Shown here: piece by piece, positions 1-58,601 of the stretch
Position numbering within the stretch: the stretch's first letter is position 1
Layout of the letters: each line of letters opens with the position of its first letter
DNA from: Trichormus sp. ATA11-4-KO1
Lineage (GTDB): Bacteria; Cyanobacteriota; Cyanobacteriia; Cyanobacteriales; Nostocaceae
NCBI GenBank assembly: GCA_019358915.1
Contig: JAHHIM010000028.1
Span: 1 to 58,601, forward strand
Length of the DNA: 58,601 bases
Direction of reading: 5' to 3'
Translations under genes and position numbers: made by a program
Notes under the pieces: model-generated
What the model saw: the letters and a program-made list of their open reading frames with translations, nothing else
The model's database searches: none
Told to the model about the DNA's origin: nothing

Positions 1-127
1 CCTGACTCCTGAATTCTGTTTGATAATTTTGAATTTTGAATTGATAATTTTGAATTGTTTTGCCCCCATTAATCTCTTCAATTTTGAATTTTGAATTAAT
101 AATTTTGAATTCCCCGAAGGGGTTGAC
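1..127. repeat. Right part of a composite STRR-based (AATTTTG)n repeat element
   Basis: Near-identical to 25657-25770 (cctgactcctgaattctgtttgataattttgaattttgaattgataattttgaattgttttgc) and related to the reverse complement of 7140-7235. Confidence 0.85.
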
Positions 128-727
128 ATACTCTGCTAGAGCAGAGTGAGGAATTAGTTTTTTGCTGGACTAAGCTGCTTAGTTTCTATAGCTTAAAAAT
201 ACTAGTATTTTTGTATAAATAATTTTGTCAATCTATCTTAAGATACATTTACATAATAACTAAGCAGCAACTATAGTGTTAATAAGTGCTGAATACGCGT
301 TAAGAAAATTTAATGTAGAAAAAATGACTTAGCACAATGCAACATAGCCTCAGCAATCAACTTAAAAAATACAATATAGTATATTTCTCTGCAAAAATAA
401 TTATAACTAATAGTTTTTCATGTATTAATAATACTTGCAAATATAAATAATTAAGTTTCCTGATGTTGAAGTAATAATTTTCAAACTCGTTAATTTGTAA
501 ATTATAAAAATTAAAAGAGGAAGATATTTTAATAAAAATTTAGATGCAAATTAAAGCTTACTCAGTTTTAGTAAATAGAAAAACTATGAATCAATTCAAA
601 ATTCAAAATTCAAAATTAAATACAGCCACCCACAAGGGGTGGGGTTTCTACCTACCTTGGGATACAAGGACTGTTTCGCCCACAATTCCACTCGGTTTTG
701 AACCTAACTTTTTTTTCATAAAGTTTA

Positions 728-1498
728 ATGGAAGTTTTAACTACTAATACAAAGCTGGAAATGGTTGAAATTCCTCCTGGTATTTTTATGATGGGTTCTC
801 CAGGCAATGATTTAAATAGTAATAATGATGAACAGCCACAACATGAAGTAAAGATTGAGCGTTTCTTGATGGGCAAATATCTAGTTACCCAAAAACAATG
901 GGAAAAAGTTGCTATCTTTTTTCCTGTAATTACTCAGAAATTAAACCCAAAACCATCTTTTTTCAAAGGGGGTAATCATCCTGTAGAGCAAATTTCTTGG
1001 TATGATGCGAATGAGTTTTGTGCCAGACTTTCAAAAGAGATAGGTAAAAATTATCGTTTGCCTACTGAAGCAGAATGGGAATATGCTTGTCGTGCTGGCA
1101 CTACAACGTCTTTTTATTTTGGAGAAACGATTACACCTAAATTAGCTAATTATAATAGTAAATATATTTACACTAATCAAAACTGGGAATATTTTAGGCA
1201 GCAGACAACTCCTGTAGGTAGTTTTCCCCCTAATGCTTTTGGCTTACATGATATGTCTGGAAATGTTTGGGAATGGTGTATTGATACTTGGCATGATAAT
1301 TATCATGATGCACCAATAAATGGTGCTGCCTGGGTAGATAGTAATCCTTTTCGGTTGTTACGGGGTGGTTCTTGGTATTCTCATTCTGTTAGCTGTAGGT
1401 CTGCCTACCGACATAGGTTTTCCCCAAAAAGTAAGTACGAAGATGTTGGTTTTCGGGTTGTATGTGATGATGTAGAGGCATTTTATTTTCCATCCTGA
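728..1498 (+). CDS. Formylglycine-generating enzyme (FGE/SUMF1)-domain protein
   Basis: Motifs FMMGS, PVEQISW, RLPTEAEWEYACRAG, NAFGLHDMSGNVWEW, RGGSW, GFRVV. Confidence 0.92.
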   Translation: MEVLTTNTKLEMVEIPPGIFMMGSPGNDLNSNNDEQPQHEVKIERFLMGKYLVTQKQWEKVAIFFPVITQKLNPKPSFFKGGNHPVEQISWYDANEFCARLSKEIGKNYRLPTEAEWEYACRAGTTTSFYFGETITPKLANYNSKYIYTNQNWEYFRQQTTPVGSFPPNAFGLHDMSGNVWEWCIDTWHDNYHDAPINGAAWVDSNPFRLLRGGSWYSHSVSCRSAYRHRFSPKSKYEDVGFRVVCDDVEAFYFPS

Positions 1499-1872
1499 AA
1501 TGTTGTCATTTAATTAACGCGAGTTTAATCAACTAAATCTCAAATAAGAGTTTTTGAGGCAAGCAAGTTTAAGCAACGCTCATCAACTAAGTTAAACAAA
1601 GAATTGAAATTGTAAATACTGAAAACAAGCAATAAGGCTTTGAGTCCAAGCTGAAAATAGGTTGCACTAGCTTTAAAAAATATTAACTAGTATAAGAATA
1701 TACTAGCTTTATCTCTTTTGATGTAAACTCATCTATCTAAGGACAGATTTTAAATAAGTAAAAAGCAAATATGTTATTAGAAACGGCTTGTATAAAGCAA
1801 GTATACTGTTAATAGCACTTCAGAATGAGGTCTACTGAGTCTGTAACCAACTGAAGCAGGATATTAATACAA

Positions 1873-2769
1873 ATGATAGCTATGCCAATTTCTTCATGTT
1901 CAGTTCTTAGTCCTTATATTGCTGCTGATTCGAGAGTGGATTTAGATAAACAAAACATTCTAAATTGTGCTTTTTCTACTTCCAGTGCAGCCATTAAAGC
2001 GAATAGTTATTATTTTGGACATCCTGAATGGGCAAAAAATTATTTTGAAAGCTGTCATCGTGATCAAATCTTCAAATCTTGCTGGCAGGCAGCTATGGGG
2101 AGTTGGGATAATAAAATTGTTGTAGACATTGGTTGTGGTCCGGGCAATTTGTATGCAACGCTTGGGGGAAAACCACAATTGTTAATTGGTGTAGATATTA
2201 GCTATGGAGCATTGAAAATGGCTCAACATCTTGGCTATACACCAGTGCTTGCAGATGCCCACCAACTTCCTTTCATCTCCCATTTTGCTGATGTTGTAGT
2301 ACTCAATGCTACTCTTCATCATTGTGAATACATGGATAAAGCGTTGGCAGAAGCAGCACGTTTAGTCCGTCCGGGTGGCATCCTCATCACGGATCACGAT
2401 CCTCAGTTAACTGCCTGGAACTTCCAAGGATTAGGTTTGTGGTTATGGAATTTACGTTTATCGCTATATCGGTTAATCAAACGAGGAGGTCATACTTCAG
2501 CATCTGAGCAAACTTGGGCATTAGCCAGTGAGGTTCATCACCGACCTGGAGATGGAGTAACGCCAGAACTTTACGACAAAATTCTTAAGCCTCTTGGCTT
2601 TAATGTCAAGGTTTATCCGCACAACCATACAGTTGGTGCACAAGTTTTGCAAGGTCATTACGGTAAATCTGACAAGAAATATCGCTTGGCTCAATTATGC
2701 TCTGGTATTAATCCTAATTCACCACAAGCAGCATTATCGCTTATGTGTGTAGCCACACGCCATACCTAA
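1873..2769 (+). CDS. Class I SAM-dependent methyltransferase
   Basis: VVDIGCGPG motif I, ADAHQLPF, TLHH, LVRPGG. Confidence 0.88.
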   Translation: MIAMPISSCSVLSPYIAADSRVDLDKQNILNCAFSTSSAAIKANSYYFGHPEWAKNYFESCHRDQIFKSCWQAAMGSWDNKIVVDIGCGPGNLYATLGGKPQLLIGVDISYGALKMAQHLGYTPVLADAHQLPFISHFADVVVLNATLHHCEYMDKALAEAARLVRPGGILITDHDPQLTAWNFQGLGLWLWNLRLSLYRLIKRGGHTSASEQTWALASEVHHRPGDGVTPELYDKILKPLGFNVKVYPHNHTVGAQVLQGHYGKSDKKYRLAQLCSGINPNSPQAALSLMCVATRHT

Positions 2770-2808
2770 AAAAGCTATATCTACCTTTACTTATCCACTA
2801 CTTTTGAT

Positions 2809-2973
2809 ATGCAACTGTTCGATTGGATTTGCTCAAACTTTCGCTGGTATCGCCGTCTGCGGCATGGGCAGTGGTGGCAAGTAGAAATTCCCTTATTTGA
2901 TGGTTCCCAAATTACTTGGGTGCATAATAGACCTGAATCTGAGTGTTACATTTTACAAACAGAGAAATACTAG
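2809..2973 (+). CDS. Small Trp-rich hypothetical protein (54 aa, MQLFDWICSNFRWYRRLRHGQWWQVEIPLF...)
   Basis: ATG..TAG ORF read by hand, starting 40 nt after the methyltransferase on the same strand; below the ORF-track size cutoff. Confidence 0.5.
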   Translation: MQLFDWICSNFRWYRRLRHGQWWQVEIPLFDGSQITWVHNRPESECYILQTEKY

Positions 2974-3203
2974 AACATCGATTCAGTAATGCAGACATGA
3001 GTAGTTTTTAAGTGAATTACCAGCAGCAGGAATTAGAGCCGGAGAGCGTTTTACGTTATAGTTCTTCCAAAGATAAGTGTCCATTCTGTTGCAATATCAT
3101 CAGTTACTAAGAAGCCTTAACCCAGCAGAAATACTGTTAGTCTAGTGCACACTCCCTGGCAAGTAGAGCCGTTGATCCGTTGTATTGCATGACTTAGCAG
3201 TAG

Positions 3204-4181
3204 ATGGTAGATTTGATTGGAAAAAATTCGATAACTAGGATAAATATGAGCAAAAATAAGCAAAAAATTCTTGATTTTCATGTTCGAGATTCATGCTCAG
3301 GAATCTGGAGAAGAGTTTCTAAATATTATCGTCAAACCAAAACTAATCCTCTTTGGCTTTTAATGTTTATTACTGGTCGATTTAATATTATTCGTCATCT
3401 GGTTATTTCTTTTTCTCAACAGCCTATAAGATATAAAAAATATCAAGATTTATCTATATTTTCAAACCTAGAAGTTGATGAAATTGTCACTTCTTTAAAA
3501 CAAGACGGTATTTACATTGGCATTCATCTACCTGATAGTATCCTTCAAGAACTTCTTAATTTTGCTCAGAATAATAGGTGTTATGGAGATGGTAATTACA
3601 ATTATGGATTCTTATATACTGATAAAGCCAGAGCAGAAAATGACTACGGACAATCTTTTATCCGAGGCGACTATTATAACACTACTTTGCTTTGTCCAGT
3701 AATAAAAAGAATAGCCAGTGATCCAAAAGTTTTAGAAATAGCTCATAAATATTTAGAAAAAGATCCTGTCTTCATAGGTAGTCAACTACACTGGGTTTTT
3801 GTAAAAAGAACAAAATATGACTTAAATAAAGCAGCGATGAATTTTCATTATGATTTAAATGACTACCGCAATTTGATATTTTTCTTTTATCTAACTGACG
3901 TCAACTTATCGAGCAGTCCCCATGTGTACATCCGTGGTAGTCACAAACGCAAAAAACTAAGTTATATTTTATCCTTATTTAGACGACAGTCTGATGCAGA
4001 ACTACTGACTTATTATGGATCAGATCGGTGGTTAACTATTTGTGGAAAAGCTGGTTTTGGCTTTGTAGAAGACGTATTCGCTTTTCATAAAGCTACACCT
4101 CCAATTTCCCAAGATCGTTTGCTATTGCAAATAAAATTTGGAATTCATGATTATGGTGAATACAATAATTGTATATATTAA
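3204..4181 (+). CDS. PhyH-like Fe(II)/2-oxoglutarate dioxygenase
   Basis: HxD (FHYD) plus distal His (FHKATPP), FYLTDV, YIRGSH; the real start may be the ATG at 3246. Confidence 0.7.
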   Translation: MVDLIGKNSITRINMSKNKQKILDFHVRDSCSGIWRRVSKYYRQTKTNPLWLLMFITGRFNIIRHLVISFSQQPIRYKKYQDLSIFSNLEVDEIVTSLKQDGIYIGIHLPDSILQELLNFAQNNRCYGDGNYNYGFLYTDKARAENDYGQSFIRGDYYNTTLLCPVIKRIASDPKVLEIAHKYLEKDPVFIGSQLHWVFVKRTKYDLNKAAMNFHYDLNDYRNLIFFFYLTDVNLSSSPHVYIRGSHKRKKLSYILSLFRRQSDAELLTYYGSDRWLTICGKAGFGFVEDVFAFHKATPPISQDRLLLQIKFGIHDYGEYNNCIY

Positions 4182-4254
4182 ACTTTATACAAGAGCGAAA
4201 ATAAACTAATACAACATTGGCTATTTTTTATTTAGATAACCATTTTTACCATTA

Positions 4255-4444
4255 ATAACTGACTCCTGACAAAAATTCCTCAAAACCCTGATACACACTT
4301 TCATCGGAGCGTAAATCAGTAATATTGAATTCTTTCCGCATCAGCCCCAACCGGAACATTACATTTGAAAGACAACCACTTAGTGGGGATTCAGAAGAGC
4401 TACTAATTGATTCCTGAATTCTGACTTCTAAGTTCTTCTTCAAA
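4255..4444. repeat. STRR-flanked MITE-like remnant
   Basis: ctgactcctg and tcctgaattctgacttct heptamers, internal ccacttagtgg palindrome, ends ttcttcttcaa like other elements of the family. Confidence 0.5.
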
Positions 4445-4475
4445 GCTTGCTCAACCTCCTTGCTATCATGACAGT

Positions 4476-5141
4476 ATGCTGCCGAAAAAGGAGATGTCAG
4501 TCATGTTTGCCCTTGTTTCTCCAGACAAGACTCAATTGCCTCCTGGTGCTGTAGTACGCCTACCTGCTACTTGGCAAGAGTACCAGCAGTTATGTGAACA
4601 ACGGGGAGATGGGTCAATTCCGCGTATAAAATACCGTAGTGGAGAAGTATTGCTGATGTCCCCATTACCAGTACATGGTCGAGATGCCCATTTACTGGCC
4701 AACATTGTGACTACGCTATTAGATCACGATGAGCGAGAATATGATGCGTTTACACCAGTCACCATGAGCTTACCCCAAGAAAGCGGGATTGAGCCAGATT
4801 ATTGCTTTTATATCGATAACTGGCAAGCTGTATCAGGTAAAAAACGTATTGACTGGGAACAAGATCCACCTCCCGATTTGGTAATTGAAATTGATGTCAC
4901 CAGCTATTCTGATGTCAAAGATTATCTCCCCTATCGTATTCCTGAAGTTTGGTTATTTAGGAATCAGCAGTTATTGATTCATCAACTACAAGGTGAAGAT
5001 TATCAACTGCAAACCCACAGCCGCTATTTCCCTGACTTTGATTTGTTAAGTGCGGTCGCTCGTTGTGTGCAAATTGCCTATGACAGAAATACTAGTGCCG
5101 CCATCCGTGATCTTAAACGAAGCTTACCACCAAGCCACTAA
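4476..5141 (+). CDS. Uma2-family (PD-(D/E)xK) endonuclease
   Basis: TWQEY, MSPLPVH, IEPDYCFY, PPPDLVIEIDVTS, IPEVW. Confidence 0.92.
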   Translation: MLPKKEMSVMFALVSPDKTQLPPGAVVRLPATWQEYQQLCEQRGDGSIPRIKYRSGEVLLMSPLPVHGRDAHLLANIVTTLLDHDEREYDAFTPVTMSLPQESGIEPDYCFYIDNWQAVSGKKRIDWEQDPPPDLVIEIDVTSYSDVKDYLPYRIPEVWLFRNQQLLIHQLQGEDYQLQTHSRYFPDFDLLSAVARCVQIAYDRNTSAAIRDLKRSLPPSH

Positions 5142-5157
5142 GTAGCTTGGCAATGAA

Positions 5158-5328
5158 GAGTGCTGAGTTAAAAGTGCTGAGTGCTGAGTTAAAAGACCGC
5201 CCACAATTCGCGTGGTATCAACCTTCTCCTAATTATAAGATTCCGCCCACAATTCGCGTGGCATTTACCGAGTGCAAAAGTGCCGAGTATTCTTTTTATT
5301 ACTCAGCACTCAGCACTCAGCACTGAGT
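5158..5328. repeat. Inverted (GTGCTGA)n STRR arms around two 19-bp direct repeats, between convergent genes
   Basis: gtgctgagt arms versus actcagcac arms; ccgcccacaattcgcgtgg at 5197-5215 and 5243-5261. Confidence 0.75.
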
Positions 5329-5338
5329 CCAGTAAACC

Positions 5339-5887
5339 TCAAGAATGCCGCCAAAAGCTCTTAGGCAGAGACTTGAGGCTGACAGTTTGTTGTTCAGGTT
5401 TCGAGACTTCTATCGTCTGTGGGACAGTTACAGAAGGAGATAGCAGCAAAGCACTGAGTATCTCACGCTGATGGTCAACATCTGCTACGCTTTGATAAAT
5501 TGTGTATGGGTCTATCTTCATTCCCAAAGGCGTAGGAACAATCTGTAGATATTCGTTTATCGCTTGTAAGTACCAACCGTCAAAATTGCCATTAACCACA
5601 TAAGGACGCAGAGTGTTGAGTAGTTGTATCGCTCTCCTGATTTCCGAAATATTGCGACTACCATCTATCTCAGACTGGCTCTCTTGATAGCCTTTAGCTT
5701 TCTTTTCAGCTACTAACTGATAATATTTGAAAACCGCTCTTTGATTGCTTGCCAAAGAATGTACTTTCGTTTGAGATGAATATCCGACTCTCCCCCATTT
5801 GATAATCAGTTGATTATCTTCGACTTTGGCCGACCAAAACTTGTTGCTGTTACAAACAGCATTGACATAAACAAGGTATGTTTCCAT
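5339..5887 (-). CDS. WGR-domain protein
   Basis: SNKFW...IKWGRVG...EKKAKGY is the WGR signature. Confidence 0.85.
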   Translation of the reverse strand: METYLVYVNAVCNSNKFWSAKVEDNQLIIKWGRVGYSSQTKVHSLASNQRAVFKYYQLVAEKKAKGYQESQSEIDGSRNISEIRRAIQLLNTLRPYVVNGNFDGWYLQAINEYLQIVPTPLGMKIDPYTIYQSVADVDHQREILSALLLSPSVTVPQTIEVSKPEQQTVSLKSLPKSFWRHS

Positions 5888-6039
5888 TGTTTTTACTGTA
5901 TCTGGTTAATGATTCACCACAGCCTGGGCATTGCCCCATCGCAATTGATGCTGTAGTGCTTCCAAGAGAGTTTCAGTCTCTTCTCTGGTTATTCCTTCTA
6001 GTTGATTACAAACATCTTCACTTGTCCGGCGCGTAGCGG

Positions 6040-6264
6040 TTATCTTCCACTACCTCGCTCATCGAATTCTGGCAATACAACAATAGGGCGGCATTTGGGA
6101 GGATGCCCTGGTTGTTCGCCATCCTCGCACCAGGGAAGAGAGGCGCTAGCTGACAAGAGAATCAAAAGACTGGGGACAGAGGCAATTGCTGCTAGTACAG
6201 CTGCACGAATCAATATCCCCACTAGGGTACGATAGCCTAGCGGGGTTAAACGATATGTCAACAT
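6040..6264 (-). CDS. Secreted PatS/PatX-like peptide precursor ending DERGSGR
   Basis: GAGGA RBS, hydrophobic N-terminus with ASA cleavage-like site, Pro-rich linker, terminal ERGSGR followed by stop. Confidence 0.7.
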   Translation of the reverse strand: MLTYRLTPLGYRTLVGILIRAAVLAAIASVPSLLILLSASASLPWCEDGEQPGHPPKCRPIVVLPEFDERGSGR

Positions 6265-6340
6265 TAGCTAAAATCCTCAAAAATTAAGTGGCCACCTCAC
6301 TAAATTGCAGAGGCGATGTCTACAGCAACTCTAGGGAACA

Positions 6341-7072
6341 TCATCGATTAATTAACAAAATGACCGCAGCAACATTAGTGCCACTAGTTTTAAAACTTCC
6401 AGCTTCAACTGGAATAATTTTTGTATCAACAAACTTCAGCCAATCTTTAAAACGTTTTTCGGAGCAGTTGTTTGAGTGCTGCCAGTGTGTTGATGCTACA
6501 CTGACAATGCGTCCACCAGAATTCAGTAACGTATACATTTCCTGAATGTGGACAATATCTTGATTCCGGCTAAACGGAGGATTTGCAATTATTCTGTCGT
6601 AGGTAGTGCCATCATTCTGAAGAAAGTCTGCACCTTTCAAATTAACTATAGATAGCTTCTTCAAAAATGATTGGTTTAAGTCCATAAGTTCGTAACAATC
6701 AACCGTCTTACCCGGAAGCACTTTGTTAATCGCTTTGATTAACGCTCCTCTACCAGCACTTGGCTCTAAAATGCTGTGAGACTTTTTGATATCTGCCAGT
6801 GCTACAATTTTGTCTGTCAGTGGTTGAGGAGTTTCAAAAAATTGATACTCCTTGCTTAAATTACGATTTTCCCCACTAGCTATCTGCATCAATAATTCTG
6901 TTGGGTCTTGCTCAAAAATAAAGCCCGAAACCCTTCCACCTTTCCACTTACCACCAATCAAATTTATTTTCTTCGCCACATCCAGATAAGTCTTGCGGTC
7001 TAGCTGAATGCCCGGAAGTCTAACGATGTTACCTTCTACAGTGCATTGCTGCAATATTTTTTCTACTGTCAT
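6341..7072 (-). CDS. Orphan amino-type DNA methyltransferase (NPPF)
   Basis: FFETP, ILEPSAGRG, IIANPPF; start placed at MTVEK because of the GAGG RBS. Confidence 0.8.
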   Translation of the reverse strand: MTVEKILQQCTVEGNIVRLPGIQLDRKTYLDVAKKINLIGGKWKGGRVSGFIFEQDPTELLMQIASGENRNLSKEYQFFETPQPLTDKIVALADIKKSHSILEPSAGRGALIKAINKVLPGKTVDCYELMDLNQSFLKKLSIVNLKGADFLQNDGTTYDRIIANPPFSRNQDIVHIQEMYTLLNSGGRIVSVASTHWQHSNNCSEKRFKDWLKFVDTKIIPVEAGSFKTSGTNVAAVILLINR

Positions 7073-7138
7073 TTCCAAAAACCTCACATGAAAACTGGGC
7101 GATTGCGTTCTCGCGCAAAAAGGAGGCAATCGCCCAGG

Positions 7139-7448
7139 TCAAATCAATTCAAAATTCAAAATTATTAATTCAAAATTAAAGACAATCAGTCGGGGCAAAA
7201 CAATTCAAAATTATCAATTCAAAATTCAAAATTATTTCTTCTTCATTTTGCATTTTGCATTTTGCATTTTGCATTTTGAATTCCCGTAGGGGACTCACCA
7301 CTGATTGTAGACCACTGAACAAAGTTCAGTGGGAGCCTGTACTCGGAATGAATTAATTCAAAATTATTTCCATTCTTCATTTTGTACAGCCTGGCGGCAT
7401 CCGGAGGCTCTATTTTGAATTTTGCATTTTGAATTCAAAAAAGGTCAA
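7139..7448. repeat. Composite STRR (TTCAAAA/TTTTGCA)n element with palindromic core and a nested short repeat
   Basis: Collinear with the reverse complement of 25315-25785; core ccactgaacaaagttcagtgg; insert gtacagcctggcggcatccggaggctct at 7384-7411. Confidence 0.85.
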
Positions 7449-7472
7449 CTATCAGAGACAATCGCCTGTTTG

Positions 7473-9092
7473 TTAATTCAAGTTAAAACGAGAAGTCCGT
7501 AGAGATTTGCTAGGTCTGGGAGCGATCGCACTAGAAGCAGCCCTGGCAGTTTTCGCCCAAGCCTGCATTCTTTCGACAGAAGCAGCATCTTGGACAGCAA
7601 GCGGTGTAATCGTCTGACGACACGCTTCCAGATCCCCAAGCGTTATCTGCTGCGGTCGGCCTTCATCGAACGCCAGTAGTGCAGCTTCGGCTGCCAGTGT
7701 CTCTAATTCCGCACCGGAGAATTTTGCAGTGTTGGCTGCGATCGCCTCCAAATATTCATCCTCAACGCAGATGCCAAATCGCTCCAGGTGAATCCGCAAT
7801 ATCTGCGCCCGTTCAGGCTCAGACGGCAAATCGACAAAGAAATTTTCGTCAAAGCGGCCTTTCCTCTTGAGTTCACTAGGCAGCGCTGATGGGTCATTGC
7901 AAGTGGCTACGACAAACACCCCGGCTGTACACTCACTCATGAATGTGAGGATATTGCCCAGGATTCTTTGTGAAACTCCAGAACTATCACCCTGACCAGA
8001 TAAGGCTTTCTCAATTTCGTCAAGCCACAAAACGCACGGTGCGATCGCTTCTGCCGTCTTGAGTGCGCGGCGGACATTGCCCTCAGATTCGCCCACCAAA
8101 GAACCGAGCATCGAGGCGATGTCTAGTTGCAATAGTGGTAAATTGAGGATATTCGCAATGTTTTTGGCACAGTGGGACTTACCCGTTCCCGGCGGGCCAG
8201 CCAATAGCACACCCTTGGGTTGTGGCAGATGCAGCGATCGCGCTTCTTGTGTAAACAGTCGCCGCCGCCGTTGCAGCCACTCGCGTAACAAATCGAGTCC
8301 CCCAAAGGGAATTGTTGCGGGTTTACCCAACTCGATGCCCATTTGAGAGAGCAGCCGGGTTTTGTACTCGACCACCTTGGTAATGATACTGGTATCAATT
8401 GTAATGCCAGCACTACTCAAACTTTCTTTGACCGTGAGCCTCAGAAAATCGCTGATTTCTTCTAGCGTTAATCCCAGCGCTGCCCTTGCCAAAGTTTCTT
8501 TATTTTCGTCAGAAAGCAGGATTCGGAAGGAAACTTCCTGTTCGGAGGCTGATTCCTTTAAATACTGCAAGTAAGATTCCAAATGCTCCTGGACTTGTTC
8601 GATGGTCGGTAGAGGCACTTCTGCAAAGGGAATCAGCCGCACCAAAGACTCGTGCAATTCAATGTTTTGTCCTAGAAAAATAATGCGTTTTTCCGTGGGT
8701 TTGAGTCTGTGGTAGAGGTTTTTAACCCTGGTGAGAATTTCCCAACTCAATTGAGGAGAATTTTTACCTACAAAGGGATGAATGTCACCCAGGACAAATA
8801 CACCTACACCATCGAAACTGTTGATGTACTCGAAAATGTACAACAACGGGTCAGCGTGAGGAGGTCTTTTATACTCTGGTACTGGCTTGAAAACCAATCC
8901 ACCGTCATCAGCTATAAGACATTGCTCCAGACTCGATACTCCCAGATTCCAGAAGAACACCGGACTCTCAAGCTTTTCTTGTGCCTGTGTAGTCAACCAC
9001 TGTACAATTGTGGCTTCTTCTGGGGCAAGCACCTCTAACGCCACAATGGGGATTTGAGAATCTAGAGTAGCAAAGATATTATTTAGGTTCAT
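7473..9092 (-). CDS. Ycf46-like AAA+ ATPase
   Basis: GGLDLLREWL, PKGVLLAGPPGTGKS, LWLDEIEK, RKGRFDENFFVDLP. Confidence 0.9.
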   Translation of the reverse strand: MNLNNIFATLDSQIPIVALEVLAPEEATIVQWLTTQAQEKLESPVFFWNLGVSSLEQCLIADDGGLVFKPVPEYKRPPHADPLLYIFEYINSFDGVGVFVLGDIHPFVGKNSPQLSWEILTRVKNLYHRLKPTEKRIIFLGQNIELHESLVRLIPFAEVPLPTIEQVQEHLESYLQYLKESASEQEVSFRILLSDENKETLARAALGLTLEEISDFLRLTVKESLSSAGITIDTSIITKVVEYKTRLLSQMGIELGKPATIPFGGLDLLREWLQRRRRLFTQEARSLHLPQPKGVLLAGPPGTGKSHCAKNIANILNLPLLQLDIASMLGSLVGESEGNVRRALKTAEAIAPCVLWLDEIEKALSGQGDSSGVSQRILGNILTFMSECTAGVFVVATCNDPSALPSELKRKGRFDENFFVDLPSEPERAQILRIHLERFGICVEDEYLEAIAANTAKFSGAELETLAAEAALLAFDEGRPQQITLGDLEACRQTITPLAVQDAASVERMQAWAKTARAASSAIAPRPSKSLRTSRFNLN

Positions 9093-9337
9093 TGTGATTG
9101 TTTATACGGTAATGGTAGGAGTTCGTCGTGAGTTTTTACCAGTTTTACGACTACCTCATGAAGTTCGGCATCGCCGTCAAAAATCTCCGCAGTTCCATCA
9201 CTAAAGGCAATGGCTGAAACTAAAGCATTAATCAATACACACAGACCCTCTGTATTGCCTTTGATTATGATTGGTTCTCTGGCTTGAGTAGCGGCGTAAA
9301 TATGAACCATTGCGTATTCTTTGGGTAATTCGTTCAT
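9089..9337 (-). CDS. Hypothetical protein
   Basis: Stop overlaps the AAA start (ATGA); operon context. Confidence 0.7.
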   Translation of the reverse strand: MNELPKEYAMVHIYAATQAREPIIIKGNTEGLCVLINALVSAIAFSDGTAEIFDGDAELHEVVVKLVKTHDELLPLPYKQSQ

Positions 9338-9345
9338 CCTGTTTG

Positions 9346-9855
9346 TTACCTAATACACCATTCAATACCCAGGGATTCACATATTGTTTCGTAATGCACA
9401 CCTTCCAAATAGCTATTGACTCCATAAAATGTGCAATACTCAAAATTTCTGGGGTCACTTTTGTAATCAGTACCCTCCAAGGAAAGCATTTCATCGGTAT
9501 GAATCGGACTGTAGTACCTGACAAGCAACCCCAAACCGAGGTCATGACGAAAGCTATGCCATTTTGCTCTATTTAACCAGTCGTTTAGGCACTTTGCGTC
9601 GTCCTCCAGTTCTCCATGATTTGGATAATAATCATCTTGCTTTTCCCAACAAGCAGTTAAGGTGCATCGCCCAGCATTTTGAACAGCTTCTTCCAAATGC
9701 TCACGAGTAAAATAGGAAAATGCAAGATCAATATGTGGCTCAAAGTTCAGCGCCCACATCAGTTTTTTAACTTCTCTCACACTTAACCAAACTGTTAAAC
9801 CGAACTCGCCCCAAATCCTGGCTTTGCTGTTTGACCGAACTTTTCCTATTTGCAT
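9346..9855 (-). CDS. Hypothetical protein
   Basis: GGAG RBS; operon context. Confidence 0.7.
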   Translation of the reverse strand: MQIGKVRSNSKARIWGEFGLTVWLSVREVKKLMWALNFEPHIDLAFSYFTREHLEEAVQNAGRCTLTACWEKQDDYYPNHGELEDDAKCLNDWLNRAKWHSFRHDLGLGLLVRYYSPIHTDEMLSLEGTDYKSDPRNFEYCTFYGVNSYLEGVHYETICESLGIEWCIR

Positions 9856-9905
9856 GAGTATCTCCGAAAAGATTTAGGGGGAACTCGACCATTCCCCCCT
9901 TTCTG

Positions 9906-10115
9906 TTATTGTCTTATGCGTGTTTGATGTGTCGAAGTATTCCGTAGCTGCTGGGTTTGCGCTTCATCTTTGAAAGTGCGATCGCCCACAACACCCAACG
10001 CTTCCTCGAACGGCTGCGTCGCTTCCAGGCAGGACAGCCCTTCAAAACCCTCAGCTTCTACTCGCACTTCACCAGTCAATTTATCGAAATGTATCAGTAT
10101 TGAGCGTTCCATCAA
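9906..10115 (-). CDS. DUF2997-family protein
   Basis: GEVRVEAEGFEGLSCLEATQPFEEALG; adjacent to DUF1257. Confidence 0.8.
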   Translation of the reverse strand: MMERSILIHFDKLTGEVRVEAEGFEGLSCLEATQPFEEALGVVGDRTFKDEAQTQQLRNTSTHQTRIRQ

Positions 10116-10565
10116 TTACCTCCTAGCGTATTGTTTAACTTCCTGATGTCCGGCAAATGTTAGCCGTAGGGTTTGCACTTGACCTTTGGTTTCTTCGTTA
10201 ATAGTGCATTCGCCAAATTTTTCGCGTAAATCCTCGGCTTTGGCTAGTACCATGCGCTTGCCATACGTCTGCATTAACTTGTGGCTGAAGAAGTTTTCAC
10301 CCAGCCGGGGAGAAGTTTCGTATTCGTCGTGAATTACGTCATACACTCCAGAATTTGAGTTCCAGCGAAAACCGATATCTGCACGGGCTTTGATTGTGCG
10401 ACCACTGATTATGATTTCCGCACTCTGCCCTTGCGAACCACCGTAGTAGCCTGTGAGTAGCTGCGGTGTTTCATAGACCTGGGGTTTGAGTTCTAAGTCT
10501 TCTAAGGCTTGTACCAAACACTCACGATTGGTTAATTTCGTCTTGACTTGTGTAAAATGTGACAT
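10116..10565 (-). CDS. DUF1257 (Ycf35-like) protein
   Basis: MSHFTQVKTKL...L..AL.DL, DIGFRWN. Confidence 0.85.
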   Translation of the reverse strand: MSHFTQVKTKLTNRECLVQALEDLELKPQVYETPQLLTGYYGGSQGQSAEIIISGRTIKARADIGFRWNSNSGVYDVIHDEYETSPRLGENFFSHKLMQTYGKRMVLAKAEDLREKFGECTINEETKGQVQTLRLTFAGHQEVKQYARR

Positions 10566-10639
10566 TTATTATCTCCTAGCTGTTTGAGTTGGTATTGAAA
10601 CGCGAACAGTAGTTACCGAATCTTTCGTTACGGTTCCCA

Positions 10640-11608
10640 CTACCTCACCACCAATTTCGCCTGGAGTTGTGACCGCCCCTGTTCCCCTAAATTCTTTTGG
10701 GTAATCGCCGGCTCGTTCACAATGGAATCCAGATGCTCCATCATTTCTTGCAGACTACCGCCAGCTTCAGGACTAGCATTCGCCAGCAGCACCCGCACTT
10801 TCTGAAGATGTTTTTCCATCTTGCGCTTGAACTGCACGGGTTTACGTCCCGGTTCCCAGTCAGCCAATTCCTCCAACAACTGCGCGGCTAGTTGTTCACC
10901 ACCGGCGATCGCAGATTCTCGCAAGCGTTGTTCTAGGTTCTGGTCGTATTGGTTGATGAACTGTGTGATCTGAGCAAGACACTCAGCTTGTTGCTGGTTC
11001 AGCTGCTCAGACAATGCCGGGATAATCACCGGACGACCGATGACTACTTGAAGGTAATCTTCTAAGTCTGACAACAGAGGAAAAGCTTTGAGCAAGCTGG
11101 TTTTAACTTCTTCTTGTTTGTCTTGAGGCAGTTCCCAAACATTCAAAGATATGAAGTGATCAATACGTGCCGTGTAATCTGCTAAACCTTGCTCATAACT
11201 ACCTTTCAACCCAGCACGTAAAGTTGGCGCAATTACATCCCGAATGTTGAGCAACTGACTCCAAACCAAGGGAGCTAAATCAATCGGGCAAATCCAATCG
11301 CCACCATCGGCGGACATCCACTCTTGCACAGAGGCTATTTCTTGCCTCAATTGACTGGCAGCTTCATCTAACGCTTTAAATACTTTGATGCCTTTCAACC
11401 CAACTTCGGAAGATTTTACTTTGAGTAAATCTGATTCTTCCTCATTATCAGCTTGCAAAACATCAGTCCACTTCGGAGCGTTACTCTTAGTGGTTTTCTT
11501 CAGTTGGATTTTGAACCGAATCCGAGTTTTATTGAGTTTAGAAAAGTTATAATGCTCAACTACAGCATTCTGTAAAAATGCTTCAGAATTGGCAATTGCT
11601 TGTACCAT
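10640..11608 (-). CDS. Hypothetical helical protein of the AAA/DUF1257 module
   Basis: Long ORF with GAGGTG RBS directly upstream of DUF1257. Confidence 0.75.
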   Translation of the reverse strand: MVQAIANSEAFLQNAVVEHYNFSKLNKTRIRFKIQLKKTTKSNAPKWTDVLQADNEEESDLLKVKSSEVGLKGIKVFKALDEAASQLRQEIASVQEWMSADGGDWICPIDLAPLVWSQLLNIRDVIAPTLRAGLKGSYEQGLADYTARIDHFISLNVWELPQDKQEEVKTSLLKAFPLLSDLEDYLQVVIGRPVIIPALSEQLNQQQAECLAQITQFINQYDQNLEQRLRESAIAGGEQLAAQLLEELADWEPGRKPVQFKRKMEKHLQKVRVLLANASPEAGGSLQEMMEHLDSIVNEPAITQKNLGEQGRSQLQAKLVVR

Positions 11609-11683
11609 TGTCTATTCACCTCAAATTTTCACAAAAAATTAGCGTAGCTTCTTAGATTTCCGAGAAACTACGCTTTTTGATAT

Positions 11684-11872
11684 CTAAACAACAACCCAAT
11701 AAATCCCTACTTTGCGAACCATCTGCGATTGATTATTGATGGTTGCAGTTCCCAATAAATGACTATTTTTGAGGTGTTGAACATTTTTGATAGTTCTGTA
11801 GACTATCTTGTGGGAACTGCCTCTTTGCAGCTTGATTGGGTGTTTAATGATTGGGGGTTTGCGCTTACTCAT
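11684..11872 (-). CDS. Small basic hypothetical protein
   Basis: Overlaps the upstream ORF by 8 nt; operon context. Confidence 0.55.
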   Translation of the reverse strand: MSKRKPPIIKHPIKLQRGSSHKIVYRTIKNVQHLKNSHLLGTATINNQSQMVRKVGIYWVVV

Positions 11873-12161
11873 AAATTGTCAGCGACGGAGCCTTGCGTTT
11901 GAGATTTCCCTTCCCATCATCACCATTGGTTAAAATGGTTGGTTGTTTAACGCAATCAGACTTTTTACAAGTCCAATTCCAATGATTAATTTGTAATTTG
12001 TGACGATGCTCAACCAGCACAATTTGGTTTTTGTACTGGGGATTTTTATCACTGAGCAAATATGCATCACCCAAAGCATAAAAACCTGTAGAAATGTAGT
12101 ATCTTTTATCGATACCCATCAGCGTATCCCAAGCTTCTTGCAGTTCTTTTGGTTTGTTCAT
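11865..12161 (-). CDS. Hypothetical protein
   Basis: ATG ORF in the leftward operon. Confidence 0.6.
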   Translation of the reverse strand: MNKPKELQEAWDTLMGIDKRYYISTGFYALGDAYLLSDKNPQYKNQIVLVEHRHKLQINHWNWTCKKSDCVKQPTILTNGDDGKGNLKRKAPSLTIYE

Positions 12162-12353
12162 TTTGTTGTTCCAGCTAAATTTGGCACTACCTCCCGAAAA
12201 TTGGAGATAGCACGTAAGGATTCAGGAGTCAGAATACAGGAGTCAGAATATTTCAAATTCTCATATTTGATGAGTACGCTAATATTTCTAAACCCTGATA
12301 ATTCTGGCTTCTGACTCCTGGGTACTGAATTCTTACGATAATGCCTAGTTTTT

Positions 12354-12500
12354 TCAGCGATATTTGGAATTAACAAACAGTCGTTCTACTGCATCCCAAT
12401 TGCAGTATGCAGTTTTGAACAAAGGAGTACCAATTAGGAATTTTGCTCCGATTGAACTCAGCAAAACTCCCAATACCAAGCCGATAGCAATATTTTTCAT
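12354..12500 (-). CDS. Small membrane or secreted protein (48 aa, MKNIAIGLVLGVLLSSIGAKF...)
   Basis: ORF read by hand; basic then hydrophobic N-terminus. Confidence 0.5.
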   Translation of the reverse strand: MKNIAIGLVLGVLLSSIGAKFLIGTPLFKTAYCNWDAVERLFVNSKYR

Positions 12501-12560
12501 GGCTCAACAGCAGACACATCACTGCTCTTTCGCGTAGCGATTCCTTCTGATATCTGTTGT

Positions 12561-12953
12561 TTAAGCCGCAGACCGTCTGGAAATACTTTTGGTTTGAACT
12601 GGTTTAGAGGTTGTTTGTTGTACATCACCAAACGGAGTTCTAATATCCAATTTTTCTCCCAACTGTGCCTGAAGTATTGCGACCTCATTAAGATATGCAT
12701 CAATCTCATCTAAAATTTCTTCTTCTGATTCTTTAGGAGAAAGCTGTTGAATTTGGTTTTCAGTTAAGTAAATGATATCTTTGCTATTCTTATCAGGTAG
12801 CAAACCGTATTGCCAACCCGAACCACCTTCTTTGCCTATCAAACTATCACTAGGGATATACTCAACTCCGACGACAATACCTTGCTTTGTGCGTTGTCCA
12901 AAGGTAAATCTTGGGTATCCCCAACCTCTGGGAATTGTGATGGTAACTTGCAT
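12561..12953 (-). CDS. Hypothetical protein, paralog of 25818-26183
   Basis: MQVTITIPRGWGYPRFTFGQRTKQG versus MQPTISIPPNWKYPRFTVGQRTEQG. Confidence 0.8.
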   Translation of the reverse strand: MQVTITIPRGWGYPRFTFGQRTKQGIVVGVEYIPSDSLIGKEGGSGWQYGLLPDKNSKDIIYLTENQIQQLSPKESEEEILDEIDAYLNEVAILQAQLGEKLDIRTPFGDVQQTTSKPVQTKSISRRSAA

Positions 12954-12975
12954 GGTAGACTTCCTTTTTGTGCAA

Positions 12976-13179
12976 TTATTGCTTCTTTTGGTTGTGATTA
13001 ATTGAAGTTTGTAGGTTGGCTTTACGCAGTTTCAAAAGTTTGTCTTTCAATTCACTAACCAACTCATAAACTTCGTCAACCACCTCGTCATATTCATGGG
13101 ATTCGCTATACTCTCCCAACTTGTTTAACGCACGAGAGATGAAGTTAATTGTTTGGTCAACTATTTCTTTCCTTTCCAC
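12976..13179 (-). CDS. Hypothetical protein
   Basis: GTG start with AGGTGG RBS; operon context. Confidence 0.55.
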   Translation of the reverse strand: MERKEIVDQTINFISRALNKLGEYSESHEYDEVVDEVYELVSELKDKLLKLRKANLQTSINHNQKKQ

Positions 13180-13251
13180 GTTACGTCCACCTAATTAATT
13201 GAATAAAACAGCGCTCTTGCCGAAACAAAAGCGCTTACCAGTGACCAACAA

Positions 13252-13722
13252 TTAAGCTGCTAATGCTACCTTTACTCCCAACAGAGCGATCGCAGTTTCC
13301 GCACTGCCAGCAATCCTATTCTGTCCGTATTGTCTGGGTCTGATATACCAGCCTTCGTCGGTGCATCCAACGAAGCCGACCAACTGCTTGTCCCGATACA
13401 GTTTTGCACTAAACGACAGCCAATCAATTTCACCGTGCCATAGACCAAACTGGGTGCAAGCCTGTTCTAACTCTGCGCTGAGGCGTTCGTTGCGTTCTCG
13501 TGGCGTTTCGGGAAGGTTGGCTTTAACTTCTGCCACCCTTGTAGCGAACCAGTCACGGTCAAACGGCAGTCGTCCACCATCAACGAATTGCACCCATACT
13601 GTGATTTCGGCTTCAATCCAGATGGTACGGATTTCTTCTGGTGTGCGTTCGATGATAGTTGCAATGATGCGGCGGTCGCGTCCAGTCAGGGGGTCTTGGG
13701 TTATTGTCGTTGTTTGTGGCAT
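13252..13722 (-). CDS. Hypothetical protein, first gene of the leftward operon
   Basis: Start placed at MPQTT; shares GFVGCTD..W with 24478-25284. Confidence 0.75.
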   Translation of the reverse strand: MPQTTTITQDPLTGRDRRIIATIIERTPEEIRTIWIEAEITVWVQFVDGGRLPFDRDWFATRVAEVKANLPETPRERNERLSAELEQACTQFGLWHGEIDWLSFSAKLYRDKQLVGFVGCTDEGWYIRPRQYGQNRIAGSAETAIALLGVKVALAA

Positions 13723-13729
13723 AATTATG

Positions 13730-14126
13730 AAACCTTTGATTAGGTGAGAAGGGCGATCGCATACTTTCCACGGCAAGCGATCGCCTTTTGATTGGCACGA
13801 AATGACGTTGTGCAGGCACAACGCACTCACAAAAATTCAAGCGTAGCTTTTCTTAATTGCTCCTGTGCCAGTGACTAGGAGCTTCCCGCAGCAGCATATC
13901 TTAGCAATCAGGCGACAGCCAGTGCTGATTGGCGTTAAAAGCGACTGTCGTACCGATGCGGGAATTTTTTATTTGGAACCACTCGACCCCTTACCTTGCG
14001 TCAGCAGCTTTGACTATCCACTACTTCTGCTCCCTGGGGGGTTTTGCTTCTGTTCACTTTTGTCAAGGTTCAGATTACTGAAGCACCTCTATATTTATCT
14101 GGGAGGCTGGCGCTCGTTTCCTCCCA
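13730..14126 (-). ncRNA. Candidate structured 5' leader RNA
   Basis: At least six stems between a consensus promoter and the first gene (details in findings). Confidence 0.4.
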
Positions 14127-14130
14127 TACT

Positions 14131-14185
14131 TAATAATATAACCTCTAAAGTTATACTTGTCAAGAACGACTTTAGAGGTTAAGAT
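14131..14185. promoter_or_regulatory. Back-to-back sigma70-type promoters with a 13-bp inverted-repeat operator
   Basis: Minus strand TTGACA-N17-TATATT; plus strand TTGTCA-N17-TAAGAT; IR taacctctaaagt (14139-14151) / actttagaggtta (14169-14181). Confidence 0.75.
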
Positions 14186-14235
14186 GGAAGTGTGAAAAAT
14201 ATATCCCAGCGAAAGATACTTAAGGAGTACGACAT

Positions 14236-14469
14236 GTGGGATTAACATTAATGCGTGTGACGTTTAGCAAGGAGTTTCCTGGATTAGGAGAAAAAATTAG
14301 ATCCCTTAGAAAAGCTTCACCCAAAACTATGACTGAATTAGCAGCAGAAGCCGGAATTAGTGCTAATCATTGGAGCCGAATTGAACGCGAAAAAGTTCAG
14401 GATCTACCAATAGAAACACTACGAGGTATAGAGAAAGCGCTAGGAGTAGGATTGGGGATTCAACTATAA
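14236..14469 (+). CDS. XRE/Cro-C1 HTH transcriptional regulator
   Basis: LGEKIRSLR...ELAAEAGISANHWSRIE...TLRGIEKALG. Confidence 0.88.
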   Translation: MGLTLMRVTFSKEFPGLGEKIRSLRKASPKTMTELAAEAGISANHWSRIEREKVQDLPIETLRGIEKALGVGLGIQL

Positions 14470-14560
14470 GTGTATTTCCTGAAACGGTAAACAACTAAAA
14501 GCGATCACCCCCCGCCAAGAGTGCGATCGCCTGAACTAATCCCTTTGCTAAGGAATAGCC

Positions 14561-15370
14561 ATGTCTAATTTAGTCAATTTCCACGAATCAAACAACAGTA
14601 GCCCTTTTGATGGCATTCGTCATGTTGCTGACCAAGGAGAAGAATACTGGCTAGCAAGAGAGTTAATGCAACTACTCGGCTACAAGAAGTGGGAACGCTT
14701 TATAGATACTATCGACCGAGCCAAACTTGGTTGCCAAAATACCGGGGTATCAGTACAAAACCATTTTACCGATGCTGGGCTTTATACCAGGAATGTACCC
14801 AGTGATTATCGTCTTTCCCGCTATGCCTGTTATTTGGTGGCCATGAATGGAGATCCACGAAAGCCAGAAATAGCAGCAGCACAAAGTTATTTTGCTGTCA
14901 AAACCCACGAAGCAGAAACCCGTCCTTCTTACCAGCCAAAATCAACCATTGCTCACGAAGCTGCCCAGTTAGCGCTGCTAGTAGGAGAATTTGCAGGACT
15001 ACAGAAATCCCTCACCGCCCAGTTAGCTGTTAACGCCGCTACGTCTGTCAACCCAGCCCTTAAGCCTGCTGCTGATGAACTCAAAACGGCGATCGCTTGC
15101 ACTGATACTTCCGATGATGCTTATCTCAACCCGACCCAAATTGGGGAAGCAATAGGGAAAAGTGCGATCGCAGTTAACAAATGGCTAATTAATGCTGGCT
15201 TGCAATACCGCACTGAAGATAAAAAAATCCCGTATCGTCCTACAGAATCAGGCAAGCGATGGGGGCGGATGGTTCCAGCCTTGGCAAAGGGGTGCAATCA
15301 AACAGTTTTCCAACTGCGGTGGTTGCCGGATATTACAGAATTATTTCAACAACAGGAGAAGTCAGCATGA
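14561..15370 (+). CDS. Phage antirepressor-like protein (DinD/Bro-N-like N-terminus)
   Basis: FDGIRH, YWLARELMQLLGY, YRLSRYACYLVAMNGDPRKPEIAAAQSYFA; C-terminal NPTQIG..SAIAVNKWL HTH. Confidence 0.8.
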   Translation: MSNLVNFHESNNSSPFDGIRHVADQGEEYWLARELMQLLGYKKWERFIDTIDRAKLGCQNTGVSVQNHFTDAGLYTRNVPSDYRLSRYACYLVAMNGDPRKPEIAAAQSYFAVKTHEAETRPSYQPKSTIAHEAAQLALLVGEFAGLQKSLTAQLAVNAATSVNPALKPAADELKTAIACTDTSDDAYLNPTQIGEAIGKSAIAVNKWLINAGLQYRTEDKKIPYRPTESGKRWGRMVPALAKGCNQTVFQLRWLPDITELFQQQEKSA

Positions 15371-15795
15371 CCGATAAAGATGTCATTCAACAGTTCTACA
15401 AACAAATTTCGTGGGCAGATCAATGCCGTGAAGTTCTTGAGAGCAATCGTACTTTACTCGCAACTCCTTGTGCTTTGTGTGTGCCAACTCATTGGCAAGA
15501 CTATGAGCAAAACAAAGCTTTTATCATTCCTCTAGCTCAAAAATATACCCTTTCAGCAAAATTACTTGTCTGGGGTGAACCAAGTGATTACCAAACAGAG
15601 AAAATTTGGTGGGATGCAATCCTCAGTAAAAAACCTAACCGAGTTTATGTCAGTTTCCTTGATGTGCAAGCATCTGTACTAAACACTGAACTCATGCTCA
15701 AAGTGTTTGAAGGTGCAGACATTCAAAAAACAGTTGAAAATTTTCTCGCTGGTAAATGGGAAGCAGTTTGGAGTTGGGATAAGGAGCAATCATGA
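15367..15795 (+). CDS. Hypothetical protein
   Basis: ATGA coupling at both ends; GGAG RBS. Confidence 0.7.
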   Translation: MTDKDVIQQFYKQISWADQCREVLESNRTLLATPCALCVPTHWQDYEQNKAFIIPLAQKYTLSAKLLVWGEPSDYQTEKIWWDAILSKKPNRVYVSFLDVQASVLNTELMLKVFEGADIQKTVENFLAGKWEAVWSWDKEQS

Positions 15796-16451
15796 CTAAA
15801 TTCCAAGACCCCAAAGCCGCCGCGATCGCTGACCAAATAGACTCTATCAACCAAGCTGCATATTCAGAAGCATACGACCCCATCTTCCAACACCATCTGA
15901 TTTGCGGCGGACTCTCCTCAGTAGAAGGCGTGTTGCGGTTCGATATGTTCCTCTCAAGAACTAAAGAAGCAGCTAAAAAGCGATCGCTTGTCTGGGAATC
16001 GCAAGTCAAACAGGGAATTAGTGGTATTGAATGGTACGCAGTCCATTATGGTGGCATTACTGCGGAACTTCCCCGACTCCACGAAAATCTGACGATTACT
16101 CCTGGCGATCAAGATATTCTCAAGCAGTCCAAATCTGTAGCCCTAGATTTCCTGGCGCACTGGAACCCAGTATTTAAATTATGGCGCTTCAACAAATCAA
16201 AAGGCCCTTGGCACAGAACCAACTGGGTTGACTTTTACATCCAATACTTGCAGCGTGATTGGATTGAAATTTGGGTGGATGATTCTGTCTCCACAATTCT
16301 TCTTGAAGAAGGAAGTTACCTTGAAGAACCCACCTTTGCGATTAATGCTTTTTGCTGTTGGGGTGACCCTTCAGAAATTCATGCCACTGCTGCTTACCCT
16401 GAATCTGGATCAATCTGGTTTCAGTGGAATAATTTCACACCTTGGAGATAA
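15792..16451 (+). CDS. Hypothetical protein
   Basis: AAGGAG RBS; coupled to the previous gene. Confidence 0.75.
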   Translation: MTKFQDPKAAAIADQIDSINQAAYSEAYDPIFQHHLICGGLSSVEGVLRFDMFLSRTKEAAKKRSLVWESQVKQGISGIEWYAVHYGGITAELPRLHENLTITPGDQDILKQSKSVALDFLAHWNPVFKLWRFNKSKGPWHRTNWVDFYIQYLQRDWIEIWVDDSVSTILLEEGSYLEEPTFAINAFCCWGDPSEIHATAAYPESGSIWFQWNNFTPWR

Positions 16452-16534
16452 CAGCGATTGCCGCTTAATTAAGTAACAACCGCCACACAAAAACACTCCT
16501 TGTATCTAAGTTAACAGGTTTTGTAAAAGCATTT

Positions 16535-16840
16535 ATGAAAATCAAATTATTTTCAAGCAATGAACTTATGGAAAAAATAACATGGCAGAAAGGACAGTCT
16601 TTTACTGAAAAACGTCAATACTATTTTTGCAAGTACGCAAGATTCACTCTAACCTTGTTGACTGTTTGCGACCTGAATTTAACTCGCGTAGAAATCTATT
16701 TAGAAAATTTGAGACTTTATGTTTTTGAAGAGGAACTAGGCAAAGAAGAAGCAACCAGTAAACTACAAAATTTCTTAAGCACCCTTGCAGAACAACTCCA
16801 AACCTTAAGCCAAATAGAATTTTTAGGAGAAAAGCTATGA
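16535..16840 (+). CDS. Hypothetical protein
   Basis: Operon context. Confidence 0.6.
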   Translation: MKIKLFSSNELMEKITWQKGQSFTEKRQYYFCKYARFTLTLLTVCDLNLTRVEIYLENLRLYVFEEELGKEEATSKLQNFLSTLAEQLQTLSQIEFLGEKL

Positions 16841-17043
16841 AAGTCATAGTCACAGTAGTCGAAAAGCTCACCTCTGAAGCCCACATTGATATACCCGATG
16901 GATTGTCAGAGCCTAAAATCAGACAGCACATTGTTGACCAATATAACAGTGGAGAAATGCATTTTGATATGAATATTTTTCAAGTTGATTTTGAATCAAT
17001 CAGCGCCAAGATTATTAAGAATCAGAGTGAGGATAGAGTATGA
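16837..17043 (+). CDS. Hypothetical protein
   Basis: ATGA overlaps; AGGAG RBS. Confidence 0.65.
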   Translation: MKVIVTVVEKLTSEAHIDIPDGLSEPKIRQHIVDQYNSGEMHFDMNIFQVDFESISAKIIKNQSEDRV

Positions 17044-17537
17044 CAGTTTCAACAAAAGTAGCAATTAACTCATTCCCAGAATTAAATGTGCTTGTAGCTC
17101 AAAGTTTGGGATGGGAGAAAACGGAATTTGAAGAAGAGTGTAGCCAATTCACTCCCGGCGCACAATGGCAGTATGGCGGTGATTATCATGCTGTTAAAGT
17201 CGAGTTTTTTGTACCTCCAGATAGTGCAATAGATGATGAGTTTGATGGAGAAAGTTGGTTTGATAATTATGGCTATGTACCTGATTTCTCTACTAACTGG
17301 TCACACACACAGCTACTGTTAAAAGAATGTGATCGCCGCAACGTTGTAGTTAATTGGGGACGCAACAAAGACTGTATTGGCTGCGCTTTTTACGATGGTA
17401 AAAACCCAGCAGTTACTATAGTTCTCAAACGTGATATTTCTTGCTCTATGGCATTAACAACAGTTTTGGCTTGGTTAGAATTTCAGGGCTACGACATTGA
17501 ATTAGATTTAGAAGATTTGGAGCAGGAAGATGAATAA
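17040..17537 (+). CDS. Phage-type protein (ABA-sandwich/BC1872-like)
   Basis: ELN.LVAQSLGW ... VPDFSTNWS pattern. Confidence 0.5.
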   Translation: MTVSTKVAINSFPELNVLVAQSLGWEKTEFEEECSQFTPGAQWQYGGDYHAVKVEFFVPPDSAIDDEFDGESWFDNYGYVPDFSTNWSHTQLLLKECDRRNVVVNWGRNKDCIGCAFYDGKNPAVTIVLKRDISCSMALTTVLAWLEFQGYDIELDLEDLEQEDE

Positions 17538-18186
17538 CACACTATTGTTCGACAAACAACAGCTAGAACTTCAAAACTGGACAAATGACGATTGGGAGAC
17601 ACCTGACAACATTGCACAAGCGATGGCACAGTTAGTACTGCCAAGCGACGAATACATTCTTGAGCCATGTGCTGGTACTGGCCAAATCGCTAAGAATATT
17701 CCACACTCCGAATCTTTTAGCATCCTTTGTCTGGATATCAATAAATCTAGGGTAGAGAAAGGACGATGCAATGCTCCTGATTGTACGTGGTTGACGAGTG
17801 ATTTCTTGGTTGATGAAGTAGAACCACACACTGAATTTGACCTAGTGATCACAAATCCGCCGTTCAGCAAGTGCATGGAATTTATCGAGCGATCGCTTTC
17901 TTTGTTAAATCACAACAATAAAGATGCGCGGTTGTTGTTTCTAATGCCGTCTGATATTTTCCAAGCCAAAAGTCGAGCTAGAGCATTTAATCAGCTAAAC
18001 GCGCACATTCATCATGTTTACCCAATAGTGGGGCGGGTGAATTATCTAATCAATGGTGTGCCAGCATCACAGACCTATGTAGAGAAAGGAGGGAAGCTGG
18101 TTAGACGTTCTGGTAGACAAACTTGCGATGCTATCTGGGATATCAGACCAGGTAAGTCAGGCGGTTGTACGACTTTCATTAATTAG
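17530..18186 (+). CDS. Orphan amino-type DNA methyltransferase (NPPF)
   Basis: DDWETP, ILEPCAGTG, DLVITNPPFS. Confidence 0.82.
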   Translation: MNNTLLFDKQQLELQNWTNDDWETPDNIAQAMAQLVLPSDEYILEPCAGTGQIAKNIPHSESFSILCLDINKSRVEKGRCNAPDCTWLTSDFLVDEVEPHTEFDLVITNPPFSKCMEFIERSLSLLNHNNKDARLLFLMPSDIFQAKSRARAFNQLNAHIHHVYPIVGRVNYLINGVPASQTYVEKGGKLVRRSGRQTCDAIWDIRPGKSGGCTTFIN

Positions 18187-18241
18187 CCAAATAGCCGCCT
18201 AGGGCGGGTGAAATCAGAGTTTTCTATTTAGGTAGGTAATT

Positions 18242-19177
18242 ATGTCAACAAATATTTCTTGGACAGACGAAACTATAAATCCAATTGTGGGTTGTTCTCG
18301 CGTTTCGCCTGGGTGTGCGCGATGCTATGCAGCTACCGCAGCAAAATCACCACGACTTCAACAATTCTCCCAGTACCAAACTGTTAGCAAATGGGATGGG
18401 ACAGTACAATTTGTCGAATCACAATTACTAAAACCACTGCACTGGAGAAAGCCTAAGAAGATATTCGTTTGCAGCATGGCTGATTTATTTCATGCCAATG
18501 TCCCTTTTGAGTGGATTGACCAAGTAATGGCTGTTGTTGCTCTGTGTCCTCAACATACTTTTCAAGTTCTTACCAAACGACCAGAGAGGGCATTGGAGTA
18601 TTTTAATCAACCCAAACTATGGGTTAAATGGTATGAAGCTGCCAAAGAACATCTTTGGAGCGAAATTGGTGAAAAGTTTGGCGGTTTAATTAATCTCCAA
18701 CAATATTTTATTGACCAACCATTTCCTTTACCGAATCTGTGGTTAGGAACATCAACAGAAAATCAAGCGATGGCTGATAAACGCATACCTGTACTGTTGC
18801 AGATTCCAGCAGTAGTTCGGTTTTTATCCTGTGAGCCACTGCTCGATGAAATTGATTTATCTTCACTTTTTGGACTGTATCAATTTAGTGAAGATGAATT
18901 TGCTCTCAAAGTAGGATCAAGGTGGGAAAAGTCACCAGATTGGGTGATCATTGGGGGTGAGTCTGGTACTGGCGCTCGTTCCTGCGAAATTGAGTGGATT
19001 CAGACAATTGTTAACCAATGTCAAGCAGCTGATGTTCCAGTTTTCGTCAAACAGTTAGGAAGTGGTGCTTTAGCACAGAATCAACAATTTAAAACCCGCC
19101 ATCGCAAGGGTGGAGATATTGAAGAGTTTCCTGAACAATTGCGGGTTAGAGAATTTCCTGTGCTAGCAAACGATTAA
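18242..19177 (+). CDS. DUF5131 (phage Gp37/Gp68) protein
   Basis: ISWTDETINPIVGCSRVSPGCARCYA, FVCSMADLFH, FQVLTKRPER, FLSCEPLL, WVIIGGESG. Confidence 0.9.
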   Translation: MSTNISWTDETINPIVGCSRVSPGCARCYAATAAKSPRLQQFSQYQTVSKWDGTVQFVESQLLKPLHWRKPKKIFVCSMADLFHANVPFEWIDQVMAVVALCPQHTFQVLTKRPERALEYFNQPKLWVKWYEAAKEHLWSEIGEKFGGLINLQQYFIDQPFPLPNLWLGTSTENQAMADKRIPVLLQIPAVVRFLSCEPLLDEIDLSSLFGLYQFSEDEFALKVGSRWEKSPDWVIIGGESGTGARSCEIEWIQTIVNQCQAADVPVFVKQLGSGALAQNQQFKTRHRKGGDIEEFPEQLRVREFPVLAND

Positions 19178-19225
19178 AACTGAAACTAACCAAACTGAAC
19201 CTTGAAAATTGCATATTAAAAAACG

Positions 19226-19879
19226 CTAATTTTCTGCCTGGATGTCAGTTGCTCTTTGATAAAGGGAGCGTAATTCATCAATAGTATTAGCTGTCTCTAT
19301 TGCTTCTAGAATTGATTCGAGTAAACTGACATCCTCAATTTGCTCAATTTCAGGTAATAGGTTTTGTCTCTGTGAACCAAATTTGAGCTTTAATCCCAAG
19401 GATATGCCTTTCAACAATCCTTCTTGCTTACCTTTCTGTATACCAAATCGCTCAACAGAAGTTACATACTGCATACTTTTAGATGCCTCGAAATCACGAT
19501 ATTCCTGCCAAAACTCTGCCTCTAATTGGGCTGGTAGAGTCATTACCCAGTCGATAAACCCGAATAAGTTAATGATATCTGACCTTTCAAACCCCTGCTC
19601 ATACAACCGACGTACCAAAGCCAGTTTTGATTGTTTTCTCCGCAACCTGTCACTACGGGTTTGTACTGCTGCTAAATGAGCTAACACAACCGTAGCAAAA
19701 GGGTTGCGACTGGCTTCTAGCTCAGACTGCCGTTGTTCGTAGTCTAACAGCTTGATTACAGGAAACTGGAAATCAACTTTGCAGCCAAACAACTCGTAGC
19801 CAAACTGCAACGGTCGCCAGTTGATGTTTTCATCTCCCAACACAGCCAGAGAAGCAACAGAGCGATCATAACGGTCAAA
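19226..19879 (-). CDS. 3' exon of an Rpn-like / PD-(D/E)xK putative transposase gene
   Basis: Resumes in phase 0 as FDRYDRSVASLAVLGD after the intron; the spliced product is 322 aa. Confidence 0.85.
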   Translation of the reverse strand, partial: FDRYDRSVASLAVLGDENINWRPLQFGYELFGCKVDFQFPVIKLLDYEQRQSELEASRNPFATVVLAHLAAVQTRSDRLRRKQSKLALVRRLYEQGFERSDIINLFGFIDWVMTLPAQLEAEFWQEYRDFEASKSMQYVTSVERFGIQKGKQEGLLKGISLGLKLKFGSQRQNLLPEIEQIEDVSLLESILEAIETANTIDELRSLYQRATDIQAEN

Positions 19880-21363
19880 GTCGGGTAAGGAGGGATACGT
19901 CGCCGTTCCCTCCTCCCCTCAGAACCGGACTTGACAATTTCTCATCATCCGGCTCAAGCTCTCTACGTTTCAGTCTGTTTTCCACTGTGTACATGGTAGT
20001 GGCAGGTTTTGTGAAGATGGAGCAAGTTTGTTTGCTCGTCTGTTCCTCCGTCTGACACTTTTGTTAAGTGGTGAACGTGCAGTTCTTCTCCGTTGAACAG
20101 GTGTTCCCCACATACTGGGCATTCCCAGTTCTGGTTTTCTGCTACTTGGTATAGCTTTGAACCTTTAGCCCAATATATCCTGCCGTACTGGGTTTTTCTG
20201 TTTTCCCAGTATTCCTTTAGTGTGGGATCATCTGGGGAAGCGTTGCCCTTAACCTTTATGTGTCGAGTGATAGGGATGTCGCTTAACTGTTTGATGGCTA
20301 GCGATTTTCTTTTCTCTCGGCGGTCTTGGAAGGTTGCGGTGAATATCATACTTTTATTGCCGAAGGGCTTGAAGTATTTGGCAGTTATCCACTTTAACCC
20401 TTTGTTCGGGTGTCTTTTTATTGACCATCTCCAGAGCGCCCTCCAAAGTTGATAGTCAAATTTTGAGAACATCTCTTTGCTTGCCCCATACCTGTAGTAG
20501 TTTCCCCATCCTTTAATGATTGAGTTGAGTTTTGTTAACACTTCTTCGGGGCTGGCGTGTTTGTTTGTTTTTAGCCATTCCCGTATTTCTCTCAGTTTAT
20601 TTAGGAATTTTTCCTTCTGAGGGAAAGTGAAGCATTTTCCTTTAAGCCGCCTGATGGTAAATCCTAGAAAGTTCACGCCTTCTTCGACACGAACAATTCG
20701 AGTCTTTTCCTCATTTAGCTCTAAGCCTCTTTCCTGCAACCATTGTTTGAGAATTGGGAAAATTGCTTCAATGTCCTCTTTTGTTTCGGCGGTCACAAGG
20801 AAGTCATCAGCGTACCTGATGAATCCATATCGCGGGCTAGGTTTGCTCCGATATGTCTTCTGGTGCTTTGCCTTTGGAGATGAGTGATATACCTTTGTTT
20901 TGGTATATCTTGACAGGAGTTCATCTATTCCGTCCAGCGCAATGTTAGCAAGTAACGGTGAGACAATGCCGCCCTGTGGTGTTCCGCTTTCAGTTTCGTG
21001 GAACATTTCGGCTTCTACATATCCTGCTTTCAGCCACTGCTTAATTAACTCTCGTCCTGGTATTTGACCGATGGTTTTGAGTATGAAGTCGTGGCTAATA
21101 TTATCAAATGCCCCTCGGACATCTGCATCCAAGATCCAGGTGTCCCCACAATTCTGATTTAGTCGTGTGTGACATTGTGAAATGGCATCGTGGCAGCTTC
21201 TGCCGGGTCGGAACCCATAAGAGTTTGCCTCGAAACGGCATTCCCAGCTAGGTTCAAGGGCGTTTTTGACAATTGCTTGTGCGATTCTGTCTTTAATTAC
21301 TGGAATTCCTAATGGTCTTCTTTTTCCGTTTGATTTGGGAATATAGACCCGTCTGGTTGGTTT

Positions 21364-21534
21364 GGGAGCAACGCGATTTTGTGAGGTGCGAAAAATTTGT
21401 AACATAAGTTACGTGGATGGTGAGCGTTCGCTACCTAGAAAAGGTAAAAATAGGGAACTTCGACCTCGGTTTATTAGGAATAAGCCCTGGTAATTGAGAT
21501 ATCAAATCCGATCTCACATTTTCGCGTTGCTCCC
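21364..21534. mobile_element. 171-bp MITE with TIRs and 8-bp TSD
   Basis: TIR gggagcaacgcga (13 bp perfect, 19 of 22 when extended); TSD GTTGGTTT at 21356-21363 and 21535-21542. Confidence 0.92.
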
Positions 21535-21704
21535 GTTGGTTTTGCCTTCCAAAGTTGATAGGTTTCCATATCTCTGAGCAGTCTCACGCGAGCTTTGGGA
21601 GTTAAGGCGGTTTGCTTATCTATTCCCGCCGTTTTCCTCCCTTGATTCTCTTGTGTGACTCTTCGCACTGATAGCAGCAGGTTCGAGTAACTGCGTAACA
21701 TCAA

Positions 21705-21893
21705 CAAGAAAGGCAGAGGGCAGAGGGCAGGAGGCAGAAGGAATACTGTCCTCCGTCTTCTGCCGCGACCACTCGTGAGCAAGGGTTTGAGTCCCCCACT
21801 GAAATCTGTGATTCAGTGGACCCAAAACAGGAGGGGTCAGAATCCCTTTCTGTTTTGTTCCTTCTGCCCTCTGCCTCCTGCCTCCTGCCTTTT
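21705..21893. mobile_element. 189-bp STRR-armed MITE-like element flanked by TCAA
   Basis: Inverted aggcaga/ggcagg versus ctgcct arms, palindromic core ccactgaa..ttcagtgg, TCAA at 21701-21704 and 21894-21897; removal restores LMKLMLR. Confidence 0.88.
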
Positions 21894-22645
21894 TCAATTT
21901 CATCAGGCTTCTCACCCGATTCCATTGCTGTGACTGAGTTGCACGATAGATTCTTTGTCTCAGGTTTCTAATCCGTTTCTTGACGGTTTTCCAGTTAATG
22001 GTTGACCAATCTTGAAAGGGTTCCTTCGTTCCGATGTCTTTTTTGACTCTATCTTTCACGTCGGTTCGATTCCTTTACGCCGATTATCGTTGAGAACCTA
22101 CCAGAAGTCTGCCATCTTTCGATGTAGGGTAAAGTTTGAACCCCTATCCCCAGCGTTACCCAGGGCATTCGCTTTCTCTGGTATCCTTTACCCTCTGAAT
22201 ATTTAGGCTTTCCTTGCGGTCGGCTTACTCTGGTTATCGACCTTTGCCAGAGAATTCATAGGGCTTACCGTGTTTCACGTGTCTGATGATTAACTGTTTC
22301 GGGTTCCAACTTTATTCCGGTAGGAGCTTTGCCCCTTCGCTGTTGACCGTATCACTTCAACAGCCGTCCTACGTACCTTTTGGTCAAGGTGTGTCAGCCT
22401 TATTTCACCTTTTTAACTTAACGGAACTTATGTTGATTCACTTTCGTTAACCCTTAACAGCTCTCCTCTTGCCTTCCTACCAATTTAGGCTATTCGTATT
22501 CAGGCTTTCGTTCCTTGCATTCCATCAATTTCATTACTTACTTTTGATGTAGGTGGGGTCAAAGACCCTTTTACGTGAGGACAGGGCGAAGGGTTGCCCA
22601 GGGAGGTTTCCCTCCAATCAGAACACGCGCCTTTGCACGTCGCAC

Positions 22646-22960
22646 TATCCTGTAATTATAGACAAACATTCGTCGGGGAAAATCGGTTTCTTCTTGGCTT
22701 TGTACTTCTACATGAATCAATAGCCATGATTCTTCGCCACCGATGCGGTAAACTTTGACCAACTTGTCAGCGAGTCGCCGTCCCAATTCGGCATCCCGCA
22801 CCACCTGAGCCAGTTCTTTGTCAAGAAATTCAAACCCTCGGCTCCAGTCAATTTCTCTGTGCGCCTGCGGGAAAAAGAAATGCATGAAGTCCTGAAAATA
22901 CAACTGTAGTATCTGCTTCCAGGGCGAATCGTATTCTGTTTGGGGAGTGTTACTGGTCAT
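22646..22960 (-). CDS. 5' exon of the Rpn-like putative transposase gene
   Basis: YDSPWK, FLDKEL, ADKLVKV, LIHVEVQ, RMFVYNYRI. Confidence 0.85.
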
Positions 22961-22988
22961 GTTGGATAAAAACAATAATACATTAATA

Positions 22989-23933
22989 CTACATTACGGA
23001 TTGAGCTTCAATTTCCGACTCCAAAACCCTCAACACTTTCTCCTCCAACGCCGTCAAATAAGCCCGATTGAGCTTCCCCAGCGTCTCCAAAAACCTCTGC
23101 ACCGATTCTTCTAGCGCAGGGGAATAAACTCGGTTAATGCGATTACAAATCACCTGCATCTGCTCACAGTCCGCAGGTAGATAGTCGTAAGATTTCAGAT
23201 ACTTCAACCCAACCGTAATTTCTCCGTTCCAAATTCTCACAGTGCAACTGAAGTCATGGATTGCGGTGACAATAGCCCAACACCCACCTTTGCCTCTGAG
23301 ATCGGGATTGTCCTTGGCTAGAATTTGGCAGACTTCACCAATCTGGTAACTGTTGGGTACTTTGGTTCTTTCCATGATGCGCTGCACTACATCTTTCACT
23401 ACCCTACCACTTGGCACTTTACCACCAGCTTCTTCTACAGCCTGTTGCCATACCTCTTGCTGTTGTTGGGGTTCAAGCTTCGTGAGGGGGCGGACTTGAC
23501 GCTCATTCGTGGGCAGAATTTGTGATCGGTTGGTTGTCAAATCCTCTCTCACTACATTTTGACAACCAATGGTTGTCAAATTTTCATAAACTTCAGCTGC
23601 GGCAATCAAGTAATTCGATTGTTGCCGACTATGCCCAAATCTATCACGACAATAATCTTCAAAAGTGCGGTGAGTGGAACGATATAACCTGCGGTCGCGC
23701 AATTCCATCAAAGCTTTCCCAGCTTCATAAAATGCCCGTTCCACCTTACGCTCTAAATGCAGGCGATCGCGTTCTTCTTCCTCTGTTAACTCTGGTACTT
23801 CAACAGCAGTAACATCGATAGTTACTGAAGCTGGATCTTCTTGAAGGGAGATATCGTCATTTGTGGAGTTAGCTGCTGAAGTTGAATTGGTAGATGCGGC
23901 TTTGTTGCTCTTAGAAGACGGCTTTTTCGTCAT
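22989..23933 (-). CDS. Conserved cyanobacterial plasmid-type hypothetical protein
   Basis: LERKVERAFYEAGKALMELRDRRLYR..TFEDYCRDRFG, LPTNERQVRPL. Confidence 0.8.
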   Translation of the reverse strand: MTKKPSSKSNKAASTNSTSAANSTNDDISLQEDPASVTIDVTAVEVPELTEEEERDRLHLERKVERAFYEAGKALMELRDRRLYRSTHRTFEDYCRDRFGHSRQQSNYLIAAAEVYENLTTIGCQNVVREDLTTNRSQILPTNERQVRPLTKLEPQQQQEVWQQAVEEAGGKVPSGRVVKDVVQRIMERTKVPNSYQIGEVCQILAKDNPDLRGKGGCWAIVTAIHDFSCTVRIWNGEITVGLKYLKSYDYLPADCEQMQVICNRINRVYSPALEESVQRFLETLGKLNRAYLTALEEKVLRVLESEIEAQSVM

Positions 23934-24076
23934 TCCATCTTTTCTAATTCAATGATATTCGTTCAAAGTCAACTGCGACGTAAATTTTGGGCATACTTGA
24001 AAACTGTAGTTGCTTTTGTAATCAGACTGAGGAGAGAGCAAGAAGATAATCTCAAAGTTAATCATTCCTGCTCTCA

Positions 24077-24316
24077 TCACGGCTGCACCCCAAAATTAAT
24101 GCCTAAAACTTGCTCAATTCGTCTTAACGTAGCAAGTGGCAGTACTTTTATCCGTTCTTGCTCAATCGCGTACCAATTGGCAACAGAAATGTCAGCCTCA
24201 GCAGCCAGTTGAGTAATAGTACGACCTGACTCATGTCTTGCATCTCGGATGCGTTGCCCCAACTCAGGAACATCTATTTCCCAGCCTACCTTCATTAATA
24301 GTTGATTTTGTGACAT
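24077..24316 (-). CDS. XRE HTH regulator, paralog of 14236-14469
   Basis: LGQRIRDAR...QLAAEADIS...TLRRIEQVLG; AAGGAG RBS. Confidence 0.88.
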   Translation of the reverse strand: MSQNQLLMKVGWEIDVPELGQRIRDARHESGRTITQLAAEADISVANWYAIEQERIKVLPLATLRRIEQVLGINFGVQP

Positions 24317-24360
24317 ATAACGACTCCTTTATACAACGCATTAGACCAATATTATTCTCG

Positions 24361-24405
24361 TATCATTACACATCTATTGACATTACTGTAATGATATTAT
24401 AGAAT
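24361..24405 (+). promoter_or_regulatory. Consensus promoter with overlapping inverted-repeat operator
   Basis: TTGACA (24377-24382)-N17-TAGAAT (24400-24405); IR tatcattaca (24361-24370) / tgtaatgata (24387-24396). Confidence 0.75.
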
Positions 24406-24477
24406 TAATATTATAAAGAAAGCGCTACCGACTGCGAATCTGAAGCGCTTTCCGTCCCGTTAGGAACTTAATCAATT

Positions 24478-25284
24478 ATGACTCACCCCATATACTCCCA
24501 TCAACAGCTGCAACTGAAATCCATAGCCCGGCTCAAGCAAATCTACTCAGAAATCGGTTGCAAAGTTGAAGTACAAGACAAACGCTGCAAGGATGCCTGG
24601 ATTAACGCGATTGCCCAGCACCAAGCCAGCAAGCTTCAGAAAGTTGACGAACTAACCCCAGCCCAAGTAATCGCACCCGAAGAATTAAGAACAGTCGAAA
24701 TATCCTTCTACGATCACGAGATTTACTGCGGCACACAACTGATTGCTACCATCAGCTACGATGATGACCTAACGCAACCTTGGGTAGTCTTATTGGAGAA
24801 TGCTGAAAAATTCCGTGCTAACACTTGGGCAAAATGCTATCGCTACATCAGTTGGCATCACCAAGATGGCACACTTAACGCCCCCTTACCTTTTGGAGAA
24901 GCTGAATTAGTCACACAACATCAGCAACTCGCACTTCCACCCCAAAAGCCAGAATTACCCATTGCCACGGGTAATGAAATCATGGCGCAGATTTCCAATG
25001 AATGCGAGAAATTCGGCTTTGACATCATGAACGATGGCATTTACCGCGATAACGAGAAGCTGGGCTTCGTTGGATGCACTGATAGTCAATGGTGGTTCAT
25101 GCGCGCAGCAGACGAAACCCAACAGCACATATTCTGTGATTCTGCACTTGAAGCCGTTTGGTGGCTGTCAATGGTTGACACTTCGCTGGCTGCTGAGACG
25201 AAATCCTTTTTAGACAAACCGATTGAGCAGTTGACTAGTGGCGAATTGCAACGACTACTGGAGTCTGAAGCAGTAGCGGCGTAA
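24478..25284 (+). CDS. Hypothetical protein, first gene of the rightward operon
   Basis: Long ORF behind the promoter; C-terminal half resembles 13252-13722. Confidence 0.8.
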   Translation: MTHPIYSHQQLQLKSIARLKQIYSEIGCKVEVQDKRCKDAWINAIAQHQASKLQKVDELTPAQVIAPEELRTVEISFYDHEIYCGTQLIATISYDDDLTQPWVVLLENAEKFRANTWAKCYRYISWHHQDGTLNAPLPFGEAELVTQHQQLALPPQKPELPIATGNEIMAQISNECEKFGFDIMNDGIYRDNEKLGFVGCTDSQWWFMRAADETQQHIFCDSALEAVWWLSMVDTSLAAETKSFLDKPIEQLTSGELQRLLESEAVAA

Positions 25285-25314
25285 ACAGAAAACAGGAGCC
25301 AGAATAATTCCTTC

Positions 25315-25785
25315 TGACCTTTTTTGAATTCAAAATTCAAAATTCAAAATGCAAAATGAAGAAGAAATAAAATTTTGTAATTGATTAATTCGCTCGTTCA
25401 AGCCCCTGCCATAATCTTTGATTTGGCAGTCTTAAATTAGTGGCGAGTCCCCTACGGGAATTCAAAATGCAAAATGCAAAATGCAAAATGAAGAAGAATT
25501 GAAGAAGTCAGGAGCCAGGAGTCAGGAGTCAGAATCAATGAGTTGGGGATTCTGACCCGCCACTCATTGTAGACCACCATATTTTTAATTTGGTGGGGGT
25601 CTTATACCCAATTATTCATCCGCCAGTCACACAGAATTCAATTCTGAATTCTGAATCCTGACTCCTGAATTCTGTTTGATAATTTTGAATTTTGAATTGA
25701 TAATTTTGAATTGTTTTGCTCCCATTAATCTCTTTAATTTTGAATTAATAATTTTGAATTTTGAATTGGAGCGAAGCGACTTGAC
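25315..25785. repeat. Composite STRR element with a nested TTGA-flanked element (about 25503-25675)
   Basis: Collinear with 7139-7448 except for the extra ttga|agaagtcaggag...tcctgaattctgt|ttga block. Confidence 0.85.
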
Positions 25786-25817
25786 TCCTGAGTGCTGACT
25801 CCTTATTAATTACAACT

Positions 25818-26183
25818 ATGCAACCCACAATATCAATTCCTCCAAACTGGAAATATCCTCGATTCACTGTTGGGCAACGCACGGAACAAGGCATCATCAT
25901 CGGTATCAAATATTATCCCCCTGACAGCCTCTTAGCCCATGAATATGGTGAAGGCTGGCGTTATATTGTCATGCCTGATAGATATTTTGAAGACGAAGAA
26001 AACTATCCCGAAGATAAACTTCAACCGCTCACGCCCCAGGAATTAAAAACACAGATTCAGACAGAAATTGAACAACTCTCACACCAAATTCAACTGCTCA
26101 CATCCGAGCTAGAAAACATTGCTAGAAAACATTTCTGTGATGTAAAGAATTCGCACTTAATCAGGAAATTCAAACATGAGTAA
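25818..26183 (+). CDS. Hypothetical protein, paralog of 12561-12953
   Basis: Shared N-terminal YPRFT.GQRT.QG motif. Confidence 0.8.
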   Translation: MQPTISIPPNWKYPRFTVGQRTEQGIIIGIKYYPPDSLLAHEYGEGWRYIVMPDRYFEDEENYPEDKLQPLTPQELKTQIQTEIEQLSHQIQLLTSELENIARKHFCDVKNSHLIRKFKHE

Positions 26184-26565
26184 ACCTTGGACATATGAAG
26201 AGTTAGAAACTCTCGAAGAAATGTCAGAACTTTACACGCTAAAACAAATCGCATATCGTCTCAAAAGACGGGGGTATCATCGCACAACAAATGCTATATC
26301 TAAAAAGCTGACTGCCTTGGGTTATTCCACGCGTCCTTTACTTGATAACTATACTTGCAGCGAAATCGCCAAAACTCTGTGTTTGCATTCAACTACTGTT
26401 TCTGGCTGGGTTAAGCGTGGTTGGCTCAAAGCGATGCGACGTTCCACCAAACACTATCAAATCAAAAGTGAAGATTTGAAACGGTTTCTCGAAAATCCTC
26501 CACAAAGAATTAGAAACCGCATTGCAGCCATAGACCAACAAGCTATCAGGTATTTGGTGGGGTAA
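26176..26565 (+). CDS. DNA-binding protein with excisionase-like HTH
   Basis: WTYEE N-terminus; YTCSEIAKTLCLHSTTVSGWVKRGWLKA. Confidence 0.75.
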   Translation: MSKPWTYEELETLEEMSELYTLKQIAYRLKRRGYHRTTNAISKKLTALGYSTRPLLDNYTCSEIAKTLCLHSTTVSGWVKRGWLKAMRRSTKHYQIKSEDLKRFLENPPQRIRNRIAAIDQQAIRYLVG

Positions 26566-26570
26566 AAGTT

Positions 26571-26987
26571 ATGAACTGTGCAATTACTACCCTAGAACGA
26601 TGCTGGTATCTCTCCTCTCCTTGGGGTCAACACATTCCGATTCTTGAAGTCAATTTGCTAGAGCGAGTTTACCTCAAAAGTACAAAAGCATTCGGTTACT
26701 GCTGTGGTATTCACTGGCAATATGACCGATGGATCTATGCGGTTGCCTGTGATAACGAAATTTTTCAAGCCACCAAACATCAGATTATCGGCACTGGTCG
26801 CTTACAGGCTACCACTGTGAAAAAACCGAATTTTGTGCTGGGTGAACGCATGATGTTTCGCTCTCAAGATCATGCGACAAACCAGCGACTCATTTGGGGG
26901 ATTCGGCTACTCAATGGGACTTGGTTTTATGTTGTGGAATTGAGTTCCCCAACTTTCACCCAAACACCAGACAAGGTGAATCGATAG
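26571..26987 (+). CDS. DUF1392-like protein
   Basis: LERCWYLSSPWG, LLERVYL, FGYCCG; paralog of 32671-33165. Confidence 0.7.
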   Translation: MNCAITTLERCWYLSSPWGQHIPILEVNLLERVYLKSTKAFGYCCGIHWQYDRWIYAVACDNEIFQATKHQIIGTGRLQATTVKKPNFVLGERMMFRSQDHATNQRLIWGIRLLNGTWFYVVELSSPTFTQTPDKVNR

Positions 26988-27140
26988 TTTTTACAAGGAA
27001 ATGTCCTAAGTCGCAAATTATCGGCTTTTACAAGACCTCTGAACTAGCGATTAGCCAACAACAAGCAGAGGGTATTGTTGGGGCGATCGCCTCCGGGGAA
27101 GTTAGTACAAATTACCAAAACTAGGGTGTAGGAGGCGTTT

Positions 27141-28700
27141 ATGAGACTAACAGATATTTTGGTAGACATTGGTAATGCTGTTGCTTATTATCCAAAACTA
27201 GTTGATGTCACTGGTGGAGTTTTACCTAATTTGTTCTTATGCCAAATGTATTACTGGCTAGGTAAACAAAAAAATCCTGAAGGCTGGATTTATAAATCTC
27301 AAGCTGAAATTGAGCGAGAAACTGGACTTACAAGAAAAGAACAAGAAACAGCCCGTAAATCTCTTAAAGCCAGGGGATTACTCAAAGAAAAATTCATTGG
27401 ATGTCCCAGGCGCGTAGAGTTTTGGTTGGATAAAGACGCTTTGAATCAGCGTTGGTCAGCTTTTATGAACAATATTGAGCTACCAATTGAAGAAATTACC
27501 AAAGCTTGGACTCGTAAATCCAAAAAAAATGATAGTGAGTCTCGTCAAACTCCCGGCATAATGCCCCAAAAGGACAATATAGACAGCCCCAATAGTGCAA
27601 TATGCAATGCCTTCACAGAGCAATATATATTGCCCGAAAAGGACATTACACAATGCCCCGTTTGGACATACAGTAATGCCCCATCTGGACATACAGTAAT
27701 GCCCCATGTGGGCAATACATCTATATATACAAAGAATACTTCAGAGATTACTACACAGAATGCGCCCCCTAAACCCGGCGCACCCCCCACCCATGAGAGT
27801 GTGTGTGAAGAAAAAACTGGCTTGAAGAAACAACCGAACCAAGAACAAGAACCAATTCCCCAATTTTTCGCTTCTCTTCGAGACGCTACACGAACGTTGT
27901 CAATCAAACCCGAATCTTCTTCTCAACCCGATAACCCCTCGTCCGGGTCTAATCTTCCGGCGGGGTCGTTCGATAAAGGCGAACAAACGAACTATGACAC
28001 AGCCCCAACAACCCATCTGGTACAAGGCATTAGTGATGATTCCAAGCCTCTACACCCCACCCCCAACCCCCAACACCCTATTCTTGACCCATACAAATCT
28101 GCCCAAAACGTGGAAGAACTCATAGAGGCATGGATTACAGACCCCACTGCATTTGCAGATGACTGTGTGCCATTGGTTGTCAAAGACCAAATCAAGTGGC
28201 AGCGCTGGGTGTTGCCCTGGCGCACTCAAGGGCGGAAGTTGAATCACCTGTATCAAAACTTCAACCCAATTGTTGTAGACTTTCTCGCCCAAGAGTTGGC
28301 TACTGGTGGTGCTAGTACAAAAGCCCAAAAAATTACTCATGCGATCGCGGTGATGAATACTTGGGAAAAAACCAAGGGTGGATGGACAAACTTGATGCAA
28401 CGCTATTACCAAGCCAAAAGAGCGAATGCTGCACCACAAAATACTTCTACTCACCTTCCAACTTCAGAAGCTCACAAAAATCTCACACTTTGTGAAGCTT
28501 TATCGCAAGATGAATTGCGCCGTCAACAAGAGCAATCAAAACGCAATTCATCTTGTTCACGACCGCAAACTGTTGATTTAGACCTAAAGTCCAAACTTGA
28601 GCAAGCGGCAAATGCTCAAAAAATTCACAAAGTTTCTCAAAAATCCACTGCCAATCTACGAGAAGTTGAAGCCCTGATTAAACAAGCACTTGGAGCGTAA
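27141..28700 (+). CDS. Phage-type replication initiator (N-terminal wHTH)
   Basis: YYW...GWIYKSQAEIERETGLTRKEQETARKSL; internal iterons; directly upstream of DnaB. Confidence 0.75.
   Translation: MRLTDILVDIGNAVAYYPKLVDVTGGVLPNLFLCQMYYWLGKQKNPEGWIYKSQAEIERETGLTRKEQETARKSLKARGLLKEKFIGCPRRVEFWLDKDALNQRWSAFMNNIELPIEEITKAWTRKSKKNDSESRQTPGIMPQKDNIDSPNSAICNAFTEQYILPEKDITQCPVWTYSNAPSGHTVMPHVGNTSIYTKNTSEITTQNAPPKPGAPPTHESVCEEKTGLKKQPNQEQEPIPQFFASLRDATRTLSIKPESSSQPDNPSSGSNLPAGSFDKGEQTNYDTAPTTHLVQGISDDSKPLHPTPNPQHPILDPYKSAQNVEELIEAWITDPTAFADDCVPLVVKDQIKWQRWVLPWRTQGRKLNHLYQNFNPIVVDFLAQELATGGASTKAQKITHAIAVMNTWEKTKGGWTNLMQRYYQAKRANAAPQNTSTHLPTSEAHKNLTLCEALSQDELRRQQEQSKRNSSCSRPQTVDLDLKSKLEQAANAQKIHKVSQKSTANLREVEALIKQALGA
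27560..27720. repeat. About seven 23-bp iteron-like repeats (putative origin)
   Basis: aatgccccaaaaggaca, attgcccgaaaaggaca, aatgccccgtttggaca, aatgccccatctggaca, aatgccccatgtgggca, plus two degenerate copies. Confidence 0.75.
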
Positions 28701-28702
28701 TC

Positions 28703-30052
28703 ATGCATACTAATCACAACAACGTAGTTTCTTTTTTCCCTAATCACACAACTGACTGTTTGCCCCCACAAAACATTGAAGCTGAAGAGGCCATATTGGG
28801 CGGTATTATGCTAGACCCGGACGCGCTCAGTAGAATTAGTGACATCCTCATTCCCGAAGCTTTTTACATCAGCGCTCACAAGGATATTTATCAAGCTGCC
28901 ACTAGACTTCAAGCTCAAGGTTGTCCCACAGATTTACTTTCAATCACCACCTGGCTGTCTGACCAAGGACTTCTCAACCGTATTGGTGGCAGAAATAAAT
29001 TAGCCACTCTTTTAGACCGTACTGTGTCAGCTGTCAACATTGACGCTTTAGCAGATTTGATCATGCAAAAATACCAACGACGCAAATTAATTCTCGCTGG
29101 CTCAGAAATTGTCCATCTTGGTTACGAAACTGAAACTGACTTACTACAAATCCTTGAACAAGCTGAACAAAAAGTTTTCAATGTCACCCAAAATCAAACT
29201 GATGAACGGTGCAAAGTTCACGGTGCGGCTGACATGGCACTAGAACTTTACCAAAAGCTGGAAATGGGTAATATGGCAGGTGCAAAAGTTGGTTGGTATG
29301 ACCTAGAAGACATCACTGGTGGTATTTACCCCAGTAGCTTAGTGGTGGTGGCCGCAGAATCTCACATGGGGAAAACCCATTTCATGATTTCTTATGCCTA
29401 TGAAATTATGACCCAGCTTGGTTTACCCGTTTTGTATGTCACTCCAGAAATGGACAAAACTCAAGTCAATGCCCGAATGTTAGCTCGAATCACAGGCGTA
29501 GATGCTTCCGCCATTCAAACTAATACCCAGCAACATTGGCAACAAATAGCACAGGGTGTAGCAACATTGGCAGAAATACCTTGGAAGATTTATGAACATT
29601 CTTCCCCCACTCCCATAATGATTGCCTCTGCTGTGCGCCGTGCTATTGCCGAGTTTGGTGGTTCTATTGGTGCTGTGTTTATTGATTACTTACAGCAAAT
29701 TCCTTTGGAGTCCGGCGGTAACATGGCTTTTGAAGTCGGTAAGATTACCCGTCAAATTCGCGATATTGCTAAATCCCACAAAATTCCGGTTTTCTTAGGC
29801 TGTCAAATCAATCGCGGTAATCAAAATTCTGCTGATAAACGTCCTAACCGTCATTTACTCCGCAACTCTGGTGAAATATTTGAGGTTTGTGATCAACTGA
29901 TTATGCTTTACCGCAACTCTGTCTACACCAATGACACCAGCGATCGCACCATTGAGTTGATTGTTGAGAAAAACCGTCTCTACGGCAAGTTGGGTACTGC
30001 AACTATGCTTTGTGATTTGTCCACTTCACGTTTTTTCAATATGGCGAGGTAA
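28703..30052 (+). CDS. dnaB: Replicative helicase, DnaB family
   Basis: PPQNIEAEEAILGG, Walker A-like AAESHMGKT, FIDYLQ, QINR, LRNSGEI, IVEKNR. Confidence 0.88.
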   Translation: MHTNHNNVVSFFPNHTTDCLPPQNIEAEEAILGGIMLDPDALSRISDILIPEAFYISAHKDIYQAATRLQAQGCPTDLLSITTWLSDQGLLNRIGGRNKLATLLDRTVSAVNIDALADLIMQKYQRRKLILAGSEIVHLGYETETDLLQILEQAEQKVFNVTQNQTDERCKVHGAADMALELYQKLEMGNMAGAKVGWYDLEDITGGIYPSSLVVVAAESHMGKTHFMISYAYEIMTQLGLPVLYVTPEMDKTQVNARMLARITGVDASAIQTNTQQHWQQIAQGVATLAEIPWKIYEHSSPTPIMIASAVRRAIAEFGGSIGAVFIDYLQQIPLESGGNMAFEVGKITRQIRDIAKSHKIPVFLGCQINRGNQNSADKRPNRHLLRNSGEIFEVCDQLIMLYRNSVYTNDTSDRTIELIVEKNRLYGKLGTATMLCDLSTSRFFNMAR

Positions 30053-30152
30053 ATTCTTTACCAAGTGCTGCTAATTTGATGTCCCACTACCCCCATTGCG
30101 GTCACGCTCGGTATCTCTCTAATCCACACGTAATTTATCTTCAATCGACACT

Positions 30153-30533
30153 ATGAACACAACCTATCAACAACTCCTTCAACAATGGGCTACTCTTGCT
30201 CCTGATGAATGCCTGACTACTGAACGCGATTACAACTTCAAAGTCCGAATTCTACCAACAGTTGAAAAGCGCAATTCTTCCGATGCTTGGCGAAGAGTTA
30301 GCTCTGAAAACATCGAGTGGCGATTGTCCACTGGTGAAGGTCTTATCTTACCTCAATTAAATTTTGTTTTGCTCACAGTCATGCACCAGTGCGCTGTTCG
30401 ACAGACTAATATTCAGTTCACTTTTAACGAGCAAGGAACTACCGCCGCTATTTGTCGCGGTTTACAGTCACAACTGCATCTTCATCCGGCAATCGCTGCA
30501 CTTGATGCTTATGTTCAATTATTGCAATTTTAG
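30153..30533 (+). CDS. Hypothetical protein
   Basis: ATG ORF in the rightward operon. Confidence 0.7.
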   Translation: MNTTYQQLLQQWATLAPDECLTTERDYNFKVRILPTVEKRNSSDAWRRVSSENIEWRLSTGEGLILPQLNFVLLTVMHQCAVRQTNIQFTFNEQGTTAAICRGLQSQLHLHPAIAALDAYVQLLQF

Positions 30534-30806
30534 AACTGAATACAGAACTCTGAATTCTGAATACTTTAACTATCAATTCTGGTTCCTAACTCCTGACTTC
30601 TTCTTTTAATGTCAATTCTCTCTGAAAAACACTCCTAAAAATGATTGATTTAACAGCAAGAATATTGTAAAATATTCTCATTAATTAAAGTCAATCTAGC
30701 TTCACAGACATAGACTTTGAAAACCATACTTTCGCACTATTAATATTACGAACAGAACTTGTTTGTCCTACATTTAGTGAATACAAGCCTCGAAAATTAA
30801 TTCAAA

Positions 30807-31244
30807 ATGGTAACAACACACGCACTACTGACTTTCAAAGAACTACGAGAGAAATGCTTACGATATCTTCAAGAAGTTACCGCTATCTGTGTAGGTGGTT
30901 TTACTAATCCTGATCCAGATTTTTTGAATGACGAGTTTTCGATTATTTATCAAGACTTACGAAGCCAGAAAATTGCTTGCAATCAACAAGATTTGGTAAA
31001 CGCATTCTGGAGTGCGGTCTTCGAGATGGAACACAAACAAAAACTCTTACCTAATTCACTGGTTGTTCTTCACAACAGACTTTGCAGAATTATCAAATTC
31101 TGCCATAAATACCCTGTTCAAATCGATTACAGAGTTTTTACCAAACATGGTAATGGCAAGCTTAAATCAATTAAATACTCAACAATACTCAACAAGCCAA
31201 TCCAACGAGTTCTACTAATTGACCCTCTCACTAAAAATTTATGA
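30807..31244 (+). CDS. Hypothetical protein
   Basis: ATGA-coupled to the ASCH gene. Confidence 0.65.
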   Translation: MVTTHALLTFKELREKCLRYLQEVTAICVGGFTNPDPDFLNDEFSIIYQDLRSQKIACNQQDLVNAFWSAVFEMEHKQKLLPNSLVVLHNRLCRIIKFCHKYPVQIDYRVFTKHGNGKLKSIKYSTILNKPIQRVLLIDPLTKNL

Positions 31245-31711
31245 CTACCACAATCATCAAAGCAATCAGCCTTCACGAGCCTTGGGCATCTCTCATCCCA
31301 ATGGGACTAAAGAAATACGAAACTCGTTCTTGGAGTACCAACTACAGAGGCCCTTTGTTAATTTGCGCTGCTAAAAAAACTAGCAGAGAACAAAAGCTGT
31401 ATCATCAATATTTCCTCAACAAATATCAACAGCTACTCACTGACACTGACAACTACATAGAGTGGGATGATTTACCTTTTGGTTGCGCGATCGCATCGGT
31501 AGACCTGACAGCTTGCATCAGAATGACCCCAAGCTTTATCAAAGAACAACCACAGACTGAGCTTGATACTGGAGATTGGAGAGAAGGTAGATTTGCCTGG
31601 AAGTTGGACAATATCAGACGTATTGTACCTGCAATTCCTATCACTGGCAGACAAGGGCTGTTTGACGCAGAGATTCAGCTAGCCGAAAACAAATTGGAGG
31701 CAATCGCGTGA
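31241..31711 (+). CDS. ASCH-domain protein
   Basis: AISLHEPWASLI..GLKKYETRSW.TNYRGPLLICA, GRQGLF. Confidence 0.88.
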   Translation: MTTTIIKAISLHEPWASLIPMGLKKYETRSWSTNYRGPLLICAAKKTSREQKLYHQYFLNKYQQLLTDTDNYIEWDDLPFGCAIASVDLTACIRMTPSFIKEQPQTELDTGDWREGRFAWKLDNIRRIVPAIPITGRQGLFDAEIQLAENKLEAIA

Positions 31712-32049
31712 ACGAATTCACAATCATCGACAAATTAAGAATGCTTGGTGCGTCCGTATCTATCCTTTATCCCTCCTCTTTACAATCGCTGATCGTCATC
31801 AAGATTGAGTACACCCCTACTGGAAGTTTGCACAAAAAACTCGTCGAAATAGAAGCTCCACTACTAGCAACTGCTTTAGAAGAAGTCGAAAAAATCTTGG
31901 GGAAAACAGGTGATATCGGTACTCTCACTTTTCTCTGGCATCGGCGGACTTTGCCATCACGGTATTGCTGTGGCGGGTTTGTCTCACAAATTCCAAGTCA
32001 AACAATTTGTCGAAATCTCACCATACTCCCAATCGCAACTACATCATGA
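31708..32049 (+). CDS. Hypothetical protein whose 3' end overlaps the methyltransferase
   Basis: GGAGG RBS and GTGA coupling to the ASCH gene; its stop overlaps the ATG at 32046. Confidence 0.6.
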   Translation: MNEFTIIDKLRMLGASVSILYPSSLQSLIVIKIEYTPTGSLHKKLVEIEAPLLATALEEVEKILGKTGDIGTLTFLWHRRTLPSRYCCGGFVSQIPSQTICRNLTILPIATTS

Positions 32050-32674
32050 ACAACCACAAATACCCATTCACTCAGACATCACCACCTATAACTGCCACCC
32101 TTGGCAATTCGATATCGTCTGTGGGGGATTCCCTTGCAGTGGCACAAGTAACTCCGGCAACCGACAAGGAATTGCTAACCCCAGATCCGCATTGTGGGCG
32201 GAACAATTCAGGATTATCCAAGAGTGCCAGCCAGCGATCGCACTCATCGAAAATCCTACAGGGCTACTCGCTAGAGGAATGGCAACTATCCTCAAAGACC
32301 TTTCCCAAATCGGGTATTTATGCGAATGGGAAACTCTACCCGCATACTGCGTTGGCTTACCGCACTCTAGAGAACGAGTTTTCATTATTGCCCACCCCAA
32401 TGGCTTATTCCACCGTCAACAGCCGACCCCCTGGGCAGACCAAATTGGAAATCACATTGAGGAAGTGCGGTTCTCTCATGAAATCCGAAGCTTTGAACCC
32501 GGATTTTGTGCGGTGGCTCATGGGATTCCCGTTGGGGTAGCTAAAAATATCCCTGGTAACTATGATGCTCGTCGTGCTTACGGTTTGAGTTGTTCTCCAC
32601 GACAAGCTGCTGTTGCTTGGAAACGCATTGATTATCTGTGCAGTCTTTTATCTCAACAAGAGGCAATCTTATGA
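31910..32674 (+). CDS. DNA (cytosine-5) methyltransferase, large (alpha-like) polypeptide
   Basis: LSLFSGIGG (I), GGFPC (IV), IENP (VI), PHSRERVF (VIII), motif X-like RRAYGLSCSP. Confidence 0.88.
   Translation: MISVLSLFSGIGGLCHHGIAVAGLSHKFQVKQFVEISPYSQSQLHHEQPQIPIHSDITTYNCHPWQFDIVCGGFPCSGTSNSGNRQGIANPRSALWAEQFRIIQECQPAIALIENPTGLLARGMATILKDLSQIGYLCEWETLPAYCVGLPHSRERVFIIAHPNGLFHRQQPTPWADQIGNHIEEVRFSHEIRSFEPGFCAVAHGIPVGVAKNIPGNYDARRAYGLSCSPRQAAVAWKRIDYLCSLLSQQEAIL
32046..32540 (+). CDS. Overlapping-frame small (beta-like) subunit of the C5 methyltransferase
   Basis: FPKSG...LLPTP...LNPDFVRWLMGFPLG resembles the TRD/motif IX region missing from the main frame. Confidence 0.65.
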   Translation: MNNHKYPFTQTSPPITATLGNSISSVGDSLAVAQVTPATDKELLTPDPHCGRNNSGLSKSASQRSHSSKILQGYSLEEWQLSSKTFPKSGIYANGKLYPHTALAYRTLENEFSLLPTPMAYSTVNSRPPGQTKLEITLRKCGSLMKSEALNPDFVRWLMGFPLG

Positions 32675-33165
32675 ATAACCTCATCAACACCCTAGAATCC
32701 TGCTGGTACATCTCCCCTCCCTGGGGAAAACAAATCCCGCCGATGGTCATCTGCCTGCTGGAGCGGGTTTATCTGCCTAAGTTCAATGCTTACGGTTACT
32801 GCTGTGGTGTGGAATGGGGCGATAATATCTGGAATTACTCAATTGCCCTGGATAACGAGACTATTTGGGCTTCAGGAATTGAAATGATTCCCACAGGACA
32901 AATTCAATCTGTTCGTGTTGAAAAACCAGTGTTTACGGTGGGAGAACTGGTCAGCTTTCGCCTCGCTGGTGATGGCCCCAAAATTCGCACCATTTTGGGG
33001 CTACAGTTAATCAACGGCTCTTGCTTGTACGGCATCGAGTGGCGATCGCCTGTTTTGCAAGCACCAGGAGGTGAACCCGTCTGCATCTTTCCTCAGTCAG
33101 CTAAAAAGCCTAAGTTCATCAGTAGCCTTGCCTGGGTTACTGATTACGATTTAGTTGGGGTGTAG
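32671..33165 (+). CDS. DUF1392-like protein
   Basis: LESCWYISPPWG, LLERVYL, YGYCCG. Confidence 0.7.
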   Translation: MNNLINTLESCWYISPPWGKQIPPMVICLLERVYLPKFNAYGYCCGVEWGDNIWNYSIALDNETIWASGIEMIPTGQIQSVRVEKPVFTVGELVSFRLAGDGPKIRTILGLQLINGSCLYGIEWRSPVLQAPGGEPVCIFPQSAKKPKFISSLAWVTDYDLVGV

Positions 33166-33166
33166 T

Positions 33167-33775
33167 ATGATTTATACATCGTATTACGCAGGTGAAATCA
33201 AGGGTGAAGCTGTCTCCATCTCTCTCTATCCCCCCAAGAATTGGAAAGGCAAGCACCTTCCCCTGTTCGCCCCCACTCCTGAATTACTCAAGTGGTGGAA
33301 AGCATCAGCCAAAGATGCAATCGCACAGCAGGAATACGAGCGGCAGTTCCGCGATATTCTCGACTCTCGGCAGCAGCTGATCCAGTTGTGGGTGAACAAG
33401 CAGAAGGACGATTCACAAGACATAACGTTATGCTGCTACGAAAAAACTGGGTATTTCTGCCATCGGCATCAGGTTGGAGAAGAAGTAGTACAAAAGTATT
33501 TGCCTGAGCTATGGGGTGGTGAGGTGGCTTTGTTGGCTTCCAATAGCAGACCAGCGAAAGTGGATGAGGACATTAGCTCAATCAAACCAAAACTGACTAT
33601 CAACTCCACCTTTCCGCCTACTGTTAAAAAGCTGTTGGCCAAATGCCATGCTTCCGGTTATCCCGTGCAGTGCAATCGCATAGAGTGCGGCTACTTCCGG
33701 GTATCTCTGCGCGGAGAAGATTTGGGCGAGTGGTCGGAGTTAGGGGTGCTAGGGGTGCTTTCGGGGTTGCGATAA
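33167..33775 (+). CDS. DUF488-like hypothetical protein
   Basis: IYTSYY, FAPTPELLKWW, TLCCYEK..FCHRH. Confidence 0.65.
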   Translation: MIYTSYYAGEIKGEAVSISLYPPKNWKGKHLPLFAPTPELLKWWKASAKDAIAQQEYERQFRDILDSRQQLIQLWVNKQKDDSQDITLCCYEKTGYFCHRHQVGEEVVQKYLPELWGGEVALLASNSRPAKVDEDISSIKPKLTINSTFPPTVKKLLAKCHASGYPVQCNRIECGYFRVSLRGEDLGEWSELGVLGVLSGLR

Positions 33776-33776
33776 G

Positions 33777-33918
33777 CTTACATAGATTTTAGTTTTTTGT
33801 AGTAAGTTTTTATCTTTGCAAAGCGAGGCTTTCAGTCCTTCTGATCCCTGAAAAGTGTAGCAAGCTATTTTTGATACAAGTAATTACAGCGCTTAGTTAA
33901 TTCTACGTGGTAAATACA
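33777..33918 (+). repeat. 142-bp direct repeat, copy 1
   Basis: Ungapped match to 36012-36153 with few substitutions. Confidence 0.95.
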
Positions 33919-33959
33919 CTGAATAACTCTTTCCCCGAAATATTGAGGAGATACGATCT

Positions 33960-34154
33960 TTGACTATGTACAGAATTTTGGTTCAAGTTGTCAATGAATG
34001 TGACAATGTGATCGAAGAGTTTTCTACTCACATTGCAAGAGTTCCTTGTGTGGGAGAATACATTTCGTTTTATCGAGTTGTCGCCGTGACTCATTGCATT
34101 TTTGATGAAAACAATACTGAAGAAGAGACAGTAGCAGAAATCAAGGTGGCATAG
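33960..34154 (+). CDS. Small hypothetical protein
   Basis: GAGGAG RBS upstream. Confidence 0.55.
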   Translation: MTMYRILVQVVNECDNVIEEFSTHIARVPCVGEYISFYRVVAVTHCIFDENNTEEETVAEIKVA

Positions 34155-34444
34155 CAATCCTAAGCCATTTGTGAGAAAACACCATCCCAAACTATTGGAC
34201 GCTGTTGGCGGAGATATTCGAGGGAGGTTAATATTTTTCAAGATACTCGGCGGATGGAACCGTATTGGCTGGAGGAGGGCGATTGCATTGCTTTTGACAA
34301 CAAGCAACCGCATACTATTGAACGGGTAGTGAGCGATAGGTGGTGTGTGTGTTTCTTCAGGCTCAAGCCGGAGTGTTTGGAGGGGGCTGAGGTTGAGCAG
34401 TTGAGTTTGGTTTAGCTATAATAGTTCAAAAGCATAAAGCAAAT

Positions 34445-34723
34445 GTGATTATGCAGGCTATCTTTTGGACTGTAGAAGAAGTTGCCCAAAGAGCTAATCA
34501 ATTTTATGAAAATGGTATTCGCCAAGAGGTTGAGCATGGCGATAACATTGGTAAGATGATTGTGATTGATGCTGAGACTGGGGAGTATGGAATTGATGAA
34601 ATTGGTATAGAACCAGGATTTAAGTTAAAGCAGAAAAACCCAAATGCTAGATTATTTATGATCCGAATAGGTTATAACGCTGCATTTGGTTTTGGTGGAA
34701 CTATAGAGCGTATAGCTGAATGA
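34445..34723 (+). CDS. Small partner protein of the clan AA protease
   Basis: GKMIVIDAETGEY; ATGA-coupled to the protease. Confidence 0.75.
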   Translation: MIMQAIFWTVEEVAQRANQFYENGIRQEVEHGDNIGKMIVIDAETGEYGIDEIGIEPGFKLKQKNPNARLFMIRIGYNAAFGFGGTIERIAE

Positions 34724-35100
34724 TTAACGGACGGTTAATTGCTGGTAGGGCGACAGTTCCAGTAATTTTTCGTTTACCTGGACAACCAGATTTTTCACTG
34801 GATTTTGTCGTTGATACTGGATTTAATGGCTACATTACCTTACCACCACAAGCTGTCAGTGCAATGAACCTTCCCTTACATAGCAATATACCTGCAATAT
34901 TAGCTGATGGTAGCCAAGTTTTATCATCTATACATTTGGCAACGATTGTTTGGGACAATGTAGAAAAAGTAGTTTTCGTTTTGGCTTCTGCTAATAGGCC
35001 TTTATTGGGAACTGGAATGATGAATGGATATCATCTAGGGATAGATTTTGAGGACAATGGTTCGGTTTCGTTAGAAAAAATACCATCTTCGATGTCATAA
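34720..35100 (+). CDS. Clan AA (retropepsin-like) aspartic protease
   Basis: VDTGF catalytic motif, LADGS, PLLG. Confidence 0.85.
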   Translation: MINGRLIAGRATVPVIFRLPGQPDFSLDFVVDTGFNGYITLPPQAVSAMNLPLHSNIPAILADGSQVLSSIHLATIVWDNVEKVVFVLASANRPLLGTGMMNGYHLGIDFEDNGSVSLEKIPSSMS

Positions 35101-35279
35101 AAGCCAGAAAAAGAGAGAAAATTACCCGGAAATTTGTCATTTATTTCTATTAGTGAGAGAATGGGTATAAAATCATACGTTGGAAAAATACCCGATTCAA
35201 TGGATGTAAGGCTTTCAGCCCAAGAATACGCAGAAATTTTTCCACATTTAATTACAACTAAGCGGGGTTCTCCTGATGC

Positions 35280-35570
35280 TGGTGGTGGGTTCAAGCCCCC
35301 ACTGTTTGTAACTGCGTACAGCCTGGCGGCATCCGTAGGCTAAGAGTGCGAATTGGTAATTGCGAATTGTGTTGACCAAAACTAGGGTGTAGGGGGTAGG
35401 GTGTAGGGGGTAGGGAGAAAAGAAAAATCGTGTTGTAGGGATACACTCTACCCCCGAAACAAAGGGGTACAAGCCCCCACCAACCTACGGTATGGTGGTC
35501 TTCAATCAGTGGTGGGTTCAAGCCCCTACTGATCTTCCCTACACCCCACACCCTGCACCCCACACCCTTC
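35280..35570. repeat. STRR/REP-like repeat cluster
   Basis: ggtgggttcaagcccc twice; inverted gggtgtagg / ctacacccc arms; short repeat gtacagcctggcggcatccgtaggct at 35316-35341. Confidence 0.75.
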
Positions 35571-35629
35571 TTTTTGACTGCTTTGATAACTCTATATAAT
35601 CACTAATAGAAGACTGCGCTTAAAGCAAA

Positions 35630-35953
35630 ATGACAGACACTCCCCAACAACCAGACCGATTAGACCGCATAGAAACAGTGCTAGAGCGTGTTACCGTTAG
35701 GCTTGATGATTTAAGTTTTAGGCAAGCAAATACACAGCAGCAACTAGACGAACTGACATCTACAGCTAACGCTATATTTGCTAGAGACGCGATTTTAAAT
35801 GATGTGTTACTCGAATTACGCGATAGCCATGAACAGCATCAGCGTAATTTTGAAGAACATCAACGTAATTTTGAAGAACACCAGCGCACTACAAACGCTG
35901 CGCTACAAAGTCTTGAAGCTATCTTGTTGCAGTTAATTAGAAACAATTCCTGA
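35630..35953 (+). CDS. Coiled-coil hypothetical protein
   Basis: DRLDRIE N-terminus; heptad repeats (QRNFEEH twice). Confidence 0.75.
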   Translation: MTDTPQQPDRLDRIETVLERVTVRLDDLSFRQANTQQQLDELTSTANAIFARDAILNDVLLELRDSHEQHQRNFEEHQRNFEEHQRTTNAALQSLEAILLQLIRNNS

Positions 35954-36011
35954 AGTGCAATGAGGCTAACTTGGTAGTTAAGTATATTTTATTACTAGTT
36001 TAATTAATTAA

Positions 36012-36153
36012 CTTACATAGATTTTAGTCTTTTGTAGTAAGTTTTTATCTTTGCACACCAAGGCTTTCAGCCCTTCTGATCCCTAAAAAGTGTAGTAAGC
36101 TATTTTTGATACAAGTAGTTACAGCGCTTAGTTAATTCTACGTGGTAAATACA
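36012..36153 (+). repeat. 142-bp direct repeat, copy 2
   Basis: Matches 33777-33918. Confidence 0.95.
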
Positions 36154-36597
36154 AGGAATCTCCAGGCAGATGATTCAAGAACTGGAAGCGATGAGGCGGC
36201 AAAGCGGAGTGGCAGGGGCGGGCTTGCGGATTTGGTTGGCTCGTAAGAAGTTTGTTGCCCGTCCCTGACACCGCCTCATCGAGCATAGCGGTCTTCCAGT
36301 TCGTGGGGCAACACGAGCGGACATCAATTGGAGAAAGCGAAAGTTGAGCAGTTAAATTTACTTTCTTAAAAAGAAAATACACAAATTAATATTATGTAAA
36401 CCCGCATTGCATTTCTGAGTATTGTTTGATAGCCTCTTTAGAGATTGAGTAAAAGAGCAATACGATTTACTCAACTAATCGCTACTATTTAACTAATAAA
36501 AATCGCATGGATTGCAATTTACTAGTTTCTAGTTTGATTGGTAATCAAACTAGACCATTCGTAATGAATCGAAAAAAATAATCTTTAAGGTTAACAT

Positions 36598-36840
36598 ATG
36601 TCCTGGGGAATCTACGATAAAAAGGGAAATCGCATAGGCTCTGTTAAAAAAGATAATTTTGGTTGTGGTTGCGGAGGTTGCCTTACATTTTTTATTTTAA
36701 TGCAAATTTTTGGTTCACTTCTCTGGTTTTGTAGTCCTCCTAAAAACGAACAGAGAAAACCCACCAATAAATCTCAAATTATCAATATTTTTGAGTACAA
36801 AGACAGAAATACACAACCTCCAATAATTGCTGGAGGTTAA
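36598..36840 (+). CDS. Small membrane protein with GCGCGGC motif
   Basis: AAGG RBS; one predicted TM segment. Confidence 0.5.
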   Translation: MSWGIYDKKGNRIGSVKKDNFGCGCGGCLTFFILMQIFGSLLWFCSPPKNEQRKPTNKSQIINIFEYKDRNTQPPIIAGG

Positions 36841-36846
36841 TATTTT

Positions 36847-38586
36847 TCAAAACGGATTGTACTGCAAAGAAAAATACAACCCATTTTCTTGCCACGTTCC
36901 TCTGTTGTTTGAGTCTACTGGTACCAAAGGAATACCCCAATCCAGACGAGCAGTAAAGCGATTCCCCTGTGACCACCGCAAACCCAGACCAAGGCCAGCT
37001 AAGGTGTTGGGGTCTGATATCTCTCTTGGCGAATTATTCCAGGCAACACCAAAATCTACAAAAGGAATGACGTGCAATCGACCATTAATATCAGATACCC
37101 GCAGTATTGGTACTTGTACTTCAGCCGATGCCAAAGCGCCACTATCTGTTAACAAAAAATCTTGACGGTAGCCTCGCACACTACCCAATCCCCCCAACCC
37201 CCACTGCTCTAAAGGCAAGAGCGCCCTGGATGCTATTTGCGTATTTCCACGTATGATTAACAAGGTTTCAGGTGCTAATAGCCTTACCCACTGGGCTTGT
37301 CCGCGCCACGCGAAAAAGCGGCTATCAGGAGCAGAATCATTTATGGTTGCATTGAACGCACCTATACCCAAATTAAATTGTGACCTGAGAGCAATCACTT
37401 CCCGGCTGTTGCGGCTAGTCCATTCTTGAAAAAACCTTAATGCCGATATGCGTGTGCGTCCTTGTTCATCAGATCCCAAAGCCGGAAAAGGTAGGCGTTC
37501 TTCTTCGAGAAAAGTAGCCTCACTTTCGATTCGAGATGCTGTCACACCCAGGGCGAATTCCTGAGTGGGAGTTTGCACTATTGGCTGGCGCAATGTCACT
37601 TCGTAGTAGCGAGAAGAAGATTGGATATCTAGTATGTTGAAAGGACGTTCAATCACATTGCTCGATGCAGTACCAAAGTTAAAGGTGAAAGTTCCATTGT
37701 GAGGATTAATAGGTAATGTGTAGCTGGCATCCAAGGCATTGCTACCATCGGTGTTAGCGTAATTTAAACTCAAGTTATCTCCCAGTCCGAGTAAGTTAGC
37801 TTCATTAAGTTGCAATCCTCTTCGGAAACTACCTACTGCTGGTGAGCGCCCATTATCCAGCACTGCTTGGGCACTAAATGTTTTTGCTTCTTTGACCTCG
37901 ACTCTTAGGATACTCTCCCCCGGACGCAACCCGGCTGACAGTTCAGATGATACATTTTCAATTAAAGGATTAAGTTGCAAAAGTTGCAGGGCTTCTAACA
38001 AACGCTTTTCATTAAGGGGCTGTTTCGTGGCGATCGCTAGGCGGCTACGGACATAATTGGAGTTTAACCTTTGATTACCAGTTACCTGGATATCCGCCAA
38101 TTTACCTTCAACTACCTGGATTTGAATTACACCAGACTCAATTTCTTGCGGTGGAACATAAGCACCAGAAGTAATATAACCGTTGTTGATGTATAGTTCC
38201 GTAATTTTAGAACGAGCTTGAAAAACTTCAGCTAGTGAAATAGGCCGTTTGGTAAATTCAGCAACGGCTTGAGCTAATTCTTCGGGACTAAATACTGTGC
38301 TGCCGACAATTTCAAACCTTTCCACAGTAATAGTTTGATTAGCTTCGTCAAGAGGTGTTTCTTCTGGCGTGGAAGTTGGAGGTGAGGGTGGAAGTAGGTC
38401 TATTGGTGGGGGTAATGGCTGTGGAGGTTGGGGTAATGGTTGTGGAGAGGACGAAGGTGGTTGGATATCCTGCGGCGGCGGGAGTCTTTGGGCTTGCACA
38501 GGTTTAAAAGGGATGCTGTTGAGTAGAAAAATACTCAAAGGTAGCCAGGACAATGCAAGCTTTTTGGGGTATTTACTAGTCAACAT
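36847..38586 (-). CDS. ShlB/FhaC/HecB-family two-partner secretion transporter (TpsB)
   Basis: Signal peptide, Pro-rich linker, POTRA (YINNGYITSGAY, VVEG), SVRGY motif, C-terminal Phe. Confidence 0.92.
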   Translation of the reverse strand: MLTSKYPKKLALSWLPLSIFLLNSIPFKPVQAQRLPPPQDIQPPSSSPQPLPQPPQPLPPPIDLLPPSPPTSTPEETPLDEANQTITVERFEIVGSTVFSPEELAQAVAEFTKRPISLAEVFQARSKITELYINNGYITSGAYVPPQEIESGVIQIQVVEGKLADIQVTGNQRLNSNYVRSRLAIATKQPLNEKRLLEALQLLQLNPLIENVSSELSAGLRPGESILRVEVKEAKTFSAQAVLDNGRSPAVGSFRRGLQLNEANLLGLGDNLSLNYANTDGSNALDASYTLPINPHNGTFTFNFGTASSNVIERPFNILDIQSSSRYYEVTLRQPIVQTPTQEFALGVTASRIESEATFLEEERLPFPALGSDEQGRTRISALRFFQEWTSRNSREVIALRSQFNLGIGAFNATINDSAPDSRFFAWRGQAQWVRLLAPETLLIIRGNTQIASRALLPLEQWGLGGLGSVRGYRQDFLLTDSGALASAEVQVPILRVSDINGRLHVIPFVDFGVAWNNSPREISDPNTLAGLGLGLRWSQGNRFTARLDWGIPLVPVDSNNRGTWQENGLYFSLQYNPF

Positions 38587-39890
38587 TATCGTACCCCAGT
38601 GACTACCATTTCAAATTCGGGAGGTACCATAATAAATCCACGCCGTACAGGCTTTATTGGTCTGTTCACAACTAATGCTAATTTCAAACGTGACAAAATT
38701 GTTCCCAACACAAGTTTTATCTCAAGCTGTGCTAAAGCAGCTCCAATACAACGGCGATTACCACCCCCAAAAGGTAAATATTCATAAGGAGAAAATTGCC
38801 TTTCTAAAAACCGTTCTGGCTTAAATTGCTTTGGTTCTGGGTAAGTTTCTGGTCGATGATGAGCTAGGTAAATTGAGACATTAACACTTGTTTCAGGTTC
38901 AAACCAATAACCCATTATTTCTATTGGCTTTTGAACAAAGCGTGAAAAGGAGAGCAAGGAAATTGGATACAGACGTAATGCCTCAGAACAAACTGCGCTA
39001 AGATAAGGCAGTCGTGCTATTTCACTTTTATCTCCAACAGAAATAATTTCGTTTATCAGGTTTTTATGAACTTCTGGTAAGTAGTGACTCCAGTATAATG
39101 ACCACGAAAGAGCAGCTGCGGTATTTTCATATCCCGCAAAAACTATTGTTATTAAAGAATCGCGTACTTCAGTCTCTTTCATTAATTGTCCAGATTCATC
39201 TCTTGCCTCTAAAAGCATAGCCAAAATATTGCTGCACGAAGCAGTACCCTGTTTTTTAGCCTCAGCAATGAGCGCATATAACACTCGATCAAGCTGCTGT
39301 ACCTGAATTTTTAAACTTTCTTGTAATATTGGTAAAATTGTTGCGGATATCAAAGTTAAAGGATGATTTATCAGATCAAACAATTTAAGCAGTTCTTTTT
39401 CAAGTTGATTGTAGAGAACACCTGCTTTTAGCCCAAACACAACATTTAGAATAATTTCCAAAGAAATTTCTTTCATGAGCGAATTAACTACAATAAACTT
39501 TCCCGGACTCCAGCGACTTATAACTTGTTCAGTTACTGCACAGATGATTTGACTGTATTCGCGGATTCGTTCTGAGTGAAAACAAGGCATCAACATCTTT
39601 TTTTGGCGTTGATGTTGCTCACCACTAAGAGATATAAGAGAATTCTCTCCCAGTAAGAAAGTGAGAGAATTAAACTTGCGATTTGGACTTAGATACTCTG
39701 GATCAGATGTAAAAATTTTTTGTATGGACTCCGGGCTACTAAAGTAAACAACCGGAGGAAGTTCATTCGCTAAAACTCTAAAAGTATCGCCATAACTTTG
39801 ATGCCAAGCATCCAAAGTTTCTAATGGGCGAAGGAAAAGCTGGAGAGCCTGAACTAAAGACGAATTTCTTGGCCCATCAAGAGCAGACAT
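38586..39890 (-). CDS. Cytochrome P450 (CYP110-like)
   Basis: EALR, FKPERF, PFGGGNRRCIG heme ligand; I-helix AGYENT. Confidence 0.95.
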   Translation of the reverse strand: MSALDGPRNSSLVQALQLFLRPLETLDAWHQSYGDTFRVLANELPPVVYFSSPESIQKIFTSDPEYLSPNRKFNSLTFLLGENSLISLSGEQHQRQKKMLMPCFHSERIREYSQIICAVTEQVISRWSPGKFIVVNSLMKEISLEIILNVVFGLKAGVLYNQLEKELLKLFDLINHPLTLISATILPILQESLKIQVQQLDRVLYALIAEAKKQGTASCSNILAMLLEARDESGQLMKETEVRDSLITIVFAGYENTAAALSWSLYWSHYLPEVHKNLINEIISVGDKSEIARLPYLSAVCSEALRLYPISLLSFSRFVQKPIEIMGYWFEPETSVNVSIYLAHHRPETYPEPKQFKPERFLERQFSPYEYLPFGGGNRRCIGAALAQLEIKLVLGTILSRLKLALVVNRPIKPVRRGFIMVPPEFEMVVTGVR

Positions 39891-39923
39891 AAGGAAACAA
39901 TTTCTTGATATCGTTGCTTTTTA

Positions 39924-39939
39924 AGTATACTAGTATACT
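39924..39939. promoter_or_regulatory. 16-bp perfect palindrome in the 70-bp divergent intergenic region
   Basis: AGTATACTAGTATACT between the P450 and TpsA starts. Confidence 0.45.
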
Positions 39940-39960
39940 GTATGTCAAGCAATTAAAATC

Positions 39961-42522
39961 ATGAAAACAAAATACAGCAGTTTTCTAAATGCAAGTGTAG
40001 TATCACTATTTATCTCTTTTTCAATATCAGTTTCATCAGAAGCTCAAATTACACAAGATATTAGTTTACCTAATAATACCAATGTCAAAATAGAAGATAA
40101 TAACAGAATTGTTGAAGGGGGTACTCAACTAGGAAATAATCTTTTTCACAGCTTTTCCGATTTCTCTGTCCCTACTGGAAGTATAGTTCATTTTAATAAT
40201 CCATTAGATATTAGAAATATCATTACTAGAGTTACTGGTAGCTCACTTTCTAATATTGATGGCTTAATTCGAGCAAACGGTATGGCTAATCTATTCTTAC
40301 TTAATCCTAATGGAATTGTTTTTGGTCAAAATGCCCGATTAGATATTGGCGGCTCTTTTGTTAGTAGTACAGCAAATAGTTTAAACTTTGCCGACGGTAC
40401 TAAGTTTAGTGTCAGAAATCCTAAAATTACATCTCTACTAACAGTAAGTGTTCCTGTTGGACTACAATTTGGCAGTAATTCCGGGACAATAGAAGTACAA
40501 GGTAATGGACATACTATTCAGCCTTTCGATGTTCTTTTCCCTCTCAATATCAGCAATTTTTCTGGTTTGCAAGTAAATCCTGGTAAAACTTTAGCTTTAA
40601 TAGGAAGAGATATTTTATTGAAAGGTGGAATACTCACCTCTGCTGATGGAAGAATTGAGTTAGGAAGCGTTAATACAGGAGAAGTAGATATTAGGCAGAT
40701 CAATGATTCGTTGTTTTTTGATTATGAAAAAGTTACAGAATTTTCTAAGATAAACTCTTTGGAAAATTCTTTAGTTTATGTCGGCAGTAGTGAAGGAGCC
40801 GAAAATAGTATTAATATTCAAGGAAGCGAAATAAGAACATTGGATGGATCTTTGATTATTAGCCAGAATTATGGTTCTAGAATTAATGGAGGAATAGATA
40901 TTAATGCCTCTAAGCTTCTAGAAGTCAAAGGACAGTCTCAATTTATAACTAGTGGTATCTTTACAAGTAATTTTCTACAGGCATTAGGAGAAAAACTTGA
41001 AATTAATTCAAGAGAAATTATAGTTGAAGGAGCACAAATAGCAACAACTTCTTTTAGTGAAAAATCTGGCGGCAATCTATCCATTAATAACGTTAATCAT
41101 TTAAGAATTGCTGGCACCAATCCTTCTCCAGTTAATCCTTTAGGTTTTGGTGGTATCAATACTTTTAGCTACGCCTCTGGCAGTGGAGGAGATATATTTG
41201 GAATAATCAAAAATGTAGAATTAGAGAATAGAGGATCTTTGGCTGCTATTTCTACTTCTATATTTTTTCCATCCTCTGGACAAAGCGGTAATTTGAATTT
41301 AAATTCAGAAAATATTTTGATTAAAAGTGGCAGCAGTTTAGGCTCTTTAACTTTTAGCGGAGGTGACAGTGGTAGTGTTAATATTAATGCAAAAAAATCA
41401 GTACAGGTAATAGGGCAATCTCCCTTTTTTGAGCCTAGCTTAATTCAATCTGCTACTTTTGGTGCTGGTAATGCTGGCAATTTAGAAATTAATACTTCAA
41501 GAATATTAGTTCGAGATGGAGGAACTATAAATACAAGTACAGTTTCTTTGGGCAACGCTGGAAATCTCAATATTCAAGCTTCTGATTTAATAGAAGTGTC
41601 AGGAATAAATTCCAATTCAAAAAGGCCTAGTTCAATATCATCATCAGGAACTATTGCAGAAGAAAACCTAAGACAAAGGTTCAATCTTCCTCCAACTCCT
41701 TCTGGTAATTCAGGAAATGTCAGAATAAGCACCGGGAGATTAAATGTTACAAATGGTTCTCAGGTTAGTGTCTTTAATGTTGGTTCTGGTAATGCAGGAG
41801 TACTTCAAATTGAAGCTAACAATATTAATGTCTTAAATACTGGAAGTATAGTTGCAACCACTGCTATTGGACAGGGAGGTGATATTACTCTTCAGTCAAA
41901 ATATATCCAGCTTCGCAATGGCGATATCTCTGCAACTGCTGGACAACAAGGCAGTGATGGTAACGGTGGAAATATCACCATTAATACAGATATTCTGCTT
42001 GCCATCAAAAATAGTAGCATTACTGCCAATGCCTTTGAAGGGCGGGGTGGTAACATTAAAATCGATACCAAGGGGCTATTCCTCTCTCCTGACAGCCAAA
42101 TCACAGCCAGTTCAGAAAGAGGTATTGACGGTACGGTTCAAATCAATTCTTTAATTAGAAACCACGTAGAAACCACGGCAGAACCAGAAGCAGTTCAAGC
42201 AGACACTAAGATCGCATCAGTTTGTCAAGGGCGATCTGGCACAATAGCCAGTAGTAAATTGACCATTACTGGTACTGGCGGACTACCCCCTAGCTCTAAC
42301 GATTTACTAGACAGTAATTTTGTTTTAAATAATTCCTTTGTTTCACTTCAAAAAACTGATAATAATACAGTGAGTAAACAGTTAATATCTGAAGAACCAA
42401 TAGGAATTGTAGAAGCTCAAGGTTTAATGCAAAATTCTCATGGGAAATTATTCTTGACAGCAGAACCTAATTCAGTAATCCCTAATACTTCATTATCTGC
42501 TCATTCATGTGCGGGAGGATGA
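39961..42522 (+). CDS. Filamentous haemagglutinin-like TpsA exoprotein
   Basis: Signal peptide, NLFHSFSDF, SNIDGLI, NLFLLNPNGIVFG TPS domain, GNAGNL beta-helix repeats. Confidence 0.92.
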   Translation: MKTKYSSFLNASVVSLFISFSISVSSEAQITQDISLPNNTNVKIEDNNRIVEGGTQLGNNLFHSFSDFSVPTGSIVHFNNPLDIRNIITRVTGSSLSNIDGLIRANGMANLFLLNPNGIVFGQNARLDIGGSFVSSTANSLNFADGTKFSVRNPKITSLLTVSVPVGLQFGSNSGTIEVQGNGHTIQPFDVLFPLNISNFSGLQVNPGKTLALIGRDILLKGGILTSADGRIELGSVNTGEVDIRQINDSLFFDYEKVTEFSKINSLENSLVYVGSSEGAENSINIQGSEIRTLDGSLIISQNYGSRINGGIDINASKLLEVKGQSQFITSGIFTSNFLQALGEKLEINSREIIVEGAQIATTSFSEKSGGNLSINNVNHLRIAGTNPSPVNPLGFGGINTFSYASGSGGDIFGIIKNVELENRGSLAAISTSIFFPSSGQSGNLNLNSENILIKSGSSLGSLTFSGGDSGSVNINAKKSVQVIGQSPFFEPSLIQSATFGAGNAGNLEINTSRILVRDGGTINTSTVSLGNAGNLNIQASDLIEVSGINSNSKRPSSISSSGTIAEENLRQRFNLPPTPSGNSGNVRISTGRLNVTNGSQVSVFNVGSGNAGVLQIEANNINVLNTGSIVATTAIGQGGDITLQSKYIQLRNGDISATAGQQGSDGNGGNITINTDILLAIKNSSITANAFEGRGGNIKIDTKGLFLSPDSQITASSERGIDGTVQINSLIRNHVETTAEPEAVQADTKIASVCQGRSGTIASSKLTITGTGGLPPSSNDLLDSNFVLNNSFVSLQKTDNNTVSKQLISEEPIGIVEAQGLMQNSHGKLFLTAEPNSVIPNTSLSAHSCAGG

Positions 42523-42763
42523 ACAGCACAAGTATTCCCAGAGATAAAAACAGAGCTTTAAACAACTAGACATGGGCTAAAGCATTCATAACAGAACGAC
42601 TACAGACTACCAGTTTGAAAAGCCTACTTTTGTGCTGGGTAAAGTTAACTTCAAGATGAAAATCCTGATTTTCACTTGTAAATATTTTAAAAATTGTAGA
42701 AACTTAAGGTTTAATACAAAATTTTCCCTGAGTGAAAATTACTCTTGACGGCGGAACCTAATA

Positions 42764-45256
42764 ATGACTAAATATCGATATTGGCCAAAGTACCTACTAA
42801 TAGGTACTTTGGCTCTTTTTATAGTTGTAGTTCAACTATCTTTTATCCCGGTTCAAGCTGTCCAAAAAGCACAACAACAGCAGGCAGAGTTATTAACCCA
42901 GAGAGGTCAAGAGCAATTGAATCAAGGTCAGGCGGCAGAGGCCTTTAAGTCCTGGCGACAAGCTACAAAAATCTATCATCAACTAAGAAATTCTGAAAGT
43001 GTTACTGGAAGTTTAATTAATCAAAACTTCGCTCTACAAGCTTTGGGTTTATATCCTCAGTCCTGTACAACACTTTTAGAGGCTTTGAAATTAGATTCTT
43101 GGATTTGCGCTACTTCGCTAGAACAACCTAGCGTTTCAATTACTGAACTGTTAACGGCAGCTATTGATAAACAAACCCCCTCACCTGTAACTTTGGTTGG
43201 ATTGCAGAACCTAGGAAATGTCTTGCGTCGATTGGGCAAGCTCTCTGAATCAGAAGTAGTTTTGCAGAGAACATTATTTCTTGCCAAACAGATACCTTCT
43301 TTTGATATCAATACAATTTTACTATCTTTGGGGAATACTAAACACTCTATTTACAAGCAAACACAAGATAAATACTACTGGATAGATGAACCCGTTTTTA
43401 AAAAAGAAGCCGCCAATCTAATTCAGCAAAAAGCACTCGAATCACTTGAGGCATACAAACAAGTTAATAATACGTCAGATGTACCAATCACAAAGCTACA
43501 ATCCCAACTAAATTGTTTGAAACTGCTGTTAAATTTTGATAAATGGTTGAAAGAAGAATCCAAATTAGATAATACTAACTCATCCTTCTATCTGTCTGAA
43601 ATTAATCAATATATCCAACAGTTGGTAAATTTAATACAAGAAAATTCTCCTACGTTTTCTCAACTGCCTCTGAGCCAATCTGTTTATGCCAAGCTTAATT
43701 TTGCTAACAGTTTAAATCAAATTTCAGATGAATTACACTCAATAGCTGTTGAGTATGCTGAAAGTGCTTTACAAACTGCTCAAAGCACGAACAACCAGCG
43801 ACTAAAATCAGAAAGTTTAGGTACTTTAGGTAAATTAAAACTAAAGCAATCACAAACCTATTTTGAAGAAGCTTTATCCCAAGCTCAATCAATTCGAGCA
43901 TGGGATCTTGCCTACCAATGGCAGCAGGAATTAGGGTATCTATACCAAAAACAGGGAAAAACAAAAGCAGCCCTTAAAGCCTATGGTGCCGCGATTGAGA
44001 GTATTACTCAAGTCCGCGATAATCTCCTGTCAACCAATGCAGATTTGCAGTTTTCTTTTTATGAAAAAGTGGAACCTGTATATCGCGATTATATGCGATT
44101 GCTTTTAGCATCTCCTCAGCCTAATTTAAAACAAGTACTTCAGACAAACGAACGACTACAAACAGCAGAACTAGAAAACTTTCTACAATGTGGCAAACTT
44201 GATATTATCCCTTTGAATGAAGTTAAAAACCTGCCTAGCTCTCCACCAGTAATTCACATTATTGATTTGGGTGACAGTATAGAAGTGCTTGTGCAATCAA
44301 CAGATGCTTCTCTTCACCGCCATTCTGTTGATTCAAAATTAATTCGAGAGCATGTTGATAATTTATTAGACATTTTGCAATCTCCTAAGTTAGCTTCTAT
44401 TACTAAAAACCTAATTCTTGCACATTCTCAAGCACTTTATAATTTACTGATTGCACCTATTAAAACATACTTACCCTCATCAGGAACAATAGTATTTATT
44501 TTAGATACATCTTTCCAAAGCTTGCCTATGGGATTGCTATATGACGGGAAAGATTATTTATTTCAACACTACAACATTGCAGAAACTTTGGGTTCTAAGG
44601 TCAGGCAACCCAAATTTTTATCTAAAAAACAGATGCGCGCTTTGATCGCTGGGCTATCTCAGGTTGGACCCAGTTTCAGTGACGCAAATTCTCCACTAGG
44701 CATCAAAGCACTACCAGGAGTAGAAGTAGAAGTAGAAAATATACAAAAACAAACTACCTCTTCAAAGGTATTGCTAAATGACCAGTTTACCAGCCAAAGA
44801 CTTGAGCAGCAATTGAGTACAACCGATTATCCTATTATTCATCTCAGCACTCATGCTCAATTTAGTTCCGATGTTCAGCGAACAATTTTTTTTACATGGG
44901 ACAAACTGGTGACCGTATTAGAGTTTAATAGTTTGCTAAAACATAAAACTCAAACTAGTGAAAATGCTATTGAGTTATTAGTTTTGAGTGCTTGCGAAAC
45001 TGCGAAAGGAAATAAGCGTTCAGCACTGGGAATAGCTGGAGTAGCAGCACAAGCTGGAGCAAGAACTACTGTAGCAACTTTGTGGAAAGTAGATGCCGGC
45101 TCCACTGCTTTACTGATGGAAGAATTTTACAAGAACTTGAACAATGCTCCCAAAGCAGAAGCACTTAGGCTTGCACAGATGAGTTTATTCTCCAATCCTC
45201 AATACAAACATCCTTATTTTTGGGCTGGCTTTGTGCTTGTCGGTGGATGGTTATGA
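42764..45256 (+). CDS. Secreted TPR plus CHAT (caspase-like) domain protein
   Basis: N-terminal signal/TM segment, TPRs, HLSTHAQF, LVLSACET, HPYFWAGFVLVG. Confidence 0.92.
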   Translation: MTKYRYWPKYLLIGTLALFIVVVQLSFIPVQAVQKAQQQQAELLTQRGQEQLNQGQAAEAFKSWRQATKIYHQLRNSESVTGSLINQNFALQALGLYPQSCTTLLEALKLDSWICATSLEQPSVSITELLTAAIDKQTPSPVTLVGLQNLGNVLRRLGKLSESEVVLQRTLFLAKQIPSFDINTILLSLGNTKHSIYKQTQDKYYWIDEPVFKKEAANLIQQKALESLEAYKQVNNTSDVPITKLQSQLNCLKLLLNFDKWLKEESKLDNTNSSFYLSEINQYIQQLVNLIQENSPTFSQLPLSQSVYAKLNFANSLNQISDELHSIAVEYAESALQTAQSTNNQRLKSESLGTLGKLKLKQSQTYFEEALSQAQSIRAWDLAYQWQQELGYLYQKQGKTKAALKAYGAAIESITQVRDNLLSTNADLQFSFYEKVEPVYRDYMRLLLASPQPNLKQVLQTNERLQTAELENFLQCGKLDIIPLNEVKNLPSSPPVIHIIDLGDSIEVLVQSTDASLHRHSVDSKLIREHVDNLLDILQSPKLASITKNLILAHSQALYNLLIAPIKTYLPSSGTIVFILDTSFQSLPMGLLYDGKDYLFQHYNIAETLGSKVRQPKFLSKKQMRALIAGLSQVGPSFSDANSPLGIKALPGVEVEVENIQKQTTSSKVLLNDQFTSQRLEQQLSTTDYPIIHLSTHAQFSSDVQRTIFFTWDKLVTVLEFNSLLKHKTQTSENAIELLVLSACETAKGNKRSALGIAGVAAQAGARTTVATLWKVDAGSTALLMEEFYKNLNNAPKAEALRLAQMSLFSNPQYKHPYFWAGFVLVGGWL

Positions 45257-45261
45257 AACTC

Positions 45262-45340
45262 TGTTAGTGGAAGCATAAGTTGTCTATAAAACACTATTTA
45301 TGCTTCTAATTGAGTTTGGACAACTTATGCTTCCATTTAT
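45262..45340. repeat. Transposon end distal to tnsAB, with TnsB-binding sites
   Basis: tggaagcataagttgtct at 45268-45285; degenerate site near 45290-45307; ggacaacttatgcttcca at 45318-45335. Confidence 0.85.
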
Positions 45341-45363
45341 ATAATCTGTCACAATTAGTTTGC

Positions 45364-46929
45364 TTATTTTTCATAACCTAGCTCACGACGTATTTTCTTA
45401 AACTCAGCACGAACATGTGGTCTAAGCAACACCGCAGGCTTAGTCAATAATGCTGAAACCTTTCCACTCGTTGGTTTTATTCCTTTTTGGTGAAGTGACA
45501 GTGCAACCTGCCGGATCTCTTCATAAAGCTCACTTTTCCTTTTTTTGCTTTCAGCTTTTCGATACTGGCTATGTCTTGCTGAGATTGTGTCGCACAAATC
45601 TGAGCAATGTTCCCGCCAGAAATAAGGATACCCAGTAATTTTCACTTGCCTGGCAACCTCCATCAACGAAGGTGGCGGTAAATCATCGTTTTCTATTACT
45701 GCTTGCAGGAGGGTGCGTGTATTGGCTATTTTTTGATTAAGTCTATATTCCCTATACCGCTGTGAGATAGAACGGCAAATATCTGGAACCCATGCTTTCA
45801 AAACCGTGCGGTTAGTATTGAGTCTCTTTATAACCATTTCAAAGCTCGGTGGCGGAAATTCCTCTAAAGCATCTTGTAGTATTAAAATTACCTGAGGACG
45901 ATTCAGTCGATTGCGCTTCTTAGGGCACTGTATTGGCGGGCTAACAAACTGCTTTAATTCACTAAACCCTATCTCATTCGTTGGAGTTATCAAGAAATTT
46001 GTCAAAGAAGTATTTAGGTGAAAACATATTTTTAAGAGTTGGTTTAGCTGAGGTTTCGCCTTGTCAATAACCCAATTATGAAAGGACGTTTCCGGTTGTT
46101 CAATAATACGAGAGAATGCATTAATTTTGCCACCTGTTACATAATTAATGTAAAGTTTTAACACTTCTTTAATTCTGGCTTGAGGTACTGGAGAGCGAAG
46201 ATAATTTCCGGCTACAAGTAATTGTCCAATATTTCCTACTACCCATAACTGCCAGTTGAGTTCATGCTCTGGTAAAGACTCCAAACTAGAAGAATGCCCT
46301 AACCATCGACTACAGTGTGGACAGTATCCTGGTAAAGAATTGGACTTCAGCAAAGATGGAACCCGTTCACAATAAGGACACTTCTGAAACAAACGAGTCT
46401 GGTGGATTGGGCAGATTGTCACAAGATTAAATGACCAGATGAGTGGATCATAAGCTCCATGATGAGTCAAGTTTTGCATTTCATAACACGTTGGACACCA
46501 TGCTTTAAAGGAGCGAAGTAACCCTTGTGATGCAAGAACTTCCGCCCAAGACAGTACAGTCAAACTGCGTAAATCGTTCCGCAGAGTTAATCTCTCAAGT
46601 ACTTCAATAACGCTTACAACCGTCTTTCCAGCACCATTCAACATACTTGTCTGAGCAGAGTTTCCTCCCCAAATTGCCCTTATCCCTGACTGAGCATCGC
46701 TGTATACAAAGTCAGGTCTAATCAAAGGGGCAATAAGCTTGCCAATTAAAACACCAGGGCGTAATCCATGCTCTTGCGCCAGACGAATAACATAACTCGT
46801 TAAACTCTCCAAGGTTGGTGTTCCAGCCCCAGCAGGCTCTAATGAGTAAAGTCGGCTACGTGGGGGAATGGGAAGTTGCTGAAGATTCCAGGAATCGTAT
46901 GTTGTCAACGAATCAGCCAGCAGATTCAT
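45364..46929 (-). CDS. tniQ: TniQ/TnsD target-selector protein
   Basis: ESLTSYVIRLA, Zn ligands CPTC/CPIH/CPYC/CPHC, C-terminal HTH repeats; 521 aa, TnsD-like length. Confidence 0.88.
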   Translation of the reverse strand: MNLLADSLTTYDSWNLQQLPIPPRSRLYSLEPAGAGTPTLESLTSYVIRLAQEHGLRPGVLIGKLIAPLIRPDFVYSDAQSGIRAIWGGNSAQTSMLNGAGKTVVSVIEVLERLTLRNDLRSLTVLSWAEVLASQGLLRSFKAWCPTCYEMQNLTHHGAYDPLIWSFNLVTICPIHQTRLFQKCPYCERVPSLLKSNSLPGYCPHCSRWLGHSSSLESLPEHELNWQLWVVGNIGQLLVAGNYLRSPVPQARIKEVLKLYINYVTGGKINAFSRIIEQPETSFHNWVIDKAKPQLNQLLKICFHLNTSLTNFLITPTNEIGFSELKQFVSPPIQCPKKRNRLNRPQVILILQDALEEFPPPSFEMVIKRLNTNRTVLKAWVPDICRSISQRYREYRLNQKIANTRTLLQAVIENDDLPPPSLMEVARQVKITGYPYFWREHCSDLCDTISARHSQYRKAESKKRKSELYEEIRQVALSLHQKGIKPTSGKVSALLTKPAVLLRPHVRAEFKKIRRELGYEK

Positions 46930-48112
46930 AAATTCCTCCCACTGGATCTCGTATTACTTTGCGCTTACCAACATTGCGCTTTTTACAACTGAGTTTTTCT
47001 GGCACTGACTGAGATTGGCTGTCAACCTCAAACGGGGTAGGAGAAGCCTGTACTAGTCCAGCACTCAACCCCAAAGCTAAACTTAATTTCTCGCTTGCAT
47101 CGGACGTTTCAACTAATTGTCGCTCACCCTCCTGAATCTCAGCGAACATCTTCTGACACTGGGCTACTGATAATGCATGGTTTTCTAAATGTTGGAGAGT
47201 TAAAGTCGATGCGTTTTCTTTGAGAGCATCAATCAAAGCGCGAGTCAGCCAGTTCTTCAAAACCCCAATACATCCCAAAGAACGCTGATAACAATATTGC
47301 CAATGACACAGAAGATCTGGCTCCTGTGGCAAGGGCAGATGTCGCTGAAAAGTCAGCAAAATGCCCATAAAGGCCTTGAGGTCTTCACTTACATCAGCCC
47401 GGTAACGAGAAAAGTGAATATCGACACTCCGACGACTCAGTTGAGCTGAGAGATTCCGAAATATCAGTAATTCATAAGTTCCAATCAAGATATGTACCAC
47501 ACCCGTCAGATTCACAATCGATTTCAGGCAATCCAAGTTGTCTTGAAGGCGACGACCTGAAGCCATTTTTTGCATATGTTGAGCTTCATCCACAAAGAAT
47601 GCCTGGGGTTGCCGATATTTCAAGGCTTTTTCCAAAGCTCTACGCAGTTCTGGAGCCGCAACTTTGGGCTGAATCACTAACTGCCCCTGTTCATTGCGAT
47701 AAACGCCCTGAGAACCATAATCTATCTTGTCTGCAATCAACGGTTCTTCCAAGGCTATTAGCCCACGCGTAAAATAATCTTTCCAGTTAAAACTGCTAGA
47801 TTCGGTTCCAACGGCTTCAATCCCCACCACTGGAATTCGGTCTTTATCTGCTTCTAACAAAGGTAATACCTGTTGAATTAGCTTTTGTTCAGTGCGTAAA
47901 CGCATGGTCGTTTTACCGATGCCAGTCGGACCGTACACAAAAATGAACGAAGCACCCGCTGGATTTTCAATATTTTGCAGCAGCGTTTTTGTCGCCTGTA
48001 CCAGACGAGGATGTGCAGCTTTATAGGACTCAAAATACTGAAGTCGCTCAGATAGTGGCTGTTTGAGCAGGTCGCGCGGGAAGCGTTGAGAAGCTGACGT
48101 TTCCATCTTCAA
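46913..48112 (-). CDS. tnsC: TnsC AAA+ transposition regulator
   Basis: HPRL, GPTGIGKT, FVDEAQH, QLSRR, SLGCIGVLKNWL. Confidence 0.9.
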   Translation of the reverse strand: MKMETSASQRFPRDLLKQPLSERLQYFESYKAAHPRLVQATKTLLQNIENPAGASFIFVYGPTGIGKTTMRLRTEQKLIQQVLPLLEADKDRIPVVGIEAVGTESSSFNWKDYFTRGLIALEEPLIADKIDYGSQGVYRNEQGQLVIQPKVAAPELRRALEKALKYRQPQAFFVDEAQHMQKMASGRRLQDNLDCLKSIVNLTGVVHILIGTYELLIFRNLSAQLSRRSVDIHFSRYRADVSEDLKAFMGILLTFQRHLPLPQEPDLLCHWQYCYQRSLGCIGVLKNWLTRALIDALKENASTLTLQHLENHALSVAQCQKMFAEIQEGERQLVETSDASEKLSLALGLSAGLVQASPTPFEVDSQSQSVPEKLSCKKRNVGKRKVIRDPVGGIYESAG

Positions 48113-50820
48113 TACTCCGCATAAGTCTGAATTTGGCTCAAATCAATGGAATCTTTAGGCGATGAGCTGACGTGCCAATCCCCTGATTTGTCATTAGCAG
48201 TATTCACTTGAGGCTGAATCGTAAAACCACTTTCCACCTTTGCCTCAACGATCCGAAAGACCTCAGTGGATTGCCCGTCACGAAGTCGCTGCGACAACAA
48301 AACTTCCTCCGCTTCAGCACTGGAAAGAAATTCAGCCAGATGCTTCGCTCGAAGCTTGAGCCGCTGGCTATGATTTTGATGCCGTTTGATCAATTCGGCA
48401 GACGCTAGCAAGATTTCTTTTTCAGATCGTCCTTGAAAAACGGAATAATATTCACTAATGCATTCCACCCACTGCCCGCATACATAGGCATAGGCAACAC
48501 CAGCATTAAAGGGGTCATATCTGACATCAACTAGTTGATTTTGAAGCTCAGGGTCACGAAACAGATTAGACCAGTAATGAAGGTATTTGATCTGAACACC
48601 CTGAGTTGAGTGAATTTTAGCTCTGCCTCTTTGTGTGGTCGGTAACGTCAGAAGTCTAAAATTGGCATCATAGGCAATCATTCTGTGAGAACGGTTCCCA
48701 AAAGTGGTGATTCCATCAGCGAATGCTTCGCGGGGGTTTTGCCCTAGTGCTGGATGATCTAGGGTGTCGTAAATTTCATAACCCCATTCACACAGGTATA
48801 AATACAACAGACCCAGTGTCCAAATCGCGAGATTTTTGGGATTGACAGATTTGGTCATCAATCTAACCGTTTTAGTAATCTGCGTATTTCCGGCAAGGTT
48901 ATAAAGTAACTGTGTGCAAGCAGTTCCAAACAATCGCTCTCCGACAGAGTTGAATCGCGCTTTAGAGGGAGGACGATACTTAAGAGTGCTATCGAACAGA
49001 GCAATCAGCGTTTGAAAATAAGTACTATAAAATTCTTTACCATTATCAACCACAATGGTTTGAGGAATCCGCCCGTGCCGTTTGACACAAATTCGTAACA
49101 GCATCATGCACGACCGATACGAAGGCGGGTCAAACGTAATATAAATTGCCAGAATTCTTCGGCTGTAGGCATCAACCAGAAAAGTTCCCCAAGGTCTTCC
49201 TAAACTCCTGCCGGTACGAGAACAGCGAAGCTCGATATCTAATTCCGTGTGGTCGATATGCCCGATTTCAAAGGGACGCTCTCCATGACGTGGGGTCGTC
49301 AGAGACAATTCCCAATAAAACTGCTGCTGTGAATAAGCGGCTCGGTGTCCTTGACGTTTTAGAGTCTGGTTATATCCTGAACGCGACTTTATTTCAATCC
49401 GAAAGGTTTTATAGCTAGGAATTTGCTCGGTCAATAAGCCTGCTTCTAAACAGGCATTAACGAACGCACCATACACTTCGAGTTTCCGCTTTTGTTTACA
49501 GATTTCGTAATCATCTGTGATGAACTGTTCAATAAGCTGTATAACCTGTTCAGGTAATTTCCGAGTACGATTCCCCTTGCAGTGGTCAGAAGGCAAAAGC
49601 CCTAAATAGCCATATCCATATCTCTGCTGCGCTTGAAGAAACCTTATCTTCCAACGCAGTAGTGTTCGTTCCGAAATAGCTACATTTGCAACAGGTTCAC
49701 CATCAAGTAAGGCACTGACAACCCTGTATCTCTGGTTCGCCCTTTCTAAATCCTCAATGCTTGCTCTTGCTAAGAATTCTCTAACGATAATGTTCCCCTG
49801 ATCTTCGGACTGTGATTTCAGTCCTGAGATTTTTCCCTGGTTAATTAATTGAATAAAGGTAGCTTGGTCAAATTCGACTGTTTGTTGATCTTCGGTCTGA
49901 AGGAGAATTTGGGTTTTACCAACCAAAGCAATCGTGAGAACGCAGCCGTTGTAATCAACAGATATGCCAGGAATAAGATCAATTATTGAAGAATTCAAGG
50001 TATCAACAACGCCTTTTGACAAAACCATTGATTTATAGGCAGCAGCAGTCTGTTGGTCTCGAAAGACAAAACACCGTTCAGGTTCAACAAGCGCTTCTGC
50101 TGTCAAATCAATATAAATTTGCTCTTTAGCAATTAAAAAGTGAGTATCGTCTACATCAACACCAGAAGCGCTGCGCTTTAGCTGCGCGAGTGTTATGCCA
50201 GGCTGAGCAGAAACTAAAGAGCAAACTATCTGTACGCTCTCCTCAGAAATCTTGACATTCCGTGCTTTGTAATAATCCTCCAGAAAAATCAGGTTGCGCT
50301 GCAAGATCCAGTTAATCTCGGCATCTGACCAAACTCGGAAGGCAAATCCAAGCGCTTGAGCATACTTCTCTGCGGGCATCATCCGCCACTGCCTATCCTC
50401 GTCATGGGAAAGACGATTTGGAGATTTTTGAGCAATCTGCTTTAACTCTGACTCGGTTTTGCACTCTACCCACTCAGCACCGTTCCTGCGAATTACAAAA
50501 AAATCTGGGGTGTAGAGAAAGCTGACCGTTTTCCCTGAAGCAGACTCATAGGTCAACTTAATCGGCGGAGGTTGGTCATAAAATTCCAACACGTCTTCGT
50601 CGTGTTCTCGTTGATAAATAAAACAAAGCTCAACTTTATGTGACTCAAATTGAATGTCCACCCCCATCTTCTTGCTGGGGTAGAGACCAGACACATTTTT
50701 CCTGCCTCCACCCACGCGTCGAGAAGGATTTGAGGTGCGTATCTGCTTAATAACTTCGTGAGCCTGCTGTGAAAGCTTTTGTTCTTCACACCAAACCTCG
50801 AATTCTGGCTGTGTGAGCAT
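48109..50820 (-). CDS. tnsAB: TnsA-TnsB fusion transposase
   Basis: N-terminal TnsA (FESHKVE, YDQP, YTPDF, VECK) fused to a DDE core (HIDHT, VDAYSR, VDNGKEF, ERLFG). Confidence 0.9.
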   Translation of the reverse strand: MLTQPEFEVWCEEQKLSQQAHEVIKQIRTSNPSRRVGGGRKNVSGLYPSKKMGVDIQFESHKVELCFIYQREHDEDVLEFYDQPPPIKLTYESASGKTVSFLYTPDFFVIRRNGAEWVECKTESELKQIAQKSPNRLSHDEDRQWRMMPAEKYAQALGFAFRVWSDAEINWILQRNLIFLEDYYKARNVKISEESVQIVCSLVSAQPGITLAQLKRSASGVDVDDTHFLIAKEQIYIDLTAEALVEPERCFVFRDQQTAAAYKSMVLSKGVVDTLNSSIIDLIPGISVDYNGCVLTIALVGKTQILLQTEDQQTVEFDQATFIQLINQGKISGLKSQSEDQGNIIVREFLARASIEDLERANQRYRVVSALLDGEPVANVAISERTLLRWKIRFLQAQQRYGYGYLGLLPSDHCKGNRTRKLPEQVIQLIEQFITDDYEICKQKRKLEVYGAFVNACLEAGLLTEQIPSYKTFRIEIKSRSGYNQTLKRQGHRAAYSQQQFYWELSLTTPRHGERPFEIGHIDHTELDIELRCSRTGRSLGRPWGTFLVDAYSRRILAIYITFDPPSYRSCMMLLRICVKRHGRIPQTIVVDNGKEFYSTYFQTLIALFDSTLKYRPPSKARFNSVGERLFGTACTQLLYNLAGNTQITKTVRLMTKSVNPKNLAIWTLGLLYLYLCEWGYEIYDTLDHPALGQNPREAFADGITTFGNRSHRMIAYDANFRLLTLPTTQRGRAKIHSTQGVQIKYLHYWSNLFRDPELQNQLVDVRYDPFNAGVAYAYVCGQWVECISEYYSVFQGRSEKEILLASAELIKRHQNHSQRLKLRAKHLAEFLSSAEAEEVLLSQRLRDGQSTEVFRIVEAKVESGFTIQPQVNTANDKSGDWHVSSSPKDSIDLSQIQTYAEY

Positions 50821-50904
50821 TGTCTTGGTTATAAGCGCTTACACGCTTACCCTCGCAACTGAGGCTAGCCTACAATATTTACATCAATATTTATAGTAGA
50901 TTTC

Positions 50905-51056
50905 AGACAACTTATGTTTCTTTTTCTGTAGTTTAGACAATTTATGCTTCCAATTGTCAAAAAATGTGTGATAAAAACACGCAGAATTAGATTCAATAGA
51001 ACTTATTTAGGACAACTTATGCTTCCATTTATGGACAAGTTATCGTCCCACTGACA
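50905..51056. repeat. Transposon end proximal to tnsAB, with four TnsB-binding sites
   Basis: Sites at 50905, 50935, 51010 and 51033, then ctgACA. Confidence 0.88.
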
Positions 51057-52072
51057 AACTCTATTATTTTTAGCCCGTCTTGCACATGAGCTAACTCATC
51101 TGAGTTACCAGTCCTTAGAGCCAATTGTTCTGCCTTCTTGTATTCACGAAGCGCTTCATTCGGTAACCACGCTTCTAAATATCTATCTGCCAGTACTCTG
51201 TATAGAGTAGGGTTTTGACTCCCTCTTGAAACTAACACCTTCAATGTCTCAATCGTTTCATTCAAAAGATTTTTAGACATATATACAGCGTCTAGATCCC
51301 AAATAGCAGCTTCCTCTAAAGGTAACCCTAATTCATTAATCTGCTTCACCTGTTGTGCAATAGCGTTTTGCTCTTCTTCACTCAGTACACTGACTACTAG
51401 CGTTTCAGAGGAACTAATAGGCTCGTCGCCCTTGTTGGCAATTACAGTAAATTTGTATGTATTATTAAATGACAATTCCTTTTGTTCTTCCGGGTATGCA
51501 AGTGTTGTAATATTTTTATCTACTGTTTTCTCCCAATAAAATTCGTATCCATCGACAATCACTGTGTAGCTAGTAGCTAATTGAACAGCAGTCCAAGATA
51601 TTTGAGGTCTGGTACTCAACATTGAACTGCCGTAAGGGCTAATTAGCGTTGGCGCTTCTTTCTCCTCACCCGGACTCTTGGGATTGTAGCAAGGGTGAGG
51701 ATTTAATCCTGTGCATAGTACCGCTCTCTCTTGCGGTACTGTACAAGTATCTGATGAATCGAACACAGTACTCTTATTCAAATACAAAAAATTACCACTC
51801 AGGAAACATAAAACCTTGACTGTAGCTCCATTGGCTGGATTGATTCTATCTCCTTCGCACAGTCGGCTTCCACGTGGCAAATAGAGATCCCCTGCACTAA
51901 AAATTCGACCTATAAAGTTGCTACACCTATCTCTCACTATTGCTACTGATTGAGTTGGGCTTCCTGAACTGCTAACACTTGATAAAAGCAGTATTGATGG
52001 TAATGTCGATACAAGCACTACAACTTGAAGCTGGGAAACTTTTTCCTTTATATGGTTTAGTAAAGACTGCAT
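51029..52072 (-). CDS. Secreted Cys-rich, FN3-like/TPR protein; last residues replaced by the transposon end
   Basis: Signal-like segment, PTLISPY..RPQISW, C-terminal TPR; the pre-insertion C-terminus reconstructs as IIEFHNHPPTSTKPAQK. Confidence 0.78.
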   Translation of the reverse strand: MQSLLNHIKEKVSQLQVVVLVSTLPSILLLSSVSSSGSPTQSVAIVRDRCSNFIGRIFSAGDLYLPRGSRLCEGDRINPANGATVKVLCFLSGNFLYLNKSTVFDSSDTCTVPQERAVLCTGLNPHPCYNPKSPGEEKEAPTLISPYGSSMLSTRPQISWTAVQLATSYTVIVDGYEFYWEKTVDKNITTLAYPEEQKELSFNNTYKFTVIANKGDEPISSSETLVVSVLSEEEQNAIAQQVKQINELGLPLEEAAIWDLDAVYMSKNLLNETIETLKVLVSRGSQNPTLYRVLADRYLEAWLPNEALREYKKAEQLALRTGNSDELAHVQDGLKIIEFVSGTITCP

Positions 52073-52167
52073 AAGAGGGTTTTATGTACTTACTTGCCTG
52101 TTATTAGCATACTTGAACTTGATGGCAAAACAAAGAGCTAAAGTCTATACTTGCCCTAATATCCACT

Positions 52168-54030
52168 CTATTTTGATATTTTTGAGTTATTGGTGAGGCG
52201 ATCCAGCAATCCCTGCCTCCACTTGAAAACATCTTGCTGAGTAGTTCTAGCAAGCATACAAATTTCCCACGAAAGCCTAGCATCCTCATTTTTACCTAAA
52301 GCTTCTTGCACCTGAGCTAGCAAACAAACGGCATCTATTCTTTGGCTGTCTAAATCACTTGCTTTTTGTAAATATTTCTCTGCGTCGTTATATTGATTTT
52401 GTATGAACTTTGCCCAACCCAAATTTTTATATAAAGCAGCTTGTAACTGTTGATCTTCAGTTAAGCGCAATCCTTTAAGCGCTAATGCAGTAGCCTGAGC
52501 ATAGTCTTCTTTAAGATTGCTCAGACGCGACAAATTATTAAGCGCAGGTATTGCTTTATTATTAATTTTCAGTGCTATTTTATATTGTTCTTCAGCTAAA
52601 TCGTTTCTTCCTTCATCATCATAGAAACTTCCTAATCTATAATATCCCTCCCAATCATTAGGACTTAATTTCAAAATCTTTTGATAATTATCAATAGCAC
52701 AACGAAAATCACCCAATTGCCAACAAACTACAGCTAAACTATGATAAACATTTATATCTTTATCGTTATACTTAAGGGCTAATTCATAATATTTTTTAGC
52801 TAGCCTAAAGTTGTTAAAATAACGAGCAGCTTGCTCTAAATAAAATTGGGAAACAGAAAGTTTAAGCTGGGAATTATATTCTATTGCTTGGTTAAAATAT
52901 TTTTGTGCATTCTCCGAATCATTCGCTGCTTCTAACTCTTGACCTTTAACTACTAAATGATTAGCAAACGCTGGCAATCCTATTTTATAAATCCCTAACC
53001 CTATCAAACTAGCAGACGCAATTACTACACTAAATATGAACTTCTTAGACCTGGTTATTTTATAAATTTTACTTTGCTGAGGAATTTTTTTAAGTCGTTG
53101 TAAAATAATTTCAGTATTTGCAGGACGATTTCCTGGCATGGGAGCCATTAGTTCATCTATAAAATCAGCTAATGGTTTATCAATCTGAGGGGCTTTATCT
53201 CTCCATATTAGGCTTGTTGTATCTCGATTTGTCGGCAATTCCATTAGGGACACGCCAGTAACTAGACGAACAAAAGTTCGACCTAAAGCATAAAAATCAG
53301 ATTGAGGAACTGCCTTACCATAAATTTGTTCTAAGGGGCTATAATAATGAGAAATTACACTGGTAATTTCATATTTTCCTACTCTTGTATCTGTTCCTCC
53401 ACTGGCACTAACTTTAGCTAGATATGTATCAGTTATTCGTCGTACAGCCCCAAAATCTATCAACGCTAACCGCCCATCTGGTTGAAGAATTATATTCCCA
53501 GGTTTAATATCTCTATGAAAAAATTCAGTATGATGGACTATATCAAGTATTTCAACTAACTGTCGTAACCAATCTAGTGCTACAGATTGTGAAATTGGTT
53601 CATGAAATTTTATCCATTCTTCTAAATTTTGTCCTTCAAATTTATCCATTACTAAGCATCGAAGCTTGAAAGGACTTTGGTTAGGAGTAAAAACAAAAAA
53701 ATCATCTTCTCCATTAGTCTTAGGAATATTCGGATGATTTATTAACTGCAAAGCTAACACTTCTCGTTCAATTCTTTGAACGAATTTAGCAGAACTCCAT
53801 TTCATGACTTTCATGACTCGCCGTTTATGTTCAGGATTATGCTGTGTCCCTATATCCTCTACTTCAAAAATTTCATTGTAAGTAAATGGATTTTCGCTCA
53901 GTTCTCTTAACGGCTTGAGTAGACGAATTCGATTATTGATAAATAATGAAGTTCCACAAGAAAGGCATATCTCGGCATCATCAGGATTTTGCCGTTGTTC
54001 ACAAAGAGGATTTATACAGTAACATGACAT
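52168..54030 (-). CDS. Ser/Thr protein kinase with N-terminal 4-Cys ribbon, TM segment and TPRs
   Basis: YCINPLC..CLSCG, VMK, HRDIKPGN, IDFG, SDFYALG. Confidence 0.92.
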   Translation of the reverse strand: MSCYCINPLCEQRQNPDDAEICLSCGTSLFINNRIRLLKPLRELSENPFTYNEIFEVEDIGTQHNPEHKRRVMKVMKWSSAKFVQRIEREVLALQLINHPNIPKTNGEDDFFVFTPNQSPFKLRCLVMDKFEGQNLEEWIKFHEPISQSVALDWLRQLVEILDIVHHTEFFHRDIKPGNIILQPDGRLALIDFGAVRRITDTYLAKVSASGGTDTRVGKYEITSVISHYYSPLEQIYGKAVPQSDFYALGRTFVRLVTGVSLMELPTNRDTTSLIWRDKAPQIDKPLADFIDELMAPMPGNRPANTEIILQRLKKIPQQSKIYKITRSKKFIFSVVIASASLIGLGIYKIGLPAFANHLVVKGQELEAANDSENAQKYFNQAIEYNSQLKLSVSQFYLEQAARYFNNFRLAKKYYELALKYNDKDINVYHSLAVVCWQLGDFRCAIDNYQKILKLSPNDWEGYYRLGSFYDDEGRNDLAEEQYKIALKINNKAIPALNNLSRLSNLKEDYAQATALALKGLRLTEDQQLQAALYKNLGWAKFIQNQYNDAEKYLQKASDLDSQRIDAVCLLAQVQEALGKNEDARLSWEICMLARTTQQDVFKWRQGLLDRLTNNSKISK

Positions 54031-54115
54031 ATTATTAATAAATTTTAATGATGCAGGCTTGTATAATGCGATATTGAATGTCAGGCTTTTAAGTAGGGTG
54101 TTTTACACCCTACAC

Positions 54116-54352
54116 CTAAATAATGGATTTGCCGTTAACAAGCTTGTCACGAAATAGGGTGTTGGGAAGACGTATTGGTCGAGGGTTGTGATCCACTGGC
54201 TGTTCGATGCTCTTTCTTCCCCCACCCCTACACCAACGGGGCTTGGTCGTTGTCTCAATGTCCATTAAACATATGTTACTTGAAGTAACCTCCATAGTAT
54301 ACAGAACTTTTCCCTTGATTATGATTAGGACGCGAAACCCTCGATAATGCAA
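54116..54352 (-). CDS. Small hypothetical peptide containing CRGGGR
   Basis: Short ORF upstream of the kinase; start uncertain (MEVT or MDIE). Confidence 0.35.
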   Translation of the reverse strand: MHYRGFRVLIIIKGKVLYTMEVTSSNICLMDIETTTKPRWCRGGGRKSIEQPVDHNPRPIRLPNTLFRDKLVNGKSII

Positions 54353-54793
54353 GATTTAGCCAAATAGATTGCTTTAATATCGCTCATTATGTTACATATT
54401 TGAGAAATAGCTTTATCAGTGAGAAAAGTGGTATTATTATACGTGACTTAGAGTAAGGTATGCAAAATCAATTTAATCTCAATACCTTAGCCAATTTACG
54501 AGGGTGAGATGATGATGCTTTAACCATTAACTCCCATTTCTCGCTCGGCTTGGCAAAAACAATCAGCCATAAAATTTCCTTTAAGGTTTCCCACAAGGGT
54601 TTTTTAACGTATTGACAGCAGGATAAGGGTTTGGGATGACAAACTACCTTTTTATCGAAACGCTTATGTATGCTTATTTTTGCCAGTTTTGCCAGTTTTG
54701 CCAAAAATTATCAAGGCTCTTATTTTGGCTAAGGTATTGAATTTCAAAAATATTTCTTGCGGAACTTACTGTACCAAAAGGAAAAGCATCTCC

Positions 54794-56281
54794 ATGAATT
54801 TGAGTAATAGACATGAGGTAGAACCTCAATCTTCTTTCACAACCGTTGTTACACGCAAGCAACCTTCAGAATTACCGTCTTTAGAGACAGTAACCTTTCA
54901 AGAAGTTTTAGACACAGTTAACAACCTAATCTTTGCTCAAAAAAATCGATACTTGTCTGATACTGAGATTATAGTCCTAAAAGGTACATGGGATAGCCAA
55001 GATTTTAACGAAATAGCACAGCAATCAGGCTATAGCATTAATTACATACAGCGTCGCATAGCTCCGCAATTGTGGAATTTACTTTCTGAAACAATTGCGG
55101 AGGGAGAACCAGTAGTCAAGAGGAAAGTAAGGGCTTTATTAACGCAAGTTGCTACAAAATATCATCCGCAGTCCAGTTCAAAATCAGAAGATTTACCCTT
55201 TGATAGCAATTTTGTTAGAGGTCAACTTCCGCTCATATCTAATTTTTACGGCAGACAACAAGAACTGTCTCAGTTAAAGACATTAATTAATAACCATCGC
55301 TGCGTATCATTAATAGGAGTCCCAGGAATCGGCAAGAGTATTTTATCTGCCAGACTTTTGGCAGAACTGAGCATTGAATCTCCACCTAGATTTGATTTGT
55401 TAATTTGGAAATCAGTTACCCATGCAGTAAGTATTCAAGAATTAGTTACCGACTTAATTAAATTAATTCAGCCATTAGAGCCATACACGAATTTACCTGA
55501 ATACAATCAAGCAATTATTACTGTCTTGATTCAGTATTTGCGTTCACATCGATGTTTACTTGTGCTAGATAGTTTTGAAACTTTATTCAAAACACTTAAC
55601 TTAGAACAACGATTAGAATACAGAATACTTGTACGTCGTTTGTTAGAGGAAGAACATCAAAGTAGTTTGTTACTAACTTGTAGAACTTTACCTAATGAAC
55701 TTACTGCCCTATTTAAAAATAAACGTTCTTTTCAGTGTTTCAAGATAGAAGGGTTAGATACAAACTCTGCAATGCAATTTTTGACGGATCAAGGATTAAC
55801 TGATCAAGAAAAATGCCTTGATATCATCAATACTTATCGTGGTAATCCTTCAGAATTGAACACAATAATGCAACGAATTCAACATTTTTTTGCTGGAAGC
55901 ACAGAAAAATTTTTTCAACATAAAACTACTTTTATTAGCGACGAATTTAAGTCAATGCTTGATGAAATGTTCGGTGAAGTGTTAGATGAAGTTGAACGTT
56001 ATATTATGATTTATCTAGCAGAGAAAACAGCTTCAAACATACAGTCTACTAGTTTTGATTATTTATTAAATGAAATAAATAACAATCGATCTATTTCGAC
56101 ATCAGTCATAATTAAAGCTTTAGAAAAGCTTGAAAGACTGTTATTAATTGAAAGTATTAAAGATGAAAACACTAAAGAAATCAGTTTTACTCTACAACCC
56201 ATAATTAGAAAATATGTTGCTAAAGATTTATTAGGATTGGTACATAAATCTGATCCCCAAAATTTTAAAATCGCATCTTAA
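54794..56281 (+). CDS. STAND / NB-ARC-like NTPase with N-terminal HTH-like domain and no C-terminal repeats
   Basis: LSDTEIIVLKGTW, FYGRQQEL, GVPGIGKS, LLVLD, LLLTCR, YRGNP. Confidence 0.85.
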   Translation: MNLSNRHEVEPQSSFTTVVTRKQPSELPSLETVTFQEVLDTVNNLIFAQKNRYLSDTEIIVLKGTWDSQDFNEIAQQSGYSINYIQRRIAPQLWNLLSETIAEGEPVVKRKVRALLTQVATKYHPQSSSKSEDLPFDSNFVRGQLPLISNFYGRQQELSQLKTLINNHRCVSLIGVPGIGKSILSARLLAELSIESPPRFDLLIWKSVTHAVSIQELVTDLIKLIQPLEPYTNLPEYNQAIITVLIQYLRSHRCLLVLDSFETLFKTLNLEQRLEYRILVRRLLEEEHQSSLLLTCRTLPNELTALFKNKRSFQCFKIEGLDTNSAMQFLTDQGLTDQEKCLDIINTYRGNPSELNTIMQRIQHFFAGSTEKFFQHKTTFISDEFKSMLDEMFGEVLDEVERYIMIYLAEKTASNIQSTSFDYLLNEINNNRSISTSVIIKALEKLERLLLIESIKDENTKEISFTLQPIIRKYVAKDLLGLVHKSDPQNFKIAS

Positions 56282-56747
56282 AAGTTTTTGCTCGTCAGTT
56301 CTAAAGCTGCTTGAGCCACAGAGTAATCACACCCTTCAGATTACTCGCTTAAGAATTGTTAACAAACATGGAGGTCAAAGTAAAAATAAAAACCATACCA
56401 GACGTGCAGAAGTTTTGTAAGATCAAGCCTAGTGAGGTGAGGAGGCAAATAAACAGCAACAAAAATTTAAAGGACAAAACGCACTAAGGAGTGTCGCTTC
56501 GTCCGTAGAGTGAAAAATCGAATAACCTCAGAGCGGGATTATCTCCAACAAACCAGAAACAGTGGCACTTAAGTTTCCCGACTTTTCCACTGAATGGTCA
56601 AAAGAGATCCGCGCTACTTCTCGTATTATACGAGAAGCCACACGAATGTACCAAATTTCTTGTGGCAGTTTGGCTATTGAAATTCCTTTCATTAAGTTTG
56701 ATTAAGAAAACTCCCGAATTTTGTAGCAAAAACAGTAGCAGCGCGAA

Positions 56748-56900
56748 ACAATTCGCAATTGACAATAGAGCCTACGGCACGCTGGCGCAAATCGCAATTA
56801 AATCACTGGGGGCTTGAAATAAAGACGTTTGTTTCACCAAGGGCGATCGCTCTTAAATTACAGTAATTGCGAATTGAGAATTGCGAACTGCGAATTGAAG
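56748..56900. repeat. (AATTGCG)n-armed repeat element
   Basis: Inverted aattcgc/aattgcg arms; ctgggggcttga core; insert agagcctacggcacgctggcgc. Confidence 0.65.
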
Positions 56901-56947
56901 ATAACCCCCTCTGAGGCTTGTAAACCAACAAATCAGAGGAATCTACT

Positions 56948-58601
56948 GTGTTTAAGAAAGGATTTGGCAAAAAAGTTGTAGACCGTGACCAAGTAGCGCA
57001 ACATCTAGAAGCACTGGGCTACAAAAGTGGAGATACAGTCTATCTGCGAAGCTTTTACCCCAGTGATGACCCCCGCAAAGCCGAGGATAAAGGCAGAAAA
57101 GCCGAAGCACATAGTCTCAATCAGTTAATTCAACTAGCCACACAATTCCAGTCCGAGGGCAGAGGAGTTTACTTCGTAGTCAATGGCGGCGGACACCTTG
57201 ATGAAAATGTCAGCAGTTGTCGCGCCATCTTCTATGAGCATGACAATCTTCACAAAGATTTACAAAAAGACCTGTGGCGATCGCTCGAATTACCAGAACC
57301 CAGTTTACAAATAGACACAGGCGGTAAATCCATTCACAGTTATTGGATTTTAGAGCAATCCATTAACCCAGAAGACTGGAAGCAACTGCAAACTGATTTA
57401 TTGGAATATGCAGATGGCGATCGCGCCCTGAAAAATCCTTCACGAGTGATGCGGTTGGCTGGATGTTGGCACTTTGGGCCAAATAACGTCGCCAACGGAC
57501 AAAGCCAAATTATCCTCAACACTCTTCAACGCTACAGCTACGACCAATTAAGGGCAATCATTCCATCAAAGGTAGAAAAAACTACACCCTTGCAAGCCCA
57601 CTTTCCTACCCCGTTGCCGCTTGGTGACGTACCACTGTACCAATGCTTGAGACGTGAAGATAGAACACTAATCGACGGCGGTGCTGGGCAAGGCGAAAGA
57701 AACGATAAAGGAGCCGCATTAGCAAGAAACTTAATCGGCACAGCTAACCGACTAACGTACCTGGGATATCAATATGATGGAGAGCCGCGCAGATTATTTG
57801 ATGATTACTGTGCGCGTTGTTCTCCACCATTAGATTCCAGGGAAGCTGAGAGTATTTGGCATTCAGCCGAGAAATCTAATCCCACAGCTGCACTGACAGA
57901 TGATGCACTGCTCAATTGCATTAAATCATGGCAAAGACAACAGCAAGTTTATTCTCAACAACCACGAGTTAATGCAACTGTCACTGGTGACAGTACAGTT
58001 GTTGGTGACAGCTATAACCCAGATGTGGTGGGGATTAAAGAGATTGTCCCCACTGTCACCCAGATTTTGCAAGCAGGGTTAATTGACTACGAAGAAACAC
58101 AAAAACTCGAAGAAATCGCGAGTATTCCAGGGATATCAAAACCTGCATTTAAACAATTAGTCTCCTCAGTTAGAAGCCAAATCCATGATGTCCAGCCCGA
58201 AGATGAAATCAGGCTGGACAATTTAATTAATTGGCATAACGCCCAACTGGATTTTGACCGCGCCCTTCCCAGCATGGCCGCAGACTTACTACACGATGCA
58301 ACAATACTTAATATTGAACCGATTGTGATTTGGCAACCACTTTTGGCGGCGGTGATGTCACTTGCAGGAAAGCGGGTGAAATTAAATGTCGAATCCCACA
58401 ACATCCCCGCGATCGCCTGGACAGCCACAGTCCTAGAATCAGGTGGTGGTAAAAGTCGTGCTGATAGTTTAGTCTTAGCTCCACTCAAACAAAAGCAAAT
58501 TGCCGCCCGAAAGCAGTTTGAGCAGGAGGTAGAAGCCCACCAAAACTGGAAAGAAGGGGAATCAGAAGAAGCACCACCCAAACCAGTGGAACGAAAATAC
58601 A
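56948..58601 (+). CDS. RepB-type primase with PriCT-like and probable DUF3987 domains (3'-partial)
   Basis: GTG start after an AGAGGA RBS; GVYFVVNGGG, AIFYEHD, DTGGKSIHSYW, NPSRVMRLAG, GERND, ESGGGKS; open to the window end, so absent from the ORF track. Confidence 0.85.
   Translation, partial: MFKKGFGKKVVDRDQVAQHLEALGYKSGDTVYLRSFYPSDDPRKAEDKGRKAEAHSLNQLIQLATQFQSEGRGVYFVVNGGGHLDENVSSCRAIFYEHDNLHKDLQKDLWRSLELPEPSLQIDTGGKSIHSYWILEQSINPEDWKQLQTDLLEYADGDRALKNPSRVMRLAGCWHFGPNNVANGQSQIILNTLQRYSYDQLRAIIPSKVEKTTPLQAHFPTPLPLGDVPLYQCLRREDRTLIDGGAGQGERNDKGAALARNLIGTANRLTYLGYQYDGEPRRLFDDYCARCSPPLDSREAESIWHSAEKSNPTAALTDDALLNCIKSWQRQQQVYSQQPRVNATVTGDSTVVGDSYNPDVVGIKEIVPTVTQILQAGLIDYEETQKLEEIASIPGISKPAFKQLVSSVRSQIHDVQPEDEIRLDNLINWHNAQLDFDRALPSMAADLLHDATILNIEPIVIWQPLLAAVMSLAGKRVKLNVESHNIPAIAWTATVLESGGGKSRADSLVLAPLKQKQIAARKQFEQEVEAHQNWKEGESEEAPPKPVERKY

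Follow-up and report, generated by a model that had tools for sequence, protein, structure and literature searches.

A 74-residue protein ending in the PatS hexapeptide ERGSGR, encoded on plasmid-type DNA of Trichormus: a candidate exported inhibitor of HetR

We analyzed a 58,601-nt stretch of DNA from Trichormus sp. ATA11-4-KO1 (the window), which is the whole of contig C28 in an assembly of 5.97 Mb and 73 contigs that is 99.9% complete, and found that it carries a small minus-strand gene whose 74-aa product ends exactly in ERGSGR, the C-terminal hexapeptide of PatS. Judged from its substitution pattern, the ORF is a real protein-coding gene under purifying selection; judged from profile comparisons, it is a homologue of neither PatX nor PatS. 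We put at about even the chance that it encodes a convergent, PatX-like exported pro-peptide that would supply ERGSGR to inhibit HetR. An earlier note on this DNA had described the 74-aa ORF with its ribosome-binding site, a signal-peptide-like N-terminus, a Pro-rich linker with two Cys and a terminal FDERGSGR-stop, and all of these are seen in the sequence. The features of the gene are as follows.

6040..6264, minus strand, stop codon included: ORF for the predicted exported pro-peptide ending in ERGSGR (74 aa; dN/dS 0.10 against the copy in genome G140)
6274..6278, minus strand: Shine-Dalgarno-like GAGGA, 9 nt 5' of the ATG
6142..6264, minus strand: residues 1-41, predicted Sec signal peptide or N-in signal anchor (from hydropathy and charge)
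6061..6141, minus strand: residues 42-68, predicted Pro-rich periplasmic part comprising the core PWC-x11-KCRP and a variable linker (from the alignment)
6043..6060, minus strand: ERGSGR codons, with TAA immediately after, at 6040-6042

The product is MLTYRLTPLGYRTLVGILIRAAVLAAIASVPSLLILLSASASLPWCEDGEQPGHPPKCRPIVVLPEFDERGSGR-stop, with C-terminal letters ...LPEFDERGSGR-TAA on the minus strand of the window and RGSGR as residues 70-74 of 74. Compared with the copy in G140, a genome of the same genus, the protein is 95% identical and 16 of 225 bases differ (5, 0 and 11 at the first, second and third codon positions), comprising 12 synonymous and 4 non-synonymous changes (dS 0.24, dN 0.025), and it is the resulting dN/dS of 0.10 that leads us to regard the ORF as a real gene. 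The stretch AGGATTTTAGCTAATG around the GAGGA is identical in G140 in the DNA alignment. That positions 6040-6264 are instead a chance open frame, antisense to or beside real features, is very improbable: the ORF matches no Pfam or PHROG family and a 77-aa antisense frame overlaps it at 6002-6235 (plus strand), but the lack of second-position differences, the fact that 11 of the 16 differences fall on third codon positions when the minus strand is read in this frame, the conserved ribosome-binding site and the similar-length homologues in four further records argue against a chance frame. The antisense frame itself is unsupported.

The N-terminal part of the protein contains R5, R12 and R20, a hydrophobic segment at residues 21-37 and A-S-A at 39-41. 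A 15-residue hydrophobic window (residues 23-37) has a mean Kyte-Doolittle value of 2.57, is preceded by three Arg and no acidic residue, and is followed by S-A-S-A-S and then by an acidic stretch. Residues 21-46 form an uncharged run, and the overall layout is that of a positive N-region with a hydrophobic core of 15-17 residues. Small residues occupy -3 and -1 of a putative cleavage site at which A-S-A precedes S42, and we infer that a signal peptide is removed there, although the long hydrophobic stretch could be a membrane anchor instead. By the positive-inside pattern, a signal peptide and an N-in anchor would both put the last ~33 residues outside the cytoplasm. These 33 residues, following residue 41, include 6 Pro and 2 Cys.

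Relatives of this protein are few. A word-indexed search of 5.8 billion proteins gave 1 match with the single sequence and 4 with a profile, an exhaustive profile search of 1.84 billion representatives gave 4 matches at E<=0.001, and in the Nostocaceae-level set 3 of the 388 other genomes searched contained a match. The profile searches yielded only P0001, P0002, P0003, P0004 and P0005 as relatives; P0006, a repetitive 191-aa protein, was taken as spurious.

P0001: from a Nodularia MAG; named plasmid-borne by its source
G140 copy: from the same-genus genome; 95% identical to the window ORF
P0002 (= L005, in G138): 86 aa; 63% identical over residues 8-67
P0003, P0004 and P0005: 66-71 aa; P0003 named plasmid-borne in a Calothrix strain

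Common to all members in the alignment are a hydrophobic N-terminus and an invariant P-W-C ... K-C-R-(P) core, the invariant columns being P44, W45, C46, P52, K57, C58, R59 and P60. By this shared architecture the ORF belongs to a tiny new family, a signal followed by PWC-x11-KCR, with a plasmid association among Nostocales. Searches with tblastn of 72,556 plasmid records and of 50,697 phage records returned nothing at E<=1, none of 20 pattern matches in viral contigs was confirmed, and metagenome contigs gave only the sequence of the window itself and one weak 18-residue match. An apparent paralogue elsewhere in the genome (C55:70379-70528, E 0.87) proved to be an antisense frame inside a 471-aa gene.

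The three close copies end in FDERGSGR (window), LDERGSGR (P0001) and VNERGSGR (G140), and the ERGSGR ending, identical there as protein, occurs only in these three. The tail codons of the window and G140 differ by one synonymous change (AGT/AGC), while residues 67-68, just before the motif, read FD, LD or VN, with both positions changed. RGSGR is absent from P0002, P0003, P0004 and P0005, with P0002 ending in ...ESRVSGILEQQSISQPKPRR and the Calothrix-type tail in ...NGRESGGLYLPVEVEA; the conserved function of the family therefore does not need RGSGR. A hidden, frameshifted RGSGR in the G138 homologue was considered and rejected, as the DNA alignment shows a diverged tail, RVSGI..., instead. 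By parsimony the RGSGR ending would be a gain in one lineage, although with so few taxa loss is also possible. Homologues that fail to conserve the terminus had been named in the earlier note as grounds for giving up its reading; since the ending is kept in the three closest copies and missing from the more distant members, those grounds are half present.

The ORF lies within a series of minus-strand backbone genes.

5339..5887, minus strand: WGR-domain protein (PF05406, 69.3 bits), the downstream backbone gene; same neighbour in G140 and in a Halotia plasmid
5888..6037, minus strand: 5'-truncated remnant of a backbone gene, its last ~38 codons (...VCNQLEGITREETETLLEALQHQLRWGNAQAVVNH*); intact in G140 and in the Halotia plasmid
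6341..7129, minus strand: N6-type DNA methyltransferase-like gene, directly upstream (phrog_9133, 194 bits; DNA methyltransferase PHROGs)
7473..9092, minus strand: AAA+ ATPase, a plasmid-backbone gene (similar to AAA-family ATPase genes of Nostocales plasmids)
9906..10565, minus strand: DUF2997 and DUF1257 backbone genes (domain matches and plasmid matches)

The block of AAA ATPase, DUF2997 and DUF1257 genes is found in 29 plasmid records (Nostoc, Trichormus, Halotia and Scytonema) at 73-81% identity, each record covering at most 15% of the 24-kb query. Gene order reads WGR, 116-aa gene, AAA ATPase in the Halotia plasmid; WGR, 113-aa gene, 79-aa ORF, RGSGR ORF, AAA ATPase in G140; and WGR, ~38-codon remnant, RGSGR ORF, methyltransferase, AAA ATPase in the window. 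The 113-aa and 116-aa genes, which are the intact versions of the remnant, are 74% identical to each other. In the window a deletion thus ends ~35 nt past the stop codon of the ORF and an insertion lies on its other side, with the ORF intact. In G138 the family member has another place in this backbone, flanked by homologues of the genes that the window has at 11.7-13 kb, and from these differing neighbours we conclude that the ORF is cargo in a variable slot. Conserved synteny, which the earlier note had proposed to look for, was not found, given that the methyltransferase-like gene of the window is absent from the G140 locus and that the gene has another location in G138. In the window, the slot of the G138 member is occupied by a 48-aa ORF (12354-12500, minus strand) with a signal-like N-terminus (MKNIAIGLVLGVLLSSIGA...), which has no similarity to the PWC-KCR family by eye and no NCBIfam match.

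Between 5 and 36 kb, the window contains an O-like replication initiator, a DnaB helicase, Bro-N/Ant, several methyltransferases and DUF5131, and Pfam and PHROG scans of this part detected no virion (structural phage) genes. Two DUF1392 genes, at 26571-26987 and 32638-33165 (plus strand), flank both the replication module (O-like initiator at 27141-28700, DnaB at 28703-30052) and a C5 cytosine methylase, an arrangement typical of accessory replicons in its content. At 19963-22059 (minus strand) lies a 480-aa group II intron reverse transcriptase/maturase that includes an HNH domain, and a separate RVT_N fragment ORF upstream of it may mean a split or frameshifted intron protein. Further on, positions 36847-45256 hold a two-partner secretion pair, a ShlB/FhaC-type transporter and an 853-aa TPS-domain exoprotein, with a cytochrome P450 between the two and a TPR-CHAT protein after them. 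A Tn7-like transposition module (45364-50820, minus strand) encodes a TniB-like ATPase, a TniQ protein and a 903-aa transposase in which TnsA-like and rve parts are fused, and the 36-58 kb part also includes a STAND NTPase and a kinase. No housekeeping genes were seen from 5 to 58 kb, and no het-related neighbours were found among 57 window ORFs scanned with Pfam or 30 scanned with NCBIfam. Together, this gene content fits plasmid-type accessory DNA and does not fit a phage. The ORF had earlier been placed outside any het/pat context, in a phage- or plasmid-like operon between a methyltransferase and a WGR protein: the context is confirmed by the locations of canonical patS (C31) and patX (C72), and the two neighbours and the plasmid-type backbone stand, whereas the phage part of that description falls in the absence of structural phage genes nearby.

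The remaining parts of a HetR circuit are encoded elsewhere in the genome. The hetR gene lies on C16, and its product aligns over all 299 residues to solved Anabaena HetR chains with few substitutions, hood domain included; we take two of the structures with HetR chains, 4YRV and 4YNL, to contain PatS-6. Canonical patS ends in ...MKTTIFVNFLDERGSGR-stop with TCCGGA ~630 nt upstream, canonical patX (C72:3792-4034) scores 86.9 bits against NF047413 (cut-off 30) with TCCGGA 58 nt upstream, and a PatP-type Peptidase_S13 gene is present (390 bits). A six-frame scan of the genome found 21 occurrences of RG[ST]GR, none in a frame longer than 126 aa, and this 99.9%-complete assembly therefore has no HetN-type carrier. 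NF047414, tried as a model for HetN, is an unrelated family. Against the PatX model NF047413 the ORF has no match even at E<=10, and against the PatS model NF047415 it reaches 13.6 bits, below the cut-off of 30, over tail residues 68-74 only; this sub-threshold match is its sole one in NCBIfam. The label PatS/PatX-like given to it in the earlier note is accordingly apt for the exact PatS-6 hexapeptide and for a PatX-like layout, but not for homology to either model.

How often such a tail arises by chance was estimated from the six-frame stop-to-stop ORFs of this genome that reach 60 aa, 19,964 in number. Of these, 3 end in one of the 30 composition-matched permutations of RGSGR, or 0.1 per permutation, so that about one genome in ten would have an ORF with a terminal RGSGR, which is not rare; RGSGR at any position is not enriched (15 occurrences versus a mean of 11.9). 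A terminal RGSGR with a preceding E, export signals and proven coding status would be much rarer, though not negligible across ~390 genomes. At a dS of 0.24, the neutral expectation is 2.6, 3.2 and 3.7 replacements for RGSGR, ERGSGR and ERGSGR plus stop, and none is seen in the tail between the window and G140 (P = 0.078, 0.041 and 0.024, respectively). Retention of the tail is a suggestive but not a strong sign of selection, and the test is weak because only three close copies (95% identical) carry it.

Across the taxonomic family, a degenerate ERG(S/T)GR-stop pattern matched in 294 of 389 genomes, and 26 of 30 loci examined encode RG[ST]GR-stop; these 26 are patS-type mini-ORFs, the longest being a 32-aa ORF (L017), and the architecture of the window ORF is seen in none of them. 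Besides patS, two or three true ERGSGR-stop sites occur in each of G013 (C49, C61, C179), G014 (C1:511304, 3597102) and G097 (C1:3309131, 4345874), and L017 is an example of an extra site, a 32-aa ORF with the sequence MMLIAIARRKPYNRCNSPSAASPQFLERGSGR. Extra RGSGR mini-genes may thus be commoner than the picture of three inhibitors suggests.

Regulation of the ORF was examined through the DIF1-type motif TCCGGA, which is described as a promoter element centred around position -35 relative to the transcription start of the gene that it serves (PMC7377430). The sites upstream of canonical patS and patX agree with the DIF1 placement in the literature. One site is present in the window.

7400..7405, no strand assigned: the sole TCCGGA of the window, 1136 nt 5' of the ORF start and before the methyltransferase gene

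The motif is depleted in the window (1 versus 7.5 expected from shuffles) and occurs 439 times in the genome, or once per 13.6 kb. The single copy sits in a repeat-rich spacer of 343 nt that separates the AAA ATPase from the methyltransferase (7130-7472, with runs of AAAATGC and TTTTGAATT units), where its chance of occurring is ~2.5%, rising to ~8% within 1.2 kb upstream, and the G140 locus (L004) has none within ~1.5 kb. Sigma-70-like hexamers lie just 5' of TCCGGA. The 76 nt that precede the ORF contain none, and the ORF has no proximal DIF1 promoter. The simplest reading is that the ORF is co-transcribed with the backbone genes; a DIF1-driven transcript, in this strain only, is possible.

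If the protein works like PatX, its positive-inside N-terminus and hydrophobic segment would carry the C-terminal 33 residues across the plasma membrane, where a periplasmic peptidase, the PatP-type S13 enzyme being the obvious candidate, would trim it and free ERGSGR or RGSGR. The freed peptide would then reach neighbouring cells, bind the hood domain of HetR and block its DNA binding, and heterocyst formation would be lowered or reshaped. The ORF would be a third source of RGSGR beside chromosomal patS and patX, in an assembly without a HetN-type RGSGR protein, and it would have reached the PatX mode of action by convergence rather than descent, its tail having become (D/N)ERGSGR-stop in one lineage. 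According to one study, PatX is exported by a Sec signal and needs both export and the periplasmic S13 peptidase PatP, it acts on HetR as the free hexapeptide, and the criteria for PatX are a Sec/SPI signal peptide and no transmembrane helix (PMC12756182). Added RGSGR or ERGSGR inhibits heterocyst differentiation (PMC7761841).

We hold the PatX-like reading at the even level given above because a predicted export signal, a spacer and a terminal motif are combined on an unrelated scaffold in a genome that has both the peptidase and a near-identical HetR. Counted in its favor are the purifying selection, a tail unchanged though flanking residues vary, survival of the nearby deletion, placement of the C-terminus outside the cell by charge and hydropathy, the full-length HetR and the Peptidase_S13; counted against it are the distant members without RGSGR, the ~0.1 chance per genome and the lack of a nearby DIF1. 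Recognition by PatP is not assured, because the peptide has no match to the PatX model, and the PatX-like reading depends on processing, because full-length PatX without its signal does not bind HetR (PMC12756182). Steady expression from a backbone operon would, we expect, harm diazotrophic growth. A complex prediction for two HetR hood domains and the 33-residue mature peptide, run without controls, gave a score of 0.15 and a mark of 0.34. Export, cleavage, release, inhibition of HetR and an effect on the pattern are all inferred here from sequence.

A serious competing explanation, which we consider somewhat unlikely, is that the tail is fortuitous: the real role would lie in the secreted Cys-loop core, in a plasmid-related envelope or peptide function, and ERGSGR would be a neutral accident of a rapidly changing tail, on a peptide that may escape trimming to the free hexapeptide, may fail to enter cells or may be present at a negligible level. 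Such an accident would be consistent with a core kept across all members whose tails are unrelated, with an expectation of 0.1 per genome for a composition-matched terminal 5-mer, with tail-conservation P values of just 0.02 to 0.08 from three close copies, with the missing proximal DIF1 motif and with the position of the ORF outside the PatX and PatS families. It sits less well with a six-residue match placed exactly at the C-terminus, extending to seven or eight residues in two copies (FDERGSGR and LDERGSGR), and with an ending that has stayed intact over a dS of 0.24 and through a nearby deletion. Moreover, externally supplied peptide inhibits the master regulator of the organism (PMC7761841), and an effect would be hard to avoid if this peptide is made and exported.

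Motive is a separate matter. The earlier note proposed that the element suppresses differentiation into heterocysts, a dead end for it, and we think it quite unlikely that the gene serves such selfish manipulation, whether by keeping cells vegetative against the interest of the host, so that the element avoids being trapped in terminal heterocysts, or by sabotaging differentiation in competing filaments without the element. The setting would suit it, as the ORF occupies a variable cargo slot on accessory plasmid-type DNA, its named relatives are annotated as plasmid-borne and a second, unrelated RGSGR-ending ORF lies inside a prophage of the same genome. However, by our reasoning the motive is weak because plasmid and chromosome share the heterocyst fate in a clonal filament, so the dead end does not set the two apart, and a block of nitrogen fixation brings no benefit to a large plasmid that is inherited vertically. 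Neither conjugation nor lysis genes were seen next to the ORF, no immunity gene (for example, a HetL-like pentapeptide-repeat protein) was seen among the Pfam-scanned window ORFs, and the prophage ORF is an orphan. The latter (C55:93081-93224, plus strand; = L043:3081-3224) encodes a highly charged 47-aa protein with no signal peptide that ends in ...EAAEKDSRGSGR-stop, and it adjoins tail tube (phrog_5102) and neck/tail completion (phrog_5) genes. Neither the 388 other genomes of the taxonomic family nor the phage records yielded a relative, and its RGSGR tail may therefore be due to chance.

The founding survey of PatX is reportedly that of Elhai and Khudyakov 2018, which may bear on extra RGSGR carriers. 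In the literature covered here, namely titles, the starts of abstracts and passages of PMC9284123, we found no plasmid- or phage-borne RGSGR peptide. PMC7761841 names three RG(S/T)GR inhibitors of HetR, PatS, PatX and HetN, with the motif as their only shared feature. Another survey of PatX was seeded with NF047413 and has one PatX per covered Nodularia genome (Table S3 of PMC12756182); surveys seeded in this way would not detect the protein described here, because it has no match to NF047413. If the PatX-like reading is true, the ORF is a fourth, sequence-unrelated carrier, convergent evolution can place the morphogen motif on an exported scaffold, and strains could differ in heterocyst patterning depending on the accessory DNA that they carry. 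With only an export signal and a terminal motif shared with PatX, the ORF is also a natural test of what PatP-type maturation needs. A broader proposal, which we regard as unlikely, is that accessory replicons of heterocyst-formers repeatedly evolve or capture RGSGR morphogen peptides, retuning or hijacking host development, with the plasmid ORF and the prophage ORF possibly as fitting cases; heterocyst frequency would then be a plasmid-dependent, horizontally transferable trait, or a weapon against element-free filaments.

Among the closest known systems, PatX (NF047413; Asl2332 of Anabaena/Nostoc PCC 7120) is alike in layout. It is also small (77-80 aa versus 74 aa), and the ORF resembles it in a predicted N-terminal export signal, a Pro-containing middle and an RG(S/T)GR near the C-terminus, but no sequence relationship between the two is detectable. 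PatX of this genome has HRGSGR followed by 14 more residues whereas the ORF has ERGSGR at the very end, and the ORF further differs in its two conserved Cys, in having no TCCGGA close upstream and in its plasmid-type rather than chromosomal context.

PatS shares with the ORF an identical C-terminal (D)ERGSGR-stop, with FLDERGSGR in PatS of this genome, EFDERGSGR in the ORF and ELDERGSGR in P0001. PatS, however, is a mini-peptide (13-17 residues) that lacks a signal peptide; the ORF encodes 74 aa, a predicted signal peptide included, and has no DIF1 promoter at a patS-like distance. Their DNA is alike only over ~24 nt of the tail. Capture of the tail from patS by recombination was considered and is unsupported, given that similarity stops at the coding tail and that synonymous positions all differ.

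The RGSGR motif of HetN is internal to a long, enzyme-like protein that resembles ketoacyl reductases. The likeness is one of role: HetN adds to PatS and PatX as an RGSGR source in PCC 7120 (PMC7761841), and the ORF would likewise be the third such source here. The difference is one of form, as the ORF has only 74 aa and no Pfam domain of that kind.

The Phr pro-peptides of Rap-Phr cassettes on Bacillus plasmids and phages are short Sec-exported precursors that carry an active pentapeptide at the C-terminal end, which is freed by extracellular proteases and then enters cells and switches off a developmental regulator. Phr works alike in outline, and on accessory DNA, to what we propose for the ORF, although organism, sequence and target are unrelated. 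Unlike in Rap-Phr, no cognate receptor gene lies beside the ORF, because its target, HetR, is chromosomal.

Follow-up and report, generated by a model that had tools for sequence, protein, structure and literature searches.

A cargo-free TnsAB-fusion Tn7-like transposon from a cyanobacterium probably uses the conserved 3' ends of CHAT-domain genes as its multi-copy attachment site

Results

Structure of the Element

The window, a stretch of 58,601 nt from Trichormus sp. ATA11-4-KO1, contains a cargo-free Tn7-like element of 5795 bp (45262-51056) with TGT...ACA tips, whose left end faces a host gene encoding a TPR-CHAT protein of 830 aa (42764-45256, plus strand; Pfam CHAT, E-value 1.9e-54, plus TPRs). 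The CHAT stop codon ends at 45256, and the 5-bp target-site duplication AACTC (plus strand) occupies positions 45257-45261 and 51057-51061. In another genome of the same genus (G140, 92% identical) the allele is empty, with a single 5-mer continuing directly into the right flank of the window. The earlier note had described an intact element with a perfect duplication, and the tips, both duplication copies and the empty allele confirm this.

The target-proximal left end (45262-45340, plus strand, TGT tip) has TnsB-type sites in both orientations, at 45269-84 (plus), 45292-307 (minus, degenerate) and 45319-34 (minus), while the right end (50906-51056, minus strand, ACA tip) has four co-oriented ones, at 50906-21, 50936-51, 51011-26 and 51034-49. 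Between the ends there are only three genes, all open and all on the minus strand. The fused transposase gene tnsAB (48109-50820; 903 aa) encodes TnsA-N, rve and Mu-transposase C domains, scores 1124 bits against PDB 9BW1_M and has a putative DDE triad assigned by motif (D523/D592/E628). The AAA+ ATPase gene tnsC (46913-48112; AAA_22/TniB), with intact Walker A and B motifs, matches PDB 8FCU_Q (E-value 5.5e-143), whose TnsC sequence is common to entries 8V32 and 9BW1. The product of tniQ/tnsD (45364-46929; 521 aa) combines a TniQ core, which has zinc-finger cysteines, with a helical middle part and two C-terminal PPPS-helix-turn-helix-like modules (residues about 350-396 and 407-457). Fused TnsA-TnsB, a TnsC ATPase and a TniQ-family selector place the element in the Tn7-like cyanobacterial TnsAB-fusion clade.

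No small TniQ, cas gene or CRISPR array is found inside the element, no tRNA in the window, no Rfam family in the region 42000-55000, and no cas or glmS family among 28 ORFs, a subset of those in the window, scanned with Pfam. Hence both the gene content given in the earlier note (tnsAB, tnsC and one long tniQ/tnsD) and its statement that cas genes, arrays, tRNAs and glmS are absent nearby agree with our data.

Target Site

The insertion leaves the host CHAT gene intact, its 3' end being the attachment site. The HPYFWAGF codons, previously placed about 25-55 bp from the insertion point, span positions 45209-45232, at a distance of 30-53 bp to the left-end tip. The candidate recognition sequence comprises the codons of HPYFWAGFVLVG (45209-45243, plus strand; -53 to -19 from the left-end tip). 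Bases invariant over six independent sites (A-52, CC-50/-49, T-44, TGGG-41..-38, TTT-32..-30, T-25, GG-20/-19) are spread over 35 bp and coincide with first and second codon positions of the protein motif; codon constraint accounts for part of their invariance. The target 48-mers have just 25-36 of 48 bases in common.

On the other side of the element, a convergent host gene without a Pfam family (51029-52072, minus strand) has its last 13 residues replaced by eight encoded by the right end. As this gene natively overlaps the CHAT 3' end (empty alleles L222, L225 and L226), the landing site is not quite neutral.

Spacing Across Loci

Within the source genome, a second copy, its left end identical, follows another CHAT gene (about 25-31% identity) with unchanged spacing and is flanked by its own matching duplication. 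Target-blind searches yielded six junctions outside the window, five of which have a distance of 53 bp to the His codon in the C-terminal HPYxWxxF motif; a rough estimate of the chance of this, made under generous assumptions, is about 1e-25. One target-blind left end, L040, has no adjoining CHAT gene. Since the same 63-bp relic, carrying the same inserted IS, lies next to a CHAT gene in genome G164, the flank of L040 has likely been rearranged. An exact end-pattern scan of 185,579 genomes gave the +53 position at three of four loci, and for an element in genome G203 (97-98% identical), 118 of 120 bases of the right flank agree with an empty CHAT allele, starting at +48.

The reverse search, starting from the target, used a pattern for Trp-Ala/Gly codons in 389 genomes of the host's family and allowed distances of 39-69 bp. 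Thirteen matches bear the left end, all thirteen at 53 or 54 bp, while the ten matches without this left end scatter in spacing. These thirteen left ends represent six independent CHAT loci, a limited sample, as eight of them stem from one inherited event, relic E of Nostoc, and are counted once.

Thus, measured from the first base of the His/Asn codon in the terminal H-P-x-Y/F-W-x-x-F motif, the left end lies at 53 bp, rarely at 54, and comparative genomics demonstrates constant orientation and 5-bp duplications at CHAT genes that are only 23-64% identical. At two loci the stop codon comes earlier and the spacing is still 53 bp. The earlier note had placed the insertion at the first base after the CHAT stop codon; the duplication does begin there, but the distance follows the motif and not the stop codon, making the position relative to the latter a by-product.

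Most CHAT junctions are formed by relics without a tnsD of their own, tied to the TnsD of the window solely via shared ends, and the junction set excludes six TnsD relatives that are 68-73% identical. Short non-autonomous relics follow the same spacing rule. On one contig of a soil metagenome (X3) an occupied site has been reused in tandem, with the new insertion in front of an older relic, and we infer a second tandem case in the source genome. Element copies 97-99% identical are present in four soil or unlabelled metagenomes from four studies. In metagenome X2, one right-end flank is unexplained and was counted against CHAT targeting.

The proposal that this TnsD targets the CHAT gene family is therefore supported by five of six blind junctions and by thirteen of thirteen reverse-search left ends, and close relatives within this element family were not found at tRNAs or random sites, the outcome named beforehand as speaking against it.

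Landing Sites and Plasmids

CHAT genes are indeed multi-copy, although the "many" landing sites suggested earlier amount to about 5-6 CHAT ends in the source genome, two of them occupied and at least one, fitting the core consensus, empty. The suggestion that some landing sites reside on plasmids is borne out by one occupied CHAT locus on Nostoc plasmids and by CHAT genes on plasmids generally (homologs in 119 plasmid records); on plasmid p057_G a relic adjoins a replication gene. The full element was not found in PLSDB, and a 208-bp relic had no plasmid match. As the spread of the CHAT family is patchy and plasmid-rich, it is probably non-essential.

The element family is rare. In 401 sampled genomes of the host's order (27 in the host's family) the reverse search gave 12 matches, with the right spacing only in the two own ones; in viral contigs it gave 45 matches, none at the 53/54-bp spacing, and the end pattern and TnsD alignment had no match there. 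A metagenome end-pattern scan returned five loci, all matching the window's own assembly. Within the data searched, these scans thus gave no member of the element family beyond the host's taxonomic family. A reverse search restricted to Trp-Ser/Thr-type codons produced 18 matches, none with this left end. Closer inspection of L131, at the right spacing, and of L136 and L137 near it revealed no left-end sequence, and all three were dismissed as chance matches.

Relationships of TnsD

In fold and sequence, the TnsD of the window matches PmcTnsD from the TnsD-TnsC-DNA complex 8V32. It falls outside the tRNA-targeting and CRISPR-array-targeting clades and carries an extra helix-turn-helix-like module. 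In a midpoint-rooted FastTree tree of 90 rows (15 duplicate or near-duplicate rows removed), 21 tRNA-associated rows are on one side of a branch (support 96) that leaves out the window's TnsD, and its own clade (support 100) groups with first-TnsD lineages in an unresolved fork (support 81). Among full-length genome matches found by tblastn, the best (35-42%) are in most cases the first of the two TnsDs of a dual-TnsD element. Out of 14 such relatives examined none is at a CHAT gene, and 12 have an ARAGORN tRNA alongside. The sister clade has a different recurring upstream motif seen by eye, its fixed-column consensus being weak (13 of 16 loci mapped).

Discussion

Taken together, these data make it likely that a cargo-free TnsAB-fusion transposon relies on one TnsD to choose the conserved 3' end of CHAT-domain genes, its multi-copy attachment site. 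By homology to the PmcCAST/McCAST pathway, TnsD would use its C-terminal helix-turn-helix-like modules to recognize the codon-constrained bases between -52 and -19 and its TniQ core to load TnsC downstream; TnsC would set the distance and recruit TnsAB, and TnsAB would cut and paste the element, left end first. Direct reading of DNA by TnsD is our inference. With the usual 16-codon CHAT tail the cut would fall just past the stop codon, so the CHAT gene would survive, a presumed benefit. Given the multiple copies of CHAT genes and their frequency on Nostoc plasmids, a single selector could provide for residence as well as spread.

A chance origin, or one old insertion inherited with its locus, is already refuted by the independent loci: inheritance does hold for the eight Nostoc copies of relic E, but duplications differ between paralogous genes, one genome has identical element ends at two sites, and the same genus also includes an empty allele. 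Targeting from the right end, of either the convergent gene's end or head-on gene junctions generally, could be suggested by the homologous convergent gene that forms the other flank in the window as well as at loci C, E, F and G. It is nevertheless very unlikely, as site B of the same genome combines another CHAT type and a different downstream gene with the same spacing, the convergent-gene side has no fixed sequence, and in related elements the recognized sequence lies on the left-end side (PMC9881144). We assign an equally slight chance to RNA-guided insertion in trans, performed by a Cascade of host or CAST origin whose spacers match CHAT ends; the transposase clade does include I-B2 and I-D CASTs, but the element lacks a small TniQ, cas gene and array, the CHAT targets differ at a quarter to half of positions, and when the genome (73 contigs) was searched with both of its own targets at short word size, no spacer-length match appeared outside CHAT paralogs.

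TniQ of Tn5053 is thought to sense resolvase-bound res sites, and the preference observed here might similarly be real but indirect, with TnsD drawn to CHAT 3' ends by a host protein or a DNA structure present there, or dependent on a cyanobacterial cofactor. The low similarity of the target 48-mers fits such recruitment, as does the inactivity in E. coli of the related array-targeting family, for which the authors point to possible host factors (PMC11837452). We consider it improbable, though less so than the other alternatives, given that the invariant bases fall on codon positions 1 and 2, spacing is fixed to about 1 bp across genes 23-64% identical, and TnsD retains full predicted C-terminal DNA-binding-type modules. 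To our knowledge, no host binder of such coding sequence has been described.

Protein-guided Tn7 attachment sites known to us are single conserved genes, tRNAs and CRISPR repeats, and the literature searched contains no report of a landing rule behind CHAT genes. In the present case, a single TnsD appears to locate the members of a divergent, multi-copy protein family via their most constrained codons and to position the element with base-pair precision. Relative to the structurally solved PmcTnsD, this TnsD is a naturally occurring specificity variant with an additional DNA-binding-type module, useful for studying how TnsD specificity is rewired, and the three-gene element suggests a compact means of inserting DNA site-specifically at plasmid loci native to Nostoc-type cyanobacteria. 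The CHAT rule also gives one member of the long-TnsD group a concrete target; Hsieh and Peters had put forward a route onto plasmids as a hypothesis for what this group does. A bolder and only tentative possibility is that the radiation of 520-530-aa double-module TnsDs represents the hitherto missing route of dissemination for cyanobacterial TnsAB elements, with each lineage directly reading a different multi-copy, plasmid-enriched sequence; the lineage of the window might then be a "gene-family hunter" that reads only codon-constrained motif bases across paralogs down to 23% identity, having arisen by loss of the tRNA-homing partner TnsD. The upstream motif of the sister lineage hints at the same logic.

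Comparison With Known Systems

A close parallel is the CRISPR-array-targeting cyanobacterial Tn7-like family (Chacon Machado and Peters, 2025; PMC11837452), which shares the minimal cargo-free tnsAB-tnsC-tnsD structure, the presence of more than one copy in a genome, a multi-copy target found on plasmids as well as chromosomes, a motif about 40-50 bp from the left end, and degenerate copies possibly moved in trans. However, its target is a repeat, whereas here it is the protein-coding sequence of a paralogous gene family, and neither the window element nor the CHAT-locus insertions are in a CRISPR array. Its TnsD has about 410 aa and no C-terminal HTH, compared to 521 aa and an extra module; its members are 50-90% identical to AfTnsD, compared to 35% over 75% of length and a separate branch for ours.

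The tRNA-homing pathway of PmcCAST (I-B2, PDB 8V32/9BW1) and McCAST (I-D) involves homologous TnsAB, TnsC and TnsD, a left end adjoining the target, a 5-bp duplication and left-end sites in both orientations, but our element has no tRNA target, Cascade or small TniQ. The tRNA about 29-33 bp from the left end, a hallmark of tRNA homing, is not found at the window or the CHAT loci, and the TnsD of the window is outside the tRNA-associated clade (about 460 aa) and about 60 aa longer. The "secondary" large TniQ/TnsD of dual-TnsD tRNA-resident elements, as presented by Hsieh and Peters (2023; PMC9881144, Fig. 1C legend), is of the same length class (about 525 aa) but sits beside a tRNA-homing TnsD, while ours is the sole selector and forms its own clade. 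For related elements, PMC9881144 and PMC11837452 report a left-end-proximal orientation and a motif 40-50 bp from the left end. Tn5469 is likewise a cargo-free TnsAB element with one TniQ, set apart by its description as untargeted, while the window element is strictly positioned.

Finally, Tn7 TnsD at attTn7 (glmS) also provides protein-guided reading of a conserved 3' coding end with insertion just downstream (PMC2918618). Tn7 has split TnsA and TnsB and targets a single essential gene on its right-end side, whereas the element studied here has fused TnsAB and appears to target a multi-copy, probably non-essential gene family on its left-end side.

Structure of the Element and Its Insertion Site

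The stop codon of the host TPR-CHAT gene ends at 45256 and is followed by AACTC, an element of 5795 bp (45262–51056) with its left end facing the CHAT gene, and a second AACTC copy at 51057–51061. Just three minus-strand genes, each with an open reading frame, lie inside the element: tnsAB (903 aa), tnsC (399 aa) and tnsD (521 aa). All of the earlier note's description (an intact element, its duplication after the CHAT stop and these three genes) is present in the sequence. TnsB-type sites occur in both directions within the left end and as four co-oriented copies in the right end, the arrangement given for this TnsAB clade by Hsieh and Peters (2023; PMC9881144). No tRNA genes are present across the window, and Rfam families gave no match near the element. 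In a genome of the same genus (G140) the site is empty: a CHAT end 92% identical to that of the window is followed by a single 5-mer and then by the window's right flank. The element is real and was probably mobile recently.

The insertion lies in a conserved cluster (36847–56281) encoding a ShlB/FhaC transporter, a TPS-domain protein, TPR-CHAT, a convergent overlapping gene, a Ser/Thr kinase-TPR protein and an NB-ARC protein; the window copy has a cytochrome P450 in between, and Nostoc plasmids carry this cluster as well. The region 10000–34000 resembles a prophage or mobile island, with Bro-N (14561–15370), DUF5131, a DnaB helicase (28703–30052), several DNA methylases and, at 19963–21405 on the minus strand, a group II intron reverse transcriptase.

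Junctions Identified Independently of the Target

Scanning of 185,579 genomes with the exact end pattern, blind to the target, yielded four loci. Three of them, L038 (a 208-bp relic whose duplication is GCAAT), L039 (a left end in a metagenome-assembled genome) and L041 (a 63-bp relic duplicating AAGCA), are positioned at +53 behind the CHAT motif HPYxWxxF, counted from the first base of the His (or Asn) codon to the left-end tip. The fourth left end has a non-CHAT flank (L040:1–220) and no adjoining motif; this 63-bp relic and the IS inserted in it recur in genome G164, in a copy that does adjoin CHAT, and a search for the original flank of L040 did not find it. Allowing two mismatches in 389 genomes of the family added only this G164 copy. 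One more copy, in genome G203, is 97–98% identical to the element and has lost its left part; from position +48 onward, 118 of 120 bases of its right flank agree with an empty CHAT allele. This copy (L073:150–4970) is decayed, with tnsAB split across two frames and tnsD cut after residue 228. Counting contig C14 of the source genome, five of the six target-blind junctions outside the window lie at CHAT ends.

Spacing Rule

The reverse search, which looked in the 389 family genomes for the CHAT motif and a generic end signature anywhere from 39 to 69 bp apart, gave 23 matches. Thirteen carry the element's left end, twelve at 53 bp and one at 54 bp, and in the remaining ten, lacking this end, the distances are scattered. 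Eight of the thirteen represent one inherited Nostoc relic, leaving six independent CHAT loci, with 23–64% protein identity and 25–36 of 48 DNA bases matching. In two of the six the CHAT gene ends two codons sooner while the spacing stays the same, and hence the ruler is the motif. The earlier claim of insertion at the first base after the CHAT stop holds for the window, but the distance is set by the motif and not by the stop codon. The invariant target bases fall within –52 to –19. Position, orientation, duplication, independence of the stop codon, and occurrence at several paralogues and on plasmids are all established by comparison. No further cases emerged when the reverse search was extended to a sample of the order and to viral contigs, so the element family is rare.

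The inherited Nostoc relic (L155–L163, L180) ranges in length from 63 bp to at least 294 bp and has picked up various small repeats and IS elements. Of its two duplication copies, the left has drifted or been rewritten and the right is largely constant.

Second CHAT Site, Metagenomes, and Plasmids

Contig C14 (1–127) of the source genome starts with an identical left end behind a different CHAT gene, 25% identical to the window one (31% across the aligned C-terminal part), and at both sites the left-end tip lies 53 bp from the His codon. On contig C23 (76180–76316), ATAAA, the 5-mer found at the C14 left end, comes after an identical right end. The 12 bases past this right end comprise the duplication, one further base and the 6-base left-end tip, and are missing from the G140 homologue. 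A third right end, 96% identical, is located on contig C60 (389–465), next to the gene that directly follows the C14-type CHAT gene in G140. This site seems to have received two tandem insertions, first one at +54 and then one at +53, with a subsequent rearrangement. The second-site copies collapse in this assembly. Contig C63 (3–1349) holds part of another, distant TnsAB-type transposase (35% identical).

Copies with 97–99% identity were observed in four soil or unlabelled metagenomes from four studies (four of 17 holders examined). In one run (X3) an insertion stands in tandem with the Nostoc relic at the same site, its right end running into the relic's 5-mer and left end; a further contig links a CHAT-like flank with the left end. 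In another run (X2) a contig ends at the left tip; there, the right end (window 51056) also continues into a GGC-rich 28-letter flank, either a real insertion or an assembly artefact.

The inherited relic is present on Nostoc plasmid p057_G, adjoining a CyRepA1 replication gene, and, as a full-length match in one piece, on NZ_CP046704.1. PLSDB contains 119 records with CHAT homologues, of which 35 are predicted to be conjugative; the homologues often lie within a window-like cluster (secretion-protein, CHAT, convergent gene, kinase, NB-ARC). Of the many landing sites, including plasmids, envisaged earlier, the plasmid part is borne out at one occupied locus, and the source genome has five motif-bearing CHAT ends by regular expression plus one variant, two being occupied.

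TnsD and Its Relatives

The closest solved protein to TnsD is PmcTnsD (8V32_J; E 4e-100), with a Foldseek TM of 0.62 from a TnsD model of mean pLDDT 79. The C-terminal module of PmcTnsD aligns twice on TnsD, which carries an internal repeat of 51 aa with 29% identity, and thus TnsD has one more helix-turn-helix-like module; these modules probably bind DNA.

In the FastTree phylogeny (90 rows) TnsD forms its own clade (support 100) with six Logan proteins (68–73% identity) and one at 45%, separate from the tRNA-associated (support 96) and array-targeting (support 100) branches. This clade falls inside a weakly resolved group (support 81) whose members are about 525 aa long and include the first TnsD of dual elements carrying two TnsDs; 12 of 14 such elements are at tRNAs according to ARAGORN, and none of the 14 is at a CHAT gene.

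Single-TnsD elements 33–35% identical (L020, L021, L023, L028, L030, L031, L070–L072, L181, L183, L184, L186, L207) form one sister clade (support 100). By eye, a motif of the GGGGT-AGAT-TAGCRA type recurs approximately 35–60 bp outside their left ends, including three different sites of one genome; its offsets shift by a few bases and the fixed-column consensus is weak. It may represent another undescribed multi-copy target. At L071, L182 and L186, further ends of the same kind lie in tandem with the sister-clade elements.

Proposed Targeting Mechanism and Comparison with Known Systems

By homology, TnsD would read the CHAT motif codons and then load TnsC, and TnsAB would cut and paste at the fixed distance. 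Indirect recruitment to CHAT 3′ ends, the strongest of the alternatives, is unlikely. Targeting from the convergent gene, which overlaps the CHAT end at the empty G140 site and has its last 13 residues replaced upon insertion in the window, seems very improbable, and we consider a guide RNA acting in trans equally so. Chance is the most implausible explanation, estimated at ~1e-25 for five of six junctions when motif ends are taken to number 30 per 6 Mb, with a 1-bp tolerance.

The attachment rule at CHAT ends is well supported, and we found no prior description of it in the literature searched. The word CHAT is absent from the main-text passages searched of PMC9881144, PMC10293859, PMC11406308 and bioRxiv 2024.11.13.623437 and from the supplements of PMC9881144, PMC11837452 and PMC10293859, though figures, bioRxiv supplements or subscription papers, among them the 8V32 structure paper, could describe the site under another gene name. 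TPR, tetratricopeptide and caspase are also absent from the supplements of PMC9881144 and PMC11837452. The papers found to combine CHAT with Tn7 or TnsD deal with Csx29 or are CRISPR reviews. The element is not a member of the tRNA-homing group; in lifestyle it is nearest to the CRISPR-array-targeting family (PMC11837452), yet does not belong to it either.
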